A stretch of DNA of 62,539 nucleotides, from assembly GCA_041664285.1 (NCBI GenBank), contig JBAYLA010000005.1, positions 1 to 62,539 on the forward strand, written 5' to 3'. The stretch comes from Minisyncoccota bacterium (GTDB lineage: Bacteria > Patescibacteriota > Minisyncoccia > Phycocordibacterales > UBA9973). Under the pieces are notes generated by a model, which was not told the origin of the DNA, made no database searches, and saw nothing but the letters and a program-made list of their open reading frames with translations. Every line of letters begins with the position of its first letter. Position 1 is the first letter of the stretch. Of this stretch, positions 1 through 62,539 are shown one piece after another. The translations under genes were made by a program, and so were the position numbers.

Positions 1-2
1 GC

Positions 3-497
3 TACTGTCATTATGGTAATTATTATTGTGCTGGTACTAACGACTGTCATGACACATATTTTCTTCCTCCTGGAGGAAGTTGTGCTGGTGGTGGCAAGTC
101 TGTGGGGAATGCATATGTTTGTGCAACAACCGAAGATACACTTTATGGGGGGAAAACAACTGCTTCCTGCACCAGTACTGGTGGAACAGTTGTAAGTGAT
201 GGGATAAATAGCTTGTGTCAGTTTGCAGCAGTCAGTTGTCCGAATGGGTGGACACCATATAATAATTACTCTACTAATAATTATTCTACTACTACGGCGA
301 AGACTTGTGTGGGCACAAATGGCACATATCTATTCGGTTCTTGTACAGGAGCCGTCTCTTGTACTACAGGAAGCCACTTATTTGGCAATACCGCAACAGA
401 GACTTGTTCGTATAAAAATCGCATAGGTGCCGGACTATTCTGTTATGACTCCAGCCAGACCTGTACAGCTAATGTTATTGAAGTAGGCTGTTATTAA
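3..497 (+). CDS. Cys-rich secreted/surface protein, C-terminal fragment (5' end upstream of window)
   Basis: Frame is open from nt 3 to TAA 495-497, so the listed GTG at 102 is internal. Cys/Gly/Thr-rich with no catalytic motif. Confidence 0.5.
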   Translation, partial: YCHYGNYYCAGTNDCHDTYFLPPGGSCAGGGKSVGNAYVCATTEDTLYGGKTTASCTSTGGTVVSDGINSLCQFAAVSCPNGWTPYNNYSTNNYSTTTAKTCVGTNGTYLFGSCTGAVSCTTGSHLFGNTATETCSYKNRIGAGLFCYDSSQTCTANVIEVGCY

Positions 498-518
498 AAT
501 TTAGAGTATAATTAAATT

Positions 519-1739
519 ATGAAAAATTATTTTTTAAAAATTATTCTCGCATTAGTTTTCTGTTTATCGCCCTTTGTTGTCTCGGCAAGCTCTGCAGATA
601 ACATGTCTGGTTACGCTTGGTCATCAAATATTGGTTGGATTAGTTTTAATTGTACGAATCTTAGTACCTGTGGAACTGGGGTTGGTCAGGCAAATTATGG
701 TGTAAATAAAGATACAAGTGGTAACCTTACTGGTTACGCTTGGTCACCAAATATTGGCTGGATAAAATTTGGCGGGCTTTCTGGTTTTCCAACAGGGAAT
801 GGAACTATCGCGTCAGATGCTAAAGTTGATCTCGATACTAATAAATTAACTGGTTGGGCACGAGCTTGTAGTGGTATGTATGATATATCGCTCAATCAAG
901 GAGTACTTAATAATACTTGTACTGGGATGTCTAGAACAGATGGTTGGGATGGTTGGATTTCTTTTTCAGGTACGGGATACGGTGTTACTTTTGATGGTAG
1001 TGCTTTTTCAAGTTATGCTTGGGGTTCTGAAGTTGTGGGTTGGATTTCTTTTTCTGGCGTTACTAGTAACATTATACCTGTTATGACTGGCACTCTCACG
1101 GCTTCTATTTGTACAATTGAATTAGGAGAGAGTAATTGTACCACTAATCTTGATTGGAAAATAAATAATACAGAAACAGTTCCATCACAGATCACCGCGG
1201 ATGGAATGATTCCCATAGATTTAAGTACACCTATCATAGGTAATACATATACAGGCACTCAATCTTATACTTTCACTTCTACTTCTCCTAAAATATTTCA
1301 ACTTTATAATAATTCTAAAGAACTTGCTACCACTGAAGTAACTCCAATTTGTGCTAGTGGAACTTGGAATGGTAGTAGTTGTGCATTGAATACCTGTCTT
1401 CTTCCATGGGGAGGGACTATCAATAGTGGCAATACAGTGACAGCATACCAATCTTCCTCAGTTGTTTATCCAGCAATTTGTGACCCCAAGACACTCTTTT
1501 GTGCCAATGATGGTACCTTAAGTGTGGTTGGTGGTGGAGACGCTTCTCTTTATACGAACAAGACCTGTTCATCAACTCTCGATCCTGCTTGTTCTTCTAC
1601 TCACTACAACTGCACCACTGGTGCTACTAGTAATAATTTAAATAGTCCTTCTAAGTGGACTTGGACATGTCTTGGTAAGGACGGAGTTTCTATCGTTAAA
1701 TGTTTTGAAAAGAAAAGCCCAGGGGTAATAGAGAATTAG
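519..1739 (+). CDS. Secreted repeat protein (five G[YW]AWSxxxGWIxF-type repeats, C-terminal Cys-rich WTWTC module)
   Basis: N-terminal signal peptide (ALVFCLSPFVVSASS). Repeats GYAWSSNIGWISF, GYAWSPNIGWIKF, GWDGWISFSG, SYAWGSEVVGWISFSG. C-terminus PSKWTWTCLGKDGVSIVKC. Confidence 0.7.
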   Translation: MKNYFLKIILALVFCLSPFVVSASSADNMSGYAWSSNIGWISFNCTNLSTCGTGVGQANYGVNKDTSGNLTGYAWSPNIGWIKFGGLSGFPTGNGTIASDAKVDLDTNKLTGWARACSGMYDISLNQGVLNNTCTGMSRTDGWDGWISFSGTGYGVTFDGSAFSSYAWGSEVVGWISFSGVTSNIIPVMTGTLTASICTIELGESNCTTNLDWKINNTETVPSQITADGMIPIDLSTPIIGNTYTGTQSYTFTSTSPKIFQLYNNSKELATTEVTPICASGTWNGSSCALNTCLLPWGGTINSGNTVTAYQSSSVVYPAICDPKTLFCANDGTLSVVGGGDASLYTNKTCSSTLDPACSSTHYNCTTGATSNNLNSPSKWTWTCLGKDGVSIVKCFEKKSPGVIEN

Positions 1740-1760
1740 TTTATTAAGTTATAAAAATTA

Positions 1761-1794
1761 GCAAAAAAATCTACCACTTGGTAGATTTTTTTGC
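1761..1794 (+). terminator. 14-15 bp hairpin after the 519-1739 gene, overlapping the pilB -10 element
   Basis: gcaaaaaaatctac / gtagatttttttgc. Confidence 0.5.
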
Positions 1795-1800
1795 TATAAT
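1792..1800 (+). promoter_or_regulatory. Extended -10 (TGcTATAAT), 7 nt before the pilB ATG
   Basis: Read directly. No SD between it and ATG 1808. Confidence 0.55.
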
Positions 1801-1807
1801 CTAATTA

Positions 1808-3577
1808 ATGACGATTGACGAAGAACAATTGAAAAAATTTATTCTAGATGGGAAGCTTGTGTCTAGGGCAGACCTTGAAGAGGCATTCAAAAAAGCTGAG
1901 ACTAAAAAACAAAAAATCGGTGACATTTTACTTTCTGATGGGAAGATATCTGAAACAGACTTGAAACGAATGGAAGCTTTTGTTTTAGGTATTCCATTTG
2001 TTAGTTTAAATAAGCAGAAAATAGATTTTTCTGTATTGTCTCTAATCCCAGAGCCGATTGCGCGTAACTATAATATTATTGCTTATAAAAAGGGAGAGAA
2101 AGAAGAGAATACTTTAGAGGTGGCAATGCTGGATGTTGATGATTTACCAGTGATTGATTTTATAAAAAAGGGTTCCGGGTTAAAAATTTTACCTCGTCTG
2201 ACAGATACCATTTCGATTAGATCTGTTTTAGTACAATATCGGCAAAGTTTGAAGTCCGAATTTCAAGACATTATCCAACAAGAAAGTAATAAACTGAATC
2301 TTTCTTCGGAAGAAGATGGAGACAAAAACACGGAAAAGTCCAATTTGGAATTAAAAGAAATAGCAGAAGGTTTGCCAGTGATAAAAATAGTTGATTCTTT
2401 GATTTTTCATGCGATTTTACAAAATGCCTCCGATATTCACATTGAGCCTGGAGAGATTAATCTTGTAGTGCGTTATCGAATAGATGGTATTTTGCATGAT
2501 GCGATGGTTTTAGATAAAAATGCTGGTTCCGGGATAACTGCGCGTATTAAAGTGTTGTCCAATTTAAAATTGGATGAAAAAAGATTACCTCAAGATGGAA
2601 GGTTTAAAATAGAACAAAATGGAGAAAAAATTTCTTTTCGTGTTTCTACCTTGCCAACTTTTTTTGGGGAAAAGACTGTTATTAGAATTTTAAAAGAAAA
2701 TGCTCATGGTTTTTCTTTAGAAGTGCTTGGCTTTCACGGTGAAGGATTGGAGCGAATACATAATTCATTAAAACAAAAAACTGGGATGGTGCTTGCCACT
2801 GGTCCGACTGGAAGTGGTAAGACAACGACTCTCTATACTTTACTGGATATTTTAAATAGACCAGAAGTTAATATTTCAACAGTCGAAGATCCTATTGAAT
2901 ATCAAATGCCGAGAGTTAATCAAACACAAGTTAAATCAGAGATTGGTTTAACTTTTGCTAACGGGCTTCGTTCATTATTACGTCAAGATCCAGACATCGT
3001 AATGGTAGGAGAAATTCGTGATGGTGAAACAGCTGGACTGGCAGTTAACGCTTCATTGACTGGGCATCTGGTTCTTTCTACTATTCACACTAATTCGGCT
3101 GCCGGCGCGATTCCAAGACTAATGGATATGGGGGTTGAGCCTTTTTTAATAACAGCCACAGTGAAAACAATTATTGCTCAAAGATTAGTACGCAAACTTA
3201 CTTCTAATAAAGAAAAGTATTTTTTATCATCAGCTGAGATAAAAAATCTTGCGAAAATTGCTGACCTAGATAGAGTATTTGAATTTTTAAAAATTGAAAA
3301 CATTGTCAACTCAAATAGTACCTGGGATAAAATTCCTTTTTATAAAGCAGTGAAGAGCACTGAATTTGAAGATGGATATTCAGGTCGTGTTGGAATACAT
3401 GAAATATTAAAAGTTACAACTACGATTAGAGAAATGATTATTAAAGGAAGTTCTCAAGATGAGATAGAAGTACAAGCAAAAAAAGAAGGGATGATGACAA
3501 TGATTGAAGATGGGGTTTTTAAAGCGGTTTTGGGGGCGACCACTTTGGAAGAAGTATTTCGGGTTGTTTCGGAGTAA
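1808..3577 (+). CDS. pilB: Type IV pilus/T2SS assembly ATPase (PilB/GspE family)
   Basis: Walker A GPTGSGKTTT, Asp box DPDIVMVGEIRD, His box LTGHLVLSTIHTN, N-terminal MshEN-like domain. Confidence 0.9.
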   Translation: MTIDEEQLKKFILDGKLVSRADLEEAFKKAETKKQKIGDILLSDGKISETDLKRMEAFVLGIPFVSLNKQKIDFSVLSLIPEPIARNYNIIAYKKGEKEENTLEVAMLDVDDLPVIDFIKKGSGLKILPRLTDTISIRSVLVQYRQSLKSEFQDIIQQESNKLNLSSEEDGDKNTEKSNLELKEIAEGLPVIKIVDSLIFHAILQNASDIHIEPGEINLVVRYRIDGILHDAMVLDKNAGSGITARIKVLSNLKLDEKRLPQDGRFKIEQNGEKISFRVSTLPTFFGEKTVIRILKENAHGFSLEVLGFHGEGLERIHNSLKQKTGMVLATGPTGSGKTTTLYTLLDILNRPEVNISTVEDPIEYQMPRVNQTQVKSEIGLTFANGLRSLLRQDPDIVMVGEIRDGETAGLAVNASLTGHLVLSTIHTNSAAGAIPRLMDMGVEPFLITATVKTIIAQRLVRKLTSNKEKYFLSSAEIKNLAKIADLDRVFEFLKIENIVNSNSTWDKIPFYKAVKSTEFEDGYSGRVGIHEILKVTTTIREMIIKGSSQDEIEVQAKKEGMMTMIEDGVFKAVLGATTLEEVFRVVSE

Positions 3578-3593
3578 TTTTCCAAACAATAAA

Positions 3594-4811
3594 ATGCTTT
3601 TCACTTACAGCGCAAAATCAAAAACAGGGGAAATCTTCGAAAGCATACAGGAAGCGGTTGATCGCTATGCTCTTGCCCGTGAATTACGTTCTCGAGGTTG
3701 CGTTCCGTTGTCAATCACCGATAAAAATCAAAGTTTTATTGACAAATTTTCAACGTTATCTACTGTTTTTTCAAAAGTAAAGAATGCAGAGCTGATTATT
3801 TTGACTAAAAATTTAAGTGGAATGATTAAGGCTGGGCTCTCGCTCTCTAGAGCTTTGTCCGTTTTAAAAAAACAAACAACAAATCCTAAACTTAATAAAA
3901 TTCTAACTTCGGTGGCAAATGAAATAGATTCTGGGGATACTTTTTCTTCGGCACTTTCCAAATTTCCTGATGTTTTTTCTAAACTTTTTATTTCAATGGT
4001 GAGAGCTGGAGAAGAGTCTGGAAATCTTGCCGGTGCCCTCTCAGATATTGGGTTAAATTTAGAAAAGTCTAATTCTTTAAATAAAAAAATAAAAGGGGCA
4101 CTTATTTATCCAGGGGTAATTATGTCGGCTATGGTTGTTATTGGTGTTTTGATGTTTGCTTTTGTGGTACCTACCTTGGCGAGTACTTTTAAAGAACTTG
4201 GGGTTGTTTTACCTTTTTCTACTCGAATGTTGGTTTTCTTTGGTAATTTCTTTTCTAATCATTTGATTTTAACGTTTGTAATTTTACTAGGTGTAGGTTT
4301 TGGTTTATATTCAATTTTTCGATCTAAGATGATGGGACCCTATATTGACTTTATTATTTTAAGAATTCCCGTTGTAAGTAATTTAACCAAAGAATTAAAT
4401 ACTGCTCGTACAGCACGCACAATCTCTTCGCTTTTACTTTCAGGCGTTTCTTTAACTCGAGCACTCGAAATAACGCAAGATGTAGTTCAAAATACTTATT
4501 ATAAAAAAGTTTTAAATGAAGCAAAAGTAACGATAGAAAAAGGGGAGCCATTTTCTGGGGTATTTGTGGCTAATGTTAATTTGTATCCTATTATGATGTC
4601 AGAAATGATCCAAGTCGGAGAAGAGACGGGAAAATTATCTGACATGTTGCTTGAGATTGCATTGTTTTATGAAGATGAGGTTGAGAGTAAAACTAAAAAT
4701 CTTTCCACTATCATTGAACCACTGCTTATGGTTGTTATTGGTGCGGCAGTTGGATTTTTTGCTATTTCCATGATTTCGCCACTTTATTCAATTTTAGGAA
4801 GTATAAGTTAA
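3594..4811 (+). CDS. pilC: Type IV pilus platform protein (PilC/GspF family)
   Basis: Two T2SSF-type repeats (GEESGNL, GEETGKL) and 3 TM segments. ATG 3594 chosen because the listed 3504 start overlaps pilB by 74 nt. Confidence 0.85.
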   Translation: MLFTYSAKSKTGEIFESIQEAVDRYALARELRSRGCVPLSITDKNQSFIDKFSTLSTVFSKVKNAELIILTKNLSGMIKAGLSLSRALSVLKKQTTNPKLNKILTSVANEIDSGDTFSSALSKFPDVFSKLFISMVRAGEESGNLAGALSDIGLNLEKSNSLNKKIKGALIYPGVIMSAMVVIGVLMFAFVVPTLASTFKELGVVLPFSTRMLVFFGNFFSNHLILTFVILLGVGFGLYSIFRSKMMGPYIDFIILRIPVVSNLTKELNTARTARTISSLLLSGVSLTRALEITQDVVQNTYYKKVLNEAKVTIEKGEPFSGVFVANVNLYPIMMSEMIQVGEETGKLSDMLLEIALFYEDEVESKTKNLSTIIEPLLMVVIGAAVGFFAISMISPLYSILGSIS

Positions 4812-5305
4812 TGACCCATTTTATTAAAAATAAAAGAGCCTGCTTACTGATGAGGCGAGGGATGACCATCATAGAAGTATTAGTGGTTGTTACTGTGCTT
4901 GGTATTATTTTTGCAATCGTTATTCCACAATTTTCAAAAAACAGAGAATTACAAGTATTAAAAAGTGGAGCAGGGGATGTTTTGTCTACTATTAACAAAG
5001 CACGAGTGACAACTCTTTCTTCCTTGAATTCGTCTTCCTATGGAGTGCATTTTCAATCTGACAAAGTTATAATTTTTAAAGGTACACTTTTTTCGGTTAA
5101 CGATCCAAACAATGAAGCAATTAATCTCACCACTCCGGCCAATATTTCGAATGTTACATTTGGAGGAGTAAGTGGAAATTCTGGAGATGTTTATTTTAAT
5201 CGTCTTTCGGGTTCTCCTAGTACCACTGGCACAATAACTATTTCTTCCCCCTCTTTTTCAAAGATTATTACAATTTCCGCCACAGGTGTTGCCAACGCAA
5301 ATTAA
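4811..5305 (+). CDS. Type IV (pseudo)pilin with class III signal peptide
   Basis: RRG|MTIIEVLVVVTVLGIIFAIV gives cleavage after Gly and Glu at +5. TAATG overlap with pilC. ATG 4850 is an alternative start. Confidence 0.75.
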   Translation: MTHFIKNKRACLLMRRGMTIIEVLVVVTVLGIIFAIVIPQFSKNRELQVLKSGAGDVLSTINKARVTTLSSLNSSSYGVHFQSDKVIIFKGTLFSVNDPNNEAINLTTPANISNVTFGGVSGNSGDVYFNRLSGSPSTTGTITISSPSFSKIITISATGVANAN

Positions 5306-5346
5306 AATGACCCATTCGTTAGGGTCATGGTGAGTAAAATCGAACC

Positions 5347-5823
5347 ATGAAAAAAATTTTAAAAAACAAAGGATTTACCCCCACACCTTTTAAAAGAAAA
5401 GGTGTGAGCCTACAAAGTAGGCGGGGGTTTATGGTTGTTGAAGTGTTAATAGCTGTTTCGATTATTGTTGTTTCCATTTTGGTTGCGATGGCTGTTGCTC
5501 AAAAAGCTATCGGTGTTTCTCGTCAGGCTTTTCACACCACCCAGGCTGGATTTTTATTAGAGGAAGGGGCAGAGAATACGCGAATCGCGCGAGATAATGC
5601 TTGGAACAATATAACAACTCTTAATTCTTCAGAACAAATAGGCATTTTTACTAGAACGATTGTTGCTTCAAATGTAAATCGTGATAATACCACTAAAGAT
5701 ATTTCTGATATAGGGACAAACGATCCTGGAACGAAATTGATAACAATAACTGTATCCTGGACGGAAGGAGGAGTAACCATAAGTAAAACATTACAATTTT
5801 ATATAATGAATATTTTTCTATGA
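5347..5823 (+). CDS. Prepilin-like protein with unusually long leader
   Basis: RRG|FMVVEVLIAVSIIVV (Phe +1, Glu +5). The 27-aa leader contains a palindromic repeat element (see findings). Confidence 0.7.
   Translation: MKKILKNKGFTPTPFKRKGVSLQSRRGFMVVEVLIAVSIIVVSILVAMAVAQKAIGVSRQAFHTTQAGFLLEEGAENTRIARDNAWNNITTLNSSEQIGIFTRTIVASNVNRDNTTKDISDIGTNDPGTKLITITVSWTEGGVTISKTLQFYIMNIFL
5377..5430. repeat. cccccacacctttt-family palindromic element, in frame in a prepilin leader
   Basis: ccccc[acacctttt..aaaaggtgt]g[a gcctac aaa gtaggc]ggggg, bracketed by GGATTT / GGGTTT (Gly-Phe codons). Confidence 0.6.
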
Positions 5824-6323
5824 TTAAAATTAATAAAAAAAATAAAAATGGTTATGCAGTCCTTGAACTCCTTTTTTATATTTCTTTTTTTGTTGTTCTT
5901 TCTTTAGTGGTAATTAGCTCCATGATTACCATGGCTAGAGCTTTTCGGGAAACAGTGATGTATGCAGAGCTAGTTCAAAGCGGAGATATCATGGAAAGAA
6001 TGTCTAGGGAAATTAGAGCGGCTTATGACATAGATCCAGCAAGCACAAATAATGATTTAAAACTTAATACTAAAGATAGTGATGGTGTAGATAAGACTAT
6101 GGAATTTAAATTTCTTGATTCAAATCTTCAGTTTTTGGAAAATGATGTTTTTATTGGAAACTTGAATACACCCAATATTGTCATAACTGCCATTAATTTT
6201 ACCCAAATAACCACAACTAAAGGAAAAGCAATCAGAATTATTCTAACGGTTCGTTCTGTCGCTGACAGTTCAGGGAATACTCAAGATTTTTATGACACAA
6301 TTGTATTAAGAGGAAATTATTAA
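5820..6323 (+). CDS. Minor pilin-like protein
   Basis: KNG|YAVLELLFYISFFVV (Glu +5). ATGA overlap with the upstream gene. Confidence 0.6.
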   Translation: MIKINKKNKNGYAVLELLFYISFFVVLSLVVISSMITMARAFRETVMYAELVQSGDIMERMSREIRAAYDIDPASTNNDLKLNTKDSDGVDKTMEFKFLDSNLQFLENDVFIGNLNTPNIVITAINFTQITTTKGKAIRIILTVRSVADSSGNTQDFYDTIVLRGNY

Positions 6324-6325
6324 TT

Positions 6326-7597
6326 ATGAAAAAAGATTTTAAAAAAATAAAAAAAAACAAGGGGGCAGCGATGTTGATTGTCGTTGTCTTCTTTCTTTTT
6401 ATTTCATTGGCAATAATTACTGGATTAGTTTCACCCACAATCCGTGAATTTAAAAATACCAACATGAATTTAAAATCTAAACAATCTTATTTTTTAGCTG
6501 AATCTGGTGGCGAAGATGCAACTTATCGCATACTAAACAATATGGCAATATCTGAAAGTGAAGTGATTGCCTTGGATAATAATTCAGTAAACACGACCAT
6601 AACCACTCTTTTAGGGAACACTAAGCAGATTGTTTCACTTGGAGATGTTGGAAGATTACAGCGTAAAACTAATTTAACACTTAAAACTGGAGAAGGCGTT
6701 GTGTTTAAATATGGATCACAAGCTGGGCAAGGCGGGTTTGTTTTTCAAAATAATTCTTATGTAAACGGGAGTTTATATTCAAATGGTAATATAATTGGTT
6801 CAAATAATGCATATATCACTGGGGATGCATTTGTGGCTGGCGGTACTGGATTAATTTCAAATATGCGTGTTGGTTATGGTGGCACTGGTAGTGCACATGC
6901 TCACAACATAACTGGTTCAACTGTAACTGGTACGATTTACTGCCAAATTGGTTCTGGAAATAATAAATCTTGTGATCCATCGCAACCTGATCCTGAGGTT
7001 AAAGATTTACCAATATCTGATGATAAAATTACTGAATGGAAAACTGATGCTACTAATGGTGGAACCACTAGTGGTAACATAACAATTTCCACTCCTACTA
7101 TTCTTGGCCCACAAAAAATAATAGGTAATTTGACAATCGATAGTACCTTAACGATTGCAAACACCATATATGTAACTGGAAATATAGTAATAAATGGGAC
7201 GGTGAAATTAGATTCTTCATATGGAGCAACGTCAGCCATTTTAATTGCTGATGGTTATATAACAATCAGCAATGGTGTTGTTTTTCAGGACTCCGGAACT
7301 ACTGGCAGTTATATCTTACTTTTATCAAATAGCACTTGTGATGCGAGCGTCTATGGTGCTCCATGCAACGGACATAATGCTATAGATGTCAGCAACAATT
7401 CAAGTATTTCAATCGTTAATGCACAAAAAGGCACAGTCTATTTCAGTAATAATGCTAGTGTGAAAGAAGCGGTAGGAAACAAAATAGAATTAAAAAACAA
7501 CACCCATTTTGATTATGGTAGTGGTTTAATAGACGTTGGTTTTACCAGCGGTCCTTCTGGCGCATGGACTGTCGACAGTTGGGGAGAAACTCAATAA
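6326..7597 (+). CDS. Pilus-associated protein with PilX-like N-terminal hydrophobic segment and Gly/Asn/Thr-rich beta-helix-like body
   Basis: KKNKGAAMLIVVVFFLFISLAIITG N-terminus without Glu +5. Last gene of the pilin block. Confidence 0.55.
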   Translation: MKKDFKKIKKNKGAAMLIVVVFFLFISLAIITGLVSPTIREFKNTNMNLKSKQSYFLAESGGEDATYRILNNMAISESEVIALDNNSVNTTITTLLGNTKQIVSLGDVGRLQRKTNLTLKTGEGVVFKYGSQAGQGGFVFQNNSYVNGSLYSNGNIIGSNNAYITGDAFVAGGTGLISNMRVGYGGTGSAHAHNITGSTVTGTIYCQIGSGNNKSCDPSQPDPEVKDLPISDDKITEWKTDATNGGTTSGNITISTPTILGPQKIIGNLTIDSTLTIANTIYVTGNIVINGTVKLDSSYGATSAILIADGYITISNGVVFQDSGTTGSYILLLSNSTCDASVYGAPCNGHNAIDVSNNSSISIVNAQKGTVYFSNNASVKEAVGNKIELKNNTHFDYGSGLIDVGFTSGPSGAWTVDSWGETQ

Positions 7598-7681
7598 ATT
7601 AAGCCGTTCAGGTTTGAATAAATTTAATTTCTTTCTGCTTGTAATGTTAAAAGTATAACTTTTGCAGGCGGAGGTTCTAGA

Positions 7682-7690
7682 TGTTAGAAT
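7682..7690 (+). promoter_or_regulatory. Extended -10 (TGtTAGAAT), 6 nt before the tpiA ATG
   Basis: Read directly. Confidence 0.55.
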
Positions 7691-7696
7691 AAACAA

Positions 7697-8458
7697 ATGG
7701 CTAAGAAAATAATTGTTGGCAATTGGAAAATGAATCCACTTACTTTAAAAGGAGCGGAACAATTATTTAGTGGTGTGGCGAAAGGTATTTCTTCTATTAA
7801 AAAAACAGAAGTTGTTATTTGTCCACCTTTCTTATATTTAGAAAGATTAAAAAAGATTAGAACCAGTAAAATAAAGCTTGGCGCACAGGATGCATTTGGG
7901 GGTGACGTGGGAGCATATACTGGAGAAGTGTCTGGAGAAATGCTCTATAATATTGGTGTTCGATATGTAATAATGGGTCATTCAGAAAGGCGTGTCTTAG
8001 GAGAGAGTAATAGTGATGTGAATAAAAAAATAAAAGGCGCACTTGCTTCTAGTCTTGTGCCAATATTATGTGTCGGAGAAAATACTCGCGATGAGGATCA
8101 TAGTTATTTTAATTTTATTAAAACACAATTAGAAGAATGTCTGACTGGAATTTCCAAGAACTCAATTTCAAAAGTTATTATTGCTTATGAACCGGTTTGG
8201 GCGCTTTCAAGTACTCTTGATCGTAAAGATGCTACCTCTACCGATTCTAGAGAGATGGTTATTTTTATTCGTAAGATTCTATCTGATAAATTTGGAGCTG
8301 AAGCCGGAATGGTAAGAATTATTTATGGGGGGTCAGCTAATGAAAGAGATGCAGAGGATTTTTTGAAAAACGGAGGAGTAGACGGCTTACTACCCGGTCG
8401 AGCTAGTTTAGATGTAAAAAAGTTTACGGAAATTATAAAAATTGCGGAGAAAATATGA
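7697..8458 (+). CDS. tpiA: Triosephosphate isomerase
   Basis: VGNWKMN, GHSERR, AYEPVWA, YGGS motifs. Confidence 0.9.
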   Translation: MAKKIIVGNWKMNPLTLKGAEQLFSGVAKGISSIKKTEVVICPPFLYLERLKKIRTSKIKLGAQDAFGGDVGAYTGEVSGEMLYNIGVRYVIMGHSERRVLGESNSDVNKKIKGALASSLVPILCVGENTRDEDHSYFNFIKTQLEECLTGISKNSISKVIIAYEPVWALSSTLDRKDATSTDSREMVIFIRKILSDKFGAEAGMVRIIYGGSANERDAEDFLKNGGVDGLLPGRASLDVKKFTEIIKIAEKI

Positions 8459-9684
8459 AGCTCAAAACTTTAGATAATATAAATTTAAGCAACAAAACTA
8501 TTTTATATAGAGCCCCTTATGATATTGATGTAGAAGAAAAAAATGGTATTTTAAAATTATCAGATGATATGCGAATTAAGGCCACTCTTCCAACTCTCCA
8601 ATATTTATTAAAAGAAAATTGTAAAATTGTAATTCTTACTTATGTGGGACGTCCTAATGGTCAAATTGTAGAAAACCTTCGCACGGATCCTCATGCCAAA
8701 AGACTTTCTTCACTTTTAAATCGCCCAGTCATTAAAGTAGATGATTGTATTGGGGAAGAGGTAGACAAAAAAATTTCTCAAATGCAACAGGGTGATATTT
8801 TAATGCTTGAAAATGTTCGTTTTTATAAAGAAGAAACAGATGATAATGATGACTTTGCTAAACAGCTTTGTAAGGGAAAAGATTTTATTGTTTTTGATGG
8901 ATTTCCTCAAGCGATGAGAATTCATGCTTCAACAACTGGAATCGAAAGACATTTGCCTGCAGTAGCCGGATTTTATTTACAGCATGAATTTGAAATGCTT
9001 TCTAATTTAATAGAGAATCCACCAAGACCATTTACGGTAATTATTGGTGGAGCGAAAATTTCAGACAAAGTTGATGCTGTAAATAATTTATTAAAAATAG
9101 CAGACAAAGTTTTGGTAGGTGGAGCATTGGCTCATGTTTTTCTAAAAGCACAAGGTCGAGAACTTGGAGCCTCATTTATTGAGGATGTTTTTGTAGATGA
9201 AAAAAGGCGTGAAAAAAAAGATTGGGTTATGTATGCAAAAGAAATACTACAATCTCATAAAGATAAAATTGTTTGCCCAGAGGACCTTGTTATTTCAGAT
9301 GGAACTTCAGTTAAAACTATTGATATTTTAAGTGATGGAATATCAGACCAATGGACGGCTCTAGATATTGGTCCAAAAACTCAGAAATTATTTTCAGATA
9401 TTATAGAAAAATCTAAAACTGTTTTTTGGGGAGGTCCGATGGGGAAATTTGAAGATGAAAAATTTGCTCAGGGTTCGAAAGCTGTTTTAAACGCTATGAA
9501 AAATCTTAGTAAAGAATTTTCAGGGAAAACAATTATTGCTGGTGGAGATACAATTGATGTCGCTTGTAGATATGGGAGTCTAGAGGACTACTCGCATGTG
9601 AGTTTGGCTGGAGGAGCAACCTTAGAATTTTTAGCCGGCAAAGAGCTCCCAGCACTTAAGGCATTGCTTGAAGAGAAGAGATAA
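8455..9684 (+). CDS. pgk: Phosphoglycerate kinase
   Basis: GGAKISDK and IAGGGDT motifs, length about 400 aa, ATGA overlap with tpiA. Confidence 0.92.
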   Translation: MKLKTLDNINLSNKTILYRAPYDIDVEEKNGILKLSDDMRIKATLPTLQYLLKENCKIVILTYVGRPNGQIVENLRTDPHAKRLSSLLNRPVIKVDDCIGEEVDKKISQMQQGDILMLENVRFYKEETDDNDDFAKQLCKGKDFIVFDGFPQAMRIHASTTGIERHLPAVAGFYLQHEFEMLSNLIENPPRPFTVIIGGAKISDKVDAVNNLLKIADKVLVGGALAHVFLKAQGRELGASFIEDVFVDEKRREKKDWVMYAKEILQSHKDKIVCPEDLVISDGTSVKTIDILSDGISDQWTALDIGPKTQKLFSDIIEKSKTVFWGGPMGKFEDEKFAQGSKAVLNAMKNLSKEFSGKTIIAGGDTIDVACRYGSLEDYSHVSLAGGATLEFLAGKELPALKALLEEKR

Positions 9685-10021
9685 TTTTTTTAGCATTACC
9701 ATCAAAATCTTTTTCGTCACCTACTGCGTCTGGCCAGACCCAAATGTGAGCATGAAATATTTCTTCACCGTAAATTTGTAAACGTATCAGGTCCGCATTA
9801 AATGCTTTTTTTTGAGCCAAGGCTATTTTTTTAGCAACTTCAAAATATTCTCCGACATTAGGTACGTCCCAAACGAAGCGGTAATGCTTTTTAGGTATTA
9901 TCTGAGTATGGCCTGGGCCTATTGGTCTTATATCTAAAAAAGCCAAGAAATTCTCATTTTCATAAACTATATTGGCTGGTATTTCTCTTTTTATAATTTT
10001 ACAAAAAATACAATCATCCAT
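9656..10021 (-). CDS. HIT-family nucleotide hydrolase/transferase
   Basis: MDDCIFCKII N-terminus and C-terminal FHAHIWVWP histidine motif. ATG at 10021 preferred over the listed 10066. Confidence 0.8.
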   Translation of the reverse strand: MDDCIFCKIIKREIPANIVYENENFLAFLDIRPIGPGHTQIIPKKHYRFVWDVPNVGEYFEVAKKIALAQKKAFNADLIRLQIYGEEIFHAHIWVWPDAVGDEKDFDGNAKKIISSLQAMP

Positions 10022-10044
10022 ATTTATATATTCTATACTATATA

Positions 10045-10053
10045 TGCTAAAAT
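10045..10053 (+). promoter_or_regulatory. Extended -10 (TGcTAAAAT), 7 nt before the recJ ATG
   Basis: Read directly. Confidence 0.55.
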
Positions 10054-10060
10054 TCAATTC

Positions 10061-11713
10061 ATGCAAAGATATGGAGAATTAATAAGAACGCTTTTAGAAA
10101 AGAGGGGTATTGCTAATGAAAAAGAAGCAGATATTTTTTTAAATCCTGATTATGAACGAGATTTTCATGATCCATTTTTAATGCGCGACATGGAGAAGGC
10201 TTGTGTCAGACTATATGAAGCAATAAAAAACAAAGAGAAAATAATTATTTACGCGGATTACGATTGTGATGGTATTCCTGGAGCAGTAATTTTAAAAGAT
10301 TTGTTTAAAAAAATAAACTTTTCTAATTATGAAATTTATATTCCTCAAAGAAATTCTGAAGGATATGGATTGAACAAAGAAGCTATTGAACAATTTGCAA
10401 AGTCTGCAGTAAAACTTTTAATCACTATTGATCTTGGTATTACAGCGGTAGCTGAAGTGGTTCAAGCAAAAGTTGATGGAATTGACGTGGTGATTATAGA
10501 TCATCATTTACCCCAAAATACTCTTCCTCGCGCTTATGCAATTTTGAATCCAAAAGTGGATGATTATCCGGAGAAAATGCTATGTGGAGCTGGTGTTGTC
10601 TTTAAATTTGTGCAAGCTTTTTTAAAAAAATATAGTGAATTTTATAAAATAAAAGATGGTGCAGAAAAATGGATGCTGGACATGGTTGGTTTGGCGACTC
10701 TTTCTGACATGGTTCCGCTTTTAGGGGAGAATAGAGCAATGGCATATTTTGGTATGAAAGTTTTTAAAAAGTCTCCTCGTCCAGGTTTGCAAAAACTTTT
10801 AGCTAAAATGAATATTGATCAAAAATATCTAACAGAAGATGACCTTGGCTTTATGGTTACTCCTAGATTAAATGCTGCTTCACGGATGGATAATCCAATG
10901 AGGGCTTATGATCTTCTTGCCACAGAAGATGAAGTAAAAGCTGGGGTGCTTGCAGACCATTTGTCTAAAATAAATGATGAAAGAAAAACTATTGTAAAGA
11001 ATATTATGCGTGAAGTGAATAAAAATTTTGAAAAGCGTGAAATGAACGAAGTGATAGTGATAGGTAATCCAAAGTGGCGAGTGGGTGTATTGGGGTTAGT
11101 GGCGGGGAAAATTTGTGATGAACATCAAAAGCCAGTTTTTGTTTGGGGTAAAGATGAAAACGATTGTATTAAAGGATCTTGTCGGAGTGACGGATCAGTA
11201 TCTATTGTAGAGCTTATGTCCGGAACTAACGAATATTTTATTGATTTTGGTGGTCATGAATTGGCTGGTGGATTTACCGTTCACAATGAGAAAATTCATT
11301 TTTTAGAAGAAGCATTATCTATGACCTTTCATAAAGTAAAAAGGGGGAAATTAGAAAATAAAACAATTTATGATGTTAAATCTGATTTAAGTATTTTAAA
11401 TATGAAAAACTGGCGAGAGATAGAGAAATTAATGCCTTTTGGACTTGGTAATCCGAAACCTGTTTTTCTTTTTGAAAATGTGAAGATAGAAAAAATAAAA
11501 AAATTTGGGAAAAATGGTTCGGGGGAGCATTTAGAAATTATGTTTTCTGATTTCAATAAGAATAAAGCTAAAGCAATTTCCTTTTTCTCTAATCTTGATT
11601 CTTTTGAAAATACTTTACTAGAAGGATTGAAGGTAAACTTACTTGCTACTTTTGATTTATCTAGATTTAGAGGAAGAGTTGAGTTAAGATTACGAGTAGA
11701 GGATATAATATAA
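10061..11713 (+). CDS. recJ: Single-stranded-DNA-specific exonuclease RecJ
   Basis: DHH motifs (ADYDCDG, IIDHH) and DHHA1 motif GGHELAGG. Confidence 0.85.
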   Translation: MQRYGELIRTLLEKRGIANEKEADIFLNPDYERDFHDPFLMRDMEKACVRLYEAIKNKEKIIIYADYDCDGIPGAVILKDLFKKINFSNYEIYIPQRNSEGYGLNKEAIEQFAKSAVKLLITIDLGITAVAEVVQAKVDGIDVVIIDHHLPQNTLPRAYAILNPKVDDYPEKMLCGAGVVFKFVQAFLKKYSEFYKIKDGAEKWMLDMVGLATLSDMVPLLGENRAMAYFGMKVFKKSPRPGLQKLLAKMNIDQKYLTEDDLGFMVTPRLNAASRMDNPMRAYDLLATEDEVKAGVLADHLSKINDERKTIVKNIMREVNKNFEKREMNEVIVIGNPKWRVGVLGLVAGKICDEHQKPVFVWGKDENDCIKGSCRSDGSVSIVELMSGTNEYFIDFGGHELAGGFTVHNEKIHFLEEALSMTFHKVKRGKLENKTIYDVKSDLSILNMKNWREIEKLMPFGLGNPKPVFLFENVKIEKIKKFGKNGSGEHLEIMFSDFNKNKAKAISFFSNLDSFENTLLEGLKVNLLATFDLSRFRGRVELRLRVEDII

Positions 11714-11716
11714 AAA

Positions 11717-12196
11717 ATGCAAGAAAAAAATAGTGTAAAAATTTATACAGATGGGGCGGCGAAGGGGAATCCAGGACGTGCAGGCTGGGGGGCTGTTTTT
11801 ATTTTTGGGAAAGAGGTTATTGAAATTGGAGGAGGAGTAGGCCATGCGACTAACAACCAAATGGAATTAACTGCGCCGATAGAAGCGTTAAAATATTTAA
11901 AGAAATTATCCAAGCAAGATCTAGTTAAAAATAATATTGAGATTGTTTCCGATTCGAAATATGTGATTTTGGGAATTACTGAATGGATTTTTAATTGGCA
12001 GAAAAATAATTGGAGAAATGCGACTAAAAAACCAGTTTTAAATAAAGAACTCTGGGAAGAACTTTATAAACTTACCCAAGACCTAAAGCCCAGATGGACC
12101 TATGTTAAAGGACACAATGGAGATAAATACAATGAAAGAGCGGACGAAATAGCCACTAGTTTTGCAGATGGGGAGCCAGTGGTTTTAAAAAAATAA
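11717..12196 (+). CDS. rnhA: Ribonuclease HI
   Basis: IYTDGAAKGNPG, NNQMEL, SDSKYV, VKGHNGDKYNERADEIA. Confidence 0.85.
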   Translation: MQEKNSVKIYTDGAAKGNPGRAGWGAVFIFGKEVIEIGGGVGHATNNQMELTAPIEALKYLKKLSKQDLVKNNIEIVSDSKYVILGITEWIFNWQKNNWRNATKKPVLNKELWEELYKLTQDLKPRWTYVKGHNGDKYNERADEIATSFADGEPVVLKK

Positions 12197-12207
12197 AAAA
12201 CAAAGTT

Positions 12208-12795
12208 ATGGACGAAAATCCTTTTAAAAATCAGGAAAAATTAAATACAAAAGTAGAGATAGCCAAACGAGAAGACTGGGAGGAATTAAAAAAATTAAGA
12301 CTTTTTGCAATTAAGAGCAAAGACGGTCATTTTTTTGGTGTTACAGATAAATCTGTAAAAGAAGAAGAAACACAAAGTGAAGAAGCTTGGAATAAATATT
12401 TTTTTGATAATAATGGGTTTGTGGCAATTTCTAGATATGGTTCTGAGATTGTGGGTATGGGTATGGCATTTAAAAATAATGACGAGGAAAATTTTTGGCG
12501 AATGCGTTCAAATTATTTAAAACCAGAATTTAGAAAAATGGGTCTTGGTCTTAAAATGTTTGCCACCACATTAAATGAAATAAGAAAATCTGGAGGAAAA
12601 AAAGTTTCTTTAAACATAGAAGTTGGAAATAAAGAATCTATGGGAATTGCTTTAAAGTTTGGTTTTAAAATTATTAACAGTAAGTCAGTGAAGTTAGAAA
12701 CAGGAGAAGAATTTAAATATGATAATTTGGATTTAGAAAATCTAGACGACCCAGAAGTAATTAAAAAAATTGATGATGTTTTAAATGCGGGATAG
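12208..12795 (+). CDS. GNAT-family N-acetyltransferase (putative)
   Basis: Acetyl-CoA-binding-like FRKMGLGLKMF segment, about 190 aa. Confidence 0.55.
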   Translation: MDENPFKNQEKLNTKVEIAKREDWEELKKLRLFAIKSKDGHFFGVTDKSVKEEETQSEEAWNKYFFDNNGFVAISRYGSEIVGMGMAFKNNDEENFWRMRSNYLKPEFRKMGLGLKMFATTLNEIRKSGGKKVSLNIEVGNKESMGIALKFGFKIINSKSVKLETGEEFKYDNLDLENLDDPEVIKKIDDVLNAG

Positions 12796-14284
12796 AGTTT
12801 TTTATATAATTTGTTTTGGTTTTTTATTAGGAGTGCTTTTGCGCTCTTTTGTTTTAGTGGATTTATATTTAGTAATTTTACTTGGGATAATTTCCTTTGC
12901 TTTGTCTTTGTTTTTTACATTAATTTCCCTCGGTCATAGCTCTACGGGCGAGGCAAAAAACAATTTAGGAATTATATTTTCTATTTTTCTTCTTACTTTT
13001 TGTTCTGGAATTTTTAGATTTAACATGGTTGATGTGCTTAATCCTGTCGTATTAGAAAACCAAGTTGGGCAGAAAGTTGTTTTGTCAGGAAAAATTGTAG
13101 ATGAGCCGAATATTAAAGAAAATAATCAGCAACTGATTATAGAAATAAAAAATAGAACACAAATTTTATTATCGACTGAACTAGAGACTGATTACAAGTA
13201 TGGTGATGAGATAAATTTTACTGGAACTTTGAAAAGGCCAGAGAATTTTATAACCGACCAGGGGAAAGTTTTTGATTATATAAATTATTTACGCAAAGAT
13301 GGAATTTTATATGTAATGAGTTATCCAAAAATTGAAATTATTTCACGTGGGAATGGGAATGCAATCCAAAGTACGTTATTTTTTGTTAAAGAAAAATTTT
13401 TAGAAAAAATAAATTTTGCCATTGTAGGCACAGAAAGTTTATTAATGGGGGGACTTATTTTAGGAGAAAAAGCTTCTTTTAGTCAAGATCTTAGGCAAAG
13501 TTTTATTAATACTGGGACGATACATATTGTTGCACTTTCTGGATACAATGTGACGATAGTGGCACAGTGGGTGATGAAATTATTTGCAAAAGTACCTTGT
13601 ATGCCTAAAAATTTTGGTATTGGAATGGGCATTTTTGGAATTATATTATTTGTCCTAATGACTGGTGGAAGTTCGACAGCTATTCGTGCCGGTATAATGG
13701 CGACCTTGGCTCTTATTGCTCGGATTACTGGGAGAAATTATGATCTAGGGCGGGCTTTGTTATTGGCTGGTGTAGTTATGATAATTCTCAACCCATTTTT
13801 ACTGGTCTATGATGTTTCTTTCCAACTTTCTTTTTTAGCTACCTTTGCGGTGATATTCCTTGCGCCTAGAATTGAAAAATATTTTTTATGGGTGCCAAAA
13901 CATTTTGAACTTCGAGATATAGTATCAGTTACTTGTGCTGCATATATTTTTGTTTTTCCATTTATTCTTTATAAAATGGGTAATTTTTCGCTTGTTGCAT
14001 TACCAGCCAATATGTTGATTCTGCCCTTCATTCCTTTAACGATGGTGTTTGGATTTATAACTGGTTTTTTGGGGCTTATTTATTATGTCTTGGCTGTACC
14101 ATTTGGTTATGTATCATATTTATTTTTACATTATGAGCTTGGGGTAATAAGTTTTTTATCCAAGCTTCCATTTGCTGCATTTACTTTTCCAGATTTTCCA
14201 CTTATTTTAACAACTTTAATTTACATTTATTTTATTTATAAACTTTTTGGCAGAGATATAAATAATTTTTTTTCTACATGTTAA
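12785..14284 (+). CDS. comEC: ComEC/Rec2 DNA-uptake channel (OB/DUF4131 plus competence membrane domain)
   Basis: Polytopic membrane protein with the GTIHIVALSGYNV competence-domain signature. Confidence 0.8.
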   Translation: MRDRVFYIICFGFLLGVLLRSFVLVDLYLVILLGIISFALSLFFTLISLGHSSTGEAKNNLGIIFSIFLLTFCSGIFRFNMVDVLNPVVLENQVGQKVVLSGKIVDEPNIKENNQQLIIEIKNRTQILLSTELETDYKYGDEINFTGTLKRPENFITDQGKVFDYINYLRKDGILYVMSYPKIEIISRGNGNAIQSTLFFVKEKFLEKINFAIVGTESLLMGGLILGEKASFSQDLRQSFINTGTIHIVALSGYNVTIVAQWVMKLFAKVPCMPKNFGIGMGIFGIILFVLMTGGSSTAIRAGIMATLALIARITGRNYDLGRALLLAGVVMIILNPFLLVYDVSFQLSFLATFAVIFLAPRIEKYFLWVPKHFELRDIVSVTCAAYIFVFPFILYKMGNFSLVALPANMLILPFIPLTMVFGFITGFLGLIYYVLAVPFGYVSYLFLHYELGVISFLSKLPFAAFTFPDFPLILTTLIYIYFIYKLFGRDINNFFSTC

Positions 14285-14296
14285 TATTAAAATAAT

Positions 14297-15178
14297 ATGC
14301 TTGAACAATATAAAACATCTACTAAAGAATACGGATTATTTATCATTGTCTTTGCTCTAATACTTTTTAATGCTTTTCTTTTGTATACAGATTGGCAAAA
14401 TTCTCATCGAGAATTTACGTTTGCAATGTTAGATGTTGGTCAAGGGGACAGTCTTTTCATAGAATCTCCAACGGGGACACAAATTATGTTTGACGGTGGA
14501 CCATCTCGTAGTGTTTTAGGTTCACTCACACGTATCATATCTCCTTTTGATAAAAGTATTGATGCTTTAGTTATTACTAATCCTGATTCTGACCACATTG
14601 GTGGATTTCTGGATATTTTAAAAAATTATAAAGTAGGCCGTGTTTTTGAATCAGGGACTTTAACAGATTCTAAAATTTATCAAAGTCTTAGAGAGGAAAT
14701 GAAAAAGCAAAACATTCCGGATATTTTAGTAAAAAAAGGAATGAAGTTGGACATTGGAGGAGGAGTGATTATTGATATTTTATTTCCAGATCGAGATGTT
14801 TCTGCTTGGGCGACGAATGATGGGGGAGTTGTGGCGAAACTCTCTTTTGGTGAGACATCAATAATGTTAACTGGTGACGTGACAGCGAAAACAGAAAAAA
14901 TAATTCTTGAAGAAAATTATTCGTTACAACTTGCGAGTACTATTTTAAAAGTGGGGCATCATGGTTCACGCACTTCTTCGTCTATAAGTTTTGTAAAAGC
15001 GGTCATGCCTTCATATGCGCTTATCTCAGACGGTAAAGATAATAATTATGGGCATCCACATCAAGATACTCTGGATACGCTAGCTCAATTCGGCGCAAAG
15101 ATTTTCCGGACTGATTTACTAGGAAGTATCGTTATGAAATCTGACGGACAGAATGTCAATTTTTCTTTCCACAGGTAG
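14297..15178 (+). CDS. Metallo-beta-lactamase-fold protein (ComEC C-terminal-domain-like, separate ORF)
   Basis: MLDVGQGDS, DSDHIGG, VGHHGS motifs. Own N-terminal TM segment. Confidence 0.75.
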   Translation: MLEQYKTSTKEYGLFIIVFALILFNAFLLYTDWQNSHREFTFAMLDVGQGDSLFIESPTGTQIMFDGGPSRSVLGSLTRIISPFDKSIDALVITNPDSDHIGGFLDILKNYKVGRVFESGTLTDSKIYQSLREEMKKQNIPDILVKKGMKLDIGGGVIIDILFPDRDVSAWATNDGGVVAKLSFGETSIMLTGDVTAKTEKIILEENYSLQLASTILKVGHHGSRTSSSISFVKAVMPSYALISDGKDNNYGHPHQDTLDTLAQFGAKIFRTDLLGSIVMKSDGQNVNFSFHR

Positions 15179-15191
15179 ACAAAAGCAAGTA

Positions 15192-15200
15192 TGATATACT
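15192..15200 (+). promoter_or_regulatory. Extended -10 (TGaTATACT), 6 nt before the glyA ATG
   Basis: Read directly. Confidence 0.55.
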
Positions 15201-15206
15201 CATTTT

Positions 15207-16487
15207 ATGAAAGATAAAAAAGTAGAAAAATTAATAAAAGGAGAGAAAAAGAGACAGGCGGAAAGCTTTGAGCTTATTCCATCTGAAAATTATGTTTCGG
15301 AAGATGTATTAACAGCTAATGGTTCAATTTTTACTAATAAATATGCCGAAGGTTATCCAGGCAAGCGTTATTATGGCGGGCAAGAATTTACTGATCAATT
15401 GGAAACTTTGGCGATTGAACGTGCGAAGAAATTATTTAGATGTGACCATGCTAATGTGCAGGCTCTTTCAGGTTCACCGATGAACCAAGCGGTTTATTTA
15501 GGGCTTATGAAACCAGGGGACACAATTATGGGAATGGATTTGTCTCATGGTGGGCATTTAACGCACGGAGCTCCAGTCTCACATATGGGGAAATTGTTTA
15601 ATTTTATTCGTTATAAAACTCATCCTGAAAATGGAGGAAAAATAGATTTTGAAGAGTTAATGGCCCTTGCCAAGAAACATAAACCAAAAATAATTTTGTG
15701 TGGATATACAAGTTATCCACGTGATTATAAATATGAAGATTTTAAACGTGTTGCAGATGCGGTTGGGGCTTTTACCATGGCAGACATTGCGCACGTTGGT
15801 GGTTTAGTTGCAGCAGGAGTAATGGCGAATCCTTTTGATGCTGGATTTGATATTGTTACCACTACCACTCACAAAACTTTACGTGGACCACGAGGAGGCT
15901 TGATACTTACAAAAGGAATTGTTGGGAATCCCCTTAAAGAAGTTCCAATTACTAAAGAAAATATACCTACGGTTTTAGATCGAAGTATTTTCCCTGGATT
16001 GCAAGGAGGACCGCATATGCAGACTATTGCAGGTATTGCCGTTGCTTTGGGTGAAGCAGCTCAGCCTAAATTTAAGAAATATGCTAAGCAAGTTTTGATT
16101 AACTCAAAAAAATTAGCTGCAAGGTTGATGAAACTAGGGGTAAAGTTAGTAACTGATGGGACTGATAATCATATGATGGTAATTGACTGTGTTAAATCTT
16201 TTAACATGCTAGGAGGTGAAGTTGAAAAATTGTTGGATGAAGTTGGAATTACTACCAATAAAAGTATGATCCCTGACGATCCTAATCCTCCTTTTAGACC
16301 AAGTGGTCTGCGACTTGGCACTCCTGCTATGACTACACGTGGCTTAAAAGAAAAAGAATGCGAACGTGTTGCTGAACTTATAGTTATGACTGTAAAAAAT
16401 AAAGATAACAAGAAAGTAAAAGAAAAAATACGTAAAGAAATAAAAAAACTTGCTAAGAAGTTTCCAATACCAAAAAAGTTTGTATAA
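15207..16487 (+). CDS. glyA: Serine hydroxymethyltransferase
   Basis: ELIPSENY and the TTTTHKTLRGPRGG PLP-lysine motif. Confidence 0.93.
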   Translation: MKDKKVEKLIKGEKKRQAESFELIPSENYVSEDVLTANGSIFTNKYAEGYPGKRYYGGQEFTDQLETLAIERAKKLFRCDHANVQALSGSPMNQAVYLGLMKPGDTIMGMDLSHGGHLTHGAPVSHMGKLFNFIRYKTHPENGGKIDFEELMALAKKHKPKIILCGYTSYPRDYKYEDFKRVADAVGAFTMADIAHVGGLVAAGVMANPFDAGFDIVTTTTHKTLRGPRGGLILTKGIVGNPLKEVPITKENIPTVLDRSIFPGLQGGPHMQTIAGIAVALGEAAQPKFKKYAKQVLINSKKLAARLMKLGVKLVTDGTDNHMMVIDCVKSFNMLGGEVEKLLDEVGITTNKSMIPDDPNPPFRPSGLRLGTPAMTTRGLKEKECERVAELIVMTVKNKDNKKVKEKIRKEIKKLAKKFPIPKKFV

Positions 16488-16492
16488 AATTT

Positions 16493-17227
16493 ATGTTAAA
16501 AGGTAAAAATATTTTAATAACCGGTTCTTCTAAGGGAATCGGGGCAACGACAGCAAGATTGGCAAAATCTTACGGTGCAAATGTTATTGTTCATGATAAA
16601 GAATTGTCCCCAGAACTTGAAACTATTGCTAAAGAACTTAATGCTGAAAAAATAATTTGTGATATCAAAGATAAAGAAGCGGTGTTTCGTGAAGTTAATA
16701 AACTTTTAGAAAAGAAAATACAAATTCATTGTTTAGCTAACGTCGCAGGGGCTATAAATCACAAGCCTTTTCTGGAAACAACTGAGGAAGATTGGTTTTT
16801 TGCTTACAAAACCAATTTATTAGGAACTGTATATATGTGTCAGGCTTTAATTCCATCTATGCAGTCGTATAAATATGGACGCATTGTAAATATTGGTTCT
16901 ATCAGAGCATATCCTCAAGGTACAATTATTTCTAATTTGCCGTATTCTGCTGCGAAAGCAGCTGTTGTAAATATAACTGCAGCTTTAGCCAAAGAATATG
17001 CCAAAGACGGAATTAGTGTAAATTCTATTTCTCCAGGAGGAGTTAATACAGATATTGCGAAAAGTTGGAATGCAGAAATTTTAAAAAAAAATTCTGACGT
17101 TTTACTTGGTCGTATAGGCGAGCCTGAAGAAATTGCTGAAGTGATATGCTTTTTCTTAAGTGATAAAGCAAGCTATGCTACGGGTCAAGATTTTCTGATT
17201 GATGGTGGTTACACTATAGGAAAATAA
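16493..17227 (+). CDS. Short-chain dehydrogenase/reductase (FabG-like)
   Basis: TGSSKGIG cofactor motif and YSAAK catalytic motif. Confidence 0.85.
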   Translation: MLKGKNILITGSSKGIGATTARLAKSYGANVIVHDKELSPELETIAKELNAEKIICDIKDKEAVFREVNKLLEKKIQIHCLANVAGAINHKPFLETTEEDWFFAYKTNLLGTVYMCQALIPSMQSYKYGRIVNIGSIRAYPQGTIISNLPYSAAKAAVVNITAALAKEYAKDGISVNSISPGGVNTDIAKSWNAEILKKNSDVLLGRIGEPEEIAEVICFFLSDKASYATGQDFLIDGGYTIGK

Positions 17228-17228
17228 A

Positions 17229-17633
17229 ATGGAACTACAAGTTGGGGTAAAAATAATTTTGCAAAATAAAGAGGGTAAATATTTAGTAATTTTGCGTTCA
17301 GCAGTTAAATATCCAGATGCTGGGGCGAAATGGGAAATTCCTGGTGGAAGAATAATTTCAGGTACGATCTTGTTGGAAAATTTAAAACGTGAAGTTAAAG
17401 AAGAAACAGGGCTAGAGATAAAAGACGACCCAAGATTATTAACAGCGCAGGACATTATCCAAAATCAAAAAAATAAACACATTGTTCGTTTAACCTATTC
17501 TGGATTTTCAGATGGCGAAGTAAAACTTAGTGATGAACATACAGAATACAAATGGTTAAATCGTGAAGAACTTATGAAGCTTGAACCTATGGATCCAGTT
17601 CTTAAAGAAGTATTGACTAAATTTTCTATTTAA
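17229..17633 (+). CDS. NUDIX hydrolase
   Basis: Nudix box GGRIISGTILLENLKREVKEETGL. Confidence 0.8.
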   Translation: MELQVGVKIILQNKEGKYLVILRSAVKYPDAGAKWEIPGGRIISGTILLENLKREVKEETGLEIKDDPRLLTAQDIIQNQKNKHIVRLTYSGFSDGEVKLSDEHTEYKWLNREELMKLEPMDPVLKEVLTKFSI

Positions 17634-17657
17634 GCAGTTTTCTGATAAAGTAGTATT

Positions 17658-18359
17658 ATGAAACGGGGAAAGCTTATAGTAATAGATGGTACAGACGGGA
17701 GCGGAAAAGCTACTCAGACTAATCTTCTAGTTAAGCATTTTAAAAAAGACGGCAAGAAAGTGTTGGTTATTGATTTTCCAGATTACTATTCAAACTTTTT
17801 TGGTAAATTTATTGGACATTGTTTATCTGAGCAATATTATAATTTTGTGAAAGTTCATCCCAAAATTGCTTCGGTGCTTTATGCAGCGGATCGTTTTGAA
17901 TCAAAAAATAAAATTGAGAAATGGCTTTCTCAAGGTAATATTGTAATTGCGAATAGGTATGCAAGTGCCAACCAAATTCACCAAGGTGGAAAGATTGCTA
18001 ATACAAAAAAAAGAGAAAGTTTCCTAAAATGGCTGGCCGAAATGGAGTATGAAATTTTTAAAATTCCGAAACCAGATGCTATATTTTATTTAAGTGTACC
18101 AATTCCAATTGTTCTCACATTAATTCATGAAAGGAATAAAGGTAAAAAGAGAAATTATCTAGGCAAGAAGAAAGACAAAAAAGAAGACGTGCATGAAAAA
18201 GATGTGCAATTTTTAGAAAATTCTAGAAAAAGTGCTTTGTGGTTAGCCAAGACTCAAAAAGGTTGGATAAAAATTGAATGTGTAAAAAATAATATATTGG
18301 AAAGCCGTGAAAATATACATCAAGAAATTTATGAAAAGATTAAAAAAATTATCAAATAA
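17658..18359 (+). CDS. tmk: Thymidylate (dTMP) kinase
   Basis: P-loop IVIDGTDGSGKAT and ADRF motif. Confidence 0.8.
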   Translation: MKRGKLIVIDGTDGSGKATQTNLLVKHFKKDGKKVLVIDFPDYYSNFFGKFIGHCLSEQYYNFVKVHPKIASVLYAADRFESKNKIEKWLSQGNIVIANRYASANQIHQGGKIANTKKRESFLKWLAEMEYEIFKIPKPDAIFYLSVPIPIVLTLIHERNKGKKRNYLGKKKDKKEDVHEKDVQFLENSRKSALWLAKTQKGWIKIECVKNNILESRENIHQEIYEKIKKIIK

Positions 18360-18364
18360 ATAAA

Positions 18365-18790
18365 ATGATAATCAAAGTTAAAAAACTTAGGAAAGATGCA
18401 AAATTACCAACACATGGACATCCTGGTGATGCAGGGATGGATTTCTATTGTGTAGAAGACGTTATTTTCCATCCTGGCAAACAAGAAAGGGTTCATACTG
18501 GCGTGGCTATTGAAATTCCAGAGGGGCACGTTGGCTTGATATGGGATAAGTCTAGTATTTCTTTTAATTTAGGATTAAAGGTTATGGGTGGGGTAATCGA
18601 TTCGAGTTATAGAGGTGAAATTATTATGAATCTTTTAAATGTTTCGAATAAAGAAGTTTTAATAACCAAAGAACACAAAGTAGCTCAAATGGTAATTCAA
18701 AAATTTGAACATTGTGATATTGTAGAAGTGTCAGAAATTTCTCAAACTGTCCGTGGAGACAGACGTGAGGGAAGTACTGGTAAAAAATAG
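18365..18790 (+). CDS. dut: dUTP pyrophosphatase
   Basis: GDAGMDF, GVIDSSYRGEI, C-terminal RREGSTG. Confidence 0.85.
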   Translation: MIIKVKKLRKDAKLPTHGHPGDAGMDFYCVEDVIFHPGKQERVHTGVAIEIPEGHVGLIWDKSSISFNLGLKVMGGVIDSSYRGEIIMNLLNVSNKEVLITKEHKVAQMVIQKFEHCDIVEVSEISQTVRGDRREGSTGKK

Positions 18791-18791
18791 T

Positions 18792-20534
18792 ATGGAACAA
18801 GAAATAAAAAATTTAATAAAGGATGCTTTAAAAAATCTCGATATTGAAGTAAGTGATATTAAGCTTGAGCATCCAGAAGATTTTAAAAATGGAGATTATT
18901 CTACTAATGTAGCCTTAGCTATTGCTAAAAGTGTTGGTAGGAATCCAAAAGAGTTGGCAGAAAAAATAGTTGCTGAAATAATTAGACTAAATGTTGATAA
19001 AAACATAAAAAAGATTGAAATTGCTGGCAATGGTTTTATAAATTTTTATCTTTCTCGTAAATTTTTTGCAAGAAGTGTTGAAGAAATTTTAAATAAAGCA
19101 GAAAACTTTGGGAAAAACGATGCACTCGAGGGTAAAAAAATAATGGTGGAATATACTGACCCAAATCCTTTCAAGCCATTTCATATTGGACATCTAATGA
19201 GTAATGCAATTGGAGAATCTATTTCTCGTTTAGTTGAATTTTCTGGAGCTGAAACAAAACGAGCAAATTATCAAGGAGATCTTGGTTTGCATATAGCTAA
19301 AGCTGTCTATGGACTTTTAAAAAACAAAACATTGCAAACCAAAGAAGGAAACCATAATTTTCAAGCATTAAATATAGGGCAAGCCTATGTTGCTGGATCA
19401 GAAGCTTATGAAATTGACCAAAAAGCAAAAAAAGAAATTGATGAAATAAACAAAAAGATTTATGCGAGGAGTGATGAAAAAATAAACGAAATATATGAAT
19501 GGGGTTTCAAGGTAACAATGGAATCATTTGAAGATTTATATAAAATTCTAGGAACGAAATTTGACTTTTACTTTTTAGAAAGCGAAATGACAGATATTGG
19601 GCGAGATATTGTAAATGATAATTTAGATAAAGACGTGGGGCATGAGTATGGTAAAAGGATTTTCGAAGAGTCTGATGGGGCTATCGTTTTTAAAGCTGAG
19701 AAGTATGATCCTAAATTACACACTAGAGTTTTCATTACTTCGCAAGGCTTGCCAACATATGAAACAAAAGAGTTAGGCTTGACCATCGAGAAATTTAAAA
19801 CATACCCAGATATGCATTTATCTATTATGATTACCGCCAATGAACAGATGGATTATATGCGAGTCGTAGCAAAAGCCATTTCCCTTATTTGTCCTCAATA
19901 TGGCGAGAAGATGAAACATATTATTCATGGCATGATGCGTCTTACCACCGGCAAAATGGGTTCTCGTAAAGGTAATATAATTGCTGGAGAAACTCTTTTG
20001 AATGATGTTCGTGACAGTATTTTGGAAAAAATGACTGATCGAAATTTTTCAAGTGTTGAGCAAGAAAAAATTGCTTCAGATGTTGCCGTTTCTGCTATAA
20101 AATATTCAATACTTAAGCAGGGGACTGGCGGAGATATTATTTTTGATTTTGAGAAATCTATTTCTTTTGAAGGAGATTCTGGGCCATATTTGCAGTATTC
20201 TTATGCGCGCGCAAATTCTGTTTTAGAAAAAGCACAAAAAGAAAATATTTTGCCTGATCCCCATGCTTTTCTACCAGAGACTTTTGAAGTAGAAAAATTA
20301 TTGTATAAATTTCCAGAAGTTGTTTTTAGAGCTGCTTCCGAATATGAACCCCATTATATTGCTAATTATTTAATTGAAGTTGCTCGTGCTTATAATAGTT
20401 TTTATGGAAATACAATGATTGTGAACAAAGAAGACAAAACTTCTTCTTATAAAATTGCTCTAACTTATGCCTTTTCTTTTGTGATGAAAAATGGTCTGTA
20501 TCTCTTGGGCATAGAAGCTCCGAAGAAAATGTGA
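18792..20534 (+). CDS. argS: Arginyl-tRNA synthetase
   Basis: Class I HIGH motif PFHIGHL, about 580 aa. ATG 18792 chosen to avoid overlapping dut. Confidence 0.9.
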   Translation: MEQEIKNLIKDALKNLDIEVSDIKLEHPEDFKNGDYSTNVALAIAKSVGRNPKELAEKIVAEIIRLNVDKNIKKIEIAGNGFINFYLSRKFFARSVEEILNKAENFGKNDALEGKKIMVEYTDPNPFKPFHIGHLMSNAIGESISRLVEFSGAETKRANYQGDLGLHIAKAVYGLLKNKTLQTKEGNHNFQALNIGQAYVAGSEAYEIDQKAKKEIDEINKKIYARSDEKINEIYEWGFKVTMESFEDLYKILGTKFDFYFLESEMTDIGRDIVNDNLDKDVGHEYGKRIFEESDGAIVFKAEKYDPKLHTRVFITSQGLPTYETKELGLTIEKFKTYPDMHLSIMITANEQMDYMRVVAKAISLICPQYGEKMKHIIHGMMRLTTGKMGSRKGNIIAGETLLNDVRDSILEKMTDRNFSSVEQEKIASDVAVSAIKYSILKQGTGGDIIFDFEKSISFEGDSGPYLQYSYARANSVLEKAQKENILPDPHAFLPETFEVEKLLYKFPEVVFRAASEYEPHYIANYLIEVARAYNSFYGNTMIVNKEDKTSSYKIALTYAFSFVMKNGLYLLGIEAPKKM

Positions 20535-20560
20535 GAATAAAAAATCACTCTAATATATTT

Positions 20561-21232
20561 ATGGAAAAAATATCAAAACACAACAAAGAGAAAAAAAATT
20601 TTAAAAAAGAAATTCAATATAATGAAATTAAAGATTTTTTGCAACCTTTTGCTACCCTTGAAAAACCATACCATGATGGTCCTGACGGTATGAAAAAAGC
20701 TATACGTGATTGTAATTTGTCGGAAGATTTATCTAAAAAATTAAGTAAAATTACTAGTCGTGACGGACTTCATATATTAAGAATGTTAAAAAATTCTGAC
20801 ACAGAACGAGATTTTGCTATTGCTTATTTGAAATATAGAGATGATGTTTTAATAAAAAAAGGAGGACCATTGGGTAAAATAATTTCTGTAATAAATAGTG
20901 AGGGTCAAGATACGAAAATGTTTTGGACTTTTGCCCCATATCTTTTTAAGTGTTTTAAAAAAAATAATATTTCTGATCAAAAAATTATTGAGTTAATTCT
21001 TGAGTGGGCGAAGGATGGTGTGTCTGCAGGGACAGAATCTAAAAAGCAATTCAAGGAACAGGAAGATTATAATCAATTACATCTTAAAGGACTGGAAAAA
21101 TTTAATGAAGAAAATTCTAGAACATGGATATTAGATAAAAATTCTAATCATATTTCGCATATATTTACAGAGCAAGAGGCACAACGTATTGCGACTATTT
21201 TGATAAATGAAAATAAGAATAATTTTGATTAA
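20561..21232 (+). CDS. Hypothetical protein
   Basis: Long ORF with typical codon usage and no recognisable motif. The listed GTG 20531 start overlaps the argS stop, and ATG 20561 is the alternative start. Confidence 0.45.
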   Translation: MEKISKHNKEKKNFKKEIQYNEIKDFLQPFATLEKPYHDGPDGMKKAIRDCNLSEDLSKKLSKITSRDGLHILRMLKNSDTERDFAIAYLKYRDDVLIKKGGPLGKIISVINSEGQDTKMFWTFAPYLFKCFKKNNISDQKIIELILEWAKDGVSAGTESKKQFKEQEDYNQLHLKGLEKFNEENSRTWILDKNSNHISHIFTEQEAQRIATILINENKNNFD

Positions 21233-21309
21233 AGATTTAACCGAAGCAAGGTCTTGGGATTTGTTTTTTAGATATCGTGGATACAAAGAAAATGTAGTAG
21301 AATGATGCA

Positions 21310-22911
21310 GTGACTCAAGATCAAGCTTTAAATATTTTAAAAACTGGCGCAAATGTTTTCTTAACTGGTGAGCCAGGGGCGGGGAAAACTCATACTCTAA
21401 ATACTTTTGTAAATTATTTGCGTTCTTGTGGCGTAGAGCCGGCTATTACTGCTTCCACGGGGATTGCAGCGACGCACATTGGTGGGATGACTATTCATTC
21501 TTGGAGTGGAATCGGCATTAAAACAAAATTAGACAAATATGATTTAGATAAAATTGCGAGTAGTGAATATATCAGTAAGCGTGTTCGTCGGACACGAGTG
21601 CTGATAATTGATGAAATTTCTATGCTTTCCCCCCACATGCTCAATATGCTTAATGTTGTTTGTCGGGAAATAAAACAGAACGATGAACCTTTTGGTGGAA
21701 TACAAGTTGTTCTGGTTGGTGATTTTTTTCAATTACCACCGATTATAAGAAGAGATGTAAAAGAAAATAAACAAAATACACTTTCTCCAGAGGTCGGACC
21801 TATGGAAACTTTTGCTTACGGAAGCGTAGCTTGGGAAAGGGCGCGACCAGTTGTTTGTTATTTAAGGGAACAGCATCGTCAGGATGACGTAAATTTTCTT
21901 TCAGTCCTTTCAGCAATACGTGCTAATAATGCTTCTAAAGAACATTTAAATTATATTTTATCTCGTAAGATTGAGGTAGGTGACATCCCTCCAAATATTA
22001 CAAAACTTTTTTCACACAATGTGGATGTGGATTTAGTAAATAATAGAGAACTTGCGAAATTAGAAGAGGGAGTAAAATTATTTAAAATGTCTGAAAGTGG
22101 AAACGATAGGATGGTAGAAACTTTAAAGAAGGGATGTTTATCTCCAGAAAATTTGGAACTTAAAAAAGGCGCAGTGGTAATGTGCACAAAAAATAATCAA
22201 AAAGAAAGATTTGTGAATGGGACGCTAGGTACGGTGACGGACTTTGAAGAATTTAGTGGACATCCTATTATTAAAACCAAAAACGGACGTAGTATTACGA
22301 TTGCGCCGATGGATTGGACTGTAGAAGAAAATGGTAAAATTCGTGCGCAGATAACTCAGATTCCACTTCGATTGGCATGGGCGATAACCGTGCATAAGAG
22401 TCAGGGGATGAGTATGGATGCGGCGACCATGGATTTGTCACAAGTTTTTGAATTTGGGCAGGGCTATGTGGCTCTTTCACGAGTGCGCAGACTTTCTGGA
22501 CTTTATTTACTGGGGATAAACGAGCGTGCGCTTAAGGTACATCCAGAAATTTTAGAAAAAGATATTGATTTTAAAAATAAATCCAAAGAAGCAGAAAAAG
22601 TTTTTGGAAAACTCTCTCTAGATGATCTTAAAAAAATGCACAGTGATTTTATAATTGCATGTGGAGGGAAGACAAAAAAACAAATTAAAAAAGACACAAA
22701 AAGGGGTGCGCCGAGTACGGCGCACCCCAAATCTTTTTCCGAAATTCGAGAAAAACATCCCAATGCGTATCGTCCGTGGAGTAAAGAGCAAGACGAAGAA
22801 TTAAAAAAGTTATTTGTGGCTGGTGTTAAAATATCCGATTTGATGAAAAGTTTCGGAAGAAAAAGAGGAGGAATCACCGCTAGGCTTGAAAAACTGGGGT
22901 TAAAAAAATAA
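21310..22911 (+). CDS. Pif1/RecD-family SF1B helicase with C-terminal HTH-like tail
   Basis: GEPGAGKTH, LIIDEISM, GDFFQLPP, ITVHKSQG, YVALSR. GTG start. Confidence 0.8.
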   Translation: MTQDQALNILKTGANVFLTGEPGAGKTHTLNTFVNYLRSCGVEPAITASTGIAATHIGGMTIHSWSGIGIKTKLDKYDLDKIASSEYISKRVRRTRVLIIDEISMLSPHMLNMLNVVCREIKQNDEPFGGIQVVLVGDFFQLPPIIRRDVKENKQNTLSPEVGPMETFAYGSVAWERARPVVCYLREQHRQDDVNFLSVLSAIRANNASKEHLNYILSRKIEVGDIPPNITKLFSHNVDVDLVNNRELAKLEEGVKLFKMSESGNDRMVETLKKGCLSPENLELKKGAVVMCTKNNQKERFVNGTLGTVTDFEEFSGHPIIKTKNGRSITIAPMDWTVEENGKIRAQITQIPLRLAWAITVHKSQGMSMDAATMDLSQVFEFGQGYVALSRVRRLSGLYLLGINERALKVHPEILEKDIDFKNKSKEAEKVFGKLSLDDLKKMHSDFIIACGGKTKKQIKKDTKRGAPSTAHPKSFSEIREKHPNAYRPWSKEQDEELKKLFVAGVKISDLMKSFGRKRGGITARLEKLGLKK

Positions 22912-22964
22912 ATATTTATAATTTTTTTATTTATTAATTTACAACAATAACCACATAATTACAA

Positions 22965-22998
22965 TTTTTACATATACGCCATGGCGTATATGTAAAAA
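22965..22998. repeat. Perfect 34-nt palindrome upstream of the Cas2-like gene
   Basis: tttttacatatacgccatggcgtatatgtaaaaa. Confidence 0.9.
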
Positions 22999-23014
22999 TG
23001 AGTTATTATTAGAT

Positions 23015-23416
23015 ATGACTAATAAAAATAAAATTTATTATAAGGGGATGAGAGTGAACGCTTTTGGGTTGCCTGTTTTTAATCGTCCAAGAAAGGGACA
23101 AAATAAAAAAGTTCACGAAAGAGTTAGAAGTTTATATAATGTTTCATTTGTATCTTCTTTTAAAAAAGATGCTCCAAAAAAGTTAATCATTATGTATGAT
23201 ATTCCTTTTGGAATGAAAAAAGAAAGAGACTGGTTTCGTCGACATTTAATAAAATTTGGATACGTTATGATTCAAAAAAGTGTTTGGGTTGGACCCTCGC
23301 CTTTACCAAAGGATTTTCTTAATTATCTTAAAGAAATAAAAATTAAAAATAAGTTCAAAACTTTAAAATTAGCTAAGCCCTATAATTCTTACATATCAGC
23401 CATGGCTGATATGTAA
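23015..23416 (+). CDS. Cas2 / PaaX C-terminal-like fold protein (orphan)
   Basis: KKLIIMYDIPFGMKKERDWFRRHLIKFGYVMIQKSVWVGP resembles the YDI...R......L...G....Q.SVW pattern of Cas2/PaaX_C. Motif recognition only. Confidence 0.45.
   Translation: MTNKNKIYYKGMRVNAFGLPVFNRPRKGQNKKVHERVRSLYNVSFVSSFKKDAPKKLIIMYDIPFGMKKERDWFRRHLIKFGYVMIQKSVWVGPSPLPKDFLNYLKEIKIKNKFKTLKLAKPYNSYISAMADM
23389..23416. repeat. Perfect 28-nt palindrome covering the last codons and stop of the Cas2-like gene
   Basis: ttacatatcagccatggctgatatgtaa. Confidence 0.9.
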
Positions 23417-23421
23417 AGTTG

Positions 23422-23449
23422 ACTATTTTTATCTTTTAAAAATAGTTTT
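23422..23449 (+). terminator. Intrinsic terminator after the Cas2-like gene
   Basis: 10-bp stem actattttta / taaaaatagt followed by TTT. Confidence 0.6.
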
Positions 23450-23517
23450 CCACACTTTGTGTTAACTTTATTTGTAATTTGTGGGAAAATTAAAATATAT
23501 AAATAATTTTAAATTAA

Positions 23518-24855
23518 ATGCGTCTACGAAAATTAATTATTTTGTTTTCGTTTTTCTTTTTTATTAGTGCTTTTTTTATTTTTACTCCGAGAGTTTTTGC
23601 CACTACTTTTGTTGCTGATGATATTTTAGAAAATACCACATGGGGCTTAGCTGGTAGTCCGTATGTAATACAAGATGATATTATGGTTAATTCAGGAGTT
23701 ATATTAACTATCGAACCAGGAGTCATTGTGAAGGTTGCGCCACGAGATGGAGGTATAAATGTTCTAGGGACTCTTTTTGCAGAAGGGACGAGCGATGATC
23801 ATATCTACTTTACTTCTTTGTGGGATGATTCAATTGGAGGAGATACTAATGGAGATGGTAATACAACTGTGCCGATTGTCAGCCAATGGAACAGCAAAGG
23901 ACTTTGGTATGGGTGTAATTTTTATTTTCCTGAAGGGGTACATCTAAAAAATGTTGACGTTTCTTTTTCTACGCAAGGGCTTAATTTTTGGGCTACCGAT
24001 GCTTCAATTTCAAATTTTAGAGGCAGAAACAATAAGGTTGATTTAAGCATAAAAGCAAACAGCAATATTAATCTTTCTGGTGGTGACTTTTTTGGAGGAC
24101 TCTATGGTGCTATTCAATTAATGGAAAGTAGTTTGATTGCTGACAATCTTCAAATTGAAGGTGTCCAACAATACGAAGCAATAGAAACAGAAGTTAGTGA
24201 TCTTACTTTAACTGACTCAACTATTCAAAATCTTAAAAATAGAACTGAGGCTATCGGCACGGAAGGTCCAGGTATCATAAATTTTGAACGAGTAAATCTT
24301 AAAAATGCAAATAATATAGTTGGCTACACAGGAATTGAGTTTAATCTGAAAGATTCAGTTTTAGATAGTAGCTATATTCTTACTTGGGGTGAGTCTACTT
24401 TTAATATAGACAATAGTGTTATTAAAAATTATCATGGCCATGCCATAGAAGACTTTAACGAGGGTGACACTTTTAACATCACTAAGAGTAAAATTATAAA
24501 TAATGATTACGGTATTTATTTATATAAAGATACTAACGGATTTCCTCCCTCGGTTTTTAATATTTCAGATACAGTCATCTCTGGTAATTCTCAATATGGA
24601 GTTTATGGTCTAGCTTCTTATCCTATTGATTTTAAAAACGTTTGGTGGGGTGATACTTCTGGTCCGTATCATGACACTCTCAATCCAACAGGGTTAGGTA
24701 ATGCAGTTTCTGATAATGTTTTATTTGATCCGTGGTGTAAATATGAAAATTGCAAAGCTGGTTTTTCAAATGTTCTTTTTTACCTGGTATCGAAGCAAGT
24801 AGGTTGTATACACAAGGAATATTGGGTGAGGACAGATTGTGGGAACCGAATGTAA
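23518..24855 (+). CDS. Secreted right-handed beta-helix protein (probably the N-terminal part of a longer frame-shifted gene)
   Basis: Signal peptide. Repeated short beta-helix-like segments. The reading frame changes at the T6 run 24776-24781. Confidence 0.6.
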   Translation: MRLRKLIILFSFFFFISAFFIFTPRVFATTFVADDILENTTWGLAGSPYVIQDDIMVNSGVILTIEPGVIVKVAPRDGGINVLGTLFAEGTSDDHIYFTSLWDDSIGGDTNGDGNTTVPIVSQWNSKGLWYGCNFYFPEGVHLKNVDVSFSTQGLNFWATDASISNFRGRNNKVDLSIKANSNINLSGGDFFGGLYGAIQLMESSLIADNLQIEGVQQYEAIETEVSDLTLTDSTIQNLKNRTEAIGTEGPGIINFERVNLKNANNIVGYTGIEFNLKDSVLDSSYILTWGESTFNIDNSVIKNYHGHAIEDFNEGDTFNITKSKIINNDYGIYLYKDTNGFPPSVFNISDTVISGNSQYGVYGLASYPIDFKNVWWGDTSGPYHDTLNPTGLGNAVSDNVLFDPWCKYENCKAGFSNVLFYLVSKQVGCIHKEYWVRTDCGNRM

Positions 24856-26714
24856 ATAGTGATGTAGAAGATCTATATTTAAACCAAAGTGGACAATCTA
24901 TAAAAAATATTTATACGAAAGATGTTATTGATAAAGGATTAGGGATATCTCCAGTTTATGATTTATTTATAAAAAAGATGGATCAATTGATAGTTGATAA
25001 AAAAATTGGCGAATGGAAACCTTTTGCTTATGATTGGAGGCAAAGTGTTGATGATATTGTAAATAATGGAACGAAATATCAAATTGGTATAGTTTCACTA
25101 GTTGATACTTTGCAATCACTCATTGATTCATCTAAAAATGGGAAAGTTACTATTATTGCACATAGTAATGGTGGACTTTTAGCTAAAGCTTTACTAAAAA
25201 AATTACAAGATGATAAAGTTGCAAGAAGCAATAATTTGATTGATAAAATTGACAATATTGTTTTGATTGCTAGTCCTCAAGTTGGTACACCAGAAGCAAT
25301 ATTTGCTCTTTTGCATGGGTATAACCAGAAAATTTTAGGAGGTTTTTTGATGAATTCTCAAACTGCCCGTCAACTCGCCTTTAATATGCCATCAGGATAT
25401 GGACTTTTGCCTTCCGAAAAATATTATCAAACATCCACAACTCCAATAATTTCATTTGATCCCAATTCAAGTCTGTCGCAAATTGATGTAAATTATTACG
25501 GGAATGACGTAAATTCTTTTACCAAACAAAACGATTTTATTTTAGGGAAAGAAGGCAGAATAAATCCAGAAATATCAAATACAATACTGCCGATTATTGG
25601 AAACGAACAACTTTTAAATAAAAGCGAAGAATTACATAAAAAAATAGATAATTTAATTATTCCTTCTAATATAAAATTAATTCAGTTGGCGGGATGGGGG
25701 AAAGATACTTTGGTTGGTATAAAATATGTAGAAAAAACGGCTTGTGATTATCCTATTTTTGGATTAAACATTTGTATACCAAAAAAGATTTTGGATATTA
25801 GACCAATTACAGACATGAATGGAGATAAAACAGTTGTCGCACCAAGTGCTTTATATGATGACCAAGGAGAAAAATATTGGTTAGATTTAAGCAGTTCAAA
25901 ATTGGAACACAAAAACATCTTTGAAGACAGTTCTACTTTGCAATTTATTGAGAACATAATAACAAAAAATACACTTGTGACAAATAAAATATACCAACAA
26001 AAACAACCATATATAAAAAACAGAAATAAAATATCTGTTCATTCTCCGGTTACTCTTGGGGCTTACGATTCGCTTGGAAACTTTACAGGTAAAATTTGTC
26101 CTGAAGAAAATTCCGACTTTTGCCAAATCATAGAAGATATACCCAATTCTTTTTATCTAGAATTTGGAGAGGGGAAATACCTTAATGTAGATGAAAATGA
26201 AATGAATAAAATAGTTCTTAAGGGTACAGATATTGGTACATTTACCTATGAATCAGAAAAAGTTTTACCAACAGGAGAATCAACCGTTATTTCATTTATA
26301 GATATTCCAACTACGTCCCAAACTACAGCCGAAATAACTACAAATCCAAATACTCAAACTCAAGAACTAAAATTGGACATAAATAGTGATGGAATAATGG
26401 ATATTACACTTCAACCAAATAATACATTTGATTCAGTCATATATTTACAGGTCATGAGAAAAACTATTGAAAATCTAGACATAACAAAGGCACGAAAAAA
26501 TGGTTTTCTAAATAGAATAGATAATACAATAAAAGCAATAGAAAAAGGTAAAATAGTAAAATCCAAATTGAAAGTTGAAAGGTTTATGAATGTTTTAGAA
26601 AAAATAGCAGACAAAAAAGAATCAAAAAAACAAAAACCCCATCAATTATCAAAAACCGAAGCAGAACAATTATTAGTTATGTTGGATCAATTATTAATTA
26701 ATTTGAATAAATAA
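24750..26714 (+). CDS. Alpha/beta-hydrolase (lipase/LCAT-like) ORF lacking its own ATG
   Basis: LPGIEASRLY near the ORF start and nucleophile elbow IIAHSNGGLL. The only start candidate is TTG 24750, inside the upstream ORF. Confidence 0.55.
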   Translation: MQSWFFKCSFLPGIEASRLYTQGILGEDRLWEPNVNSDVEDLYLNQSGQSIKNIYTKDVIDKGLGISPVYDLFIKKMDQLIVDKKIGEWKPFAYDWRQSVDDIVNNGTKYQIGIVSLVDTLQSLIDSSKNGKVTIIAHSNGGLLAKALLKKLQDDKVARSNNLIDKIDNIVLIASPQVGTPEAIFALLHGYNQKILGGFLMNSQTARQLAFNMPSGYGLLPSEKYYQTSTTPIISFDPNSSLSQIDVNYYGNDVNSFTKQNDFILGKEGRINPEISNTILPIIGNEQLLNKSEELHKKIDNLIIPSNIKLIQLAGWGKDTLVGIKYVEKTACDYPIFGLNICIPKKILDIRPITDMNGDKTVVAPSALYDDQGEKYWLDLSSSKLEHKNIFEDSSTLQFIENIITKNTLVTNKIYQQKQPYIKNRNKISVHSPVTLGAYDSLGNFTGKICPEENSDFCQIIEDIPNSFYLEFGEGKYLNVDENEMNKIVLKGTDIGTFTYESEKVLPTGESTVISFIDIPTTSQTTAEITTNPNTQTQELKLDINSDGIMDITLQPNNTFDSVIYLQVMRKTIENLDITKARKNGFLNRIDNTIKAIEKGKIVKSKLKVERFMNVLEKIADKKESKKQKPHQLSKTEAEQLLVMLDQLLINLNK

Positions 26715-26715
26715 T

Positions 26716-27075
26716 ATGAAAAATTTATCATCATGGGTTTTTAGAGTGATTTTGTTGTTTTTAGTTGCTTCTTTTGTTTTATTTTTTTTAAATCCAGGAT
26801 TTATAGTACAATTATATGTTTTATATTATATATATTTTATACCATTTTTTGTTGCATTAATCTTAATAGATTATTTCTTCAATAAAAATATCAATAAAAA
26901 ATATTTTTATTTGTCTATTATTATTATTTTCATTTTTATTTCTTTAAAATTTGTTCTTGAATATTGGTTTAATAATTCATTTAATATTTTGGCTTACTTT
27001 AGTAAAGTAGATAAGAAAATAGTAGGTATTAAGCGTATTTTAATTGGGAAATTACCAGAACCGTTCTTTCTTTAA
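26716..27075 (+). CDS. Small integral membrane protein
   Basis: Three to four hydrophobic segments. Starts 2 nt after the upstream stop. Confidence 0.5.
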   Translation: MKNLSSWVFRVILLFLVASFVLFFLNPGFIVQLYVLYYIYFIPFFVALILIDYFFNKNINKKYFYLSIIIIFIFISLKFVLEYWFNNSFNILAYFSKVDKKIVGIKRILIGKLPEPFFL

Positions 27076-27233
27076 AGACTTTGGCAGTCAATAAGGTTTT
27101 TCTTGTATTAGCTTCGAAAAAGATGTAAGTTTCTGATTTAGGTAACTTTAGTTTATAATTAATAGGAAAGGTTCTTAAATAACTTATTTTGTTTTCGTAG
27201 ATTTATGATATCTACGAAACAGAAAGGAGAAAA

Positions 27234-27431
27234 ATGAAACTGAGGAAAGATAGATTTTACTATTGCGCAAAAGACACAAAAGACAACAAAGTATCAATAG
27301 AAAAAATTAAATCCCATTGTGCACCGAAAGGATGCACAAATTTAATGTCAGAAGCGAGGAGAAAACCTCGCGAAAAATGGCAAAAGAAATTTTCTCCAAA
27401 AAAAAGAGCTACGAGTTATGCAAGAGTTTAA
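27234..27431 (+). CDS. Small basic hypothetical protein (65 aa)
   Basis: AGGAGA Shine-Dalgarno 27225-27230, 3 nt (aaa) upstream of the ATG. A 9-bp hairpin lies at 27194-27218 just upstream. Confidence 0.4.
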   Translation: MKLRKDRFYYCAKDTKDNKVSIEKIKSHCAPKGCTNLMSEARRKPREKWQKKFSPKKRATSYARV

Positions 27432-27519
27432 GTATCGTAGATCCTAATATCAAAGTTTAAGGAGACGAGTTATTCATTTAGCTTGTCTTCTTTTATTTGT
27501 AATGTTATATTTTATACAC

Positions 27520-27699
27520 AAGCGTTGAAGGGGTAATCACCTCGGAGCTTCGGGAAGAAAATAAGTAGAACCCGACGGGTAAGCCCGTTATAGCCTTAAT
27601 GAGAAGTCCCGTCAAAGGCGGGTAGAAAACAAGGTGGTACCACGGCGAAGTCCGTCCTTGCGCAATTAATTTTTTAGTTGCACGAGGACGGACTTTTTA
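27520..27699 (+). promoter_or_regulatory. T-box leader (tRNA-sensing riboswitch) controlling ileS, with intrinsic terminator
   Basis: T-box sequence AAGGUGGUACCACGG at 27631-27645. Stem III-like hairpin at 27608-27623. Terminator stem 27649-27665 / 27678-27694 followed by a U tract. Candidate Ile specifier AUC-A at 27536-27539. Confidence 0.75.
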
Positions 27700-27718
27700 T
27701 TTAGCTTATTTTAAGAAT

Positions 27719-30700
27719 ATGGAAGAAAAAGATACAAAGAAAAAAAGTGAAACAGCTCTTCGTGAAGAGCGTGTTTTAGAATTTTGGAAAGAAAGTAAAA
27801 TTTTTTCGAAGACCCTGAGTGCAACGAAGGGGAAAAAAGAATTTATTTTTTACGAAGGTCCACCAACTGCCAATGGCAAGCCAGGGATACATCATTTAGA
27901 AGCGCGAGCGTTTAAAGACGCTATTCCTAGATATAAAACTATGAAGGGTTTTCATGTTCGCCGAAAGGGTGGATGGGATACTCATGGATTACCGGTAGAG
28001 CTTCAAGTGGAAAAAAAGCTTGGACTCAATTCAAAAAAAGCAATTGAAGAATATGGTATTGCGAAATTTAATCAGGAGTGCAAAGAAAGTGTTTGGGAGT
28101 ATTTAGAAGTTTGGAATGATTTTACTAAACGGATTGGTTATTGGGTGGATCAAGAAAATCCATATGTAACATATCACAATGATTATATTGAGTCTGTTTG
28201 GAGTGTTATCAAAAAAATAAATGATCAGAATTTACTTTATAAAGATTATAAGGTTGTGCCTTGGTGTCCAAGGTGTGGAACGGCTCTTTCTTCACACGAA
28301 CTTGCGCAGGGGTATGAAGATGTAAAAGATTTATCGGTGTATGTAAAGTTTAAGATAACTGCTCGGGTACAGAAAAATTCTGCCGCTTTACCCGCAAGCG
28401 GGCTCCGACACGAACAAAATTTTTCTGCACCCGAGCAGTTTGTGCTCGCTTGGACGACAACCCCGTGGACTTTGCCGGGGAATGTAGCACTAGCTGTTGG
28501 TGAAAATATTGATTATGTAAAAATAAAAAAACCTGCCTCGCCGGCGGGCGGGGAAAATGAACTTTTAATTCTTGCAAAATATAGGCTTGCTGTAATAGAC
28601 GGGGAATATGAGGTGCTAGAAGAATTTAAAGGTAAAGATTTAATTGGTTTAGAATATGAACCCTTATACCCATATTTAGAAAATATTATTTCTGAAAGTG
28701 AAAAACCAAAATTAGAAAAAGCATATAAAGTTTACGGAGCAGATTTTGTCACCACTGAAGAGGGCACAGGAGTAGTGCATACGGCTGTAATGTACGGACA
28801 GGATGATTTTGAACTTGGCACAAAGATTGGTCTGCCGAAGCATCACTTGGTTGGTTTGGATGGAAAATTTTTGCCAGGGACAGGAATATTCGAAGGCAGG
28901 TTTGTACGAGACGAAGAGGTTGCAGTTGATGTCATTAAAGATTTAGCCCACAGAGGACTTCTGTTGAAAAAAGAAAAATACGAACACCCTTATCCTCATT
29001 GCTGGAGATGTAAAACAGCGCTTGTTTATTATGCTCGAGATTCTTGGTATATCAAAGTTTCTGATTCGAAAATAAAAGAAAAGATGGTGGAGGAGAACAA
29101 AGAAATAAATTGGGAACCAGCACATATTCGTGATGGGCGTTTTGGACAATGGCTGGAGGAGATTAAGGATTGGGCAATTTCTCGCGAAAGATATTGGGGG
29201 ACACCCCTTCCAGTTTGGATTTGTGAAACTTGTAAGAAGATTGATGTTGTTGGAAGCATTGAAGATATAAAAGAAAAAACAAAAAAATCTGGTAATAAAT
29301 ATTTTGTGATGAGACACGGTGAATCAGAGAGCAATACAGGGAAAATTATTATAAGATGTAATCCAAAAAGTAAAGATTGTTTGACAAAAAAAGGCAGAGA
29401 ACAAGTTCTGAATTCAATAGAAGAGATAAAAAGTAAAAATATTGATGTGATCATATCTTCTGATTTTATAAGAACTAAAGAAACTGTTGAAATAATAAAA
29501 GAAAAAATTAATTTTAAAGGAGAAATTGTTTTTGATGAGAGAGTTAGAGAATTTAATGTTGGGATATTTGATGGAAAAACTTGGGAGGAATATATTGCTT
29601 TTGCATCTCATAAGTACAATTATACGTTTATCGCTGAAGGGGGAGAATCATGGAAACAGATGAGAGAACGAATGATTGATCAAATATATGATTTAGAGAA
29701 AAAATATAAGAATAAAAATATATTAATAGTGTCTCATGCGGGTCCATTAAGGGCACTTTTTGCTGGATTAGAAAGTAATGATAAACAAGAAATTGAAAAG
29801 AAATTATCCGAAAAAGAATATGTGAGTTTTAAAAATGCTGAAATTAAAGAACTTAATTTTGTCCCTCTTCCACATAATGAAAATTACGAACTTGATTTAC
29901 ATCGACCATACATTGATGAAGTGAAGCTTGTTTGCGTCCATTCGACCTCCTCAGGGTCTTCTTGTGGTGGAAATTTAGTAAGAACGAAAGAAGTGATGGA
30001 TGTCTGGCTAGACTCTGGCTGTATGCCTTTTGCTCAAGATCATTATCCATTTGAGAATAGAAAGTGGGTAGAAGGGGTGGGTTATCCTGCTGATTTTATC
30101 TCTGAAGCGATTGATCAGACTCGAGGATGGTTTTATACGCTTCATGCTATTGGTGTATTGGTGGGGAGAGGCAAAGCTTATAAAAACGTTATTTGTTTAG
30201 GACATTTACTGGACGCAAAAGGGAAAAAGATGTCTAAATCTCTCGGTAATATTGTTGATCCATGGGAGATGATGGATAAATACGGCGTAGATACACTGCG
30301 TCTCTGGATGTACTCGGTTAATCAACCAGGTGAGTCTAAAAACTTTGATGAAAAAACAGTTGCCCTACTTCATCAACAAGTTTTTACTTTGCTCTACAAT
30401 GTGCTGGTGTTTTATGAACTTTATCGAGATAAAAATTTAGAAATAAACAGTAGACCTAATTCAAAAAATATTTTAGACCAATGGATTCTAGCACGACTGG
30501 ATGAATTGATTGATGAATCTACAAAAAAAATGGATGATTACAAATTGCTGGAACCAGTCAGAGGAATAAAAGATTTTATTGGTGACCTTTCTACTTGGTA
30601 TTTGCGTCGTTCACGCGAACGTATTAAAGAAGGAGACAGAGAAGCGAAAGCAACTTTATATTTTGTGTTAAAAACTCTTACTAAAATTATGGCTCCTTTT

Positions 30701-31786
30701 GCTCCGTTTACAGCAGAAGATATTTGGCTGAAATTAAAAACAGACAATGATAAAGAAAGTGTGCATCTAGAAAATTGGCCTTCCAAACCGTTTAAATTAT
30801 TCTCTTTTGGCAAGACAAATATAATAGATGAGATGGAAATGGTTAGAAAGATTGTTACCTTAGGGCTTGAGGCAAGACAACAAGCTGGAATTAAAGTGCG
30901 TCAGCCTCTCGCTTCGCTCAAGCTGAAAGTTGAAAGTAAGAAGTTATCAAGTGAATATACTGATTTAATTAAAGATGAATTGAACGTAAAAGAAATTATT
31001 TTTAATAACTCTATTACAAACGAAGTTGAGTTGGATATAAATATTACTCCAGCACTCAAGGCAGAGGGAGAGTATCGTGAGTTTATGAGGGAACTTCAAG
31101 ATCAAAGAAAAAAGCTTGGCCTTAACCCAGGGGACAAGATGCCTATGAGCATTGAAACAATATACAAAAAATACAAAATCACGCCGAATCTACAAGAGCA
31201 CATGCTACGAACGGCGGCAGTTGCATCTTTAATTTGTGATAATTTTACTGAGCCATTACAAAAAGAAGAAATTATTATCGCTTGCTTGCTTCATGATATG
31301 GGGAATATTGCAAAATTTGACATGAATGTTTTTCCAGAATCTTTTGAGCCTGAGGGGGTGGAATATTGGCAGGGGGTAAAAGAAGAATTTATAAAAAAAT
31401 ATGGAAAAGATCAGCATGAAACAACGATAAAAATTATGCAAGAACTTGGTTTACCCGATAATCTGGTTTTACTCGCTGGCCGAAACAGTTTTTCATTAAT
31501 TTGTGAGCACCGCGATAGTAGTGATATTAATATGAAAATAGTCCATTATGCTGATGGGCGAGTTGATCCATGTGGAGTTGTTTCTTATGACGAGCGTATG
31601 GATGAAGCTAAAGGTCGCTATAAACTAAAAAGTCGAGTTGAAGAAGAAGAACGAGAAAGGTTAACTCAATGTGGCAAAGACATAGAAAAACAAATTTTTG
31701 CTAAATGCAAAATAAAACCAGAAGATATAAATAATAAAACCGTTGCCCCCATAATCTTAGAATTAAAAAATTTCATTATAAAATAA
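27719..31786 (+). CDS. ileS: Isoleucyl-tRNA synthetase fused to an internal histidine-phosphatase domain and a C-terminal HD phosphohydrolase domain
   Basis: [30 protein letters not shown]. Internal FVMRHGESESN...VSHAGPLRAL (about 29288-29880). C-terminal QEHMLRT...LLHDMGN...VHYADGRVD (about 31150-31783). Confidence 0.9.
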   Translation: MEEKDTKKKSETALREERVLEFWKESKIFSKTLSATKGKKEFIFYEGPPTANGKPGIHHLEARAFKDAIPRYKTMKGFHVRRKGGWDTHGLPVELQVEKKLGLNSKKAIEEYGIAKFNQECKESVWEYLEVWNDFTKRIGYWVDQENPYVTYHNDYIESVWSVIKKINDQNLLYKDYKVVPWCPRCGTALSSHELAQGYEDVKDLSVYVKFKITARVQKNSAALPASGLRHEQNFSAPEQFVLAWTTTPWTLPGNVALAVGENIDYVKIKKPASPAGGENELLILAKYRLAVIDGEYEVLEEFKGKDLIGLEYEPLYPYLENIISESEKPKLEKAYKVYGADFVTTEEGTGVVHTAVMYGQDDFELGTKIGLPKHHLVGLDGKFLPGTGIFEGRFVRDEEVAVDVIKDLAHRGLLLKKEKYEHPYPHCWRCKTALVYYARDSWYIKVSDSKIKEKMVEENKEINWEPAHIRDGRFGQWLEEIKDWAISRERYWGTPLPVWICETCKKIDVVGSIEDIKEKTKKSGNKYFVMRHGESESNTGKIIIRCNPKSKDCLTKKGREQVLNSIEEIKSKNIDVIISSDFIRTKETVEIIKEKINFKGEIVFDERVREFNVGIFDGKTWEEYIAFASHKYNYTFIAEGGESWKQMRERMIDQIYDLEKKYKNKNILIVSHAGPLRALFAGLESNDKQEIEKKLSEKEYVSFKNAEIKELNFVPLPHNENYELDLHRPYIDEVKLVCVHSTSSGSSCGGNLVRTKEVMDVWLDSGCMPFAQDHYPFENRKWVEGVGYPADFISEAIDQTRGWFYTLHAIGVLVGRGKAYKNVICLGHLLDAKGKKMSKSLGNIVDPWEMMDKYGVDTLRLWMYSVNQPGESKNFDEKTVALLHQQVFTLLYNVLVFYELYRDKNLEINSRPNSKNILDQWILARLDELIDESTKKMDDYKLLEPVRGIKDFIGDLSTWYLRRSRERIKEGDREAKATLYFVLKTLTKIMAPFAPFTAEDIWLKLKTDNDKESVHLENWPSKPFKLFSFGKTNIIDEMEMVRKIVTLGLEARQQAGIKVRQPLASLKLKVESKKLSSEYTDLIKDELNVKEIIFNNSITNEVELDINITPALKAEGEYREFMRELQDQRKKLGLNPGDKMPMSIETIYKKYKITPNLQEHMLRTAAVASLICDNFTEPLQKEEIIIACLLHDMGNIAKFDMNVFPESFEPEGVEYWQGVKEEFIKKYGKDQHETTIKIMQELGLPDNLVLLAGRNSFSLICEHRDSSDINMKIVHYADGRVDPCGVVSYDERMDEAKGRYKLKSRVEEEERERLTQCGKDIEKQIFAKCKIKPEDINNKTVAPIILELKNFIIK
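28358..28439. repeat. GC-rich palindromic element inserted in frame in ileS
   Basis: 22-nt arms actgctcgggtacagaaaaatt / aatttttctgcacccgagcagt (21 of 22 complementary). Inner hairpin cccgcaagcggg. Confidence 0.7.
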
Positions 31787-32365
31787 ATGCATCACATTTA
31801 TCACACGGAGGGAATAATTTTGGGAAGTAAAAATTACGGAGAGGCAGGGAAATATTATGCTGTTTTTACACGTGACTTGGGGATGATTTACGCCTCGGCA
31901 CAAGGTGTTCGCAAGATGTCTTCGAAATTGCGTTTTGTGTTGCAAGACTTTGCTTATGTAAAAATAGACCTTGTGCAAGGAAAAGATTTTTGGCGCTTAA
32001 CTAGCGCTTCCAAGACAAATAAATTAGAAAAGATTGTGAAAAATCCTGGAACTTTTGAAGTTTTTTCTAACATTGCTAAATTGTTAAAAAGATTACTAGC
32101 GGGGATAGAGCCGAACGAGGCTTTATTTCTTGATTTAATAAATGGTTTAACTGTTTTAGAAAAGGCTAAAGTAGAACACTTAAGAAATGTTGAAGCTGTT
32201 ATTGTCCTGAGGATATTAGATAATTTAGGGTATATTGGTGGAGACAAAGCTTTGCAAAATATAACCAAATCTCCTTTTGAAGAGAATTTAATATTTGAAT
32301 TTTCAAAATCAAGATCTCAAGTGTTACGTCAAATCAACAAAGCTCTGAAGGAGACACATTTATAA
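31787..32365 (+). CDS. recO: DNA repair protein RecO (short form)
   Basis: N-terminal OB-fold pattern HTEGIILGSKNYGEAGKYYAVFTRDLGMIYASAQGVRK. Confidence 0.6.
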   Translation: MHHIYHTEGIILGSKNYGEAGKYYAVFTRDLGMIYASAQGVRKMSSKLRFVLQDFAYVKIDLVQGKDFWRLTSASKTNKLEKIVKNPGTFEVFSNIAKLLKRLLAGIEPNEALFLDLINGLTVLEKAKVEHLRNVEAVIVLRILDNLGYIGGDKALQNITKSPFEENLIFEFSKSRSQVLRQINKALKETHL

Positions 32366-32407
32366 AAGAACTTGCCCCAGTAGGGATTTTTAAAATCTCC
32401 TTCGGGG

Positions 32408-32416
32408 TGCTACAAT
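32408..32416 (+). promoter_or_regulatory. Extended -10 (TGcTACAAT), 7 nt before ATG 32424
   Basis: Read directly. Confidence 0.55.
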
Positions 32417-32423
32417 TGTAGAT

Positions 32424-34355
32424 ATGTCGTTAGATGATATGAATAAGCTCAATAGGCTTGAAGAATTAAAAAGTAAGCTTTTTAATAAAAATTATCAAAC
32501 TAAAATAGAGCATCGAGATGTTTTCTCTCATGTCCCCAAAAATGAAATCGTTGATTCTTGGGAGACAAAAGAAAAAACTGAGTCTGGGTCTCAAGAGAAA
32601 TTTTTTATGAAAACATCTGGATTTAAGAAATTTTTTATTTTTTCTGTAATTTTTTTTATTTTAACTTTAGGTTATGCAGCTTTCGTCTTTTTTGCCGGAG
32701 GGAATACTGTTTCTAATAATAATATTGATATTTCTGTACTCGGAAATAATTTTACAGCTGGCGGCGAAGAGCTTCCATTGATTGTTGGAATTATAAATAG
32801 AAACAACTCTGCCCTTGATTTAGTTGATCTTGTTATGGAATATCCGAAAGGTTTAGCCACTGATTTATCTTCTGATATGGAACGTCTTCGTGTGTCCCTG
32901 GGGACAATTCCAGCCGGAGCAGTCCGAAATGAAAATTTAAAAGTGGTGCTTTTTGGAGAGCAGGGAAGCATCATTCCTATTAAAATAACTATTGAATATC
33001 GAGTAGCGGGGTCCAACGCTATTTTTGTTAAAGAAAAACCTTACGAAGTAACCATCCGTTCTACACCAATAAATCTTTCAGTAGATGCTCCACTTTCTAT
33101 AAGTCCTAATCAAGATATTACTTTAAACATAAAAGCCTCACTGAATGCCACAAAAGCAACTCCTAAAATATTAGTTAAGGTTGATTATCCGTTTGGATTT
33201 ACTTTTGTAAAATCTGTACCAGAACCTTCTTTTGGTAATAATGTTTGGGACTTAGGTGATGTCGCTCCCGGGGCAGAACATAATATTTCTATATCTGGCA
33301 AGATGGTTGATGTTTTCGATGGAGAAGAAAAAATATTTAATATTTCGAGTGGATCACAATCCAATACAGAAAAATCTATTATTAACGTTGTTTTTAATTC
33401 TATCAAGAGTGTTGTCGCAATTAAAAAACCTTTTATTGAAGCGAATCTTTATATAAATGGTGTCTCACAAAGAGAATATGCGGTAGATACCAAGACACCA
33501 ATTAGGGCAGAAATTCGTTATGTTAACAACCTAGACACCAAAGTAAGTGATTTAGAGATAAAAGCAAAAATTTCTGGAAATGCTTTTGATCGCAAAACAA
33601 TAAATGTGCAACAAGGTTATTATGATTCATCAAAAGAAACAATCACTTGGAATACAGGTTCTAAGAGCCAATTAAAAGAATCAAATTCAGGCGATTCAGA
33701 TTCTGTGGAGTTTTCTTTCTCTCCATTATCAACGTTTTCTACGGCTAGCGGAACATCAACAAATCCATCTATAAACATAGATGTAAGTATTTCTGGCAAG
33801 CAGGCAGTTGAAGGTTCTCTTGTTAACGAACTAGATAATTCAACAGGAGCGAATATTCGTATTATCTCGGATGTTGGTTTCTCTGGGAAGGCACTTTATT
33901 ATTCTGGACCTTTTACTAACACTGGTCCAATCCCTCCAAAAATTGAACAATCAACAACTTACACAGTTGTCTGGACTCTTTCTAATACTACTAACAGTAT
34001 TTCAAAAGCGCAGGTAAGGTCTACTCTTCCTACATGGGTAGATTTCGTAGGATCAATTTCTCCAAAGGATGAAAATTTGACTTATAATGCTTTTACAAAA
34101 GAAATAATTTGGAATGTAGATAGAATACCAAAAGGTTCTGGAATTACAGCTCCTGCACGTACTGTTTCTTTTCAAGTTTCTTTTAAGCCTTCACTTTCTC
34201 AAGTTGGGACGCTTCCAGTTATTGTAAATGATGCAGTTTTGACGGGACATGATGATTTTGCTAATGTTGATGTAACAGTAAAAAAAATAAGACTTAATAC
34301 CAAGCTTGATAACGATGTAGCTTTCCCTCAGGGTGGAGGTATTGTAGCTGATTAA
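32424..34355 (+). CDS. Membrane-anchored extracytoplasmic protein, function unknown
   Basis: Single N-terminal TM (FFIFSVIFFILTLGYAAFVFFAGG) followed by a long beta-rich region. Confidence 0.6.
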   Translation: MSLDDMNKLNRLEELKSKLFNKNYQTKIEHRDVFSHVPKNEIVDSWETKEKTESGSQEKFFMKTSGFKKFFIFSVIFFILTLGYAAFVFFAGGNTVSNNNIDISVLGNNFTAGGEELPLIVGIINRNNSALDLVDLVMEYPKGLATDLSSDMERLRVSLGTIPAGAVRNENLKVVLFGEQGSIIPIKITIEYRVAGSNAIFVKEKPYEVTIRSTPINLSVDAPLSISPNQDITLNIKASLNATKATPKILVKVDYPFGFTFVKSVPEPSFGNNVWDLGDVAPGAEHNISISGKMVDVFDGEEKIFNISSGSQSNTEKSIINVVFNSIKSVVAIKKPFIEANLYINGVSQREYAVDTKTPIRAEIRYVNNLDTKVSDLEIKAKISGNAFDRKTINVQQGYYDSSKETITWNTGSKSQLKESNSGDSDSVEFSFSPLSTFSTASGTSTNPSINIDVSISGKQAVEGSLVNELDNSTGANIRIISDVGFSGKALYYSGPFTNTGPIPPKIEQSTTYTVVWTLSNTTNSISKAQVRSTLPTWVDFVGSISPKDENLTYNAFTKEIIWNVDRIPKGSGITAPARTVSFQVSFKPSLSQVGTLPVIVNDAVLTGHDDFANVDVTVKKIRLNTKLDNDVAFPQGGGIVAD

Positions 34356-34364
34356 TTATAAAAA

Positions 34365-35675
34365 ATGAAAGAAATAAAAAACCAAGAAGATAATTTAATG
34401 GAAAAAATAAGTTCGCTCTGCAAAAGACGTGGATTTATTTTTCAAGGTTCAGAAATCTATGGTGGGCTAGCGGGTACTTGGGACTTGGGACATTTCGGCG
34501 TGGCTTTAAAAAATAATATTACTCAAAATTGGTGGAAAAAATTTGTTGATAGTAGGCGTGATATGTATGGTGTCGATGCAGCGATTCTAATGCGTCAGGA
34601 AGTTTGGCAAGCCTCTGGGCACGTGGAAGGTTTCCACGATCCTCTGGTAGAATGTAAAAAATGTCATCACCGATTTCGCACTGACCAGATTGAAGATGCT
34701 CAAAAATGTCCTGATTGTGGAGGGGGATTTGGTGAAGTTCAGCAATTTAACATGATGTTTAAAACTCATATTGGAGCTACGGAAGAAAGTACTTCTATCT
34801 CATATTTGCGACCAGAAACAGCCCAAGGAATGTTTGTTAATTTTAAAAACACAGTAGATGCTTTTCATCCAAAACTTCCTTTTGGGATGGCGCAAATAGG
34901 CAAAGCTTTTAGAAATGAAATAGCTCCACGTGATTTTATTTTTAGAGTTCGCGAATTTGAACAAATGGAAATAGAATATTTTATTCGGCCGACAGATTGG
35001 GAGAAATATTTTGAATACTGGAAAGGAGAGATGCTCGACTGGATGGAAGAAGTAGGTATTGATATGGGGAAAGTGCATGAGTTAGAAGTTCCAAAAGAAG
35101 AAAGAGCGCATTACTCTAGCCGAACGATTGATTTTTATTTTGATTTTCCCTTTGGAAATAAAGAACTCTTTGGGTTAGCTTATCGCGCAGACTTTGATTT
35201 AAAAACTCACAAATTAGATTATATCGACGAAGAAGAGGGAGGGAAAACAGTGCCCCATGTCATCGAGCCAACTTTTGGAGTGGGGAGAGCAATGCTCGCA
35301 GTTTTACTTTCTGCTTATCGTGAAGATGAAAAAGGTGGGGAAGTGCGTTCATATCTAAAATTTAAACCTAGTATTGCGCCGGTGATTTGCGCTGTTTCGC
35401 CACTTCTTAAAAATAAAATAGAACTTGTAGAATACGCTAATACAAAAGTCTATGCTCCACTGAAAGCCGAGTTTGGACGAGTAGCTTGGGACGACAATGG
35501 TAATATTGGCAAGCGTTATCGTCGGCAGGATGAAATTGGGACACCTTTTTGTATAGTGATTGATTTTGATACGCTCTCGGATGACACAGTAACCGTGCGA
35601 GACAGAGATACAGGTGAACAGGAGAGAGTAAAAGTAGCTGATTTAAAAAAGTACTTAAAAGAGAAAATAGATTAA
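34365..35675 (+). CDS. glyQS: Glycyl-tRNA synthetase (class II, alpha2 type)
   Basis: RRGFIFQGSEIYGG, YLRPETAQG, FRNEIAPR. Confidence 0.9.
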   Translation: MKEIKNQEDNLMEKISSLCKRRGFIFQGSEIYGGLAGTWDLGHFGVALKNNITQNWWKKFVDSRRDMYGVDAAILMRQEVWQASGHVEGFHDPLVECKKCHHRFRTDQIEDAQKCPDCGGGFGEVQQFNMMFKTHIGATEESTSISYLRPETAQGMFVNFKNTVDAFHPKLPFGMAQIGKAFRNEIAPRDFIFRVREFEQMEIEYFIRPTDWEKYFEYWKGEMLDWMEEVGIDMGKVHELEVPKEERAHYSSRTIDFYFDFPFGNKELFGLAYRADFDLKTHKLDYIDEEEGGKTVPHVIEPTFGVGRAMLAVLLSAYREDEKGGEVRSYLKFKPSIAPVICAVSPLLKNKIELVEYANTKVYAPLKAEFGRVAWDDNGNIGKRYRRQDEIGTPFCIVIDFDTLSDDTVTVRDRDTGEQERVKVADLKKYLKEKID

Positions 35676-36953
35676 ATGAAATTTTCAAAAAAAGTTTTAA
35701 AGAATGGACTACGGGTTGTTACTGTTCCAATGAAAGACAACCCTACTGTTACGGTGTTGGTGCTTGTGGAAGCAGGTTCAAAATATGAAAATAAAAAAGT
35801 GAATGGAATCTCACACTTTTTAGAACATATGTGCTTTAAGGGTACCAATAAAAGACCAAAAGCCATTGATATCTCAAAAGAATTAGATGCTCTTGGTAGT
35901 CAATACAACGCTTTCACAGCACAAGAATATACGGGATATTATGCAAAATCTGATGCCAAACATTTTAGTAAGATTTTTGATGTTGTTTCGGATATTTATC
36001 TAAATTCTACTTTCCCTGACGTTGAGATGCAAAAAGAAAAAGGAGTAATCATTGAAGAGATAAATATGTATGAAGATATACCCCAAAAACATGTGCAAGA
36101 TTTAATAATGAAATTACTTTATGGTGACACTCCTGCGGGCTGGAATATTGCTGGTGAGAAAAAAAATATTTTAAAAATGAAAAGGAATGATTTTGTCGCA
36201 TATAAAAAAGCTCATTATTTACCAGAGGCTACTGTTTTAGTCGTAGCTGGAGCGGTGACAGAGAAGCAAGTAATGAGTGAAGTGAATAAAATTTTTGGAA
36301 CCATGAAGCGTGGTAAAAAAGTAGGTAAGGTAAAAGTAAAAGAACAACAAAAAAATCCAAAAATATTAATTAGTTTCAAAAAGACGGATCAAACGCATTT
36401 TATTTTAGGGGTACGGAGTTTAAATTTATTTAGTAAGAAAAATGCTATGCTTACAGTCTTGGGAGGCATTTTAGGTGGGGGAATGAGTTCAAGACTTTTT
36501 CAAAAGCTTCGCGAAGAAATGGGTGTTGGTTATTATGTTCGGGCCTATAATGATACTTATACTGACCATGGATTTTTCCAAATTTCTGCTGGGGTGGACA
36601 ATAAAAGAATAGAAGAAGTAATTAAAGCCGTACTTCATGAATGCAATATTTTAAAAGAAGAAAAAGTGAGCGTCTCTGAATTAAATAAGGTGAAAGAATT
36701 TTTAATAGGGAATATGAAACTCTCCCTAGAATCAAGTGATGATATTGCGAATTTCTTTGGTGGGCAAGAACTTTTAAAACGTGAAATCAAAGGGATAGAA
36801 GATAAAGCAAAAAAAATACGTAAAGTAACAGCAAATGAAATCCAAAATTTAGCCAAAGATATTTTCCAAAACAATAAACTCAATTTGGCAATTATTGGGC
36901 CTTTTGAAGAACATCTTGAAAAAGCTAGATTTCTCAAAATACTTAAATTTTAA
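35676..36953 (+). CDS. M16-family zinc peptidase (insulinase-like)
   Basis: HxxEH zinc motif HFLEHMCFKGT. Confidence 0.85.
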   Translation: MKFSKKVLKNGLRVVTVPMKDNPTVTVLVLVEAGSKYENKKVNGISHFLEHMCFKGTNKRPKAIDISKELDALGSQYNAFTAQEYTGYYAKSDAKHFSKIFDVVSDIYLNSTFPDVEMQKEKGVIIEEINMYEDIPQKHVQDLIMKLLYGDTPAGWNIAGEKKNILKMKRNDFVAYKKAHYLPEATVLVVAGAVTEKQVMSEVNKIFGTMKRGKKVGKVKVKEQQKNPKILISFKKTDQTHFILGVRSLNLFSKKNAMLTVLGGILGGGMSSRLFQKLREEMGVGYYVRAYNDTYTDHGFFQISAGVDNKRIEEVIKAVLHECNILKEEKVSVSELNKVKEFLIGNMKLSLESSDDIANFFGGQELLKREIKGIEDKAKKIRKVTANEIQNLAKDIFQNNKLNLAIIGPFEEHLEKARFLKILKF

Positions 36954-37003
36954 GTAATGGATCAAGACTAAAATTTTTTATTTAACTTCGTGTAAAAAAA
37001 GAT

Positions 37004-37028
37004 GACCCACCGAGTAAACTGGTGGGTC
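37004..37028 (-). terminator. Intrinsic terminator of the 37053-37313 gene
   Basis: gacccacc / ggtgggtc stem. U tract on the minus strand (plus-strand A7 at 36994-37000). Confidence 0.7.
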
Positions 37029-37052
37029 GAGTGGATCCGGGCAGAGGAGTTC

Positions 37053-37313
37053 TTAATACTTTTTCAGAAACTCCCTTATTTGACAAATTATTTTCCCACT
37101 TAACTCAACAGAGGTGCGCCTTCGAGATAAACGCAACTCTATCTTTTTTAGAGATTCAACTATAGAACCTCTTTCTTTCTGAGATACCTTGATTTCACTA
37201 AGTACCTCAATAAATGCACTCATCCTCCCTATTACAAGGAGGTCAAAATTTGAGCCTCTTTCTTCTGACTCCTTTCTTATTTTCTCTAAAAGAATTTTGT
37301 ATACTTCTTCCAT
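37053..37313 (-). CDS. Small helical hypothetical protein (86 aa)
   Basis: Strong SD (GGGAGG) upstream of the ATG on the minus strand and its own terminator at 37004-37028. Confidence 0.5.
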   Translation of the reverse strand: MEEVYKILLEKIRKESEERGSNFDLLVIGRMSAFIEVLSEIKVSQKERGSIVESLKKIELRLSRRRTSVELSGKIICQIREFLKKY

Positions 37314-37414
37314 AGTACCTCCCTTTTCCCTTTTTTTTATTTTTTTGTACAGTTTTTATCAAACTATTCCAATCTCATAAAGATGTCAAGTGAATTTAAC
37401 TTCTAAGTGTTTTA

Positions 37415-37423
37415 TGGTATTAT
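37415..37423 (+). promoter_or_regulatory. Extended -10 (TGgTATTAT), 6 nt before ATG 37430
   Basis: Read directly. Confidence 0.55.
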
Positions 37424-37429
37424 GTTTTT

Positions 37430-38509
37430 ATGGCTGATAAAAATGACATTTCTCATATTTCTATATCTACAGGAACAATAATAAAATTTTTTCTAGTTCC
37501 TCTTTGCATATTTTTATTATATGTTTTGAGAGATTTAGTTTTAGTGGTTTTAACTGCTATTGTTATCGCTTCTTTTATTGATTCATCTGTTCCGCATTTT
37601 CAAAAAATAGGAATCAAGAATAGAGTTTTTGGGATTGTCCTTTTTTATACTATCTCCATGCTTTTTTTAGGTGGAATGTTTTATCTTTTTGCCCCTCTTT
37701 TAATAACAGAAATTTATAATTTCTCCACTTTTCTTTCAGCTTATTTTCCTGACGCTCCTTTCTTGAGTTTTTTCCAAAATGAAGCATTTTCTGGCGCAAA
37801 AAGTATTGTCAACGCTCTTTCTGGACATCTTTCAATTACCAGTCTTTTGTCTGTGTCAAAAGCTTTTGTTTTGAATCTTTCTGGTGGATTCGTTCAAATT
37901 CTTTCTGTATCTTTTGGTAGTATTTTCAATTGTATATTAATTATTCTTTTGTCTTTCTACCTTTCAGTTCAAGAAAAAGGGATAGAGAACTTTTTACATA
38001 TTATTGTTCCTGTTGAATATGATGATTATATAGTTGACCTATGGACACGAGCAAGCCGTAAAATAGGCCTTTGGGTTAAAGGGCAGATGCTTCTCGGTTT
38101 TGTTGTTGGGGTTCTTATTTATCTCATTCTTTCTCTTTTAGGGATACAATATGCACTACTTCTTGCTATTATTACTGGAATAATGGAAATGGTTCCTTAT
38201 GGTATTTTAGTTGCAATGATTCCCGTTTTTGCCTTTTCTTACCTTTCTAACGGGGTTGGGAGTGCATTCATGGTGGTAGGAGCTTATTTGATTGTTCATG
38301 AATTTGATGTATTTCTTTTTACCCCACTTTTGATAAAGAAAATAGTGGGTCTTTCTCCGATTGTGATTATCCTAGCTGTGGTGGTTGGTTTTGAATTGGG
38401 CGGAATTTGGGGAGCAATTCTTTCCATTCCAATGGCTGTTATTTTAACGGAATTTTTAAGTGATATTGAAAAAGATAAAATTTTAGCTCGAACTAAAAAT
38501 GAATCCTAA
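37430..38509 (+). CDS. AI-2E/PerM-family transporter
   Basis: Polytopic membrane protein with family-typical length and topology. Confidence 0.75.
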
Positions 38510-39938
38510 TAAAAAAAGTTTCTATATTACGACAACGATTCCTTATGTAAATGCTGATCCACACATTGGTTTTGCACTTGAGCTTGTGCAATCAGATGCC
38601 ATCGCGCGCTATCAACGATTAAGTGGCAAAGAGGTTTTTTTTAGTACTGGTACAGATGAATATGGTCAGAAGATTTGGGAAGCAAGTCAGAAAGAAGGTA
38701 AGGATGTTCAAGAATATGTTGATTATTATGCGGAGAAGTTTTTAAATTTAAAAGAAACATTAAATCTTTCTAATGATAATTTTATTCGGACTACTAGTAA
38801 AGAAAATATTAAGGCTGCACAAGAATTTTGGCGTCTTTGTGATGCAAAAGGAGATATTTATAAAAAAGTATATAGAGGGTTTTATTGTGTTGGGTGTGAA
38901 AGATTTATTACCGAGAAAGATTTGATAAATGGTAAATGTTTCCTTCATCCAACTCAAAAATTAGAGATGGTTGAAGAAGAAAATTATTTTTTTCGACTTG
39001 GAAATTATAAAAAACAACTTTTAGAATATCTTGCAGGTGACAAAGTAATTTTTCCAGAGTGGAGGAGAATTGAAGCAATTGATTTTGTACAAAACGGTAT
39101 GGAAGATTTTTCAATTTCTCGTAATAAAAAACGTTTTTCCTGGGGAATATCTATACCAGGAGATGATACTCAAGTTATGTATGTCTGGTTCGGCGCTTTC
39201 ATAAATTATATTTCTACCTTAGGATGGCCTGACAGTAAGGAAAAATTTGAAAAATTTTGGCAAGATGGAAAAACTGTTCAGACTGCCGGTAAGGATATGG
39301 TTAAATTTCAGTCTGTGATGTGGCAGGGAATGTTGATGTCTGCTGGTTTGCCAACGACAGATACTGTTGTTTATCATGGTTTTATTACCGGTGAAGGAGG
39401 AATTAAAATGTCAAAATCGCTTGGTAATGTAATTAATCCAAATGAAATTGTGAAAGAATATGGCACTGATGCCCTAAGATATTTTTTACTTCGCGAGATT
39501 TCTCCATTTGAGGATAGTCCATTTACAATGGAAAGATTTAAAGAGTCTTATAATGCAGGACTAGCAAATGGTTTGGGGAATTTGGTGTCGCGTCTTATGA
39601 ATATGGTTATTAACTATGATGTAGACATATCGGACATTAATAAAAGTTATAAAAATTTTGAGACGGGCCACATTGAAGATTTTAAATTAAAAGAAGAAAT
39701 AGATGATATATTTAAGCGTGTTCAAGTTATTGATAAATTTATACAAATTTGTAAACCTTTTGAAAAAATAAAAACAGATCCAAAATTAGCAAAAGAAAAT
39801 ATAAAAGAAGCTGTTGGATATCTTTTTGAAATAGCCATGAGGCTTCGTTCTTTTCTTCCTCAGACTGCGGAAGAAATTCTCAGATTAATTAAAGAAAATA
39901 AAAAGCCAGAAAAACCGCTGTTTTTGAGAAAAGAATAA
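38499..39938 (+). CDS. metG: Methionyl-tRNA synthetase
   Basis: [10 protein letters not shown] (HIGH) and KMSKSLGN. Confidence 0.9.
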
Positions 39939-40620
39939 GAACCTCACCCCAGCCCCTCTCCTTATTAAGGAGAGGGGCAAACACAATAATACGAATATGA
40001 TAATAATAAATTATATTAAAGATTTTATTTACGGGGCAACAAAATATCCATGTGCATTGTTTAAACCAAAAGTTTTTGTTGGATGTTTCGGGACTGAAAG
40101 GCATGGATACTATCAAAAGATATTTTTTTCTAGCCTAATTAAGGTGGGATTTAAAAGAACTTTTTGGCAGTTGGTTTTTCCAGGACAGACTGCAGGACTT
40201 ATTAAAACAATCCCTGTAACTTTTACTGGGATAAATGAGTATCATATTAGGTTTTATGACGATGGAGTTATTGAATGCGAACTTGAGGTAGACCGATGGA
40301 GTGGTGGGCATTGGACAGGTCCAAGGTGTCATGGGGAAGATAGTAAAAAATTACTACAAAAAATTCTTGAAACAGAACTTAGAGATATATCACCTGAAGA
40401 ACAAAGCGAATTACATAAATTATTTGGGGTAAAAAATTTTGCACTAGAATGTGTTCGAACTCAGAAAAAACAAAAAACCTCACCCCAGCCTTCTCCTTGG
40501 CATAAAAGTAATTCGTTTTTGGAATGACGAAATAAATGTTAACATAAATGGTGTTCTGGAAAAAATTATTAGTGAATTAAATGACCCTCTCGTTAATAAG
40601 GAGAGGGTAGGGTGAGGTTC
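39939..40620. mobile_element. 682-bp insert with about 37-nt terminal inverted repeats between metG and tatD
   Basis: Left end gaacctcaccccagcccctctccttattaaggagaggg. The reverse complement of the right end is gaacctcaccctaccctctccttattaacgagaggg. A third partial copy lies at 40476-40498. Confidence 0.45.
39997..40527 (+). CDS. Hypothetical protein inside an inverted-repeat-flanked insert
   Basis: ORF only. The C-terminal residues are encoded by a repeat copy (40476-40498). Confidence 0.4.
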   Translation: MIIINYIKDFIYGATKYPCALFKPKVFVGCFGTERHGYYQKIFFSSLIKVGFKRTFWQLVFPGQTAGLIKTIPVTFTGINEYHIRFYDDGVIECELEVDRWSGGHWTGPRCHGEDSKKLLQKILETELRDISPEEQSELHKLFGVKNFALECVRTQKKQKTSPQPSPWHKSNSFLE

Positions 40621-40633
40621 TTAATTGTATTTT

Positions 40634-41473
40634 ATGACTCCTAAGTATATAGACATCCATAGTCATGTAAATTTTAAAGCGTTTGATGCTGATAGAGACG
40701 AGGTAATTAAGCGTGCCTTGGAAAATGATACTTGGGTAATAAACGTTGGAACACAAGTAGATACATCTAAAAAGGCAATTGAACTAGCGAATAAATATAA
40801 AGAGGGTGTGTATGCAGTTATTGGATTGCATCCGATACATACTAGTGCTTCACATCATGATAAACAGGAGTTAGGGGAGGAGGGAGGTGAGTTTACCTCT
40901 CGGGGAGAAACTTTTGATAAAAACATTTATCGAGAATTTTTGAAAGATAAAAAAGTTGTAGCTATAGGAGAATGTGGTTTGGATTATTATCATGCGGAAA
41001 AAGAATTAATAGCAAAACAAAAAGAAGTATTTATTAAACAAGTAGAACTTGCAAATGAATTTAATAAGCCTCTGATGTTGCACATTAGAGATGCTTATGG
41101 AGACGCCTTGAATATCTTGAAAGAATACGCAAAAGTAAAGGGTGTGGTCCACTTTTTTTCTGGCACACTGGAAGAAGCGAAAAGTTTTGTAGATTTTGGA
41201 TTTATGATTTCTTTTGCTGGAGCTATCACTTTTCCTCCTAAAAAGGACGGAACAGGATGTCATTACAATGAAGTTATAAAAAATGTTCCACTCGGCATGA
41301 TCTTAACTGACACAGATTCTCCTTATGTAGCTCCAGTGCCTTATCGGGGTAAACGTAATGAACCCGTTTATGTGAATGAAATTGTAAAAAAAATTGCTGA
41401 GATAAAAAATCTAGGAGAAGATGATGTTGCCCTAGCTATCGTCGCAAATGCAAAGCGAATGTTTGGAATTTAA
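40634..41473 (+). CDS. tatD: TatD-family metal-dependent hydrolase/DNase
   Basis: IDIHSHV, GECGLDY, HIRDA, DTDSPY. Confidence 0.85.
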   Translation: MTPKYIDIHSHVNFKAFDADRDEVIKRALENDTWVINVGTQVDTSKKAIELANKYKEGVYAVIGLHPIHTSASHHDKQELGEEGGEFTSRGETFDKNIYREFLKDKKVVAIGECGLDYYHAEKELIAKQKEVFIKQVELANEFNKPLMLHIRDAYGDALNILKEYAKVKGVVHFFSGTLEEAKSFVDFGFMISFAGAITFPPKKDGTGCHYNEVIKNVPLGMILTDTDSPYVAPVPYRGKRNEPVYVNEIVKKIAEIKNLGEDDVALAIVANAKRMFGI

Positions 41474-41513
41474 GACTAAATAACCATTGAGACTTTACTT
41501 TTTAAGGTCTTTT

Positions 41514-41522
41514 TGATAGTAT
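41514..41522 (+). promoter_or_regulatory. Extended -10 (TGaTAGTAT), 7 nt before rpsF ATG 41530
   Basis: Read directly. Confidence 0.5.
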
Positions 41523-41529
41523 GGAACCT

Positions 41530-42033
41530 ATGTCAGAAGCGGAAATTAAAGATGAAAATAAAATAGATACGGACGTTAATTCTCGGGTGTATGAGCTTGG
41601 TTACCTTTTAATGCCTACACTAGGAGAGCTTGATGTGCCAGTTACCGTTGGTAATTTAAAAGAACTTATTTCATCATTAGATGGTATTACTATCTCTGAC
41701 GAAATGCCAAAAATGTTAAACCTTGCTTATCCTATGGTTAAAGTTGTGGCAAATGTACGTAATAAATTTAAAACAGCTTATTTTGGCTGGGTTAAGTTTA
41801 CAATGGATTCAGATAAAATTTTGAAATTAAAAAAGCGCCTTGACCTTGATCCTAATTTTGTTCGATTCTTAATATTAAAAACAGTAAGAGAAAATACAAT
41901 CAATGCAAAAAGGTTTGTTCGAGGAGAGATGTCATATAGAAAAACAAAGACAGAAAAAAATGGAAATGAAAAAGCTGTTCCTATAGATAAAGAAGAAATT
42001 GATAAAGAAATAGATGCGATGGTAGCAGTTTAA
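41530..42033 (+). CDS. rpsF: Ribosomal protein bS6 with C-terminal extension
   Basis: YELGYLLMP core and rpsF-ssb-rpsR synteny. ATG 41530 fits the promoter spacing. Confidence 0.8.
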   Translation: MSEAEIKDENKIDTDVNSRVYELGYLLMPTLGELDVPVTVGNLKELISSLDGITISDEMPKMLNLAYPMVKVVANVRNKFKTAYFGWVKFTMDSDKILKLKKRLDLDPNFVRFLILKTVRENTINAKRFVRGEMSYRKTKTEKNGNEKAVPIDKEEIDKEIDAMVAV

Positions 42034-42051
42034 AAATTTGTAATTAATTAT

Positions 42052-42504
42052 ATGTATTTAAATAAAGCAATTTTAATAGGGAATCTTACTCGTGATCCAG
42101 AACTTCGATCACTGCCTTCTGGAATAAAAGTTTGTACATTTTCTATTGCTACCAATCGTGTGTGGAAAGATAAAAATGGAGCACGTCAAGAATCAGCTGA
42201 TTATCACAATATAGTAGTTTTCGGACGCCAAGCAGAGACAGTTGCTCAATATATGAAGAAAGGAAGTTCTATATTGATTGAAGGCAGGATGCAGACTAGA
42301 AGTTGGGATGATAAAACGAGTGGGGAGAAGAAATATCGCACCGAAATAGTGGCTGATCGTACTCAGTTTGGTCCCAAAGGAGGTAGTACAGGGGGAAATA
42401 CTGGAACATCAAGCGCAGGGTCAAAAGCCCCAGCCTCCGAAGGAGAAGTAGATTCTATAGAATACCCAGAAGAAGATATTAATCCTGAGGACATTCCATT
42501 TTAA
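42052..42504 (+). CDS. ssb: Single-stranded DNA-binding protein
   Basis: NKAILIGNLTRDPELR OB fold, Gly-rich tail, acidic tip ending DIPF. Confidence 0.9.
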   Translation: MYLNKAILIGNLTRDPELRSLPSGIKVCTFSIATNRVWKDKNGARQESADYHNIVVFGRQAETVAQYMKKGSSILIEGRMQTRSWDDKTSGEKKYRTEIVADRTQFGPKGGSTGGNTGTSSAGSKAPASEGEVDSIEYPEEDINPEDIPF

Positions 42505-42538
42505 TTAATAACTACGAGCTTAACGCCACATAAAATTT

Positions 42539-42739
42539 ATGAAACAAGATTATTTTTCAGCCAACAATATAAAATACATAGATTACAAGGATATTGAAAT
42601 TTTAAAGAAATTTTTAAATCCTAATGGTAAAATAGTGAGCCATAAACGCACAGGAGTAACTTCAAAGAATCAACGTGCATTGGCAAATGCTATTAAGCAC
42701 GCGAGATTTCTAGGGCTTCTTCCTTTCGTGGTTAAATAA
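42539..42739 (+). CDS. rpsR: Ribosomal protein bS18
   Basis: IDYKDIEILKKF...RTGVTSKNQR pattern and synteny. Confidence 0.9.
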   Translation: MKQDYFSANNIKYIDYKDIEILKKFLNPNGKIVSHKRTGVTSKNQRALANAIKHARFLGLLPFVVK

Positions 42740-42744
42740 AAAAC

Positions 42745-42771
42745 AAAAATCCTCGAAAGAGGATTTTTTTG
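42745..42771 (+). terminator. Intrinsic terminator after rpsR
   Basis: aaaaatcctc gaaa gaggattttt followed by a T tract. Confidence 0.8.
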
Positions 42772-42790
42772 AGCTAGGTTTTTAATTTTG

Positions 42791-42799
42791 TGTTATCAT
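42791..42799 (+). promoter_or_regulatory. Extended -10 (TGtTATCAT), 6 nt before ATG 42806
   Basis: Read directly. Confidence 0.5.
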
Positions 42800-42805
42800 A
42801 TTTTT

Positions 42806-43627
42806 ATGAATGATTTTGAAAGATTTCCTATTGGCAAAAAACGAAAAGAGGTAATTATACAAAATCAAGCAAAGATTAAGTGTTTTGAAGCTGGGAAAAA
42901 AGGGAAAAAAGATTATAGTTGGTTAGATTCCCCCTTAGATGAGGATTTTCATTCAATTGGAGGAGAATCTTTTGCTAAATCATTTTATTATATTTTACCA
43001 GAATCAAATAAAAACATGAAAAGTTATGTTCAGGAATGTCTTAAGAAAAAAGAAGGAGAAGCTGTCGGTGTAGAATTCGGGGGGATTGGCTCAAATGTTT
43101 TTAAATCATTTTCATCTGGTTTCTTTGCTCAATCAATAGGAGTTGATCTTATTGATCACAGAAAAAGAAAAGATTTAGTTCAGTCAAAAAAAGAAGATAA
43201 AAAAATAAATCATGAAATATTAAAGGGTGATATTTTTGATCTTAAAACATATGAATCCTTGGACAAGCTATTAGAAGGCAAAAAGGTAGACTTCATAGTG
43301 TCACGTATGGGAAGAGGTTTGGAATTCGTTCCAATAGAACCGTATACCGTTAGTAAAATTTTAAAAATTTGGTATGAATTACTTGCCGAGGAAGGTGTTA
43401 TGTTTGTGCAGACACCTGTCGCCTTCAACAAGCTTTTAAGAGATTGGACGGAAAAAATTGAAAAAGAATATAAAAATTTAATTGAGATATCTTTTGTGCC
43501 GGGCTTTGCTGATAATAGGGCAGATCATTGTAGTTCTTTTAGGCTTCGTAAATTACGTGGTGCACCAGCAGAATTACCCTTACTTGATCCAAGATCTGTT
43601 AAAAAAAGTTTTATCTATAAAAAATAA
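42806..43627 (+). CDS. Hypothetical protein (possible class I SAM-dependent methyltransferase)
   Basis: GVEFGGIGSN (motif I-like) and GVDLID. Weak assignment. Confidence 0.4.
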   Translation: MNDFERFPIGKKRKEVIIQNQAKIKCFEAGKKGKKDYSWLDSPLDEDFHSIGGESFAKSFYYILPESNKNMKSYVQECLKKKEGEAVGVEFGGIGSNVFKSFSSGFFAQSIGVDLIDHRKRKDLVQSKKEDKKINHEILKGDIFDLKTYESLDKLLEGKKVDFIVSRMGRGLEFVPIEPYTVSKILKIWYELLAEEGVMFVQTPVAFNKLLRDWTEKIEKEYKNLIEISFVPGFADNRADHCSSFRLRKLRGAPAELPLLDPRSVKKSFIYKK

Positions 43628-43640
43628 TAGAAGTAAAAAA

Positions 43641-44219
43641 CTAAACTCGTTCCACGTATTCTCCAGTTTCTGTATTAACACTAATTTTATCTCCTTCTTT
43701 TATAAACATCGGAGCGTTTAAAGTTGTGCCATTTTCTAAGGTAATAATTTTATTTCCGCTCTTAGAAGTATCTCCTCGGACGGCTGGTGGAGCTTCTTTT
43801 ACTAAAAATTCCATCTTAATGGGAAGAGTGACTTTAATAATTGTTTCTTCGTCGTCATTGTCCCAGACGAGGGCAGTAGCATTTCCATTTTGTTTTAAAA
43901 ATTTAGCAGTGTTTCCAATAAGGTTTTCGTCTAATTTAAATCTTTTACTTTTATCTTCTGGTTCACAAAACCAGAATTCACCTTTATTGGAATATAGAAA
44001 AGTAATATCACGTTTGGTGATATCAGCTTCCATCGCAGAATCAGAAACGTGATAAGTGGCAGGGAAGACCTTTCCTGATATTAAACTTCGCAATTTTACC
44101 TGATTTTGTGGTTTTCTTTGCTGGGTACGAGCAACATGAGACTCTACCACTTCACATGGTTCATCATCATGGATAATTATTTTTTTCTCACGAATTGCAC
44201 TGTATTCTAATTGAGCCAT
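43641..44219 (-). CDS. efp: Elongation factor P
   Basis: Family-typical length and three-domain pattern. ATG 44219 (MAQLEY) preferred over the listed TTG 44225. Confidence 0.88.
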   Translation of the reverse strand: MAQLEYSAIREKKIIIHDDEPCEVVESHVARTQQRKPQNQVKLRSLISGKVFPATYHVSDSAMEADITKRDITFLYSNKGEFWFCEPEDKSKRFKLDENLIGNTAKFLKQNGNATALVWDNDDEETIIKVTLPIKMEFLVKEAPPAVRGDTSKSGNKIITLENGTTLNAPMFIKEGDKISVNTETGEYVERV

Positions 44220-44226
44220 AATCAAT

Positions 44227-44235
44227 ATACTAACA
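44227..44235 (-). promoter_or_regulatory. Extended -10 (TGtTAGTAT on the minus strand), 7 nt before efp ATG 44219
   Basis: Read directly. Confidence 0.55.
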
Positions 44236-44283
44236 GATTAATTTATTAAATCAAATTTAAAAATAATTTAGATATAATTTTTC

Positions 44284-44354
44284 GCAGGGGTTTCGTAGGC
44301 TGTCGAGCCGAAAACTTCAGGATTTTTTTCAGCAGAAAAAAATCCGTACCGGAG
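44284..44354 (+). repeat. Two-hairpin intergenic repeat, copy 1
   Basis: GC hairpin ggct gtcg agcc (44298-44309). AT hairpin ggattttttt cagcag aaaaaaatcc (44320-44345). Confidence 0.7.
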
Positions 44355-44386
44355 AAAAATTGATATCTAAGTTATTTTATTTCTTT

Positions 44387-45427
44387 TTACGCTTCTTCAG
44401 CAAACTTTTTGCGAATTTCTTTTAAGATTTGGTCTGATGTCTTTTTATTTTCTTTCAAGAAGGTGCGAGTAGAGTCATAGCCTACGCCTAATTTTATTTT
44501 CTCTGTCTTGTCACCAGCTGGCGTGTAGAAATATGAATTTCCAGTTTTTTCTATAATTTTGAATTTTTCTCCTAGAGCCATAATCTCACCTTCTTTGGAA
44601 ATACCTTCATTGTAAATAATATCAAATTCTGTCTGCTTAAACGGAGCAGCCACTTTGTTTTTCACTACTTTTACCCGAGTACGACTTCCCACGACTTCCT
44701 CGCCCTTTTTTATTTGAGCGATTTTTCGAATATCAAGCCGAACAGAAGTATAAAATTTCAAGGCTTTTCCTCCTGGAGTAGTTTCTGGATTACCAAACAT
44801 TACTCCAATTTGCATTCTAATTTGGTTTATAAAAATAACAACGGTTTTAGATCGAGCAACGATAGCCGTTAGCTTACGAAGTGCTTGAGACATTAGGCGA
44901 GCTTGTTTTCCGACATGATATGCTCCCATATCACCCTCGATTTCATCTTTGGGAGTGAGGGCCGCGACTGAGTCTACGACCACTACATCAATTTTCCCAG
45001 TTCGAACTAATGACTCCACTATTTCGAGTGCTTGTTCGCCATTGTCTGGTTGAGAAATAAGTAAATCATTTATATTTACTCCAAGCTTTTTAGTATAATC
45101 TGGATCCATCGCATGTTCAGCATCGATGTATGCGCAAACACCACCCTTTTTCTGAGCTTCGGCTACAATGTGCAGAGAAAGAGTTGTTTTACCAGAAGAT
45201 TCTGGGCCAAAAATTTCTATAATCCTACCGCGCGGTATTCCTCCGACACCAAGCGCCATATCAAGGCCGATAGAACCAGTTGGTATTGTATTGATGTCTA
45301 CTTTTGGCGAATCACCAAATTTCATAATAGATCCTTCGCCAAATTTTGTTTGGATAGATTTCAGTGTATCTTCAAGCACGGCTTCGCCTACTGTTTTATC
45401 TTCTTTTTTTGCTTTTTTCTTTTGCAT
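44387..45427 (-). CDS. recA: Recombinase RecA
   Basis: GPESSGKTT Walker A and highly conserved core. ATG 45427 preferred over the listed 45469. Confidence 0.93.
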
Positions 45428-45555
45428 GATTGATTTTAAATGAGCGTAGCGAATATATAAAATCATCACCCAGTTAAATAAAATCCTTTGGATTTTAGCT
45501 TTTGCTTAGCAAAAGCTATTTAACGGGGTCAAAAAAAATATACTCACTTCGTTCG

Positions 45556-45900
45556 TTATTTTATAATATGATAATTTTTTTCATCAATATATCCAAACTT
45601 ATCTCTTGCTTTGATATTGATTATATTATATCCGGCAAGAAGTGCAATTGTTTCATCGAAGTTACCTTGTTCATCTATAGAAATTTCTCGGCCATCTAGG
45701 GTTAGATTTATTGCGTTTTTTGCATTACCGGTTATTTGTATTATATTTTCTGTTACTGTAGCTCCATCTACTAGATTTACATTTTTAATTTTTACACCAA
45801 ATATCAAATCTTTAGAACCTATAATTACATAAATAATAATTAAAATAAAAAAAAGAGAAAACCCTCCTATTTTAATTATTTTTTTTGTATTTTGATTCAT
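45556..45900 (-). CDS. Membrane-anchored protein with Ig-like beta-sandwich domain
   Basis: N-terminal TM followed by a G..V.....I.I.G.......L.L.G pattern. Confidence 0.5.
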   Translation of the reverse strand: MNQNTKKIIKIGGFSLFFILIIIYVIIGSKDLIFGVKIKNVNLVDGATVTENIIQITGNAKNAINLTLDGREISIDEQGNFDETIALLAGYNIINIKARDKFGYIDEKNYHIIK

Positions 45901-45910
45901 AATTGATTTT

Positions 45911-45976
45911 TAACGAACATAGTGAGTATAAAAATTATTTAACAAGGTCTTTAAAATATATTCACTTTGTTCATTA
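45911..45976. repeat. Inverted pair of the TATAYTCACTWYGTTCRTTA motif
   Basis: 45911-45930 taacgaacatagtgagtata and 45956-45976 atatattcactttgttcatta. Further copies at 45538-45558 and 55565-55584. Confidence 0.65.
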
Positions 45977-45978
45977 TT

Positions 45979-48189
45979 TTATACGACATTGTTACCATTT
46001 TCATCATGGGTAATTTTCTCCAATACTTCTCTAGGCTTGGCACCATCTCCAGGTCCAATGACCCCACGTTCTTCTAGACGATCCATTAATCGGGCTGCGC
46101 GAGCATAGCCCAATTTTAATTTTCTCTGGAGGTAAGAAGTTGAAGCTTTACCTGCTTCCATTACACAAATCCTAGCTTCCTCATACATTTCATCGTCATC
46201 ATTATCGTTGTCATCTTCTAGAGAACTTTCAAAAATACTTTTATCAGCCGAGATACTTCCAGCGGTTAGGGTAATTTCCTCAGAGACTTCATCTTCATAA
46301 GCATCTGCGAGATACTTTACCACTTTTTTAACTTCAGATTCGGAAATAAAGGCGCTTTGCAATCTCTCTGGTTGAGCTTCGCCCGAAGAATATAACATGT
46401 CACCAGCCCCTAAGAGTTTTTCTGCTCCACCAGCGTCTAAAATTGTGCGTGAATCTACTTGCGAAGACACCTTAAGCGCTACTCGAGCAGGAATATTTGC
46501 TTTAATTAAACCAGTGATGATATTTACTTCAGGACGCTGGGTAGAGAGTATCAAATGTATACCTACTGCTCTAGACATTTGGGCTAGTCGAACGATAGCG
46601 GATTCGAGTTCTCTTGGATAAGTACTCATGATGTCTGCCAATTCGTCTATTATAATAACAACATAGGGCATGCGGTCAGCATTAATTTCTTCTTCTTCCC
46701 CAACGCTGTTGGTTCTTTTCTTTTTTGGATTTTTATTGAATACATTACTATGATAAGACTCGATATCTCTCACAGACTCTGCTTCCAAGATGTCGTAACG
46801 ACGATCCATTTCTTTGGCTGCCCATTTTAAAGCTAGAATTGTTTTCTTCGCTTCAGTGATTACAGGGGTAAGTAAATGTGGAATATTATTATAAAGAGTG
46901 AGCTCTACGCGCTTTGGGTCTATTAAAATAAGCTTCAAATCATCTGGTCCATTTCTATACAAAAGGGAAGTAATCATAGAATGAATGGTGACAGATTTCC
47001 CAGAGCCTGTCGTTCCAGCTACTAGAATATGGGGCATTTTAGCTAGATTGCCGAAGACAGCTTTCCCAGAAATAGATCTTCCGAGGGCAGTTGTTAGAGG
47101 TTTAGGAGAATTTTGGAATTTATCATCAGAGAGGAGAGTGGCTAGGCCAACGATTGATTTTGATTTATTTGGAATTTCAATACCGACGAGGGACTTGCCT
47201 GGAATCGGTGCTTCTATGCGGATCGGGTGAGCAGCGAGGGAGAGGGCAAGATCATTTTGTAAACCAACGATGCGAGAAAGCTTCACTCCTTCGGCTGGCT
47301 TCAAAGCATAACGAGTCACCGTCGGTCCGATAGTTATTTCATCCATCTCTACTTCAATGCCGAAATTAGCCAAGGTGCGTTTGATAATATTTGCATTTGC
47401 TTTAATGTCGCCGGTATTTGGTTTACCTTTGTCTTCTTCAAGGAGAGAGAGTGGGGGAGGAACATAAGAACCAAGTCCGCTCTTTCTTTTTCTAATTGGC
47501 ATTTCTTCCTCTTCCTCTTCTTTTGTTTTGTTGAAACCTAAAGCCTTTTTAACTTTTTCTCCAGTAGTTTCTTTTTCCTCTTCCTCTTCTTCTGGTATAG
47601 ATTTTTCTACTTCTTTTATTTCGTCTTCATTTAAAGTTTCTTGAGCATTTTCGAGAGACTTTTTCTTTCTAAAGAAAGACCAAATTTTTGTAAACAAGGG
47701 AGCGAAGTTGGGCTTTACATCTAGCATCATTAAAATTGAAATTATTAAAATTGCTCCGAGTAAAACCAGACTGGCATATATATCAAAAAGAGAAACGAAG
47801 GGCGTAGATAATATTTTCCCCAATAATCCTCCTGCTTGATTGTCTATTCCTCCTGCTATTTCTATTATTCCGAGACTAGAGAGTAGGAACAGTATTCCAC
47901 TGATTGTGCGGGTCCATCCTATATCTGGTACTTCTGATTTTATAAATGAATATCCGAGTAAAATAAATAATGTTGGCAAAATAAAATAACCGATTGTGCC
48001 GAGCATCATTTTAGAAAAGTCATATAAAAACACACCGGCCTTTCCTGCGACATTCGCATAAGACATTAAAAAAAATAATGCTAGAACAAAAAAAATAACT
48101 GCGATAATTCCGTGCTTAGTGTGAGCTTTTAATCCCATTGCTACTTTTTTATCATTTTTACCATTCTTCCTGTTCTCGTTTTTCGCCAT
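45979..48189 (-). CDS. ftsK: DNA translocase FtsK/SpoIIIE
   Basis: N-terminal TM segments, acidic linker, GTTGSGKS Walker A, C-terminal gamma winged helix. Confidence 0.9.
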   Translation of the reverse strand: MAKNENRKNGKNDKKVAMGLKAHTKHGIIAVIFFVLALFFLMSYANVAGKAGVFLYDFSKMMLGTIGYFILPTLFILLGYSFIKSEVPDIGWTRTISGILFLLSSLGIIEIAGGIDNQAGGLLGKILSTPFVSLFDIYASLVLLGAILIISILMMLDVKPNFAPLFTKIWSFFRKKKSLENAQETLNEDEIKEVEKSIPEEEEEEKETTGEKVKKALGFNKTKEEEEEEMPIRKRKSGLGSYVPPPLSLLEEDKGKPNTGDIKANANIIKRTLANFGIEVEMDEITIGPTVTRYALKPAEGVKLSRIVGLQNDLALSLAAHPIRIEAPIPGKSLVGIEIPNKSKSIVGLATLLSDDKFQNSPKPLTTALGRSISGKAVFGNLAKMPHILVAGTTGSGKSVTIHSMITSLLYRNGPDDLKLILIDPKRVELTLYNNIPHLLTPVITEAKKTILALKWAAKEMDRRYDILEAESVRDIESYHSNVFNKNPKKKRTNSVGEEEEINADRMPYVVIIIDELADIMSTYPRELESAIVRLAQMSRAVGIHLILSTQRPEVNIITGLIKANIPARVALKVSSQVDSRTILDAGGAEKLLGAGDMLYSSGEAQPERLQSAFISESEVKKVVKYLADAYEDEVSEEITLTAGSISADKSIFESSLEDDNDNDDDEMYEEARICVMEAGKASTSYLQRKLKLGYARAARLMDRLEERGVIGPGDGAKPREVLEKITHDENGNNVV

Positions 48190-48195
48190 ACAGTT

Positions 48196-48204
48196 ATTTT
48201 AACA
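48196..48204 (-). promoter_or_regulatory. Extended -10 (TGtTAAAAT on the minus strand), 6 nt before ftsK ATG 48189
   Basis: Read directly. Confidence 0.55.
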
Positions 48205-48219
48205 TATTTTTATGAATTA

Positions 48220-48334
48220 AAAAGAAACAGAATTGTTGTTATTTGTAGTACAAATATTTCTTTGCTAAGAAATTTCTCAGGACTCGCGCCGTCGCGCTCC
48301 GTAGCCTGCAAATAGCAACAATTCTGTTTCTTTT
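48220..48334 (-). repeat. Two-hairpin repeat, copy 2, with its core (48246-48308) enclosed by a 26-bp stem
   Basis: Stem aaaagaaacagaattgttgttatttg / caaatagcaacaattctgtttctttt (one mismatch). Core contains gcgc cgtc gcgc. Confidence 0.75.
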
Positions 48335-48383
48335 AAAGTTGTGTCGAAAAATATTTTAGAAACTTGTCTTATTTCTGGAATAG

Positions 48384-48480
48384 CAAAGTATAGTTTAAAA
48401 ATGACTACGGAGACTGACGAGTCGAGTCTTGAGCAAAAATTCAGCAGAATTTTATGTGTGCTTTTTTAAACTATACTTTG
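48384..48480 (+). repeat. Two-hairpin repeat, copy 3, with its core (48402-48462) enclosed by a perfect 18-bp stem
   Basis: Stem caaagtatagtttaaaaa / tttttaaactatactttg. Core contains gact gacg agtc and aaaattc agca gaatttt. Confidence 0.75.
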
Positions 48481-48555
48481 TTCTTTCAGAAAAGAGACGC
48501 CGAAAAAAAGTTTTTAAACCCTTGCTTTTTTCTTTGTCCTATATATAATGGACAA

Positions 48556-49413
48556 ATGTTTAAGGAAGAAAAAAATGTAAAAGACTCCATAAAAGACACC
48601 TCTTCCGTGCCTGCACCGTACCAAGCCGTAGGGTTTGGCTTGGTGTCCTATACAAAAATCAATAAGCTTATTACTGCCCTTTATATGGTAACAGACATCA
48701 TAGACAAAGATGAACCACTTAGAAATAAATTAAGGACATTGGGGACGGGAATTATATCGGACATAAATTCTATTCCTTCCAATGCTCGTAGAAAGATATC
48801 CGAAATAATGTCCTTTTTAGACATTGCTTCTGCTGTAAATATTATTTCTGAAATGAATTGCTCTATTCTTAAAAAAGAGTTTATAGAATTAAGCGAATCT
48901 ATATTATCTATTCAAACAGAAAAAGACGTTGTTGAAAGCGAAATAAATAAACCGAATAGACCAATAAATTTATCTGAGTTTTTTGGAGATCATAATGGAG
49001 AGAAGTCTGATACTTACGAAGCCTCTCCTTTGTTAATGAGCAAGAAAGGAATTTCTATCGGACACCCTACCCCTACAAGGATTGGAGTTCAAAGAGGTAG
49101 TACTTTACTGAAAGCTTTGTCCGATAAAATTAATCCAAATATGAAAACTCAGAAATCACAGTTTTCTCACAATCAAGACTTTGATGCTTTTAAAAAACAA
49201 AGACGTAACGATATAATAAATATTATAAAAACCCTAGGAGGAAATGCCACAATAAAGGACATAAAGGACAAAGTCCAATCATCACAAGATAAAATTACTT
49301 CTCTCGTTTCTTGCAGTGAAAAAACTCTTCAAAGAGAACTTGTTTCTATGGTTAAAGACAGTGTCCTTAATAAAACAGGGGAGAAGCGTTGGAGTCGATA
49401 TTTTTTGAAATAG
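48556..49413 (+). CDS. Hypothetical protein with C-terminal winged-helix-like DNA-binding domain
   Basis: ATG 48556 sits 6 nt after TATAAT. C-terminus IINIIKTLGGNATIKDIKDKV...SEKTLQRELVSMV. Confidence 0.5.
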   Translation: MFKEEKNVKDSIKDTSSVPAPYQAVGFGLVSYTKINKLITALYMVTDIIDKDEPLRNKLRTLGTGIISDINSIPSNARRKISEIMSFLDIASAVNIISEMNCSILKKEFIELSESILSIQTEKDVVESEINKPNRPINLSEFFGDHNGEKSDTYEASPLLMSKKGISIGHPTPTRIGVQRGSTLLKALSDKINPNMKTQKSQFSHNQDFDAFKKQRRNDIINIIKTLGGNATIKDIKDKVQSSQDKITSLVSCSEKTLQRELVSMVKDSVLNKTGEKRWSRYFLK

Positions 49414-49918
49414 ATTTTTAAATCATTGAAAATTCTGCGGAGAGTTATGTATTAACGATTTACTTATTTACCACAATCTTTGCTTGCATTTTAACTAAAA
49501 ATGAAGTAAGATAGATTCATGGGTATTGGCTTAATAGCTAAGTTATCCACATAATATATTGCTATAATTTTTTGAGATATATTATAATGTGTTTATGTTT
49601 ACAAAGCGCACAGAACTTGTGTATTTTGTATTCATAAAGTTTATTTATTTTTATTCAGGATTTCGTCGAAAAAATCTTGAACGAAGATAGATTCCCTGCC
49701 AACTCTTTTATTAATTATAAAAAGTTTTGGTTGGGTAAAGAAAGGTCATTGAAAACCAAATAGCTATGTTTTCAATGTTAGTTTATCACTATTCGTTTTT
49801 TAATCCGCGACATTATAAATTATTATTAGTTATTAGCGGAGAGAAAAATGATAGGAAAAAAATACGCTTTTAGTTTTGTCGAAACTAATTAATGGCGTAA
49901 AAAAATTAGAAAAAATTT

Positions 49919-51973
49919 ATGAGTAAATTATTAAAATCAAAATTTCTTCTTGGAGCTTTGATTGTTACAGTTTTAGTTGTAGGAGGTGTTGCATTTATTG
50001 GTGCAGACACAGCTTCAGCTGATTGTACACTCACAGCTACATTAAGAGTAGGTTCAACAGGCGATGAAGTTAAATGTCTTCAGGCCGTAGTCGGAGCAAC
50101 TGCAGATGGTAAATTTGGTCCTATGACTAAGACCTCTGTTATGGCTTGGCAAGCAAATAATGGTTTAGTAGCCGACGGAGTAGTTGGTGCTAAGTCACGA
50201 GCTGTCTTCAATGCTGGTGGTGCAGTTTCTGGGAATTTCCCAGCAGGTTGTACTTCAGCTGCAGGATACAGTTCAACAACAGGTCTTGCTTGTGCAGCAT
50301 TGCCAGCAACTGGCCCTTGTACAGGTGGAGCATTATTTAATTCCGCAACTGGCGCAGCATGTTCTGTTGCAACTTCAACAGTCCCTGGTTGTGCAGTCGG
50401 AGCATTATTTAGTGCAACAACTGGCGCATCATGTACTGTAGCCCCAATAACTTCAACAGGTGAAGGTTCAATAGCACTTTCATATGCTCCAGTTCCTGGA
50501 AATACTACCCTTGTTTACAAGGGACAGAATAATCAGGCATTTATTGGTTTGCAAATGAAGGCTACTGGTTCTGATATGAAAGTTTCTCGTCTATGGTTAA
50601 ATTTTGATCAGCGCATTTGGCTTGCTGCTAACAACATCTCTCTTTGGGATGGTTCAACACAACTCGCTACTATCGCTCTTTCATCTTCAACCGTTATTGA
50701 GTATACAACTGGTTCAGAATGGCAAGTTCAATTTAATGGTCTAAACGTAGTTGTTCCAGTTGGAACGACTAAGACATTGACCGCTAAGTTTGATCGCCCT
50801 CTTTTGACACAGGATCTAACAGGTGCTACAGCTACTAATATGACCGCAAACAGTTCTATCAGGACAACTGATGGTTCTGGTTACTCTGAAGCAGTAACTC
50901 TTACCGCTCGAGTTATTAATTTTGTTACTTCAGCCTCAACAACAGGGGTAGAAACAGCTCAATTAAGTGCAACTAGTCCAGCAACTGGAATAGTTTCTGG
51001 CCTTAGTGCGACAGCAGGAACTCTAACTGATGTTAAAGTAACTGATTTCGACCTAAAGGCAACTCAATCAGATCTTAAGGTTACAAAAGTAGTGGGTGTA
51101 GTTAATTCTAGTGCTGCTACCTTGAAGAATATGGTGGCTTCAGTTCAACTTCGAGATGCTTCAGGAGCTATTCTTGCACAAGCCGCTCCAGCTCCAGCAA
51201 CTACAGCTAGTGGTTCTACTTCATCTTCCGGCGTAGCTTATACTTGTGGTGCTTATACTACTACTCTTAGTTGTTATCAATTTGATAGCTTGAATATTAG
51301 CATTCTTAAAGATACAACAACTAAATTATCAATTTGGGTTCAAATGAATCCTGTTGGTACTCCTGGTGCTGGATACACAACTTCTGGTACTGGAATTAGT
51401 GCAAATGTTACTGTATCAGCTGCTGGTATTGTTACCACAGATGCAAATTACAACGCTATTACTCCAACTGGAACTGTAACTGGAAACTACCAGTACATGT
51501 ATCAATATGGCCCAGCCATTGCTTACACTGGATCAAGTACACCAGTAGTTACTACCCCAGATTCTAGTTCTACTGCTCAGCAAATGACTGGTACTATGTC
51601 ATTTAGTGTTACAGCTAATGGAGAGGATAAATACCTTTCTGCTACTCCAGCTGATGGTACTACTGGTATTTTCTTGGAACAGCAAGTTGCCAATGGCACA
51701 CCTGCTACAACCGTATATACACTTTCTCAGTTGAGTACAACTTCTTCTGATGCTGTGTATGGTACTACCTCTGGTGTCTACAAGATTCCAGCTGGAACAA
51801 CAAAGAACTTTGTCACTTCTTACAAGATTACAGTGGCAACAGCAAATGGTTACAACGGAGCTAAATTAAAGACCTTTATGTTGACTAACAATGTAGATGG
51901 TTCTACTGATGCAGTTGATTATGCTTATGCATTACCAACAGCCGTTGGTCCACAAGCTTATATAAATAAATAA
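49919..51973 (+). CDS. Secreted surface protein: PG_binding_1-like domain, three Cys-loop modules, Thr/Ala/Ser-rich body
   Basis: Signal peptide. GSTGDEVKCLQAVVG..DGKFGPMTKTSVMAWQANNGLVADGVVG. CTSAAGYSSTTGLAC, CTGGALFNSATGAAC, CAVGALFSATTGASC. Confidence 0.75.
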   Translation: MSKLLKSKFLLGALIVTVLVVGGVAFIGADTASADCTLTATLRVGSTGDEVKCLQAVVGATADGKFGPMTKTSVMAWQANNGLVADGVVGAKSRAVFNAGGAVSGNFPAGCTSAAGYSSTTGLACAALPATGPCTGGALFNSATGAACSVATSTVPGCAVGALFSATTGASCTVAPITSTGEGSIALSYAPVPGNTTLVYKGQNNQAFIGLQMKATGSDMKVSRLWLNFDQRIWLAANNISLWDGSTQLATIALSSSTVIEYTTGSEWQVQFNGLNVVVPVGTTKTLTAKFDRPLLTQDLTGATATNMTANSSIRTTDGSGYSEAVTLTARVINFVTSASTTGVETAQLSATSPATGIVSGLSATAGTLTDVKVTDFDLKATQSDLKVTKVVGVVNSSAATLKNMVASVQLRDASGAILAQAAPAPATTASGSTSSSGVAYTCGAYTTTLSCYQFDSLNISILKDTTTKLSIWVQMNPVGTPGAGYTTSGTGISANVTVSAAGIVTTDANYNAITPTGTVTGNYQYMYQYGPAIAYTGSSTPVVTTPDSSSTAQQMTGTMSFSVTANGEDKYLSATPADGTTGIFLEQQVANGTPATTVYTLSQLSTTSSDAVYGTTSGVYKIPAGTTKNFVTSYKITVATANGYNGAKLKTFMLTNNVDGSTDAVDYAYALPTAVGPQAYINK

Positions 51974-52011
51974 TATTTATATAGCTCTGGTTAATACGCC
52001 TTAAAAAGTAT

Positions 52012-52047
52012 TCCTCCACAACCTTTCAGAAGTTGAAAGGTGTGCAG
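52012..52047. repeat. cccccacaccttt-family hairpin (short loop, 'empty')
   Basis: cacaacctttca gaagt tgaaaggtgtg. Confidence 0.6.
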
Positions 52048-52059
52048 GTAAAACAAAAA

Positions 52060-52084
52060 GCCATCCCGACGGGGATGGCTTTTT
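52060..52084 (+). terminator. Intrinsic terminator after the 49919-51973 gene
   Basis: gccatccc gacg gggatggc followed by TTTTT. Confidence 0.75.
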
Positions 52085-52112
52085 GTTTGTGTTTTTATGC
52101 TTAAAAAGTTAT

Positions 52113-52430
52113 CCCCCACACCTTTTGTTTTATTTAAGACTTTCGGAAATCCTTCTTTTTAACTGTCCAAGCGCTTTGCCATCTTTTTTAAGATTATATT
52201 CTCTAGTTCTAGCATCATTTTTATTAGCACAAGCTTCATAATATCTAAGTTCAAAAGGTCGCCTAGCTTTTGTTGAACGATTAAGGCCATTATTGTGTTC
52301 CGAAAGTCTTCGTTTCAGGTCATTAGTTGAGCCAATATATAACTTTTCATCTTTTAGACTTTTTAGAATATATACGTAATACATTATAACTATTATATGG
52401 CCTGAAGTTATAAAACGAAAGGTGTGGGGG
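52113..52430. mobile_element. GIY-YIG gene enclosed by 20-nt inverted arms of the cccccacaccttt family
   Basis: Arms 52113-52132 cccccacaccttttgtttta and 52411-52430 taaaacgaaaggtgtggggg (19 of 20 complementary). The left arm covers the stop codon. Confidence 0.45.
52130..52384 (-). CDS. Small GIY-YIG nuclease-superfamily protein
   Basis: YYVYILKSLKDEKLYIGSTNDLKRRLSEHN matches the GIY...YIG...R...H pattern. ATG 52384 preferred. Confidence 0.8.
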   Translation of the reverse strand: MYYVYILKSLKDEKLYIGSTNDLKRRLSEHNNGLNRSTKARRPFELRYYEACANKNDARTREYNLKKDGKALGQLKRRISESLK

Positions 52431-52541
52431 TTATCCACAGGTTATTTATTGTGTTAAATTTATATTTTTAGTGCTATACTATAATGTATAAATTACCGCT
52501 GAAGGTCGTTTTGGTGGTGAAAATATTTATTGTTCTAAAAA

Positions 52542-52562
52542 ATTATTATTATTATTATTATT
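52542..52562. repeat. (ATT)7 microsatellite upstream of the 52588 gene
   Basis: Seven perfect ATT units read directly. Confidence 0.9.
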
Positions 52563-52587
52563 AATTAACTTAATCTCGCACGGCGAG

Positions 52588-54735
52588 ATGAAAAAAATTA
52601 TGAAATTAAGTTTAAAAAATGTTTTTCTATCAGTCGGAATGCTTGCTTTTGCTTTAGGAGTATTTGGACTTGTCTCAACAAGTAAGGCAGAAGCATATGC
52701 TCGAACTGCATCTGTTTCAGGTGCTTGGGGTGATACAGCTACATGGGGGGGGAACTCTGTTCCTGTAGCAGGGGACACTGTTACAATCAATGCTGCTGTT
52801 ACAGTTAACATAGATGCAACTGCTGCTGCAACTTCGATTACTTTTATTGATCCAGCTGCTGGTGCTGGTAATGGAATTACCTTTACGGGTACAAATACCC
52901 TTACTGTTTCAGGAGCTATCACAGTTCCTCTCTCTTCAGGAGTTGGTACTACTACCATTGCTGTTGGGACTGGAACGCTTAGTGCTGGAAGTGTTAGTAT
53001 CACAGGAGGTGCTTCTGGTATTGGTTCGATGACTGTGGGCGATGGTAATATTACTACTACAGGAGATTTTTCTCTTCTTGGTGCTAGTGCTATTACAAAA
53101 GCCTTGCTTACTTCTACAGACGCTGGCAGTGTAATTAGTATAGGAGGAAATTTTGTTAACACATTAGGAACTGTTACAAATCTGGGAATAATGACAATCA
53201 CTGGTAATCTTACCGGAGGAGGAACTGTTGTTAACGGCGCCAATGCCGGTTTGTATCTTAATGGTACTACAAATACTGTTACCACTTTGACGGCTACAGC
53301 TGCAGGGAACTCAGTATTTTACGGAGGGGGGGATCAAACAATCATAGATACTGCTACTCACACCTATTACAATCTTTATTTGCAGGGTACTGGAACAAAA
53401 ACTATAACTGGTCTTACAACAATTACTGGCGGTTTAGTTATTGGGGGTACAGCGACTGTGACCACAGCAGCAAATATAACAATAGCGGCAACTCTTGGTG
53501 TTCAATCAGGCGCAACTTTGCACTTAGCTGGTTATAGTTTTGAAGTTGGAACAACTTCAAGCATTACTGGAACAGTAGATACAACATCTGCAACTGGTAC
53601 TAAAACTTTCACAGGATTGGTAACGGTTAACTCTGGTGGTTCATTTAGTCTTGCCGCACTTGATCCAGTTAATGTCTTTGGTGCAGGTATTACAAACAAT
53701 AGTGCTACGGCAGTAAATCTTGGAGCAGGAGGTACAACATTAACGGGTAATTTAGCAGGTACTGGAAATATAACTTTTGAGGGTGCATTAACAATTGCGA
53801 GTGGAACTACAACTAACAGCAATACTGGAACTGTTACAGTTACTGGAACATTGACTCTTACTGGTGCTTGGACACAAGCAGCTGGTTCAAGTCTTACTCT
53901 TCTTGCTACGACTGCAACAGATGGTGCTGGAGTTCTTACAACTACACTTGCTAACACCGTAACTTATGGTGGTGGTGCTCAAACAGTTTTGCTACCAGCA
54001 GCAGGTTATTATAATCTTACTTTAAGTGGAACTTTAGCAAAATCATTTCCAGCTAGTACGATTATAAATCAGACATTGACAGTTAATAGTGGAACGACAA
54101 TTACTTTATTAACTAGTAGTTTAAGTACTGCCAATAAACTTTATTTTGGAACAGCTTACCAAAAGAGAGGGACTTGGGGGGCAACTGCTGCAACTGCAAC
54201 TAATGAAACTGATACTTATTTCACTTCTGGGATAACATATCACATGACTGTTGCTGTAGGTCGTGCTACTGTTGACAGTGGTACAGGAGGAACTGGCACA
54301 ATAAATTGTATTTCTCCAGCAGTTCTTACAAACGGTGTTTGTAAAGCTCCAAACACAACTTCAGAAGTTGCACAGAGTCCTGTGCCTATAACAGTAGAAG
54401 TTGCTCCAGGAATCACTGAGACTACAATGTCTCCGGGTTGTTCTGGTGGAAATAAATACAATACATCTACAGGTGCTCTTTGCCAAAATACTATTGTTGC
54501 TATAGCTAAAGCTACCTATGACTTTGGCACTAAGACTCTCAAAAATGGTAGTAAAGGGGCAGCCGTGATGGAACTTCAGAGATTCTTGAATGATAAATTG
54601 AATCTTGGATTGATATTAGATGGCAAACTAGGACCTAAGACAATTGCTGTTATTAAGAAATGGCAAAAGGCTCAAGGGCTTGTAGTAGACGGTCTCGTTG
54701 GCCCAAAAACAAAGGCAATGATGAATGCTCAATAA
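52588..54735 (+). CDS. Secreted Gly/Thr-rich beta-helix-like surface protein with C-terminal Cys-loop and PG_binding_1-like domain
   Basis: Signal peptide. Degenerate GT..T.TG repeats. CSGGNKYNTSTGALC. GSKGAAVMELQRFLN...DGKLGPKTIAVIKKWQKAQGLVVDGLVG. Confidence 0.75.
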   Translation: MKKIMKLSLKNVFLSVGMLAFALGVFGLVSTSKAEAYARTASVSGAWGDTATWGGNSVPVAGDTVTINAAVTVNIDATAAATSITFIDPAAGAGNGITFTGTNTLTVSGAITVPLSSGVGTTTIAVGTGTLSAGSVSITGGASGIGSMTVGDGNITTTGDFSLLGASAITKALLTSTDAGSVISIGGNFVNTLGTVTNLGIMTITGNLTGGGTVVNGANAGLYLNGTTNTVTTLTATAAGNSVFYGGGDQTIIDTATHTYYNLYLQGTGTKTITGLTTITGGLVIGGTATVTTAANITIAATLGVQSGATLHLAGYSFEVGTTSSITGTVDTTSATGTKTFTGLVTVNSGGSFSLAALDPVNVFGAGITNNSATAVNLGAGGTTLTGNLAGTGNITFEGALTIASGTTTNSNTGTVTVTGTLTLTGAWTQAAGSSLTLLATTATDGAGVLTTTLANTVTYGGGAQTVLLPAAGYYNLTLSGTLAKSFPASTIINQTLTVNSGTTITLLTSSLSTANKLYFGTAYQKRGTWGATAATATNETDTYFTSGITYHMTVAVGRATVDSGTGGTGTINCISPAVLTNGVCKAPNTTSEVAQSPVPITVEVAPGITETTMSPGCSGGNKYNTSTGALCQNTIVAIAKATYDFGTKTLKNGSKGAAVMELQRFLNDKLNLGLILDGKLGPKTIAVIKKWQKAQGLVVDGLVGPKTKAMMNAQ

Positions 54736-54760
54736 ACTTTTAGAATTTTCTAAAGTTAAC

Positions 54761-54790
54761 AAAAAACCATACCCGCGGGTATGGTTTTTT
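54761..54790 (+). terminator. Intrinsic terminator after the 52588-54735 gene
   Basis: aaccatacccgcgggtatggtt flanked by an A6 and a T6 run. Confidence 0.75.
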
Positions 54791-54799
54791 GATTTGTGA

Positions 54800-54844
54800 T
54801 ATACCCCCACACTTATTTTGATTTTAAATAAGTGTGGGGGTATA
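54800..54844. repeat. Perfect 19-bp hairpin of the cccccacac family
   Basis: tatacccccacacttattt tgatttt aaataagtgtgggggtata. Confidence 0.8.
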
Positions 54845-54852
54845 ATCAAGCT

Positions 54853-54942
54853 ATGCTTTGTAAACATTTTTTTAAGGTTTTAACAATTTTTTTAGCAATG
54901 ATTATTTTAGGACTAATAGGAATTTCTGTACTTGCAAAATAG
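54853..54942 (+). CDS. Candidate 29-aa hydrophobic peptide (MLCKHFFKVLTIFLAMIILGLIGISVLAK)
   Basis: ATG lies 6 nt after TATAAT (54841-54846), the same spacing as many genes here. One TM-like segment. No other support. Confidence 0.3.
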   Translation: MLCKHFFKVLTIFLAMIILGLIGISVLAK

Positions 54943-55001
54943 AAAAGCCTGCCCCGTAGCGAGCTTGCTCTGCTACTGGGGTTGTGCTATATTAAATAAA
55001 T

Positions 55002-55023
55002 CCCCACACTTAAATATAAGTGT
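55002..55023. repeat. Degenerate cccccacac-family hairpin
   Basis: ccccacactta aata taagtgt. Confidence 0.4.
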
Positions 55024-55087
55024 TCGGATAAACCGCAGAGAAGATAGGTTCCAATTTTCGGGAACGTAGCGACTAGAAAATTGAGAA

Positions 55088-55141
55088 TCCTGTTAAATAA
55101 TTTTTGTTTTACAAAAATTGCCCGAAGGGCATTTAACAGGA
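55088..55141. repeat. Compound hairpin with arms tcctgttaaat / atttaacagga ('empty' version of the arms around GIY-YIG 55282-55557)
   Basis: 11-bp outer stem. Inner hairpins aatttttgt ttt acaaaaatt and gccc gaa gggc. Confidence 0.7.
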
Positions 55142-55212
55142 CACTCAAAATTTATAGTCATTTCATTCCTTAAATGTTGGTGTAAGTCCTATTTAGTGGG
55201 TCGATATTCTAG

Positions 55213-55232
55213 CGGCTAAAAGCCGTTTTTTT
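55213..55232 (+). terminator. Possible terminator in the 54.8-55.3 kb non-coding stretch
   Basis: cggct aaa agccg followed by T7. Confidence 0.4.
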
Positions 55233-55267
55233 AGTTTAAAATAAGGAGCGCTAGCGAATATATTTTA

Positions 55268-55557
55268 TTTAACCCTGTTAAATGATTTCAAATAAGAAGG
55301 AATTTTACTACATTTATGTTTTAAAATCTTCGAAGGATAATAACTTTTATGTTGGTTATACCGAAAATTTGAAATCAAGATTTAAGCAACATTCAAAAGG
55401 TCACGTTATTTCTACTAAATTACGTCGACCATTAGAATTAATTTACTCTGAAGTTTGTTTAGATAAAAAAGATGCCATGCATCGTGAGAAATATCTAAAA
55501 ACTTATCATGGTAAATTATTTCTTAGAAACCGGCTTAAATCTTATTTAACAGGGTAA
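55268..55557. mobile_element. GIY-YIG gene enclosed by inverted arms ...aaccctgttaaat / atttaacagggt...
   Basis: The left arm (55268-55283) covers ATG 55282. The right arm (55544-55557) covers the TAA stop. Confidence 0.4.
55282..55557 (+). CDS. Small GIY-YIG nuclease-superfamily protein
   Basis: FYYIYVLKSSKDNNFYVGYTENLKSRFKQHSKG. Confidence 0.8.
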   Translation: MISNKKEFYYIYVLKSSKDNNFYVGYTENLKSRFKQHSKGHVISTKLRRPLELIYSEVCLDKKDAMHREKYLKTYHGKLFLRNRLKSYLTG

Positions 55558-55594
55558 CAATTTTTATATTCACTTCGTTCATTAAAAATTAGCT

Positions 55595-56074
55595 ATGTTA
55601 CAAAAATCAAAAAAAGAAGAAATGATCAAAGAATTAGAAGGAGCCATCAAAGGTTCTGAGTCTTTAGTCTTTGTGAATTTTCATGGTTTGAAAGTAAGTG
55701 ATGAAACAACTCTTCGTAAAAATCTTCGAGATCAGGGGATAAAATACAAAGTGGGGAGAAAGACATTACTTAAACGTGCGCTTACTGGTAAGGCTACAGG
55801 AGAAATCCCAGAGCTTGCTGGAGAAGTGGCTATTGCCTATTCTAAAGATCCAATAGCAGGAGCTCGCGAGATTTTTAATTTTCAAAAAACTCATAAAGGG
55901 GTACTAAGTATCTTGGGGGGTATTTTTGAAGGTAAATTTGTTGGGGGAGAGAAAATGACAGAAATAGCAATGATCCCAAGTCGTGAAGTTCTCTATGCTC
56001 AGTTTGTTAACCTTATCAATTCTCCAATTCAGCGTTTGGCAGTTGTTTTGGATCAAATAGCAAAGAAAGCCTAA
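55595..56074 (+). CDS. rplJ: Ribosomal protein uL10
   Basis: Family-typical sequence, directly upstream of rplL. Confidence 0.9.
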   Translation: MLQKSKKEEMIKELEGAIKGSESLVFVNFHGLKVSDETTLRKNLRDQGIKYKVGRKTLLKRALTGKATGEIPELAGEVAIAYSKDPIAGAREIFNFQKTHKGVLSILGGIFEGKFVGGEKMTEIAMIPSREVLYAQFVNLINSPIQRLAVVLDQIAKKA

Positions 56075-56098
56075 ATTTTATTAAATATAAACTTTTTT

Positions 56099-56166
56099 AG
56101 GGTACAGATTTTTTGAAGCTTAAAAAATCCTGAAGTTCTCGCGCCGTCGCGCTCGAAACCCCCTTA
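56099..56166 (-). repeat. Two-hairpin repeat, copy 4 (between rplJ and rplL)
   Basis: Shares ctcgcgccgtcgcgctc with copy 2 and aaaaaatcctgaagtt (reverse complement) with copy 1. Confidence 0.7.
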
Positions 56167-56216
56167 AAAAGTTATGTTTCAACAAAATTTATAATTAAAA
56201 ATTAATTTAAAATTAT

Positions 56217-56582
56217 ATGTCAGAAAAATTTGAAAAACTTATAAAAGAAATAGAAACAATGTCAGTTCTTGATCTTCACGAACTTGTCAAAGCTTTAGAA
56301 GAAAAGTTTGGAGTATCAGCTGCCGCTGTGGCCGTAGCTGGTCCCGCAGCTGGTCCTGCTGAGGAAGAGAAGGATTCATTTACTGTTGTGCTTGCATCTG
56401 CTGGTGAGCAGAAAATTGCAGTGATGAAAATCGTTAAAGAAGTACTTGGTCTTGGATTGAAAGATGCTAAAGATTTAGTAGATGCTGCTCCAGGAACTCT
56501 TAAAGATGGAATGAAGAAAGCTGAAGCTGAAGATTTGAAGAAAAAAATCGAAGAAGTTGGAGGGAAAATTGAGCTTAAATAA
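56217..56582 (+). CDS. rplL: Ribosomal protein bL12 (L7/L12)
   Basis: Ala/Pro hinge [17 protein letters not shown] and [24 protein letters not shown]. Confidence 0.93.
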
Positions 56583-56590
56583 CTCAATTT

Positions 56591-56665
56591 TCGACCCGCA
56601 GATGCGTCGGCATCGAGGGCCGGCTTGCACAAAAATTCAGCAGAATTTTATGCGCAAGGGGCGAG
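56591..56665 (+). repeat. Two-hairpin repeat, copy 5 (downstream of rplL)
   Basis: gatgc gtcg gcatc. caaaaattcagcagaattttatg is identical to copy 3. Confidence 0.7.
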
Positions 56666-56691
56666 TTAAAATAATAAAATAGTATTAAAAA

Positions 56692-56717
56692 ACGGACGCC
56701 TAGCGTCCGTTTTTTTA
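56692..56717 (+). terminator. Intrinsic terminator after rplL
   Basis: acggacgc cta gcgtccgt followed by T7. Confidence 0.8.
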
Positions 56718-56719
56718 TA

Positions 56720-56747
56720 TTGACAAAACAAAAAGAAAGAGTATAAC
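56720..56747 (+). promoter_or_regulatory. Sigma-70-like promoter: TTGACA, 16-nt spacer, TATAAC, 8 nt before ATG 56756
   Basis: Read directly. Confidence 0.6.
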
Positions 56748-56755
56748 ATTAGTAT

Positions 56756-57904
56756 ATGAAGAAAAATACATTAATTTTATCTATTTCTATTTTAGCCTTA
56801 ATTTGCTTTAGTTTTTTGGGTTTTAACACTGCGGGTGCGTATGATTCAGGCTGTATTGGGTCTAATTTGTATAGCATTACCACTGGGCAACTTTGTAGTA
56901 CCCAATATGGTTATTCCAGTTATAATAATTATTCCAATAACTATAGCTATGGATGTACTGCTGGCGAACTATATAATATTTACACCGGACAACTTTGTAG
57001 TAATCAATATGGTTATAATAATAATTATTCCAATAACTATAGCTATGGATGTACTGCTGGCGAACTATATAATATTTACACTGGACAACTTTGCAATACT
57101 CAATATGGTTATTCTAATAATTACGGTTATAACTATAATAATTATTCCAATAACTATAGCTATGGATGCACTTCTACTGGACCATTTAACATAATCACTG
57201 GACAACTTTGCAATACATCACAATACTCAAATTCTTACCAAAATATTTACCCTTACTACAACCAAGCTCCAGTTATTTCTGGAGTTAATGGGCCACACTC
57301 ATTAAATGTAAATCAAATAGGGACTTGGACTGTGTTGGTTTCTAATATAAATACTAGTGGAAATCTTTCTTATTCAATCAATTGGGGTGACCAGCCACTT
57401 TATGCTTATGGGATAAATAATTCTTCTGTTTATTTACCTCAACAAAATGCAACCTTTACGCATACTTACACACAAGCAGGGACTTATACACCAGTCTTTA
57501 CTGTGACGAATAGCAATGGGCAATCTGCTACTACTAGTTTAAGTGTAGTGGTTAGTGGATCATCGATTAATTACGGTGCCCCTGTTATTTATTCAATTTC
57601 TCCAACTTCTGGAAGAATTGGTACTCAGGTTACAATATCTGGAACAGGTTTTGCTTATAATCCTTATTATAATAGTGGTGGTGTTACAACAAATACTATT
57701 AACTTTGGTGGAAGTATCATTCAGAATGTGTATTCTTATAACGGTGCTAACCTAACTTTCACTGTTCCGTCAAATTTAAACACTTGTTACTCGGGCCAGT
57801 ATTGTTCTCAAATATATTCACCAGTTGTTCCTGGAACTTATTCGATTTCCGTTACAAACACAAATGGTATTTCTAACATAATTTACTTTACGGTAACTTA
57901 CTAG
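56756..57904 (+). CDS. Secreted protein: tandem Tyr/Asn-rich Cys-loop repeats, PKD-like and IPT/TIG-like domains
   Basis: Signal peptide. Four to five CxxGxxYxIxTGQLC modules. NWGD...FTHTYTQAGTYTPVFTVTN. ISPTSGRIGTQVTISGTGF. Confidence 0.75.
   Translation: MKKNTLILSISILALICFSFLGFNTAGAYDSGCIGSNLYSITTGQLCSTQYGYSSYNNYSNNYSYGCTAGELYNIYTGQLCSNQYGYNNNYSNNYSYGCTAGELYNIYTGQLCNTQYGYSNNYGYNYNNYSNNYSYGCTSTGPFNIITGQLCNTSQYSNSYQNIYPYYNQAPVISGVNGPHSLNVNQIGTWTVLVSNINTSGNLSYSINWGDQPLYAYGINNSSVYLPQQNATFTHTYTQAGTYTPVFTVTNSNGQSATTSLSVVVSGSSINYGAPVIYSISPTSGRIGTQVTISGTGFAYNPYYNSGGVTTNTINFGGSIIQNVYSYNGANLTFTVPSNLNTCYSGQYCSQIYSPVVPGTYSISVTNTNGISNIIYFTVTY
56848..57215 (+). repeat. Coding tandem repeats (96-nt period between the two best copies)
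   Basis: attccaataactatagctatggatg recurs at 56931, 57027 and 57144. Copies 1 and 2 are nearly identical. Confidence 0.85.
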
Positions 57905-57938
57905 CTTTATTTATTACATATTTTATAATATCAGGTAT

Positions 57939-60900
57939 ATGAAAAAATATACATTGTTTGGGTTTGTTTTATTCGTTACATTATTTAGTTTTAACGTAAA
58001 TTCTCTCAGTGCAGCATCTATTGGTGGAGCAACTACTTCAGGTTGTCTGGCGGGGGATATGTTTAGTCGAACTACTGGTCAGGCTTGTGGTACTGTTTCA
58101 ACATCAGTCACTTGTCCTTCTGGTGATGTGTTTAGTTCAGTGACCGGACAACGTTGTAATGAATGGTACGATAATTCTAACTCATCAGGCTTGACACAGT
58201 TTCGTAATTTATTTCAAAGTTGGTTTAAAGTGGGAGCAAGCAGTACTAGCATTAAACCACTTCAACAATTTTTAAAAGATCAAGGTTATTACTTTGGGAA
58301 AATTGATGGTAAATATGGGAGAATAACCGATCGAGCGGTAAGAGATTTTCAAGGAGATAATAATTTGGCTAGCGGGTCAACATCAATATCAACAACAACA
58401 TCAACACCAGTATCAACCTCAACTTGTTCATCTTATACTTTTGATTCAACAACAGGGGACCCTTTGCCTTGTGGATGTAAGTCAACTTCTGGATTTAGTT
58501 GGATAGATGGTACTTCTTGTGCAGCAGCGAAAATAACTCATCTCAATCCTGCTTTAGCAGCGACTGGTAGTATGGTTGAAGTTTATGGCTCAAACTTTAA
58601 TAATACTTCCTGGGTTTCTATTGGTGGTGCTCCTATGGCTGTTGGTACTAAGAGGGTTATTCCAAGTTCGTATACAAATACATCACTAAGTTTTGTAATT
58701 CCAGCTGACATGGCGCCTGGCACCTATAAACTTTTTGTAGCAAATAGATTAAGTAGTGGAGATTTCCCAAGTAATTCAGTATTACTTACTGTAATTACAA
58801 AAACTTCTACTTGTTCATCTGGTGGATTTGATTCAGCTACTGGTTTCCGTTGTGGCTGTACTTCAATTACAGGCTTTAGTTCAGTAGATGGTACGTTTTG
58901 TGGAACTTCTATTTTTATTAGCACTCCCTCTTTACTTCCTAATGCAAAAGCAGGAAGTACGTATCTGACGACCTTAGATGTTTCTAGCGAGGTATCTACG
59001 AATAATTTATATTGGTCTGTGATTAGTGGTAGTTTGCCAACAGGACTAATTATCTCTGCTAGTGATTTAGGTGCAATTATTACAGGGACACCATCTGTTG
59101 CAGGAACATATACATTTACTCTTCAAGCATCTGATTCAGCTTTAGCTGCTTCTTCTGGTGATAAATCTGTAAGTAAGCAATTTACCTTAACCGTGGATTC
59201 AGCGACAACAACTCATATAATGCCTATTCTTTCTCCAAGTGGTGGAGAACAATGGGATATTGGCTCTACTCATACTATACAATGGCAATCTTCATCAGCT
59301 CCTAGTGATGCACATGTTTATTTAGAGGCTCTTTTACCAAGCGGGCAATGGGTTGTAATTAATGGTGCTGGTAATCTACTTCCAGCAACAGGTTCTTACG
59401 CGTGGACTATTCCCTCCACTATTTATAGTGCTGGTGAAGGAACTTTCTATTTTTATCAAGGAACAAATTATAAAATTAGAGCTGTTCTTGTAACGCCTAG
59501 TGATCCTAGCCAATACATAAGTACCGTAAGTAACTCATTTACTATAATTTCTGAAAAAACCCTTTGTTCAACTAGTAGTGATTGTTTGAGTGGACAGATT
59601 TGTGGTAGCAGTGGAATGTGTGTAGCAAATACTGCAACCGTTGTTAATGGTGTTTGTGGATCTGCAACGGCTTCACAATTAAGTGCTCCAACAATAGCAG
59701 TGACCTCTCTTTGCAGTACCGGTACTCTTGGAGCATTGGTTGGAGCATCTACATCATTAAATACTTGGACATGGAATTGTCTTGGATTAAATGGTGGAAC
59801 AACTGCTTCTTGTAGTGTTCCAAAAGTTGGAGCAAGCACTTCTATTATGCCTATCACCAACACCTCTCTTACAAAAGGCACAGTTGGAATTTCTTATACT
59901 GAATATCTCCAAACAGGAGCAGCTGGTCTTTATACTTGGTCAGCCACAGGATTACCAACAGGATTAAGCCTAACTGGCAATACAATTTCTGGCACTCCGA
60001 CTGTTGCCGGCACCTATACAGTAAATGTTACTTTGACTTCAACTTCAAGCAGCAGCGTAACACCAGGTTCTAAACAATTAACTCTTACCATAGATCCTGC
60101 AACAACTATTACCGCTGGTGTATGCGGATCTTTAAATGGAACATCAATTGCAGCTATCCCTCCTACTCTTGGAGCAACAAGTCAGTGTTCTGCAGGAACA
60201 GCCTCTGTATTTTCTGGATCTGGTCCTTGGACATGGACTTGTGCTGGATCAAATGGTGGAACAACTGCTTCCTGTAGTGTTTCAAAAACAGGCACAACTA
60301 CAGCGACTATTGGCCAATGTGGTTCTTCAAGTGGTAAAAATTTCACGAGTGTTCCAACATCCAATCTTTGCTCTGCAGGAACAGCTTCTTCTGTTACTGG
60401 AAGTGGTGCTAGTTCTAGTCCGTGGCTTTGGACTTGTACTGGAACTCTGGGCTACTCTGGTTGCAGTGCTTTAAAAACAAATACTACAACAACAACGAGC
60501 GGGGGTACAACTACTACTGGTGGATGTGGTTCTGCCTTAGGGGGGACATTCAGTTCTGCTCCAACAAGTGGGCTGTGTATACAAGGGTTTACTCCCGATA
60601 CTGTATATAGATTTTCAGATTCTAAATGGACATGGAATTGTAACAGCAACAGTGGTGGTATGGACTGGGGTTGTGGGGCAACAGCTACTGGTGTTCTCGG
60701 TGCAGAATCCTTTCACTTTACCCAATTCCTAGAACAAGGTTCAACTGGAAATGAGGTTATGGAATTACAAAAATTCCTAAAAAAAGCAGGGTATGATGTA
60801 GGAAATATTGATGGAATTTTTGGCCCTAAAGTTAAATTAGCCTTAATTACATTCCAGATTGTAAATCACTTAAAAGGTGATGGAATTGTAGGATCTGAAG

Positions 60901-60947
60901 TTCGGGCGTTTTTAAATAAAGAAAAAATCACGTTGATTTTTTCTTAG
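57939..60947 (+). CDS. Large secreted surface protein: Cys-loops, two PG_binding_1-like domains, IPT and Ig-like domains, four WTWxC Cys-rich modules
   Basis: Signal peptide. CLAGDMFSRTTGQAC. KPLQQFLKDQGYYFGKIDGKYG. LPTGLSLTGNTISGTPTVAGTYT. GPWTWTCAGSNGGTTASCS. C-terminal GSTGNEVMELQKFLKKAGY. Confidence 0.8.
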   Translation: MKKYTLFGFVLFVTLFSFNVNSLSAASIGGATTSGCLAGDMFSRTTGQACGTVSTSVTCPSGDVFSSVTGQRCNEWYDNSNSSGLTQFRNLFQSWFKVGASSTSIKPLQQFLKDQGYYFGKIDGKYGRITDRAVRDFQGDNNLASGSTSISTTTSTPVSTSTCSSYTFDSTTGDPLPCGCKSTSGFSWIDGTSCAAAKITHLNPALAATGSMVEVYGSNFNNTSWVSIGGAPMAVGTKRVIPSSYTNTSLSFVIPADMAPGTYKLFVANRLSSGDFPSNSVLLTVITKTSTCSSGGFDSATGFRCGCTSITGFSSVDGTFCGTSIFISTPSLLPNAKAGSTYLTTLDVSSEVSTNNLYWSVISGSLPTGLIISASDLGAIITGTPSVAGTYTFTLQASDSALAASSGDKSVSKQFTLTVDSATTTHIMPILSPSGGEQWDIGSTHTIQWQSSSAPSDAHVYLEALLPSGQWVVINGAGNLLPATGSYAWTIPSTIYSAGEGTFYFYQGTNYKIRAVLVTPSDPSQYISTVSNSFTIISEKTLCSTSSDCLSGQICGSSGMCVANTATVVNGVCGSATASQLSAPTIAVTSLCSTGTLGALVGASTSLNTWTWNCLGLNGGTTASCSVPKVGASTSIMPITNTSLTKGTVGISYTEYLQTGAAGLYTWSATGLPTGLSLTGNTISGTPTVAGTYTVNVTLTSTSSSSVTPGSKQLTLTIDPATTITAGVCGSLNGTSIAAIPPTLGATSQCSAGTASVFSGSGPWTWTCAGSNGGTTASCSVSKTGTTTATIGQCGSSSGKNFTSVPTSNLCSAGTASSVTGSGASSSPWLWTCTGTLGYSGCSALKTNTTTTTSGGTTTTGGCGSALGGTFSSAPTSGLCIQGFTPDTVYRFSDSKWTWNCNSNSGGMDWGCGATATGVLGAESFHFTQFLEQGSTGNEVMELQKFLKKAGYDVGNIDGIFGPKVKLALITFQIVNHLKGDGIVGSEVRAFLNKEKITLIFS

Positions 60948-60967
60948 AAAAGCATTACAATATCCGA

Positions 60968-61555
60968 ATGGAAATTTTAGGAAAGATATTGGGTAATTCG
61001 GCGCGGGTAAAAATTATGCGTCTCTTTTTACTCAATAGAGGTAAGGGTTTTTCTAATAAGGATGTTGCAAAAAGAAGCAGAGTGAGTCCCGTAACTGTTC
61101 GCCGAGAGCTCAGGTTGCTTTCTTCTATTGGTTTTATCAAAAAGCGTTCAGCTGTTTCTCCTCTATGGTATTTCAATTCTCTTTTTAAATATGGGGAGCA
61201 GTTTGAAAGCTTATTGCTTAGTTTGGACACTTTAAGCAAGCAAACCATCTTAAATAATTTTCGAAAAATCGGAAGGGTGAAACTTATCATAACTTCTGGT
61301 GTATTTATCAAAAATCATGACAGCCGAGTGGATTTGCTTATCGTGGGAGATAAAATGAAACGAAGTAAAATAGAAGAAGGAATTAAAAAAATTGAAGCAG
61401 AGATAGGGATAGAACTCATTTATGCTGTATTTGAGACCAAAGAATTTCTTTATAGATTAAATATGTATGATAAATTAGTTCGAGATATTTTAGACTATCC
61501 ACATGAGGTAGTTTTGCAGGCTAAAGAACTAAATCTTACAAAGGCTACTCGATAG
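60968..61555 (+). CDS. Winged-helix transcriptional regulator (putative)
   Basis: N-terminal ARVKIMRLFLLNRGKGFSNKDVAKRSRVSPVTVRRELRLLSSIGFIKK. Confidence 0.55.
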   Translation: MEILGKILGNSARVKIMRLFLLNRGKGFSNKDVAKRSRVSPVTVRRELRLLSSIGFIKKRSAVSPLWYFNSLFKYGEQFESLLLSLDTLSKQTILNNFRKIGRVKLIITSGVFIKNHDSRVDLLIVGDKMKRSKIEEGIKKIEAEIGIELIYAVFETKEFLYRLNMYDKLVRDILDYPHEVVLQAKELNLTKATR

Positions 61556-61684
61556 GTTTTAACCCATTTTGAGTTATCCACATAGTTTATTCGTAAGTCT
61601 TAAGTAAAAACTGATACAATATAGGTATAACTTTTATAAGGTCGAAACTTAAAAAGGTAGTATTATTATTAAGAATCTTTTATT

Positions 61685-62371
61685 ATGAATAACATTTTTG
61701 TTACATGGGGTGATGTTTTCAACGCATCATTTCAAAGTTTGTGGTTTGGTTTTGTGCAGTTTATTCCGCTGTTTGTAGTGGCAGTTGTGTTTTTTATCAT
61801 AGGTTGGGTTTTAGGTTCTTTGATCGCTAAAGCTATTGAACAAGTATTCAGTAGTCTTAAAATAGACAATCTTTTAAAGTCTATTGGCGCAGAAAATTTC
61901 TTTAAAAAAGCTGGAATAAATCTCAACTCTGGATATTTTATTGGACAAATAGTAAGGTGGTTTATAATAATCGTCTTTCTTCTTCCATCACTTAATTTGG
62001 TCGGTTTGACAGACGTGTCTTCTTTCTTGAGTGAAGGTGTTCTTGCTTTCTTGCCTCAAGTTGTTATTGCTGCATTTGTTTTGATTATTGCCGCAGTTGT
62101 TTCTGAAGGTCTTGCTAAAGCAGTTTTAGCTACAGCAAAAGCTATGAACTTAAAAGCAGCTAATATGTTTGCAGCTATTGCAAAATATGCTGTTTGGGTT
62201 TTTGCTATCATCATTGCTCTTGGGAAGCTTGGCTTGGGTGATTACATGAATATTCTTTTCTCTGGAATAATTGCGATGTTGGCCTTGGCTGGAGCTATAG
62301 CTTTCGGCTTGGGTGGCAAAGAATATGCTACGCGATTTATCGCAAAGCTTGGCGAAGAAGCATCTGAATAA
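61685..62371 (+). CDS. Membrane protein with repeated TM-helix motifs (mechanosensitive-channel-related family)
   Basis: Four to five TM segments separated by an amphipathic linker (ENFFKKAGINL). Confidence 0.55.
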   Translation: MNNIFVTWGDVFNASFQSLWFGFVQFIPLFVVAVVFFIIGWVLGSLIAKAIEQVFSSLKIDNLLKSIGAENFFKKAGINLNSGYFIGQIVRWFIIIVFLLPSLNLVGLTDVSSFLSEGVLAFLPQVVIAAFVLIIAAVVSEGLAKAVLATAKAMNLKAANMFAAIAKYAVWVFAIIIALGKLGLGDYMNILFSGIIAMLALAGAIAFGLGGKEYATRFIAKLGEEASE

Positions 62372-62393
62372 TTAAAAAATAAATAGACTTTAT

Positions 62394-62440
62394 AACAAAA
62401 AAGATGTCCCCAGTTCGTCTGGGTTGACATCTTTTTTGTT
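62394..62440 (+). terminator. Long compound hairpin after the 61685-62371 gene
   Basis: 15-bp outer stem aacaaaaaagatgtc / gacatcttttttgtt with inner stem cccag / ctggg. Confidence 0.7.
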
Positions 62441-62539
62441 ATAGATTATACTCTTTTAATCGGTATGATAAACACAAAAAACAGTTTAAGAAGGCGGTGC
62501 TAAAAAGCAGACTTTCTTTTGTCTGTTGGCCGCCTGAAA

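Follow-up and report, generated by a model that had tools for sequence, protein, structure and literature searches.

An isoleucyl-tRNA synthetase gene of Patescibacteria that has captured two neighboring phosphohydrolase genes

Why would an isoleucyl-tRNA synthetase (IleRS) carry two phosphohydrolase-type modules, one of them inside its catalytic domain, where did they come from, and what might they do there? These questions are raised by an ileS gene in the window, by which we mean the whole stretch of DNA that was analyzed (62,539 nucleotides). The original prediction read this gene as one uninterrupted 1355-codon ORF with intact synthetase signatures, encoding an IleRS into which a histidine phosphatase is inserted and which ends in an HD domain. 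This reading was borne out: positions 27719-31786 (+ strand) form a single ORF without interruption (1355 codons, 1355 amino acids), a Pfam scan matched tRNA-synt_1, Anticodon_1, His_Phos_1 and HD, and all of the quoted motifs were found, with RHG and HD at the positions given for them. The gene is made up as follows, with the basis of each assignment in brackets.

27719..31786, + strand, stop included: ileS ORF, type-2 IleRS with His_Phos insert and HD fusion (ORF reading, Pfam, NCBIfam)
27719..29284, + strand: IleRS N-terminal half, with Rossmann fold half 1, CP1 editing domain, CP2 and CP3 zinc knuckle half 1 (Pfam, NCBIfam, 8c8w alignment, motif coordinates)
27884-27895, + strand: GIHH (GXHH), non-canonical variant of the HIGH motif (motif coordinates)
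28451-28477, + strand: WTTTPWTLP, CP1 editing domain (motif coordinates)
28763-28807, + strand: GTGVVH..YGQDD, CP1 editing domain (motif coordinates)
29222-29233, + strand: CETC, C502-x2-C505, zinc knuckle half 1 (motif coordinates)
29285..29866, + strand: insert (residues ~523-716), predicted to be a whole histidine phosphatase of His_Phos branch 1 (Pfam, AF2, Foldseek, conservation, alignment to P0253)
29312-29320, + strand: RHG motif of the insert (motif coordinates)
29867..31138, + strand: IleRS second half, with zinc knuckle half 2, Rossmann fold half 2, anticodon-binding domain and shortened C-terminal domain (Pfam, 8c8w alignment, motif coordinates)
29888-29917, + strand: ELDLHRPYID (motif coordinates)
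29933-29965, + strand: C739...C749, zinc knuckle half 2 (motif coordinates)
30227-30241, + strand: KMSKS (motif coordinates)
31139..31783, + strand: predicted HD-superfamily phosphohydrolase module, residues 1141-1355 (Pfam, AF2, standalone homologues, ligand conservation)
31292-31297, + strand: HD dipeptide motif (motif coordinates)

In the Pfam scan tRNA-synt_1 matched in two separate stretches (E = 4e-115), Anticodon_1 matched residues 920-1064, and DUF5915 matched residues 1061-1150 over profile positions 60-149 of 195 only. The NCBIfam ileS equivalog TIGR00392 reached 856.7 bits (cut-off 621.4). The top PDB matches of the protein were the IleRS2 structure 8c8w and 1ile, and the P. megaterium IleRS2 (8c8w) aligned to the window IleRS with E = 7.7e-225. 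Both the editing motifs and KMSKS are preserved, and the mean identity of the IleRS core is 77% (n = 120 homologues). On these matches, and on the leader and gene order described below, we assign the ORF as the organism's housekeeping isoleucyl-tRNA synthetase, of type 2 and of the GXHH variant.

The insert lies at the tip of the CP3 zinc-knuckle hairpin in the catalytic domain. Its boundaries were set against a natural insert-less relative (P0105) and against P. megaterium IleRS2, where it maps by alignment between chain residues 475 and 479; the location first proposed (~29288-29880, ~195 codons) stood, while the limits were refined to residues ~523-716. His_Phos_1 (PF00300) matched residues 529-693 (E = 1.4e-30, 106.8 bits versus a cut-off of 21.7). 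An AF2 model of the insert (pLDDT 94.5) retrieved PspA, GpgP, PhoE and TIGAR, phosphatases of ~200 amino acids, by Foldseek at E ~1e-11 and TM ~0.75. The predicted catalytic set is R532, H533, N539, R585, E611, R651 and H673. R532, H533, G534, S581, R585, R651 and H673 were conserved in 83 of 83 sequences, N539 and E611 in 82 of 83; the mean identity of the domain is only 42%, and the flanking zinc ligands are kept in only about half of the sequences. The insert fell below every mutase, CobC, PspA and SixA equivalog cut-off in NCBIfam, and its matches there included a "bifunctional RNase H/acid phosphatase".

The second module opens with its own Met-Pro. The module predicted from ~31150 was confirmed and its start moved slightly upstream, to Met1141 at nt 31139. 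HD matched residues 1160-1269 with 29.7 bits (cut-off 22), or 34.1 bits when the module was searched alone, and the AF2 model had a pLDDT of 93.9. The predicted metal ligands are H1161, H1192-D1193 and D1279. An alignment of the module to 58 HD proteins that stand alone showed all four to be invariant; across the fused proteins, conservation of H1161 and D1279 was at least 98%. Standalone homologues have ~215 amino acids and are 55-70% identical to the module. The median pI was 5.9 for inserts and 5.6 for HD modules, neither module being specifically basic. Where standalone forms have a basic pI, as some do, this is a proteome-wide trait of those genomes.

Fusion to the HD module removed the last ~62 IleRS residues (ARD3/DUF5915, the anticodon-reading C-terminal domain). 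The G34-pocket motif QxxRKxxxL, whose role in reading G34 has been described (bioRxiv 10.64898/2026.02.03.703510), is retained as QDQRKKLGL (residues 1127-1135) at the end of the IleRS part. One junction, ...GL.PGDK-M.MSIE.IYKKYKIMP, and one signature, AEGEYREFMRELQD, are common to all readable fused proteins (22/38), and comparison of junctions indicated a deletion of ~186 nt rather than a stop-codon slip. The attachment site of the module is the anticodon (ARD3) end of the enzyme, remote from the tRNA 3' end; the distance from this end to the CCA end is ~70 Å (PMC11685878). In other IleRSs, C-terminal truncations abolish transfer (PMC11685878), and the ~62-residue loss might impair tRNA binding. 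Replacement of these residues had not featured in the earlier reading.

The same architecture recurs in related CPR genomes, where a search had been proposed. Among the 119 best homologue clusters (NCBI, JGI, ENA, Logan), 118 had PF00300 inserted at the same site and 38 had the HD fusion, the latter at 60-77% identity. The insert occurs in at least 80 GTDB species genomes of Nomura-, Zambryski-, Taylor-, Wolfe- and Adlerbacteria. The insert-bearing form is the standard IleRS across a large lineage of Paceibacteria, and not a rarity. Our literature search found no paper on an IleRS with a His_Phos insert and an HD fusion, which agrees with the suggestion of a new architecture. On the other hand, it is common in the lineage and already present in public databases, where such proteins are labeled "class I tRNA ligase family protein" or "isoleucyl-tRNA synthetase" and their architecture goes unremarked.

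Each module also occurs by itself, as a separate protein of equal length, and the places in which such proteins were found point to the flanks of ileS. The closest non-IleRS relatives of the insert align with it end to end at 38-44% identity (the standalone protein P0253 among the end-to-end alignments), and their genes adjoin an insert-less ileS in all four Patescibacteria contexts checked. In three of the four lineages hisPhos lies between argS and ileS, its end overlapping or near the ileS start. A separate hisPhos gene was found in none of the 80 insert-bearing loci, and in about 20 of them argS directly abuts ileS. Standalone HD genes lie directly 3' of an insert-bearing ileS in 4/4 contexts checked, and in sister genomes the separate HD gene overlaps the ileS stop codon. 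Judged by these alignments and gene orders, both modules are captured flanking genes of ileS. The His_Phos insertion is an old event common to many Paceibacteria, and the HD fusion is a single, younger event within a sub-clade. A neighbor-joining tree of the IleRS core, star-like and poorly resolved, interleaves fused and unfused forms, which is awkward for a single origin of the fusion. P0105, nested among insert-bearing proteins, has lost the insert secondarily and cleanly, and the insert is therefore dispensable for the IleRS scaffold. Capture of the modules from flanking genes was absent from the original prediction.

The surroundings of ileS in the window are listed below.

18753..20534, + strand: argS, conserved 5' synteny partner of ileS (neighborhood comparison)
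27516..27662, + strand: predicted T-box leader with ultrashort Stem I (Rfam RF00230, homologous leaders)
27530-27543, + strand: specifier hairpin, presenting AUC(A) as the putative Ile specifier (sequence, aligned leaders)
27631-27644, + strand: T-box core AAGGUGGUACCACG (sequence)
27650..27702, + strand: terminator hairpin of the T-box leader, GUCCGUCCUUGCGCAA ... UUGCACGAGGACGGAC, then a U-run (sequence reading, kept in aligned leaders)
31787..32365, + strand: recO, conserved 3' synteny partner (neighborhood comparison)

The match of RF00230 to the leader (64.9 bits, E = 1e-13) is below the Rfam gathering score of 93. Homologous leaders precede ileS at 12 distinct related loci (13 with the near-duplicate L002). 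Wherever an aligned leader contains the hairpin, its loop reads AUCA without exception, and the stem covaries. The terminator hairpin ends 17 nt before the ileS ATG. We conclude that a predicted Ile-specific (AUC) T-box leader precedes ileS in the window. This leader is an addition to the earlier description of the locus. The gene occupies the usual place of ileS in an argS-ileS-recO-x-glyS synteny: the argS-ileS gap of ~7 kb is filled by other genes, and the first base of recO directly follows the ileS-HD stop codon. As recO is present in 67 of the 80 insert-bearing loci, gene order is strongly conserved for functionally unrelated genes too, and adjacency, or the fusion of adjoining, overlapping genes in a compact genome, is weak evidence for or against functional coupling.

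We slightly favor, as a whole, the reading that this is a housekeeping IleRS with two captured neighbor phosphohydrolases that hydrolyze small phosphomonoesters separately from aminoacylation. A whole histidine phosphatase gene (~190 amino acids) beside ileS was spliced into the CP3 zinc-knuckle tip; later an HD metal-dependent phosphohydrolase gene (~215 amino acids) was joined on in frame from its own start codon, with deletion of ~62 C-terminal ARD3 residues and sparing of the G34-pocket motif. Because both modules keep every catalytic residue, the protein likely has three kinds of active site: one for aminoacylation with editing, one of a phosphohistidine-type phosphatase and one of a mononuclear HD hydrolase. 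The extra sites would act on phosphomonoesters independently of aminoacylation chemistry, and we infer that their most likely substrates are small-molecule (metabolite) or nucleotide-type phosphomonoesters. Linkage would serve co-expression under tRNA-Ile charging control as well as genome compaction, and the HD body would structurally stand in for the lost part of ARD3 beside the tRNA wobble base. It could instead be that two phosphohydrolase captures, one inside the catalytic domain, mean activities mechanistically tied to IleRS.

One possibility, which we consider unlikely, is that the modules clear side products or inhibitors that IleRS forms or that are directed against it: Ap4A and similar dinucleotides, alarmones, PPi, or toxic mimics of aminoacyl-adenylates. 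Hydrolysis of Ap4A-type products or alarmones was suggested in the original prediction, as was tRNA 3'-end processing; none of our results points specifically to these roles. Aminoacyl-tRNA synthetases do produce Ap4A, and one Moranbacteria locus has a gene for a HIT (HinT-like) nucleotide hydrolase between hisPhos and ileS. Parcubacteria HIT enzymes are able to detoxify aminoacyl-adenylate antibiotics (PMC7157772), and the GXHH motif of the window IleRS suggests past inhibitor pressure since it is linked to resistance against a natural IleRS inhibitor (PMC10485003). However, the searches gave no matches to the YqeK, SpoT/HD_4, ApaH or Nudix families, and HIT, NUDIX and HAD neighbors were sporadic (0/80, 4/80 and 2/80 loci). 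Histidine phosphatases of branch 1 are as a rule phosphomonoesterases or mutases, and binuclear HD diesterases such as YqeK and PgpH have extra histidines, whereas the alignment with the 58 standalone proteins revealed no conserved histidines besides H..HD.

Just as doubtful is repair of tRNA ends, in which the HD module would open 2',3'-cyclic phosphates and the histidine phosphatase would remove the 2'- or 3'-phosphate, so that damaged tRNA-Ile is repaired and charged on one enzyme. In E. coli, the HD domain of the CCA-adding enzyme acts both as a 2',3'-cyclic phosphodiesterase and as a phosphatase, and the RNase H/acid phosphatase is a precedent for His_Phos fused to a nucleic-acid enzyme. 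Here both modules are joined to a tRNA-binding enzyme in many genomes and would be made under T-box control by uncharged tRNA-Ile; HAD-type phosphatase genes are recurrent beside HD. Nevertheless, the HD module sits at the far end of the tRNA from CCA, neither module is specifically basic, the nearest kin of the insert are small-molecule phosphatases, and no kinase or ligase partner was found in the neighborhoods examined.

It could also be speculated, with less probability still, that the modules are non-catalytic expansions, structural or tRNA-binding scaffolds, the HD merely substituting for the deleted part of ARD3. In bacterial GlyRS beta an HD domain is already found within an aminoacyl-tRNA synthetase, with a scaffold role proposed there; the HD body here takes the place of ~62 anticodon-reading residues right after the G34-pocket motif, and P0105 lost the insert cleanly. 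This would be at odds with the near-invariance of the phosphatase catalytic residues despite low overall identity, with the conserved HD ligands in standalone and fused forms, and with the existence of both modules as separate proteins of equal length.

An inserted phosphatase that removes inhibitory phosphorylation from IleRS (PGAM5-, Sts- or SixA-like), for example that made by HipA-like kinase toxins, is quite improbable. Some His_Phos members are protein phosphatases, kinase toxins that phosphorylate aminoacyl-tRNA synthetases exist, and the position within the catalytic domain would suit such a role; however, no kinase gene was found in any neighborhood examined, the SixA likeness is marginal (28 bits versus a cut-off of 74.5), and standalone orthologues are ordinary small PhoE-like enzymes. 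Finally, a chimeric assembly, raised as a concern at the outset, or a sequencing frameshift merging separate genes has nothing in its favor but the general chance of chimeras in metagenome assemblies, and we reject it on the recurrent insert, the identical HD junction (22/22 readable) and the deletion-type fusion across dozens of independent assemblies.

The HD module has the ligand set H..HD..D only; it does not resemble YqeK or hydrolases of the SpoT type, nor does it show any specific likeness to the HD domains of the CCA enzyme or GlyRS beta (Foldseek E = 0.16, TM ~0.35). The insert carries a motif, EF.VG.F.GK, that resembles PhoE-type phosphatases, and it is akin to small phosphomonoesterases of the PhoE, PspA and GpgP kind.

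The ileS gene of the window is a single open frame of 1355 codons (27719-31786, +); it is uninterrupted, as the original prediction had claimed, and all the motifs quoted there lie where they were placed. The whole protein passes the NCBIfam ileS equivalog TIGR00392 (856.7 bits against a cut-off of 621.4), and Pfam divides it into a class I synthetase catalytic domain in two parts, Anticodon_1, a partial DUF5915, His_Phos_1 and HD. The match to DUF5915, the type-2 C-terminal domain, is restricted to profile positions 60-149 of 195. The closest solved structures are Priestia megaterium IleRS2 (8c8w, E=7.7e-225) and Thermus thermophilus IleRS, and we therefore consider the protein a probable type-2 enzyme. 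KMSKS is intact at residues 837-841, both CP1 editing motifs (WTTTPWTLP and GTGVVH..YGQDD) are present, and the class I HIGH signature has a variant form:

27884-27895, + strand, G56-I-H-H59, the GXHH form of the class I HIGH signature (motif reading)

The GXHH swap works in IleRS2, where it gives mupirocin hyper-resistance, and the GIHH of the window matches the signature of these enzymes (PMC10485003).

A putative regulatory leader precedes the gene, with the following elements:

27516-27662, + strand, T-box leader with an ultrashort Stem I (Rfam RF00230, 64.9 bits, E=1e-13)
27631-27644, + strand, T-box core (sequence reading)
27650-27702, + strand, terminator hairpin and U-run, the expression platform of the leader (sequence reading)

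Because its Stem I has shrunk to a 14-nt hairpin, the leader scores below the RF00230 gathering threshold of 93, and standard annotation would overlook it. The loop of this hairpin carries AUC-A, which is specifier-like for isoleucine. Homologous leaders were found upstream of ileS at 12 distinct related Paceibacteria loci (13 with L002, a near-duplicate), and in their alignment the AUCA loop is invariant, the stem covaries, and the T-box core and terminator are also conserved. No T-box leader was detected at three further related loci (L004, L097 and L007) or in the insert-less lineages. T-boxes with an ultrashort Stem I are known from actinobacterial ileS genes. The window leader resembles these in having its AUC specifier in the loop that closes a very short Stem I, in the conserved T-box core and in the ileS gene downstream. 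It differs from them in that its platform looks like a U-run transcription terminator rather than a sequestered ribosome-binding site, its host is a Patescibacterium, and its score lies under the Rfam threshold.

The type-2 relatives, the GXHH signature, the intact editing and KMSKS motifs, the T-box leader and the conserved ileS slot (argS - ileS - recO - x - glyS - M16 peptidase - AI-2E - metG) mark the window protein as a putative housekeeping, tRNA-Ile-responsive isoleucyl-tRNA synthetase. Charging of tRNA-Ile is a prediction, to which the isoleucine-specifier leader and the synteny position point.

The original prediction had read a histidine phosphatase and an HD domain into this synthetase, and both exceed their Pfam gathering thresholds: His_Phos_1 (PF00300) at residues 529-693 (E=1.4e-30, 106.8 bits against 21.7) and HD (PF01966) at residues 1160-1269 (29.7 bits, or 34.1 when the module is scanned by itself, against 22). 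Comparison with P0105, a natural insert-less relative that reads ...GSIEELKEKTK-NKLPLNDKKELDLHRPYID... at the insertion point, bounds the phosphatase insert at ~194 residues (523-716). The insertion point maps between residues 475 and 479 of P. megaterium IleRS2, inside CP3, which joins CP2 to the second half of the Rossmann fold. CP3 of T. thermophilus IleRS bears a zinc motif (PMC7191050), and since CP3 is the insertion site, the insert separates the two halves of the zinc knuckle, C502-x2-C505 and C739...C749. The AlphaFold model of residues 497-760 is confident (pLDDT 94.5), and Foldseek matched it to histidine phosphatases of ~200 aa, namely PspA, Rv2419c GpgP, PhoE and TIGAR (E~1e-11, TM ~0.75 on the target).

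The branch-1 catalytic core is complete in the insert, with the nucleophile His of RHG, two Arg, the second His and an acidic proton donor. R532, H533, G534, S581, R585, R651 and H673 are invariant in all 83 insert-bearing sequences, while N539 and E611 are each kept in 82. The mean pairwise identity is 42% for the insert compared to 77% for the synthetase core. Such a pattern is typical of a conserved active site within a scaffold that evolves rapidly. The flanking zinc cysteines, on the other hand, are retained in only about half of the 83 sequences. All four cysteines are replaced in about half of the 83, and the CP3 knuckle has thus been lost repeatedly while the phosphatase site stayed invariant. 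In the window the second half of the knuckle, at 29933-29965, is C-x9-C (C739...C749, with VHSTSSGSS between), and in most relatives it is C-x-C.

The window encodes TIM and PGK, and we therefore considered the insert as the phosphoglycerate mutase of the cell. This was rejected, as all the mutase cut-offs were missed (dPGM_arch 87.8 bits against 225 and pgm_1 24.2 against 81.7; TIGR01258, NF038349) and the insert has phosphatase-like motifs. Following the catalytic Glu it reads EFNVG.F.GK, which is PhoE-like rather than mutase-like. CobC (76.2 against 162.9 bits), PspA (59.7 against 350) and SixA (28.4 against 74.5) also fell below their equivalog cut-offs, as did the standalone histidine phosphatase (hisPhos) neighbors of ileS. 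Since it misses every one of these curated cut-offs, the insert represents an uncharacterized subfamily of the phosphatase-type (PhoE-like) group. Its likeness to the small branch-1 phosphatases PhoE (1h2e, 1ebb), PspA (4ij5), Rv2419c (4qih) and TIGAR (3dcy) lies in fold, size, the catalytic RHG..N, R, E and H, and the PhoE-like motif around the proton-donor Glu. It differs from them in being only 19-25% identical and in lying within ileS or, in its relatives, beside it.

This architecture is widespread. Among the 119 best homologues in NCBI, JGI, ENA and Logan assemblies (60-77% identical), 118 have the His_Phos domain and 38 the HD fusion as well. Among GTDB species representatives, the full insert was found at at least 80 loci. 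These bear the labels Nomura-, Zambryski-, Taylor-, Wolfe- or Adlerbacteria, or Paceibacterota, and in the insert region they are 37-59% identical to the window. The recurrence in related genomes bears out the reading of a real architecture. A chimeric assembly or a frameshift as the source of the open frame is ruled out by many independent assemblies that share a non-trivial junction, and for practical purposes this explanation is refuted.

A search with the insert alone returned standalone proteins of ~189-207 aa that are 38-44% identical to it, one of which aligns end to end. In all four Patescibacteria-type contexts examined, a standalone hisPhos gene adjoins an insert-less ileS (~960-980 aa). 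The order is argS - hisPhos - ileS at L089 and L091, with a 4-nt overlap of hisPhos and ileS, argS - hisPhos - HIT - ileS at L093, and argS - hisPhos followed by a convergent ileS at L094. A more distant hisPhos homologue in another genomic setting had no link to ileS. The HIT gene of L093, a Moranbacteria MAG, encodes a HinT-like nucleotide hydrolase (6611-7063). Some standalone hisPhos proteins have a very basic pI; this is proteome-wide in those genomes, and the reading of RNA binding from charge was rejected.

At the 80 insert-bearing loci, by contrast, hisPhos never occurs as a gene of its own, and argS directly abuts ileS at ~20 of them. The separate gene and the inserted domain are thus mutually exclusive states, which agrees with the relocation of one gene into the ileS frame. 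From sequence and gene order, the insert is seen to be a captured flanking gene of ileS. In a distance tree P0105 branches from within the insert-bearing group, and its neighborhood contains no hisPhos gene; its insert-less state is therefore probably a secondary, clean loss, and such a loss would mean that the IleRS scaffold can do without the insert.

The C-terminal HD module also has an intact active site. H1161, H1192, D1193 and D1279 are invariant in a 59-sequence alignment (A1), in which the two His (numbered H22 and H53 there) are the only invariant ones, and the site would be of the four-ligand, mononuclear type. The AF2 model is all-helical (pLDDT 93.9). Foldseek returned generic fold matches only (PgpH, HDOD, a YqeK-like protein, GlyRS beta and YfbR; TM 0.3-0.46), and the best PDB sequence-profile match, HDDC2 (4l1j, E=0.0036), covers the first ~55 residues only. 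Attempts to name the subfamily by structure or by PDB sequence or profile search were therefore uninformative. For HD_3 (PF13023), whose cut-off is 22.5 bits, the isolated module scored 24.6 and the full protein 21.0, while the YfbR-like family (PF12917; 14.1 bits against 25.9) and the 5'-deoxynucleotidase equivalog (NF003009; 12.5 against 122) were missed. The module had no NCBIfam, Pfam or PDB sequence match to YqeK Ap4A hydrolase or SpoT-Mesh1, and the structural matches to 2ogi (E=0.08) and MESH1 (E=0.84) in Foldseek were generic. YqeK has additional His ligands for a binuclear center, and the module has none. It resembles the HD_3/YfbR-HDDC2 5'-nucleotidases in the H..HD..D ligand set, the ~200-aa size and the best PDB profile match; it differs in the low Foldseek TM (0.3-0.4), in the restriction of the profile match to those ~55 residues and in a conserved C-terminal tail (..CKIKPEDIN..) peculiar to the window HD family. 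The YfbR motif is HD..E, and that of the window module is HDMGN.

More than 1000 proteins were found with the C-terminal 218 residues as query, and nearly all of the best 120 were HD proteins of ~215 aa that stand alone, with 54-70% identity. In an exhaustive profile search the family came to 1,561 clusters (50% identity), of which 615 have E<=1e-30. Two members with other architectures, an HD-HD tandem of 439 aa and a 372-aa fusion of signal peptidase II (LspA) to HD (P0311/P0335), were not informative as clues. A free-standing HD gene lies directly 3' of an insert-bearing ileS in all four contexts examined, where it overlaps the ileS stop by <=8 nt, begins only a few nucleotides away or is separated from it by a HAD hydrolase gene. 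An HD gene occupies this position in only 2 of the 80 broader GTDB insert loci, and the link between ileS and HD is therefore restricted to the sub-clade of the window.

Unfused proteins end ...RKK.GLTPSD plus 62 further residues. In the fused proteins with a readable junction (22 of 38), the sequence is in every case ...RKK.GL.PGDK-M.MSIE.IYKKYKIMP.LQEHMLR, which continues directly into the Met-Pro start of the HD protein itself; a stop-codon slip did not make this fusion. The common junction, together with a derived upstream signature shared by these 22 proteins, AEGEYREFMRELQD, argues for a single origin. Like the insert, the HD module is indicated by these comparisons to be a captured flanking gene of ileS. 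An NJ tree of the IleRS core was too star-like for counting fusion events. In this tree (P0001-P0120) fused and unfused proteins interleave despite identical readable junctions, which reflects either an unresolved tree or recombination between lineages; identity to the window in the insert region is 81% for the unfused P0010 and 59% for the fused P0002. At the junction (31118-31160) a purine-rich AGGGGA precedes the retained HD Met-Pro start. The junction Met is not strictly conserved, being Leu in the homologue P0049. Internal initiation yielding a free HD protein is conceivable.

The segment lost at the fusion is the distal part of ARD3, the anticodon-reading domain, of which unfused relatives have ~62 residues where the fused proteins have the HD module. 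ARD3 reads the wobble base through a pocket formed in PmIleRS2 by Q961, R964, K965 and L969, and R964A abolishes charging (bioRxiv 10.64898/2026.02.03.703510). This G34 pocket motif is kept in the window as QDQRKKLGL at residues 1127-1135, five residues ahead of the junction, and Q..RK...L was found in 119 of 120 homologues. Because the deleted segment is distal ARD3 and the pocket motif precedes the junction, the HD body occupies the former place of the rest of ARD3, beside the anticodon and remote from the CCA end.

In relatives argS lies close to or directly upstream of ileS, and in the window ~7 kb separate them:

20531-27718, gap between argS and ileS, with a 233-aa unknown protein, a 445-aa unknown protein and small ORFs
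21310-22911, Pif1-like helicase, in the gap
23015-23416, PaaX/Cas2-like protein, in the gap
24750-26714, LCAT-like alpha/beta hydrolase, in the gap

This gap looks like an insertion into a conserved argS-ileS block. Beside the standalone HD of two loci is a HAD gene (phosphoglycolate-phosphatase/PpaX-like; L004 7401-8000, L096 5649-6275) that is missing from the window, and within the sub-clade the order is either ileS-HAD-HD or ileS-HD-HAD. In relatives, HD (or HAD) is separated from recO by a gene for a conserved protein of ~170-180 aa that Pfam does not recognize (L001 8656-9162, L004 8713-9225, L096 6285-6830). Its homologue was not found in the window, where recO directly follows the ileS-HD stop. 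Phosphohydrolase genes around ileS are sporadic (HAD at 2, NUDIX at 4 and HIT at none of the 80 loci), and a general phosphohydrolase island was rejected, as was membership of a defense system, for which PADLOC gave generic Cas3-HD motif matches only. The 62.5-kb window (34.7% GC) has no tRNA genes and no Rfam family at the gathering threshold. Its other genes are typical of Patescibacteria: type IV pilus PilB/PilC, ComEC, TIM-PGK, RecJ, RNase H, SHMT, NUDIX-Tmk-dUTPase, ArgRS, dimeric GlyRS, MetRS, RecA, FtsK and large PG_binding/PKD surface proteins.

We favor the following explanation of these data. One T-box-controlled polypeptide combines an IleRS2 core with a histidine phosphatase and an HD hydrolase, each of them complete; all the catalytic residues are kept, and both modules were captured from genes beside ileS. 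The protein would be trifunctional. Both extra sites would most likely cleave small phosphomonoesters, of nucleotide type or metabolites, apart from aminoacylation. Their linkage would provide co-expression with IleRS and would stem from the fusion of tightly packed, overlapping genes, and the HD body would also substitute structurally for the missing part of ARD3. Taken as a whole we consider this account, on balance, probable; our confidence is much higher for its architectural and evolutionary part and much lower for the substrates.

Adjacency to ileS is weak evidence of functional coupling, because the order of unrelated genes is conserved as well (recO at 67 of the 80 loci). Two independent phosphohydrolase captures, one of them a demanding domain insertion, nevertheless keep a mechanistic link alive. 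It could be speculated that both phosphohydrolases give the synthetase an integral stage of quality control or repair and that the conserved hisPhos-ileS-HD trio of Patescibacteria encodes a new accessory step of tRNA-Ile charging. At such a stage, for example, damaged tRNA-Ile might be freed of terminal or cyclic phosphates, or a phosphorylated inhibitor or by-product might be broken down at the synthetase. We regard this as unlikely.

Healing of tRNA ends by the two modules is quite unlikely. It agrees with T-box control and has precedents; however, the HD module is located at the anticodon end, neither module has a charge signal of RNA binding, kinase or ligase partner genes are absent, and the relatives of the insert act on small molecules. 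To much the same degree we doubt the clearance of Ap4A, alarmones, PPi or adenylate analogues, as neither module resembles known enzymes for such substrates; the pointers toward it are thin, being the HIT gene at a single locus (L093), the HIT-mediated resistance described in Parcubacteria (PMC7157772) and the GXHH resistance motif of the window IleRS. That the modules are inert scaffolds is improbable given the invariance of their catalytic residues, and a self-directed protein phosphatase, with no supporting context, is very improbable indeed.

Few enzymes are as conserved and as well studied as the aminoacyl-tRNA synthetases, and new domains in them have repeatedly led to new functions, such as editing, signaling and complex assembly. 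Throughout a class-level lineage of ultra-small bacteria, the catalytic domain of one such essential synthetase contains a whole, apparently active enzyme, and another enzyme here stands in for part of the wobble-base-reading module. This provides a natural example of domain insertion through neighbor-gene capture, extends the recently described C-terminal remodelling of IleRS and defines two uncharacterized phosphohydrolase families, a PhoE-like His_Phos and a ~215-aa HD, whose tight genetic link to ileS makes their function approachable by experiment. If the activities are coupled to charging, they would constitute a new accessory step of translation; if not, the protein is a case study of how genome compaction builds multifunctional proteins. 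The architecture should surprise a synthetase specialist and is experimentally tractable.

Compared to known IleRS2 enzymes (P. megaterium 8c8u-8c8w; T. thermophilus 1ile), the window protein is homologous over its full length (E=7.7e-225 to 8c8w) and has a type-2 C-terminal domain, partial in its DUF5915 match, without a C-terminal zinc-binding domain, a zinc knuckle in CP3 like that of T. thermophilus IleRS (PMC7191050) and the G34 pocket QxxRKxxxL (bioRxiv 10.64898/2026.02.03.703510). It differs in the ~194-aa enzyme domain between chain positions 475 and 479 and in the exchange of the last ~62 ARD3 residues for a 215-aa HD enzyme. We found neither the phosphatase insert nor the HD replacement in any solved or described IleRS. 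The original prediction was aware of no described IleRS with either module, and a full-text literature search likewise found no account of one with a histidine phosphatase or HD domain; a 2026 preprint on IleRS C-terminal remodelling is silent on this architecture, and in public databases these proteins are annotated simply as IleRS or as “class I tRNA ligase family protein”.

The general idea is not without precedent. NF040702, the N-acetyltransferase domain-containing isoleucine--tRNA ligase, also joins IleRS to an extra enzymatic domain, but the window protein scores 357 bits against its cut-off of 1999 and has no GNAT domain. The bifunctional RNase H/acid phosphatase of the Rv2228c/RnhC type (NF005567) fuses a His_Phos domain to an RNA-directed enzyme, although the phosphatase is appended there and not placed inside the catalytic fold. 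The bacterial GlyRS beta subunit and the CCA-adding enzyme contain HD domains. GlyRS beta thus provides a precedent for an HD domain within an aminoacyl-tRNA synthetase, while the HD domains of both enzymes are generic fold matches to that of the window (E=0.16, TM ~0.35).

Follow-up and report, generated by a model that had tools for sequence, protein, structure and literature searches.

How does a gene for an 84-amino-acid nuclease come to lie exactly between the two halves of a palindrome? The question is raised by one locus in a 62,539-nucleotide stretch of DNA from a Minisyncoccota bacterium (the window, to which all coordinates refer). A first-pass annotation had described two 20-nt arms, complementary at 19 of 20 positions, that enclose a small GIY-YIG ORF on the minus strand (52130-52384) and nothing else, with the stop codon of the ORF in the left arm. 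All of this was confirmed on the sequence. The gene, g1, is the sole ORF between the arms, and its stop codon reads TTA on the plus strand (52130-52132). An inverted-repeat search paired 52110-52133 with 52410-52433 (24 nt, 92% complementary, spacing of 276 nt). We think that the arms, an internal promoter and the GIY-YIG gene probably make up a small selfish DNA element of 318 bp that inserts as a unit (element 1). Its features are as follows.

52109-52112, no strand: left copy of the target site duplication, TTAT; the same TTAT is at 52431-52434, and the relative L255 has a single TTAT inside GTTATCCACAGG
52113-52133, no strand: left terminal inverted repeat, CCCCCACACCTTTTGTTTTAT; its pairing is conserved, homology to other loci starts here and the g1 stop codon lies inside
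52130-52384, minus strand: g1, the 84-aa single-domain GIY-YIG nuclease gene (Pfam PF01541, E=5e-20)
52385-52409, minus strand: predicted internal promoter region, with a -10 box TATAAT at 52392-52397, 7 nt before the ATG
52410-52430, no strand: right terminal inverted repeat, ATAAAACGAAAGGTGTGGGGG; its pairing is conserved and it is an edge of homology
52431-52439, plus strand: right TTAT followed by CCACA, together the pre-existing target TTATCCACA of the empty site in L255

The first-pass annotation had given 52099-52439 for the whole arrangement. We place its limits at 52113-52430, with the two copies of TTAT immediately outside.

We found that the arms recur far beyond this locus. The exact 9-mer CCCCCACAC occurs five times in the window, compared to ~0.06 occurrences expected, as estimated from base composition. 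We also surveyed 90 relatives of g1 from GTDB Patescibacteria. Of these 90 homologous ORFs, 74% had arms that scored higher than the 99th percentile of position-shifted controls and lay in one common register, which was constant across proteins down to 54% identical. About a quarter of the homologues had no detectable split arms. Because CCCCCACAC is so over-represented and because the arms recur at most homologues, the arm pattern is far beyond chance. The nuclease/arm family is widespread in Patescibacteria. It is also large, as 933 clusters (50% identity) reach E<=1e-10, and its members are annotated only as 'GIY-YIG nuclease family protein'. Many homologues are on contigs of ~1 kb, which would fit repeats that break assemblies. 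All of the sequences compared come from metagenome assemblies.

It could be argued that the pairing of the arms is coincidence or serves regulation only, for example as an operator and a terminator, and that arms and gene have no structural unity. They do overlap the promoter region and the stop codon, and nearby hairpins lie beside terminators and -10 boxes. However, this explanation is refuted by the recurrence of the arms among homologues and by the sharp homology edges, duplications and empty sites described below, and we give it next to no weight. By the first-pass annotation, the arms would be coincidental if other GIY-YIG copies lacked them and if the gene stood between unrelated sequences at this locus in related genomes. 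Arms also flank the second GIY-YIG copy of the window, and in no related genome did we see the gene here with unrelated flanks. Rfam and tRNA scans of the window gave no match.

The edges of element 1 are sharp. We compared the window to 80 loci by blastn. Most of the matches open at 52110-52116 and close at 52429-52441, and at ~40 other loci homology to element 1 stops at the arm tips. The flanks of the element (45000-62539 of the window) had almost no further match in these 80 loci.

We also found the corresponding empty site. L255 is a syntenic relative with orthologous flanking genes and a colinear spacer that is 75% identical after removal of both elements. At the element-1 site, it has neither the arms nor the gene and the sequence GTTATCCACAGG is uninterrupted. 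That is, L255 reads ...ATAGTTATCCACAGG... and the window reads ...AAGTTAT[52113-52430]TTATCCACAGG, with the junction GTTAT[arms+gene]TTATCCACAGG. Because L255 carries the uninterrupted site, the gene and the arms were inserted jointly. The 84-aa GIY-YIG gene, with its predicted promoter and the arms, is a single discrete unit with inverted ends and a 4-bp duplication. The joint absence in L255 and the end of homology at the arm tips support one of the first-pass proposals, that the gene is mobilised together with the palindromic element. The other proposal, insertion of the gene into a pre-existing hairpin, is not needed for element 1 because the empty site has no hairpin. The 36-nt hairpin at 52013-52048 is also missing from the colinear spacer of L255.

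A direct repeat, CTTAAAAAGT(T)AT, precedes two elements (at 52000 and 52100). It had been noticed in the first-pass annotation, and the copies at 52000-52026 and 52100-52126 are 81% identical over 27 nt. We considered it as a part of the unit. It lies outside the unit because the single copy in L255 adjoins the empty site of the 36-nt copy.

Duplicated flanks were common among related elements. In 1.06 Mb, 41 of 79 inverted-repeat pairs had an exact 4-nt flanking direct repeat, compared to 0 of 79 in the offset control, and these 41 duplications comprise 16 different tetranucleotides. An earlier count gave 22 of 47 compared to 2.2 expected by permutation. In addition, a CCACA-like sequence (at least 4/5 match) was beside the duplication at 12 of 40 sites, compared to 2.5% of random positions. 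Insertions favour TTAT^CCACA, a mimic of the arm tip. We also considered TTATCCACA as a DnaA box with a possible role in titration; its excess was inflated by ~30 orthologous copies of one coding site.

The window contains short hairpins near 52012-52048, 54800-54844, 55000-55029 and 5377-5430 that the first-pass annotation had suggested could be MITE-like relatives of the split palindrome. These are present, they fold strongly as ssDNA, and the suggestion held up: such gene-less copies (25-140 bp) end in the tips of the cassettes, are flanked by 4-nt duplications as the cassettes are, and have filled and empty orthologous sites. There are at least five within the 62.5-kb window and 30 in 1.06 Mb of related DNA. 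Those in the window are:

5378-5427, no strand: 50-nt gene-less copy, in frame in a pilin-like ORF; TTTA at 5374-5377 and 5428-5431; ssDNA fold z -5.5
52013-52048, no strand: 36-nt gene-less hairpin, CCTCCACAACCTTTC...GAAAGGTGTGCAGG; ssDNA fold z -4.3; missing in L255
54804-54840, no strand: 37-nt gene-less copy; TATA duplication at 54800-54803 and 54841-54844; ssDNA fold z -7.7
55000-55029, no strand: degenerate gene-less copy, ATCCCCACACTTA...TAAGTGTTCGGAT, upstream of rplJ; ssDNA fold z -6.1
55049-55182, no strand: gene-less copy of the element-2 type (see below); hairpin 55081-55098 / 55131-55148, z -7.9

Their sites include a -10 box, the leader of rplJ and, in frame, the leader of a prepilin. 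The hairpin at 54804-54840, a perfect 19-bp stem when counted with its TATA flanks, splits an extended -10; relatives have an intact gtgatataat or gtgctataat before the same small-peptide gene. The copy at 5378-5427 appears, from its reading frame, to be an insertion in the pilin-like ORF. Together with its duplication it is 54 nt, or 18 codons, and the ORF minus the copy reads KGFMVVEV, a prepilin-type G|F...E motif; the insertion itself recreates GFMVVE. Outside the window, L240, L244 and L218 have a gene-less copy, aaagagTTAT[ctcccacac...gtgtgggag]TTATccacacagg, at a site that is empty in eight orthologues. L003 and L013 have gene-less copies inserted in the cassette's own -10 box, and the one in L013, flanked by a TATA duplication, is of the same sub-type as the hairpin at 52013-52048.

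The second GIY-YIG gene in the window, g2, is part of a sister element located upstream of rplJ.

55238-55574, plus strand: sister element 2, with g2 between longer, different arms (Pfam match, arms, and homology to L008 over 55238-55569)

The g2 gene (55282-55557, 91 aa) encodes a protein 51% identical to that of g1, and its arms (~55253-55283 and ~55544-55574) have the core CCCTGTTAAAT / ATTTAACAGGG. We compared 80 L10 loci. Seven had the element-2 cassette at the same site before rplJ, ~5 had a gene-less version and the remainder were empty. An eighth locus (L272) had only a truncated nuclease gene fragment, with no match on the upstream side. Because this position is empty in some related genomes and has a gene-less hairpin or the whole cassette in others, a hairpin-first origin is possible for element 2. 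That is, the first-pass proposal that the gene entered a pre-existing hairpin, unneeded for element 1, could still apply to its sister.

Extended to the whole family, this would be homing: a GIY-YIG gene cuts a pre-existing host or REP-like hairpin and is copied into the loop by repair via arm homology. The site before rplJ, with the same arms around the gene-less hairpin and the full cassette, fits this reading. So does the finding that the g2 protein is 79-89% identical between genomes and the neighbouring L10 protein 71-79%, and so does the frequent occurrence of cassettes and gene-less copies as neighbours. In contrast, at element 1 the arms and the gene are missing jointly from an empty site that has no hairpin, and a duplication is present. 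Gene-less copies also retain the first and last few bases of the gene (e.g., ...AAATGATTT and AAATCT...), like internal-deletion derivatives, and arms of ~21 bp are very short for recombinational repair. We consider homing quite improbable.

The gene-less copy at 55049-55182 occupies a variable loop of a conserved region upstream of rplJ, and it resembles gene-less copies in L223 and L230. The conserved region itself had no match to Rfam even at E<=1. The near-identical strain L204 (L10 protein 99% identical) has only 'caaacaa' in place of this copy, and the copy at 55000-55029 is missing from it. We considered L204 as an empty site for element 2 and rejected it: in place of the spacer it has another module of ~120 nt, which in the window is found after rplJ. 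The comparison of L204 to the window shows turnover, not a clean junction. L002 was likewise rejected as an empty site for the g2-type copy of L008; the two differ by a cassette-sized piece and the spacer is too diverged to define a junction. L004 and L072 share atttgTAAA and are only suggestive as an empty/filled pair.

We examined the nuclease itself. PF01541 spans nearly all of the g1 and g2 proteins (84 and 91 aa). An AlphaFold model of g1 (pLDDT 79.6) has the GIY-YIG fold, and in a fold search its top matches were the catalytic domains of UPF0213 BH0048, Slx1 and I-TevI. The best PDB matches were 1zg2 (E=3.6e-6) and 1ywl (E=0.0025) by sequence, and 1zg2, 4xlg and 1ywl by fold. Across 47 homologues, the residues at the GIY, YIG, Arg, His and Glu positions do not vary. 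Among 19 nuclease copies, dN/dS was ~0.08 with dS of ~1.1, and one decayed (pseudogenised) copy was found, in L072. The nuclease is under strong purifying selection. There were no proteins identical to those of g1, g2, L10 or a 684-aa neighbour beyond the source contig (ENA ERZ27249449 k141_383635). A tblastn search matched B. subtilis yazA at 42% identity. We also considered plasmids and viruses as carriers and rejected them, based on only three weak UPF0213-type matches in a tblastn search of 72,556 plasmids and no relative of the nuclease in a profile-based scan of IMG/VR.

Purifying selection would also be expected if the nuclease were a domesticated host function, currently immobile like SsnA/NTS in Neisseria or RAYT/REP, that serves, for example, to restrict incoming ssDNA in transformation. 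The insertions would then be ancient. The contig encodes DNA-uptake machinery (ComEC, PilB- and PilC-like proteins, and pilins), and one insertion is common to L007, L010 and L014, where it is inverted and its flanks are only ~70% identical. In addition, one sub-group (L027, L028, L033, L034, L038, L040 and L054) has conserved synteny and complete hairpins on its flanks, and looks vertically inherited rather than mobile. Other findings argue against immobility. Within 600 bp, L204 and the window are set apart by three insertions or replacements of element size. Nuclease copies that are >90% identical (protein) are found in unrelated contexts, twice within single genomes, and a pseudogenised copy exists. 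We regard domestication as very improbable in place of a selfish element, although it is compatible with that explanation and does not exclude it.

The position of the promoter indicates where the arms are likely to act. The -35 position of g1 falls within the inner end of the right arm, and the sequence 'catataat' is kept 8-10 nt 5' of the ATG in ~20 cassettes. Because the -10 box is only 7 nt from the ATG, the g1 mRNA would be leaderless or nearly so. Pairing of the arms in RNA, either in a closed mRNA or with the ORF looped out of a ribozyme stem, was considered and rejected: the upstream arm would not be co-transcribed with the gene because the conserved -10 box lies between that arm and the ATG. 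The arms would not both be in the mRNA, and therefore arm pairing matters at the DNA level.

Arm pairing is conserved although the arm sequence is not fixed. Across 38 elements, the arms remained paired up to about position 21, and each position had 3-4 types of pair. At positions 12-21, 61-97% were paired, compared to 30-55% with partners from other elements. That is, the arms co-vary to ~21 bp. The arm tips also diverge along with the protein (Mantel r 0.52, 0/2000 permutations), which is also expected from simple linkage.

Could another enzyme move these elements? They could be ordinary MITEs mobilised by an unlinked conventional transposase (e.g., a DDE enzyme that makes 4-bp duplications), with the GIY-YIG gene as cargo or as a domesticated ssDNA nuclease. 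A 4-bp duplication is a classical mark of transposase-type staggered integration, and together with terminal inverted repeats it is what DDE enzymes produce. GIY-YIG chemistry leaves joining unexplained; to our knowledge, GIY-YIG enzymes are hydrolytic and no member performs strand transfer. Gene-less copies are common, and the contig is ~6% of the source genome, so that a distant transposase gene is possible. On the other side, none of the called genes on the 62.5-kb contig has a transposase-type Pfam domain on record. In 0.6 Mb, we found no longer element with the same CCCCCACACC ends, including any that carries a conventional transposase. Gene and ends fit together: one arm contains the stop codon and the other the -35 region, in a register that is constant to 54% identity, and the gene is under strong purifying selection. 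Furthermore, this one genome has two diverged nucleases with a separate arm family for each, and the arms co-vary instead of keeping a fixed protein-binding sequence. We consider an unlinked transposase unlikely. Based on these results we infer that cutting is by the GIY-YIG protein and not by an unlinked enzyme.

We propose the following for a selfish element that moves as a unit. Its layout is a 4-bp duplication, a 21-bp inverted end, the promoter, the nuclease gene with its stop codon in the other end, and a second 4-bp duplication. The GIY-YIG protein would be the element's own nuclease. Like Ssn, it would recognise the stem of the paired ends, in single-stranded DNA or in an extruded cruciform, so that the likely substrate is a hairpin. 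It would cut where the stem begins and at target sites that resemble the tip, and host replication, repair or ligation would presumably rejoin the strands. The unit would insert at new sites, preferring TTAT, TTTA or TATA followed by CCACA, which resembles its own tip, and would leave a 4-bp target duplication. The short hairpins would be gene-less derivatives of 25-140 bp that arise from the element.

On this basis we tentatively suggest, at somewhat less than even confidence, an unrecognised class of bacterial transposable element whose sole protein is a minimal GIY-YIG nuclease. It would be a 'nuclease-only' IS of ~320 bp that mobilises itself and gene-less hairpins by cutting with specificity for both structure and sequence, with host enzymes doing the joining. 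If the nuclease drives movement, this would be a new enzymatic route to transposition and would lower the size limit for an autonomous mobile element. The element would be the smallest autonomous DNA transposon known, and a mobility function could be assigned to Ssn/UPF0213-like GIY-YIG proteins. For annotation, the gene-less copies matter as they change promoters, coding sequences and a candidate leader of a ribosomal protein in ~1-Mb genomes. A nuclease with its arms may also be useful as a sequence-specific DNA tool, a use that the Ssn authors put forward for Ssn (PMC11893778).

Several known systems share part of this organisation. Free-standing GIY-YIG homing genes (Seg, I-TevI) share the catalytic domain, selfish spread and, like element 2 before rplJ, patchy occupancy of a conserved site. 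In contrast, they have a separate DNA-binding domain, are copied by recombination, and lack inverted ends and target duplications; the 84-aa protein is single-domain, and here inverted ends and a duplication are present. Among solved structures, UPF0213 proteins (YazA / BH0048 / EF2693) and the Slx1 domain come closest in sequence and fold. Slx1 is structure-selective and acts on branched DNA and junctions, but it has extra domains and requires Slx4. For UPF0213 proteins, flanking inverted repeats or mobility have not been described. The palindromic elements of Rickettsia are short palindromic repeats tolerated in frame in coding genes, as in the pilin leader here. In the sources consulted, no associated nuclease is defined for them.

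The likeness to bacterial IS elements and MITEs is more extensive. It includes bounding terminal inverted repeats, a short target duplication of fixed length and variable sequence, many copies in unrelated surroundings, orthologous sites that are filled in some genomes and empty in others, short non-autonomous derivatives, and occasional insertions in frame or in promoters. Unlike in bacterial IS elements, the sole protein here is an 84-aa GIY-YIG nuclease, and the only ORF encodes none of the recognised transposase classes (DDE, HUH, serine, tyrosine). The smallest classical IS elements (IS200, IS1) are ~700-770 bp; the ~320-bp unit is less than half of that.

The REP/REPIN elements with their RAYT (TnpA-REP) also have a small nuclease gene between inverted palindromic repeats that are dispersed genome-wide. 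Recognition is thought to be of an ssDNA hairpin, and some lineages appear to be vertically inherited. RAYT is an HUH Y1 enzyme that cuts and rejoins, and we know of no target duplications flanking REPINs. Here, there is a GIY-YIG fold and a 4-bp duplication; Pfam and the fold search gave GIY-YIG only, with no HUH (Y1) TnpA-like match.

The closest known system is that of the Ssn nucleases with flanking SRM/NTS hairpins (2025, PMC11893778). Ssn GIY-YIG proteins bind the hairpin repeat beside their own gene and cut the adjoining ssDNA, even when the hairpin halves are on separate strands, and the authors remarked on the IS-like NTS-ssnA-NTS layout and the analogy to RAYT/REP (Chenal et al., Nat Commun 2025; PMC11893778). 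In our partial coverage of the literature, we found nothing beyond that paper on a prokaryotic GIY-YIG element with inverted ends and duplications. The main text of PMC11893778 does not contain 'target site', 'duplication' or Patescibacteria. Target duplications, empty sites and a tip-like target preference are unreported for Ssn, and all three are found here.

There are differences in the sequences as well. The Ssn clade (cd10448) is defined by blastp to N. meningitidis SsnA CAX49033.1 (E<1e-10, 75% cover) and cd10448 as the top CDD match. The g1 and g2 proteins are 33% identical over ~70 aa to an NTS-flanked Aurantiacibacter homologue (hhalign probability 96.6%), and the similarity to UPF0213 BH0048 is comparable. 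In the Ssn set that we compared (Aurantiacibacter/Sphingomonadales relatives), the C-terminus has a Trp-rich extension, KKWNRAWK...NPxWRDL, which is missing from the Patescibacteria proteins. The published SRM motif, HGTCWYN(0-2)YYVSBRHN(0-5)WNVSBRGN(0-2)RNCYNB, had 0 matches on both strands of the window, and the positive control, L178, matched on both flanks. In Ssn the flank is a complete small hairpin, whereas here it is half of a palindrome with the gene in the 'loop'.

If the GIY-YIG nuclease drives movement, the hairpin-specific ssDNA nucleases of the Ssn type described in 2025 would be linked to an origin in selfish elements. Both systems have a single-domain GIY-YIG protein of ~85-105 aa, and a gene bracketed by inverted copies of a repeat that is found elsewhere as genomic hairpins (here, within the 62.5 kb covered), with a variant for each homologue. 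The element described here is unusually small, and it resembles the Ssn nuclease/hairpin-repeat systems.

We found that g1, the GIY-YIG gene of element 1, belongs to a ~320-bp unit with an inverted repeat at its ends, flanked by a 4-bp target duplication. It is likewise firmly established that the unit has gene-less derivatives, that its insertions are polymorphic and that the nuclease gene is under selection. The first-pass annotation had described arms and an ORF in the region 52099-52439, and short hairpins elsewhere in the window. Re-reading the sequence bore this out, including the placement of the g1 stop codon inside the left arm. The features of element 1, and of a second unit (element 2) upstream of rplJ, are as follows.

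52109-52112 and 52431-52434: TTAT, target duplication of element 1
52110-52133 and 52410-52433: arms of element 1 according to the repeat finder (24 nt, 92% complementary, spacing 276 nt)
52130-52384, minus strand: g1 (84 aa), sole real ORF between these arms, matching PF01541 (GIY-YIG) at E=5e-20
55081-55098 and 55131-55148: short hairpin that shares the core of the g2 arms, 130 nt upstream
55282-55557, plus strand: g2 (91 aa), second and only other GIY-YIG ORF of the window, 51% identical to g1

All of the short hairpins listed in that annotation are present, and their folding as ssDNA was far above that of shuffled sequence (z -4.3 to -7.9). The exact 9-mer CCCCCACAC occurs 5 times in the window, compared to ~0.06 occurrences expected, as estimated from base composition.

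The arrangement of arms around a nuclease gene (a cassette) is general. The family comprises 933 clusters at 50% identity (E<=1e-10), and the closest proteins carry the labels Nomurabacteria, Paceibacterota or Patescibacteria. The window itself corresponds to ENA contig ERZ27249449 k141_383635. A scan of GTDB with one genome per species gave 80 loci, in which 90 GIY-YIG ORFs were located. We aligned the upstream flank of each ORF to the reverse complement of its downstream flank. Positions elsewhere in these loci served as 1,789 controls, and for 74% of the 90 ORFs the arm score exceeded their 99th percentile. The register was constant: the downstream arm overlaps the last ~4 nt of the ORF, counted through the stop codon, and 0-25 nt separate the upstream arm from the ATG. 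At its outer tip the arm is conserved (CCCCCACACC; CCCGCACAC, CCCCGCACC and similar in more distant proteins) and the inner part is variable. Some relatives (e.g., P0253, P0270, P0294 and P0338) are 200-480 aa, with an N-terminal GIY-YIG domain and additional sequence after it, which may reflect gene fusion or read-through in gene calling.

Comparisons between loci gave the boundaries of the unit. When 45000-62539 was compared to the loci by blastn, ~40 loci had a single match, mostly spanning 52110-52116 to 52429-52441, and the sequence beyond element 1 was almost without a match in these loci. Copies that are >90% identical in protein occupy unrelated contexts, twice inside one genome (L003/L005 and L004/L008), and 14 of the 80 loci have two or three copies inside 8 kb. 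The g1-type copy at L072:3953-4272 has intact arms, a TAAA duplication and in-frame stops in the nuclease gene, and is in decay.

A 4-nt direct repeat lies directly outside the arm tips and varies between loci (TTAT, ATAA, TTGA, CAAA, TAAA, TTCA and others). When the C-run was used to set the boundary, an exact 4/4 duplication was present in 22 of 47 cassettes, compared to 2.2 expected by permutation. Several of the cassettes that failed this test had one-base boundary shifts. The window, the 80 GIY-YIG loci and a set of 80 loci found through their L10 protein add up to 1.06 Mb of sequence; here the duplication was exact at 41/79 inverted-repeat pairs with such tips and at 0/79 in the offset control. 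Pairs with the gene (25/49) and pairs without it (16/30) both had exact duplications.

Empty sites were also found. In L255, rplJ and the two flanking surface-protein genes all have orthologues; the GIY-YIG gene is absent, and the spacer reads ...gattataGTTATCCACAGGtatcaac... After removal of 52013-52048 and 52113-52434, the spacer in the window is colinear with that of L255 (75% identity), straight through AAGTTATCCACAG. That is, arms and gene are missing together and TTAT is single. L240 and L244 have a gene-less copy of 74 nt at the end of a coding sequence, and a related one is present in L218. The filled site is aaagagTTAT[ctcccacac...gtgtgggag]TTATccacacagg, and eight empty orthologues read aaagagTTATccacacagg. 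Gene-less copies also interrupt the cassette's own -10 box, in L003 with duplication of TCATA and in L013 with duplication of TATA; the box is uninterrupted in ~20 cassettes. The copy at 54804-54840 splits the extended -10 box ahead of a small-peptide gene; the box is intact (gtgatataat or gtgctataat) ahead of the same gene in L219-221, L225, L239 and L247-252. In the pilin-like ORF 5347-5823, the prepilin leader contains an in-frame insert of 18 codons (54 nt), consisting of element 5378-5427 and a TTTA duplication. Removing these 54 nt in silico restores KGFMVVEV. The processing motif G|FMVVE is regenerated at the right junction of the insert, so that only the leader peptide would be lengthened. 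Duplications, empty sites and gene-less copies thus support two readings offered earlier, mobilisation of the nuclease gene with a palindromic element and the hairpins as its relatives.

Insertion showed a target preference. We scored the five bases adjoining the duplication against CCACA in 40 reconstructed empty sites. At least 3/5 matched at 30/40 sites (18% of random positions), at least 4/5 at 12/40 (2.5%), and 5/5 at 7/40 (0.1%). Because the target, TTAT^CCACA, resembles the junction of duplication and arm tip, and because new copies often sit immediately beside old ones, separated by the same tetranucleotide (L012, L023, L024, L073), these results suggest that a tip-recognising factor also picks the target. 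Orientation varied. L007, L010 and L014 have both flanks and the duplicated site in common, and the cassette in L007 is inverted relative to the other two. The direction of the gene relative to the asymmetric TTAT|CCACA in the window is the reverse of that in L002 and L004. Either flipping of the segment between its inverted ends or insertion in both orientations would account for this. The 9-mer TTATCCACA, the textbook DnaA-box consensus, is found at 49543, 52431 and 61574 in the window and at 85 sites in the 1.06 Mb of related loci, usually as AGTTATCCACA. It is ~8x commoner there than predicted from base composition, with ~30 of the 85 being orthologous copies of one coding site; ~19 directly adjoin the end of an element.

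Element 2 is a sister of element 1. g2 likewise lies within an inverted repeat, with a sequence unlike that of the element 1 arms (core CCCTGTTAAAT / ATTTAACAGGG). The core overlaps the start and stop codons of g2, and the outer arms are ~31 nt. Thus, each of the two diverged nucleases has its own arms and its own short hairpin. We surveyed the rplJ site in the 80 L10 loci. A g2-type cassette occupies the same position in seven, preceded by a terminator-like hairpin and followed by the rplJ start codon; L272, an eighth locus, has only a truncated copy, and its upstream side does not match. In about five (L210, L223, L230, L233 and a variant in L232) the long arms are the same but the gene is missing, and in the remaining loci the site is empty. 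Presence of the cassette did not track L10 similarity: it is absent from L204 (99% identical) and present in loci at 71-79%. Relative to L204, the window has three added or replaced segments inside 600 bp.

The DNA upstream of rplJ also contains a conserved, structured-looking region (54985-55233, interrupted; intact in L205:1440-1545 and most of L204-L283). Its order is CCGCAGAGAAGATAGG, a variable hairpin, TAAGTCCTATTTAGTGGGTCGATAT, a second variable hairpin, and a terminator-like stem with a T-run; in the window its variable loops hold two small elements. Rfam had no matches for this region, which is a candidate L10 leader or attenuator of Patescibacteria. In many related loci a conserved small ORF precedes the rplJ region; in the window it spans 54854-54943 and encodes a hydrophobic peptide of 29 aa (MLCKHFFKVLTIFLAMIILGLIGISVLAK). 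The 37-nt element (54804-54840 in the window) splits its extended -10 box in both the window and L204. Between rplJ and rplL, the window has a ~120-nt segment (56078-56198) with inverted-repeat ends (AACTTTTTTAGGG...CCCCCTTAAAAAGTT); in L204 (276-393), L208 and L209 it is upstream of rplJ. It is a further small module, either moving or rearranged.

The nuclease and the arms both showed constraint. The AlphaFold model of g1 (pLDDT 79.6) has a GIY-YIG fold, with best matches to UPF0213 BH0048, Slx1 and I-TevI. The catalytic positions are invariant across 47 homologues, and dN/dS was 0.08 (dS ~1.1) among 19 copies. Counting from the tip, arm positions 12-21 were paired in 61-97% of 38 distinct elements, compared to 30-55% with the partners of other elements. 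Each position had two to four pair types and pairing was at background by position 22, indicating that pairing is conserved, not sequence alone. Divergence of the tips follows that of the proteins (Mantel r 0.52), a correlation that linkage alone would also give. The string catataat is conserved at 8-10 nt ahead of the ATG. This would place the upstream arm in the promoter, outside the mRNA, and arm pairing should then act on DNA. We infer, with moderate confidence, that the element is mobilised by this nuclease of its own, which would act on a hairpin or cruciform.

The closest parallel is with the Ssn systems. Ssn proteins (cd10448) have ~94 aa and a single GIY-YIG domain. They bind a hairpin repeat (NTS/SRM) that flanks the gene encoding them and cut adjacent single-stranded DNA, and NTS-ssnA-NTS has been likened to an insertion sequence (Chenal et al. 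2025, PMC11893778). The terms "target site" and "duplication" are both absent from the main text of that paper, and our literature search found no report of target duplication for a prokaryotic GIY-YIG element. A GIY-YIG protein figures among the transferred genes in a study of horizontal gene transfer in Patescibacteria (PMC12455944). The contig encodes RecJ, RecO, SSB and RecA, and DNA-uptake/pilus genes at 1808-7597 and 12785-14284 (PilB-like T2SSE, PilC-like T2SSF, several pilin-like ORFs and ComEC 'Competence'). This uptake machinery would matter if incoming ssDNA is a substrate of the nuclease, as it is of SsnA.

A genuine Ssn example was also obtained, L178 (Aurantiacibacter), with an NTS on each side. 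g1 and g2 are 33% identical to its protein (profile match probability 96.6%), but lack the Trp-rich C-terminal extension of the Ssn set, and the published SRM pattern had no matches in the window. In addition, each flank of an Ssn gene is a full hairpin, whereas each flank here is half of one palindrome. A Patescibacteria sub-group (L027, L028, L033, L034, L038, L040 and L054) is 61-69% identical to g1, at one conserved syntenic position, and is flanked by complete hairpin elements (28, 69-70 and ~136-138 nt), not split arms. These may be domesticated or fixed copies. We would class the element with the Ssn/hairpin-repeat kind, as a variant, a grouping that stops short of membership of the Ssn family. 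The complete-hairpin sub-group (e.g., L033 and L054) bridges the Ssn and split-palindrome layouts.
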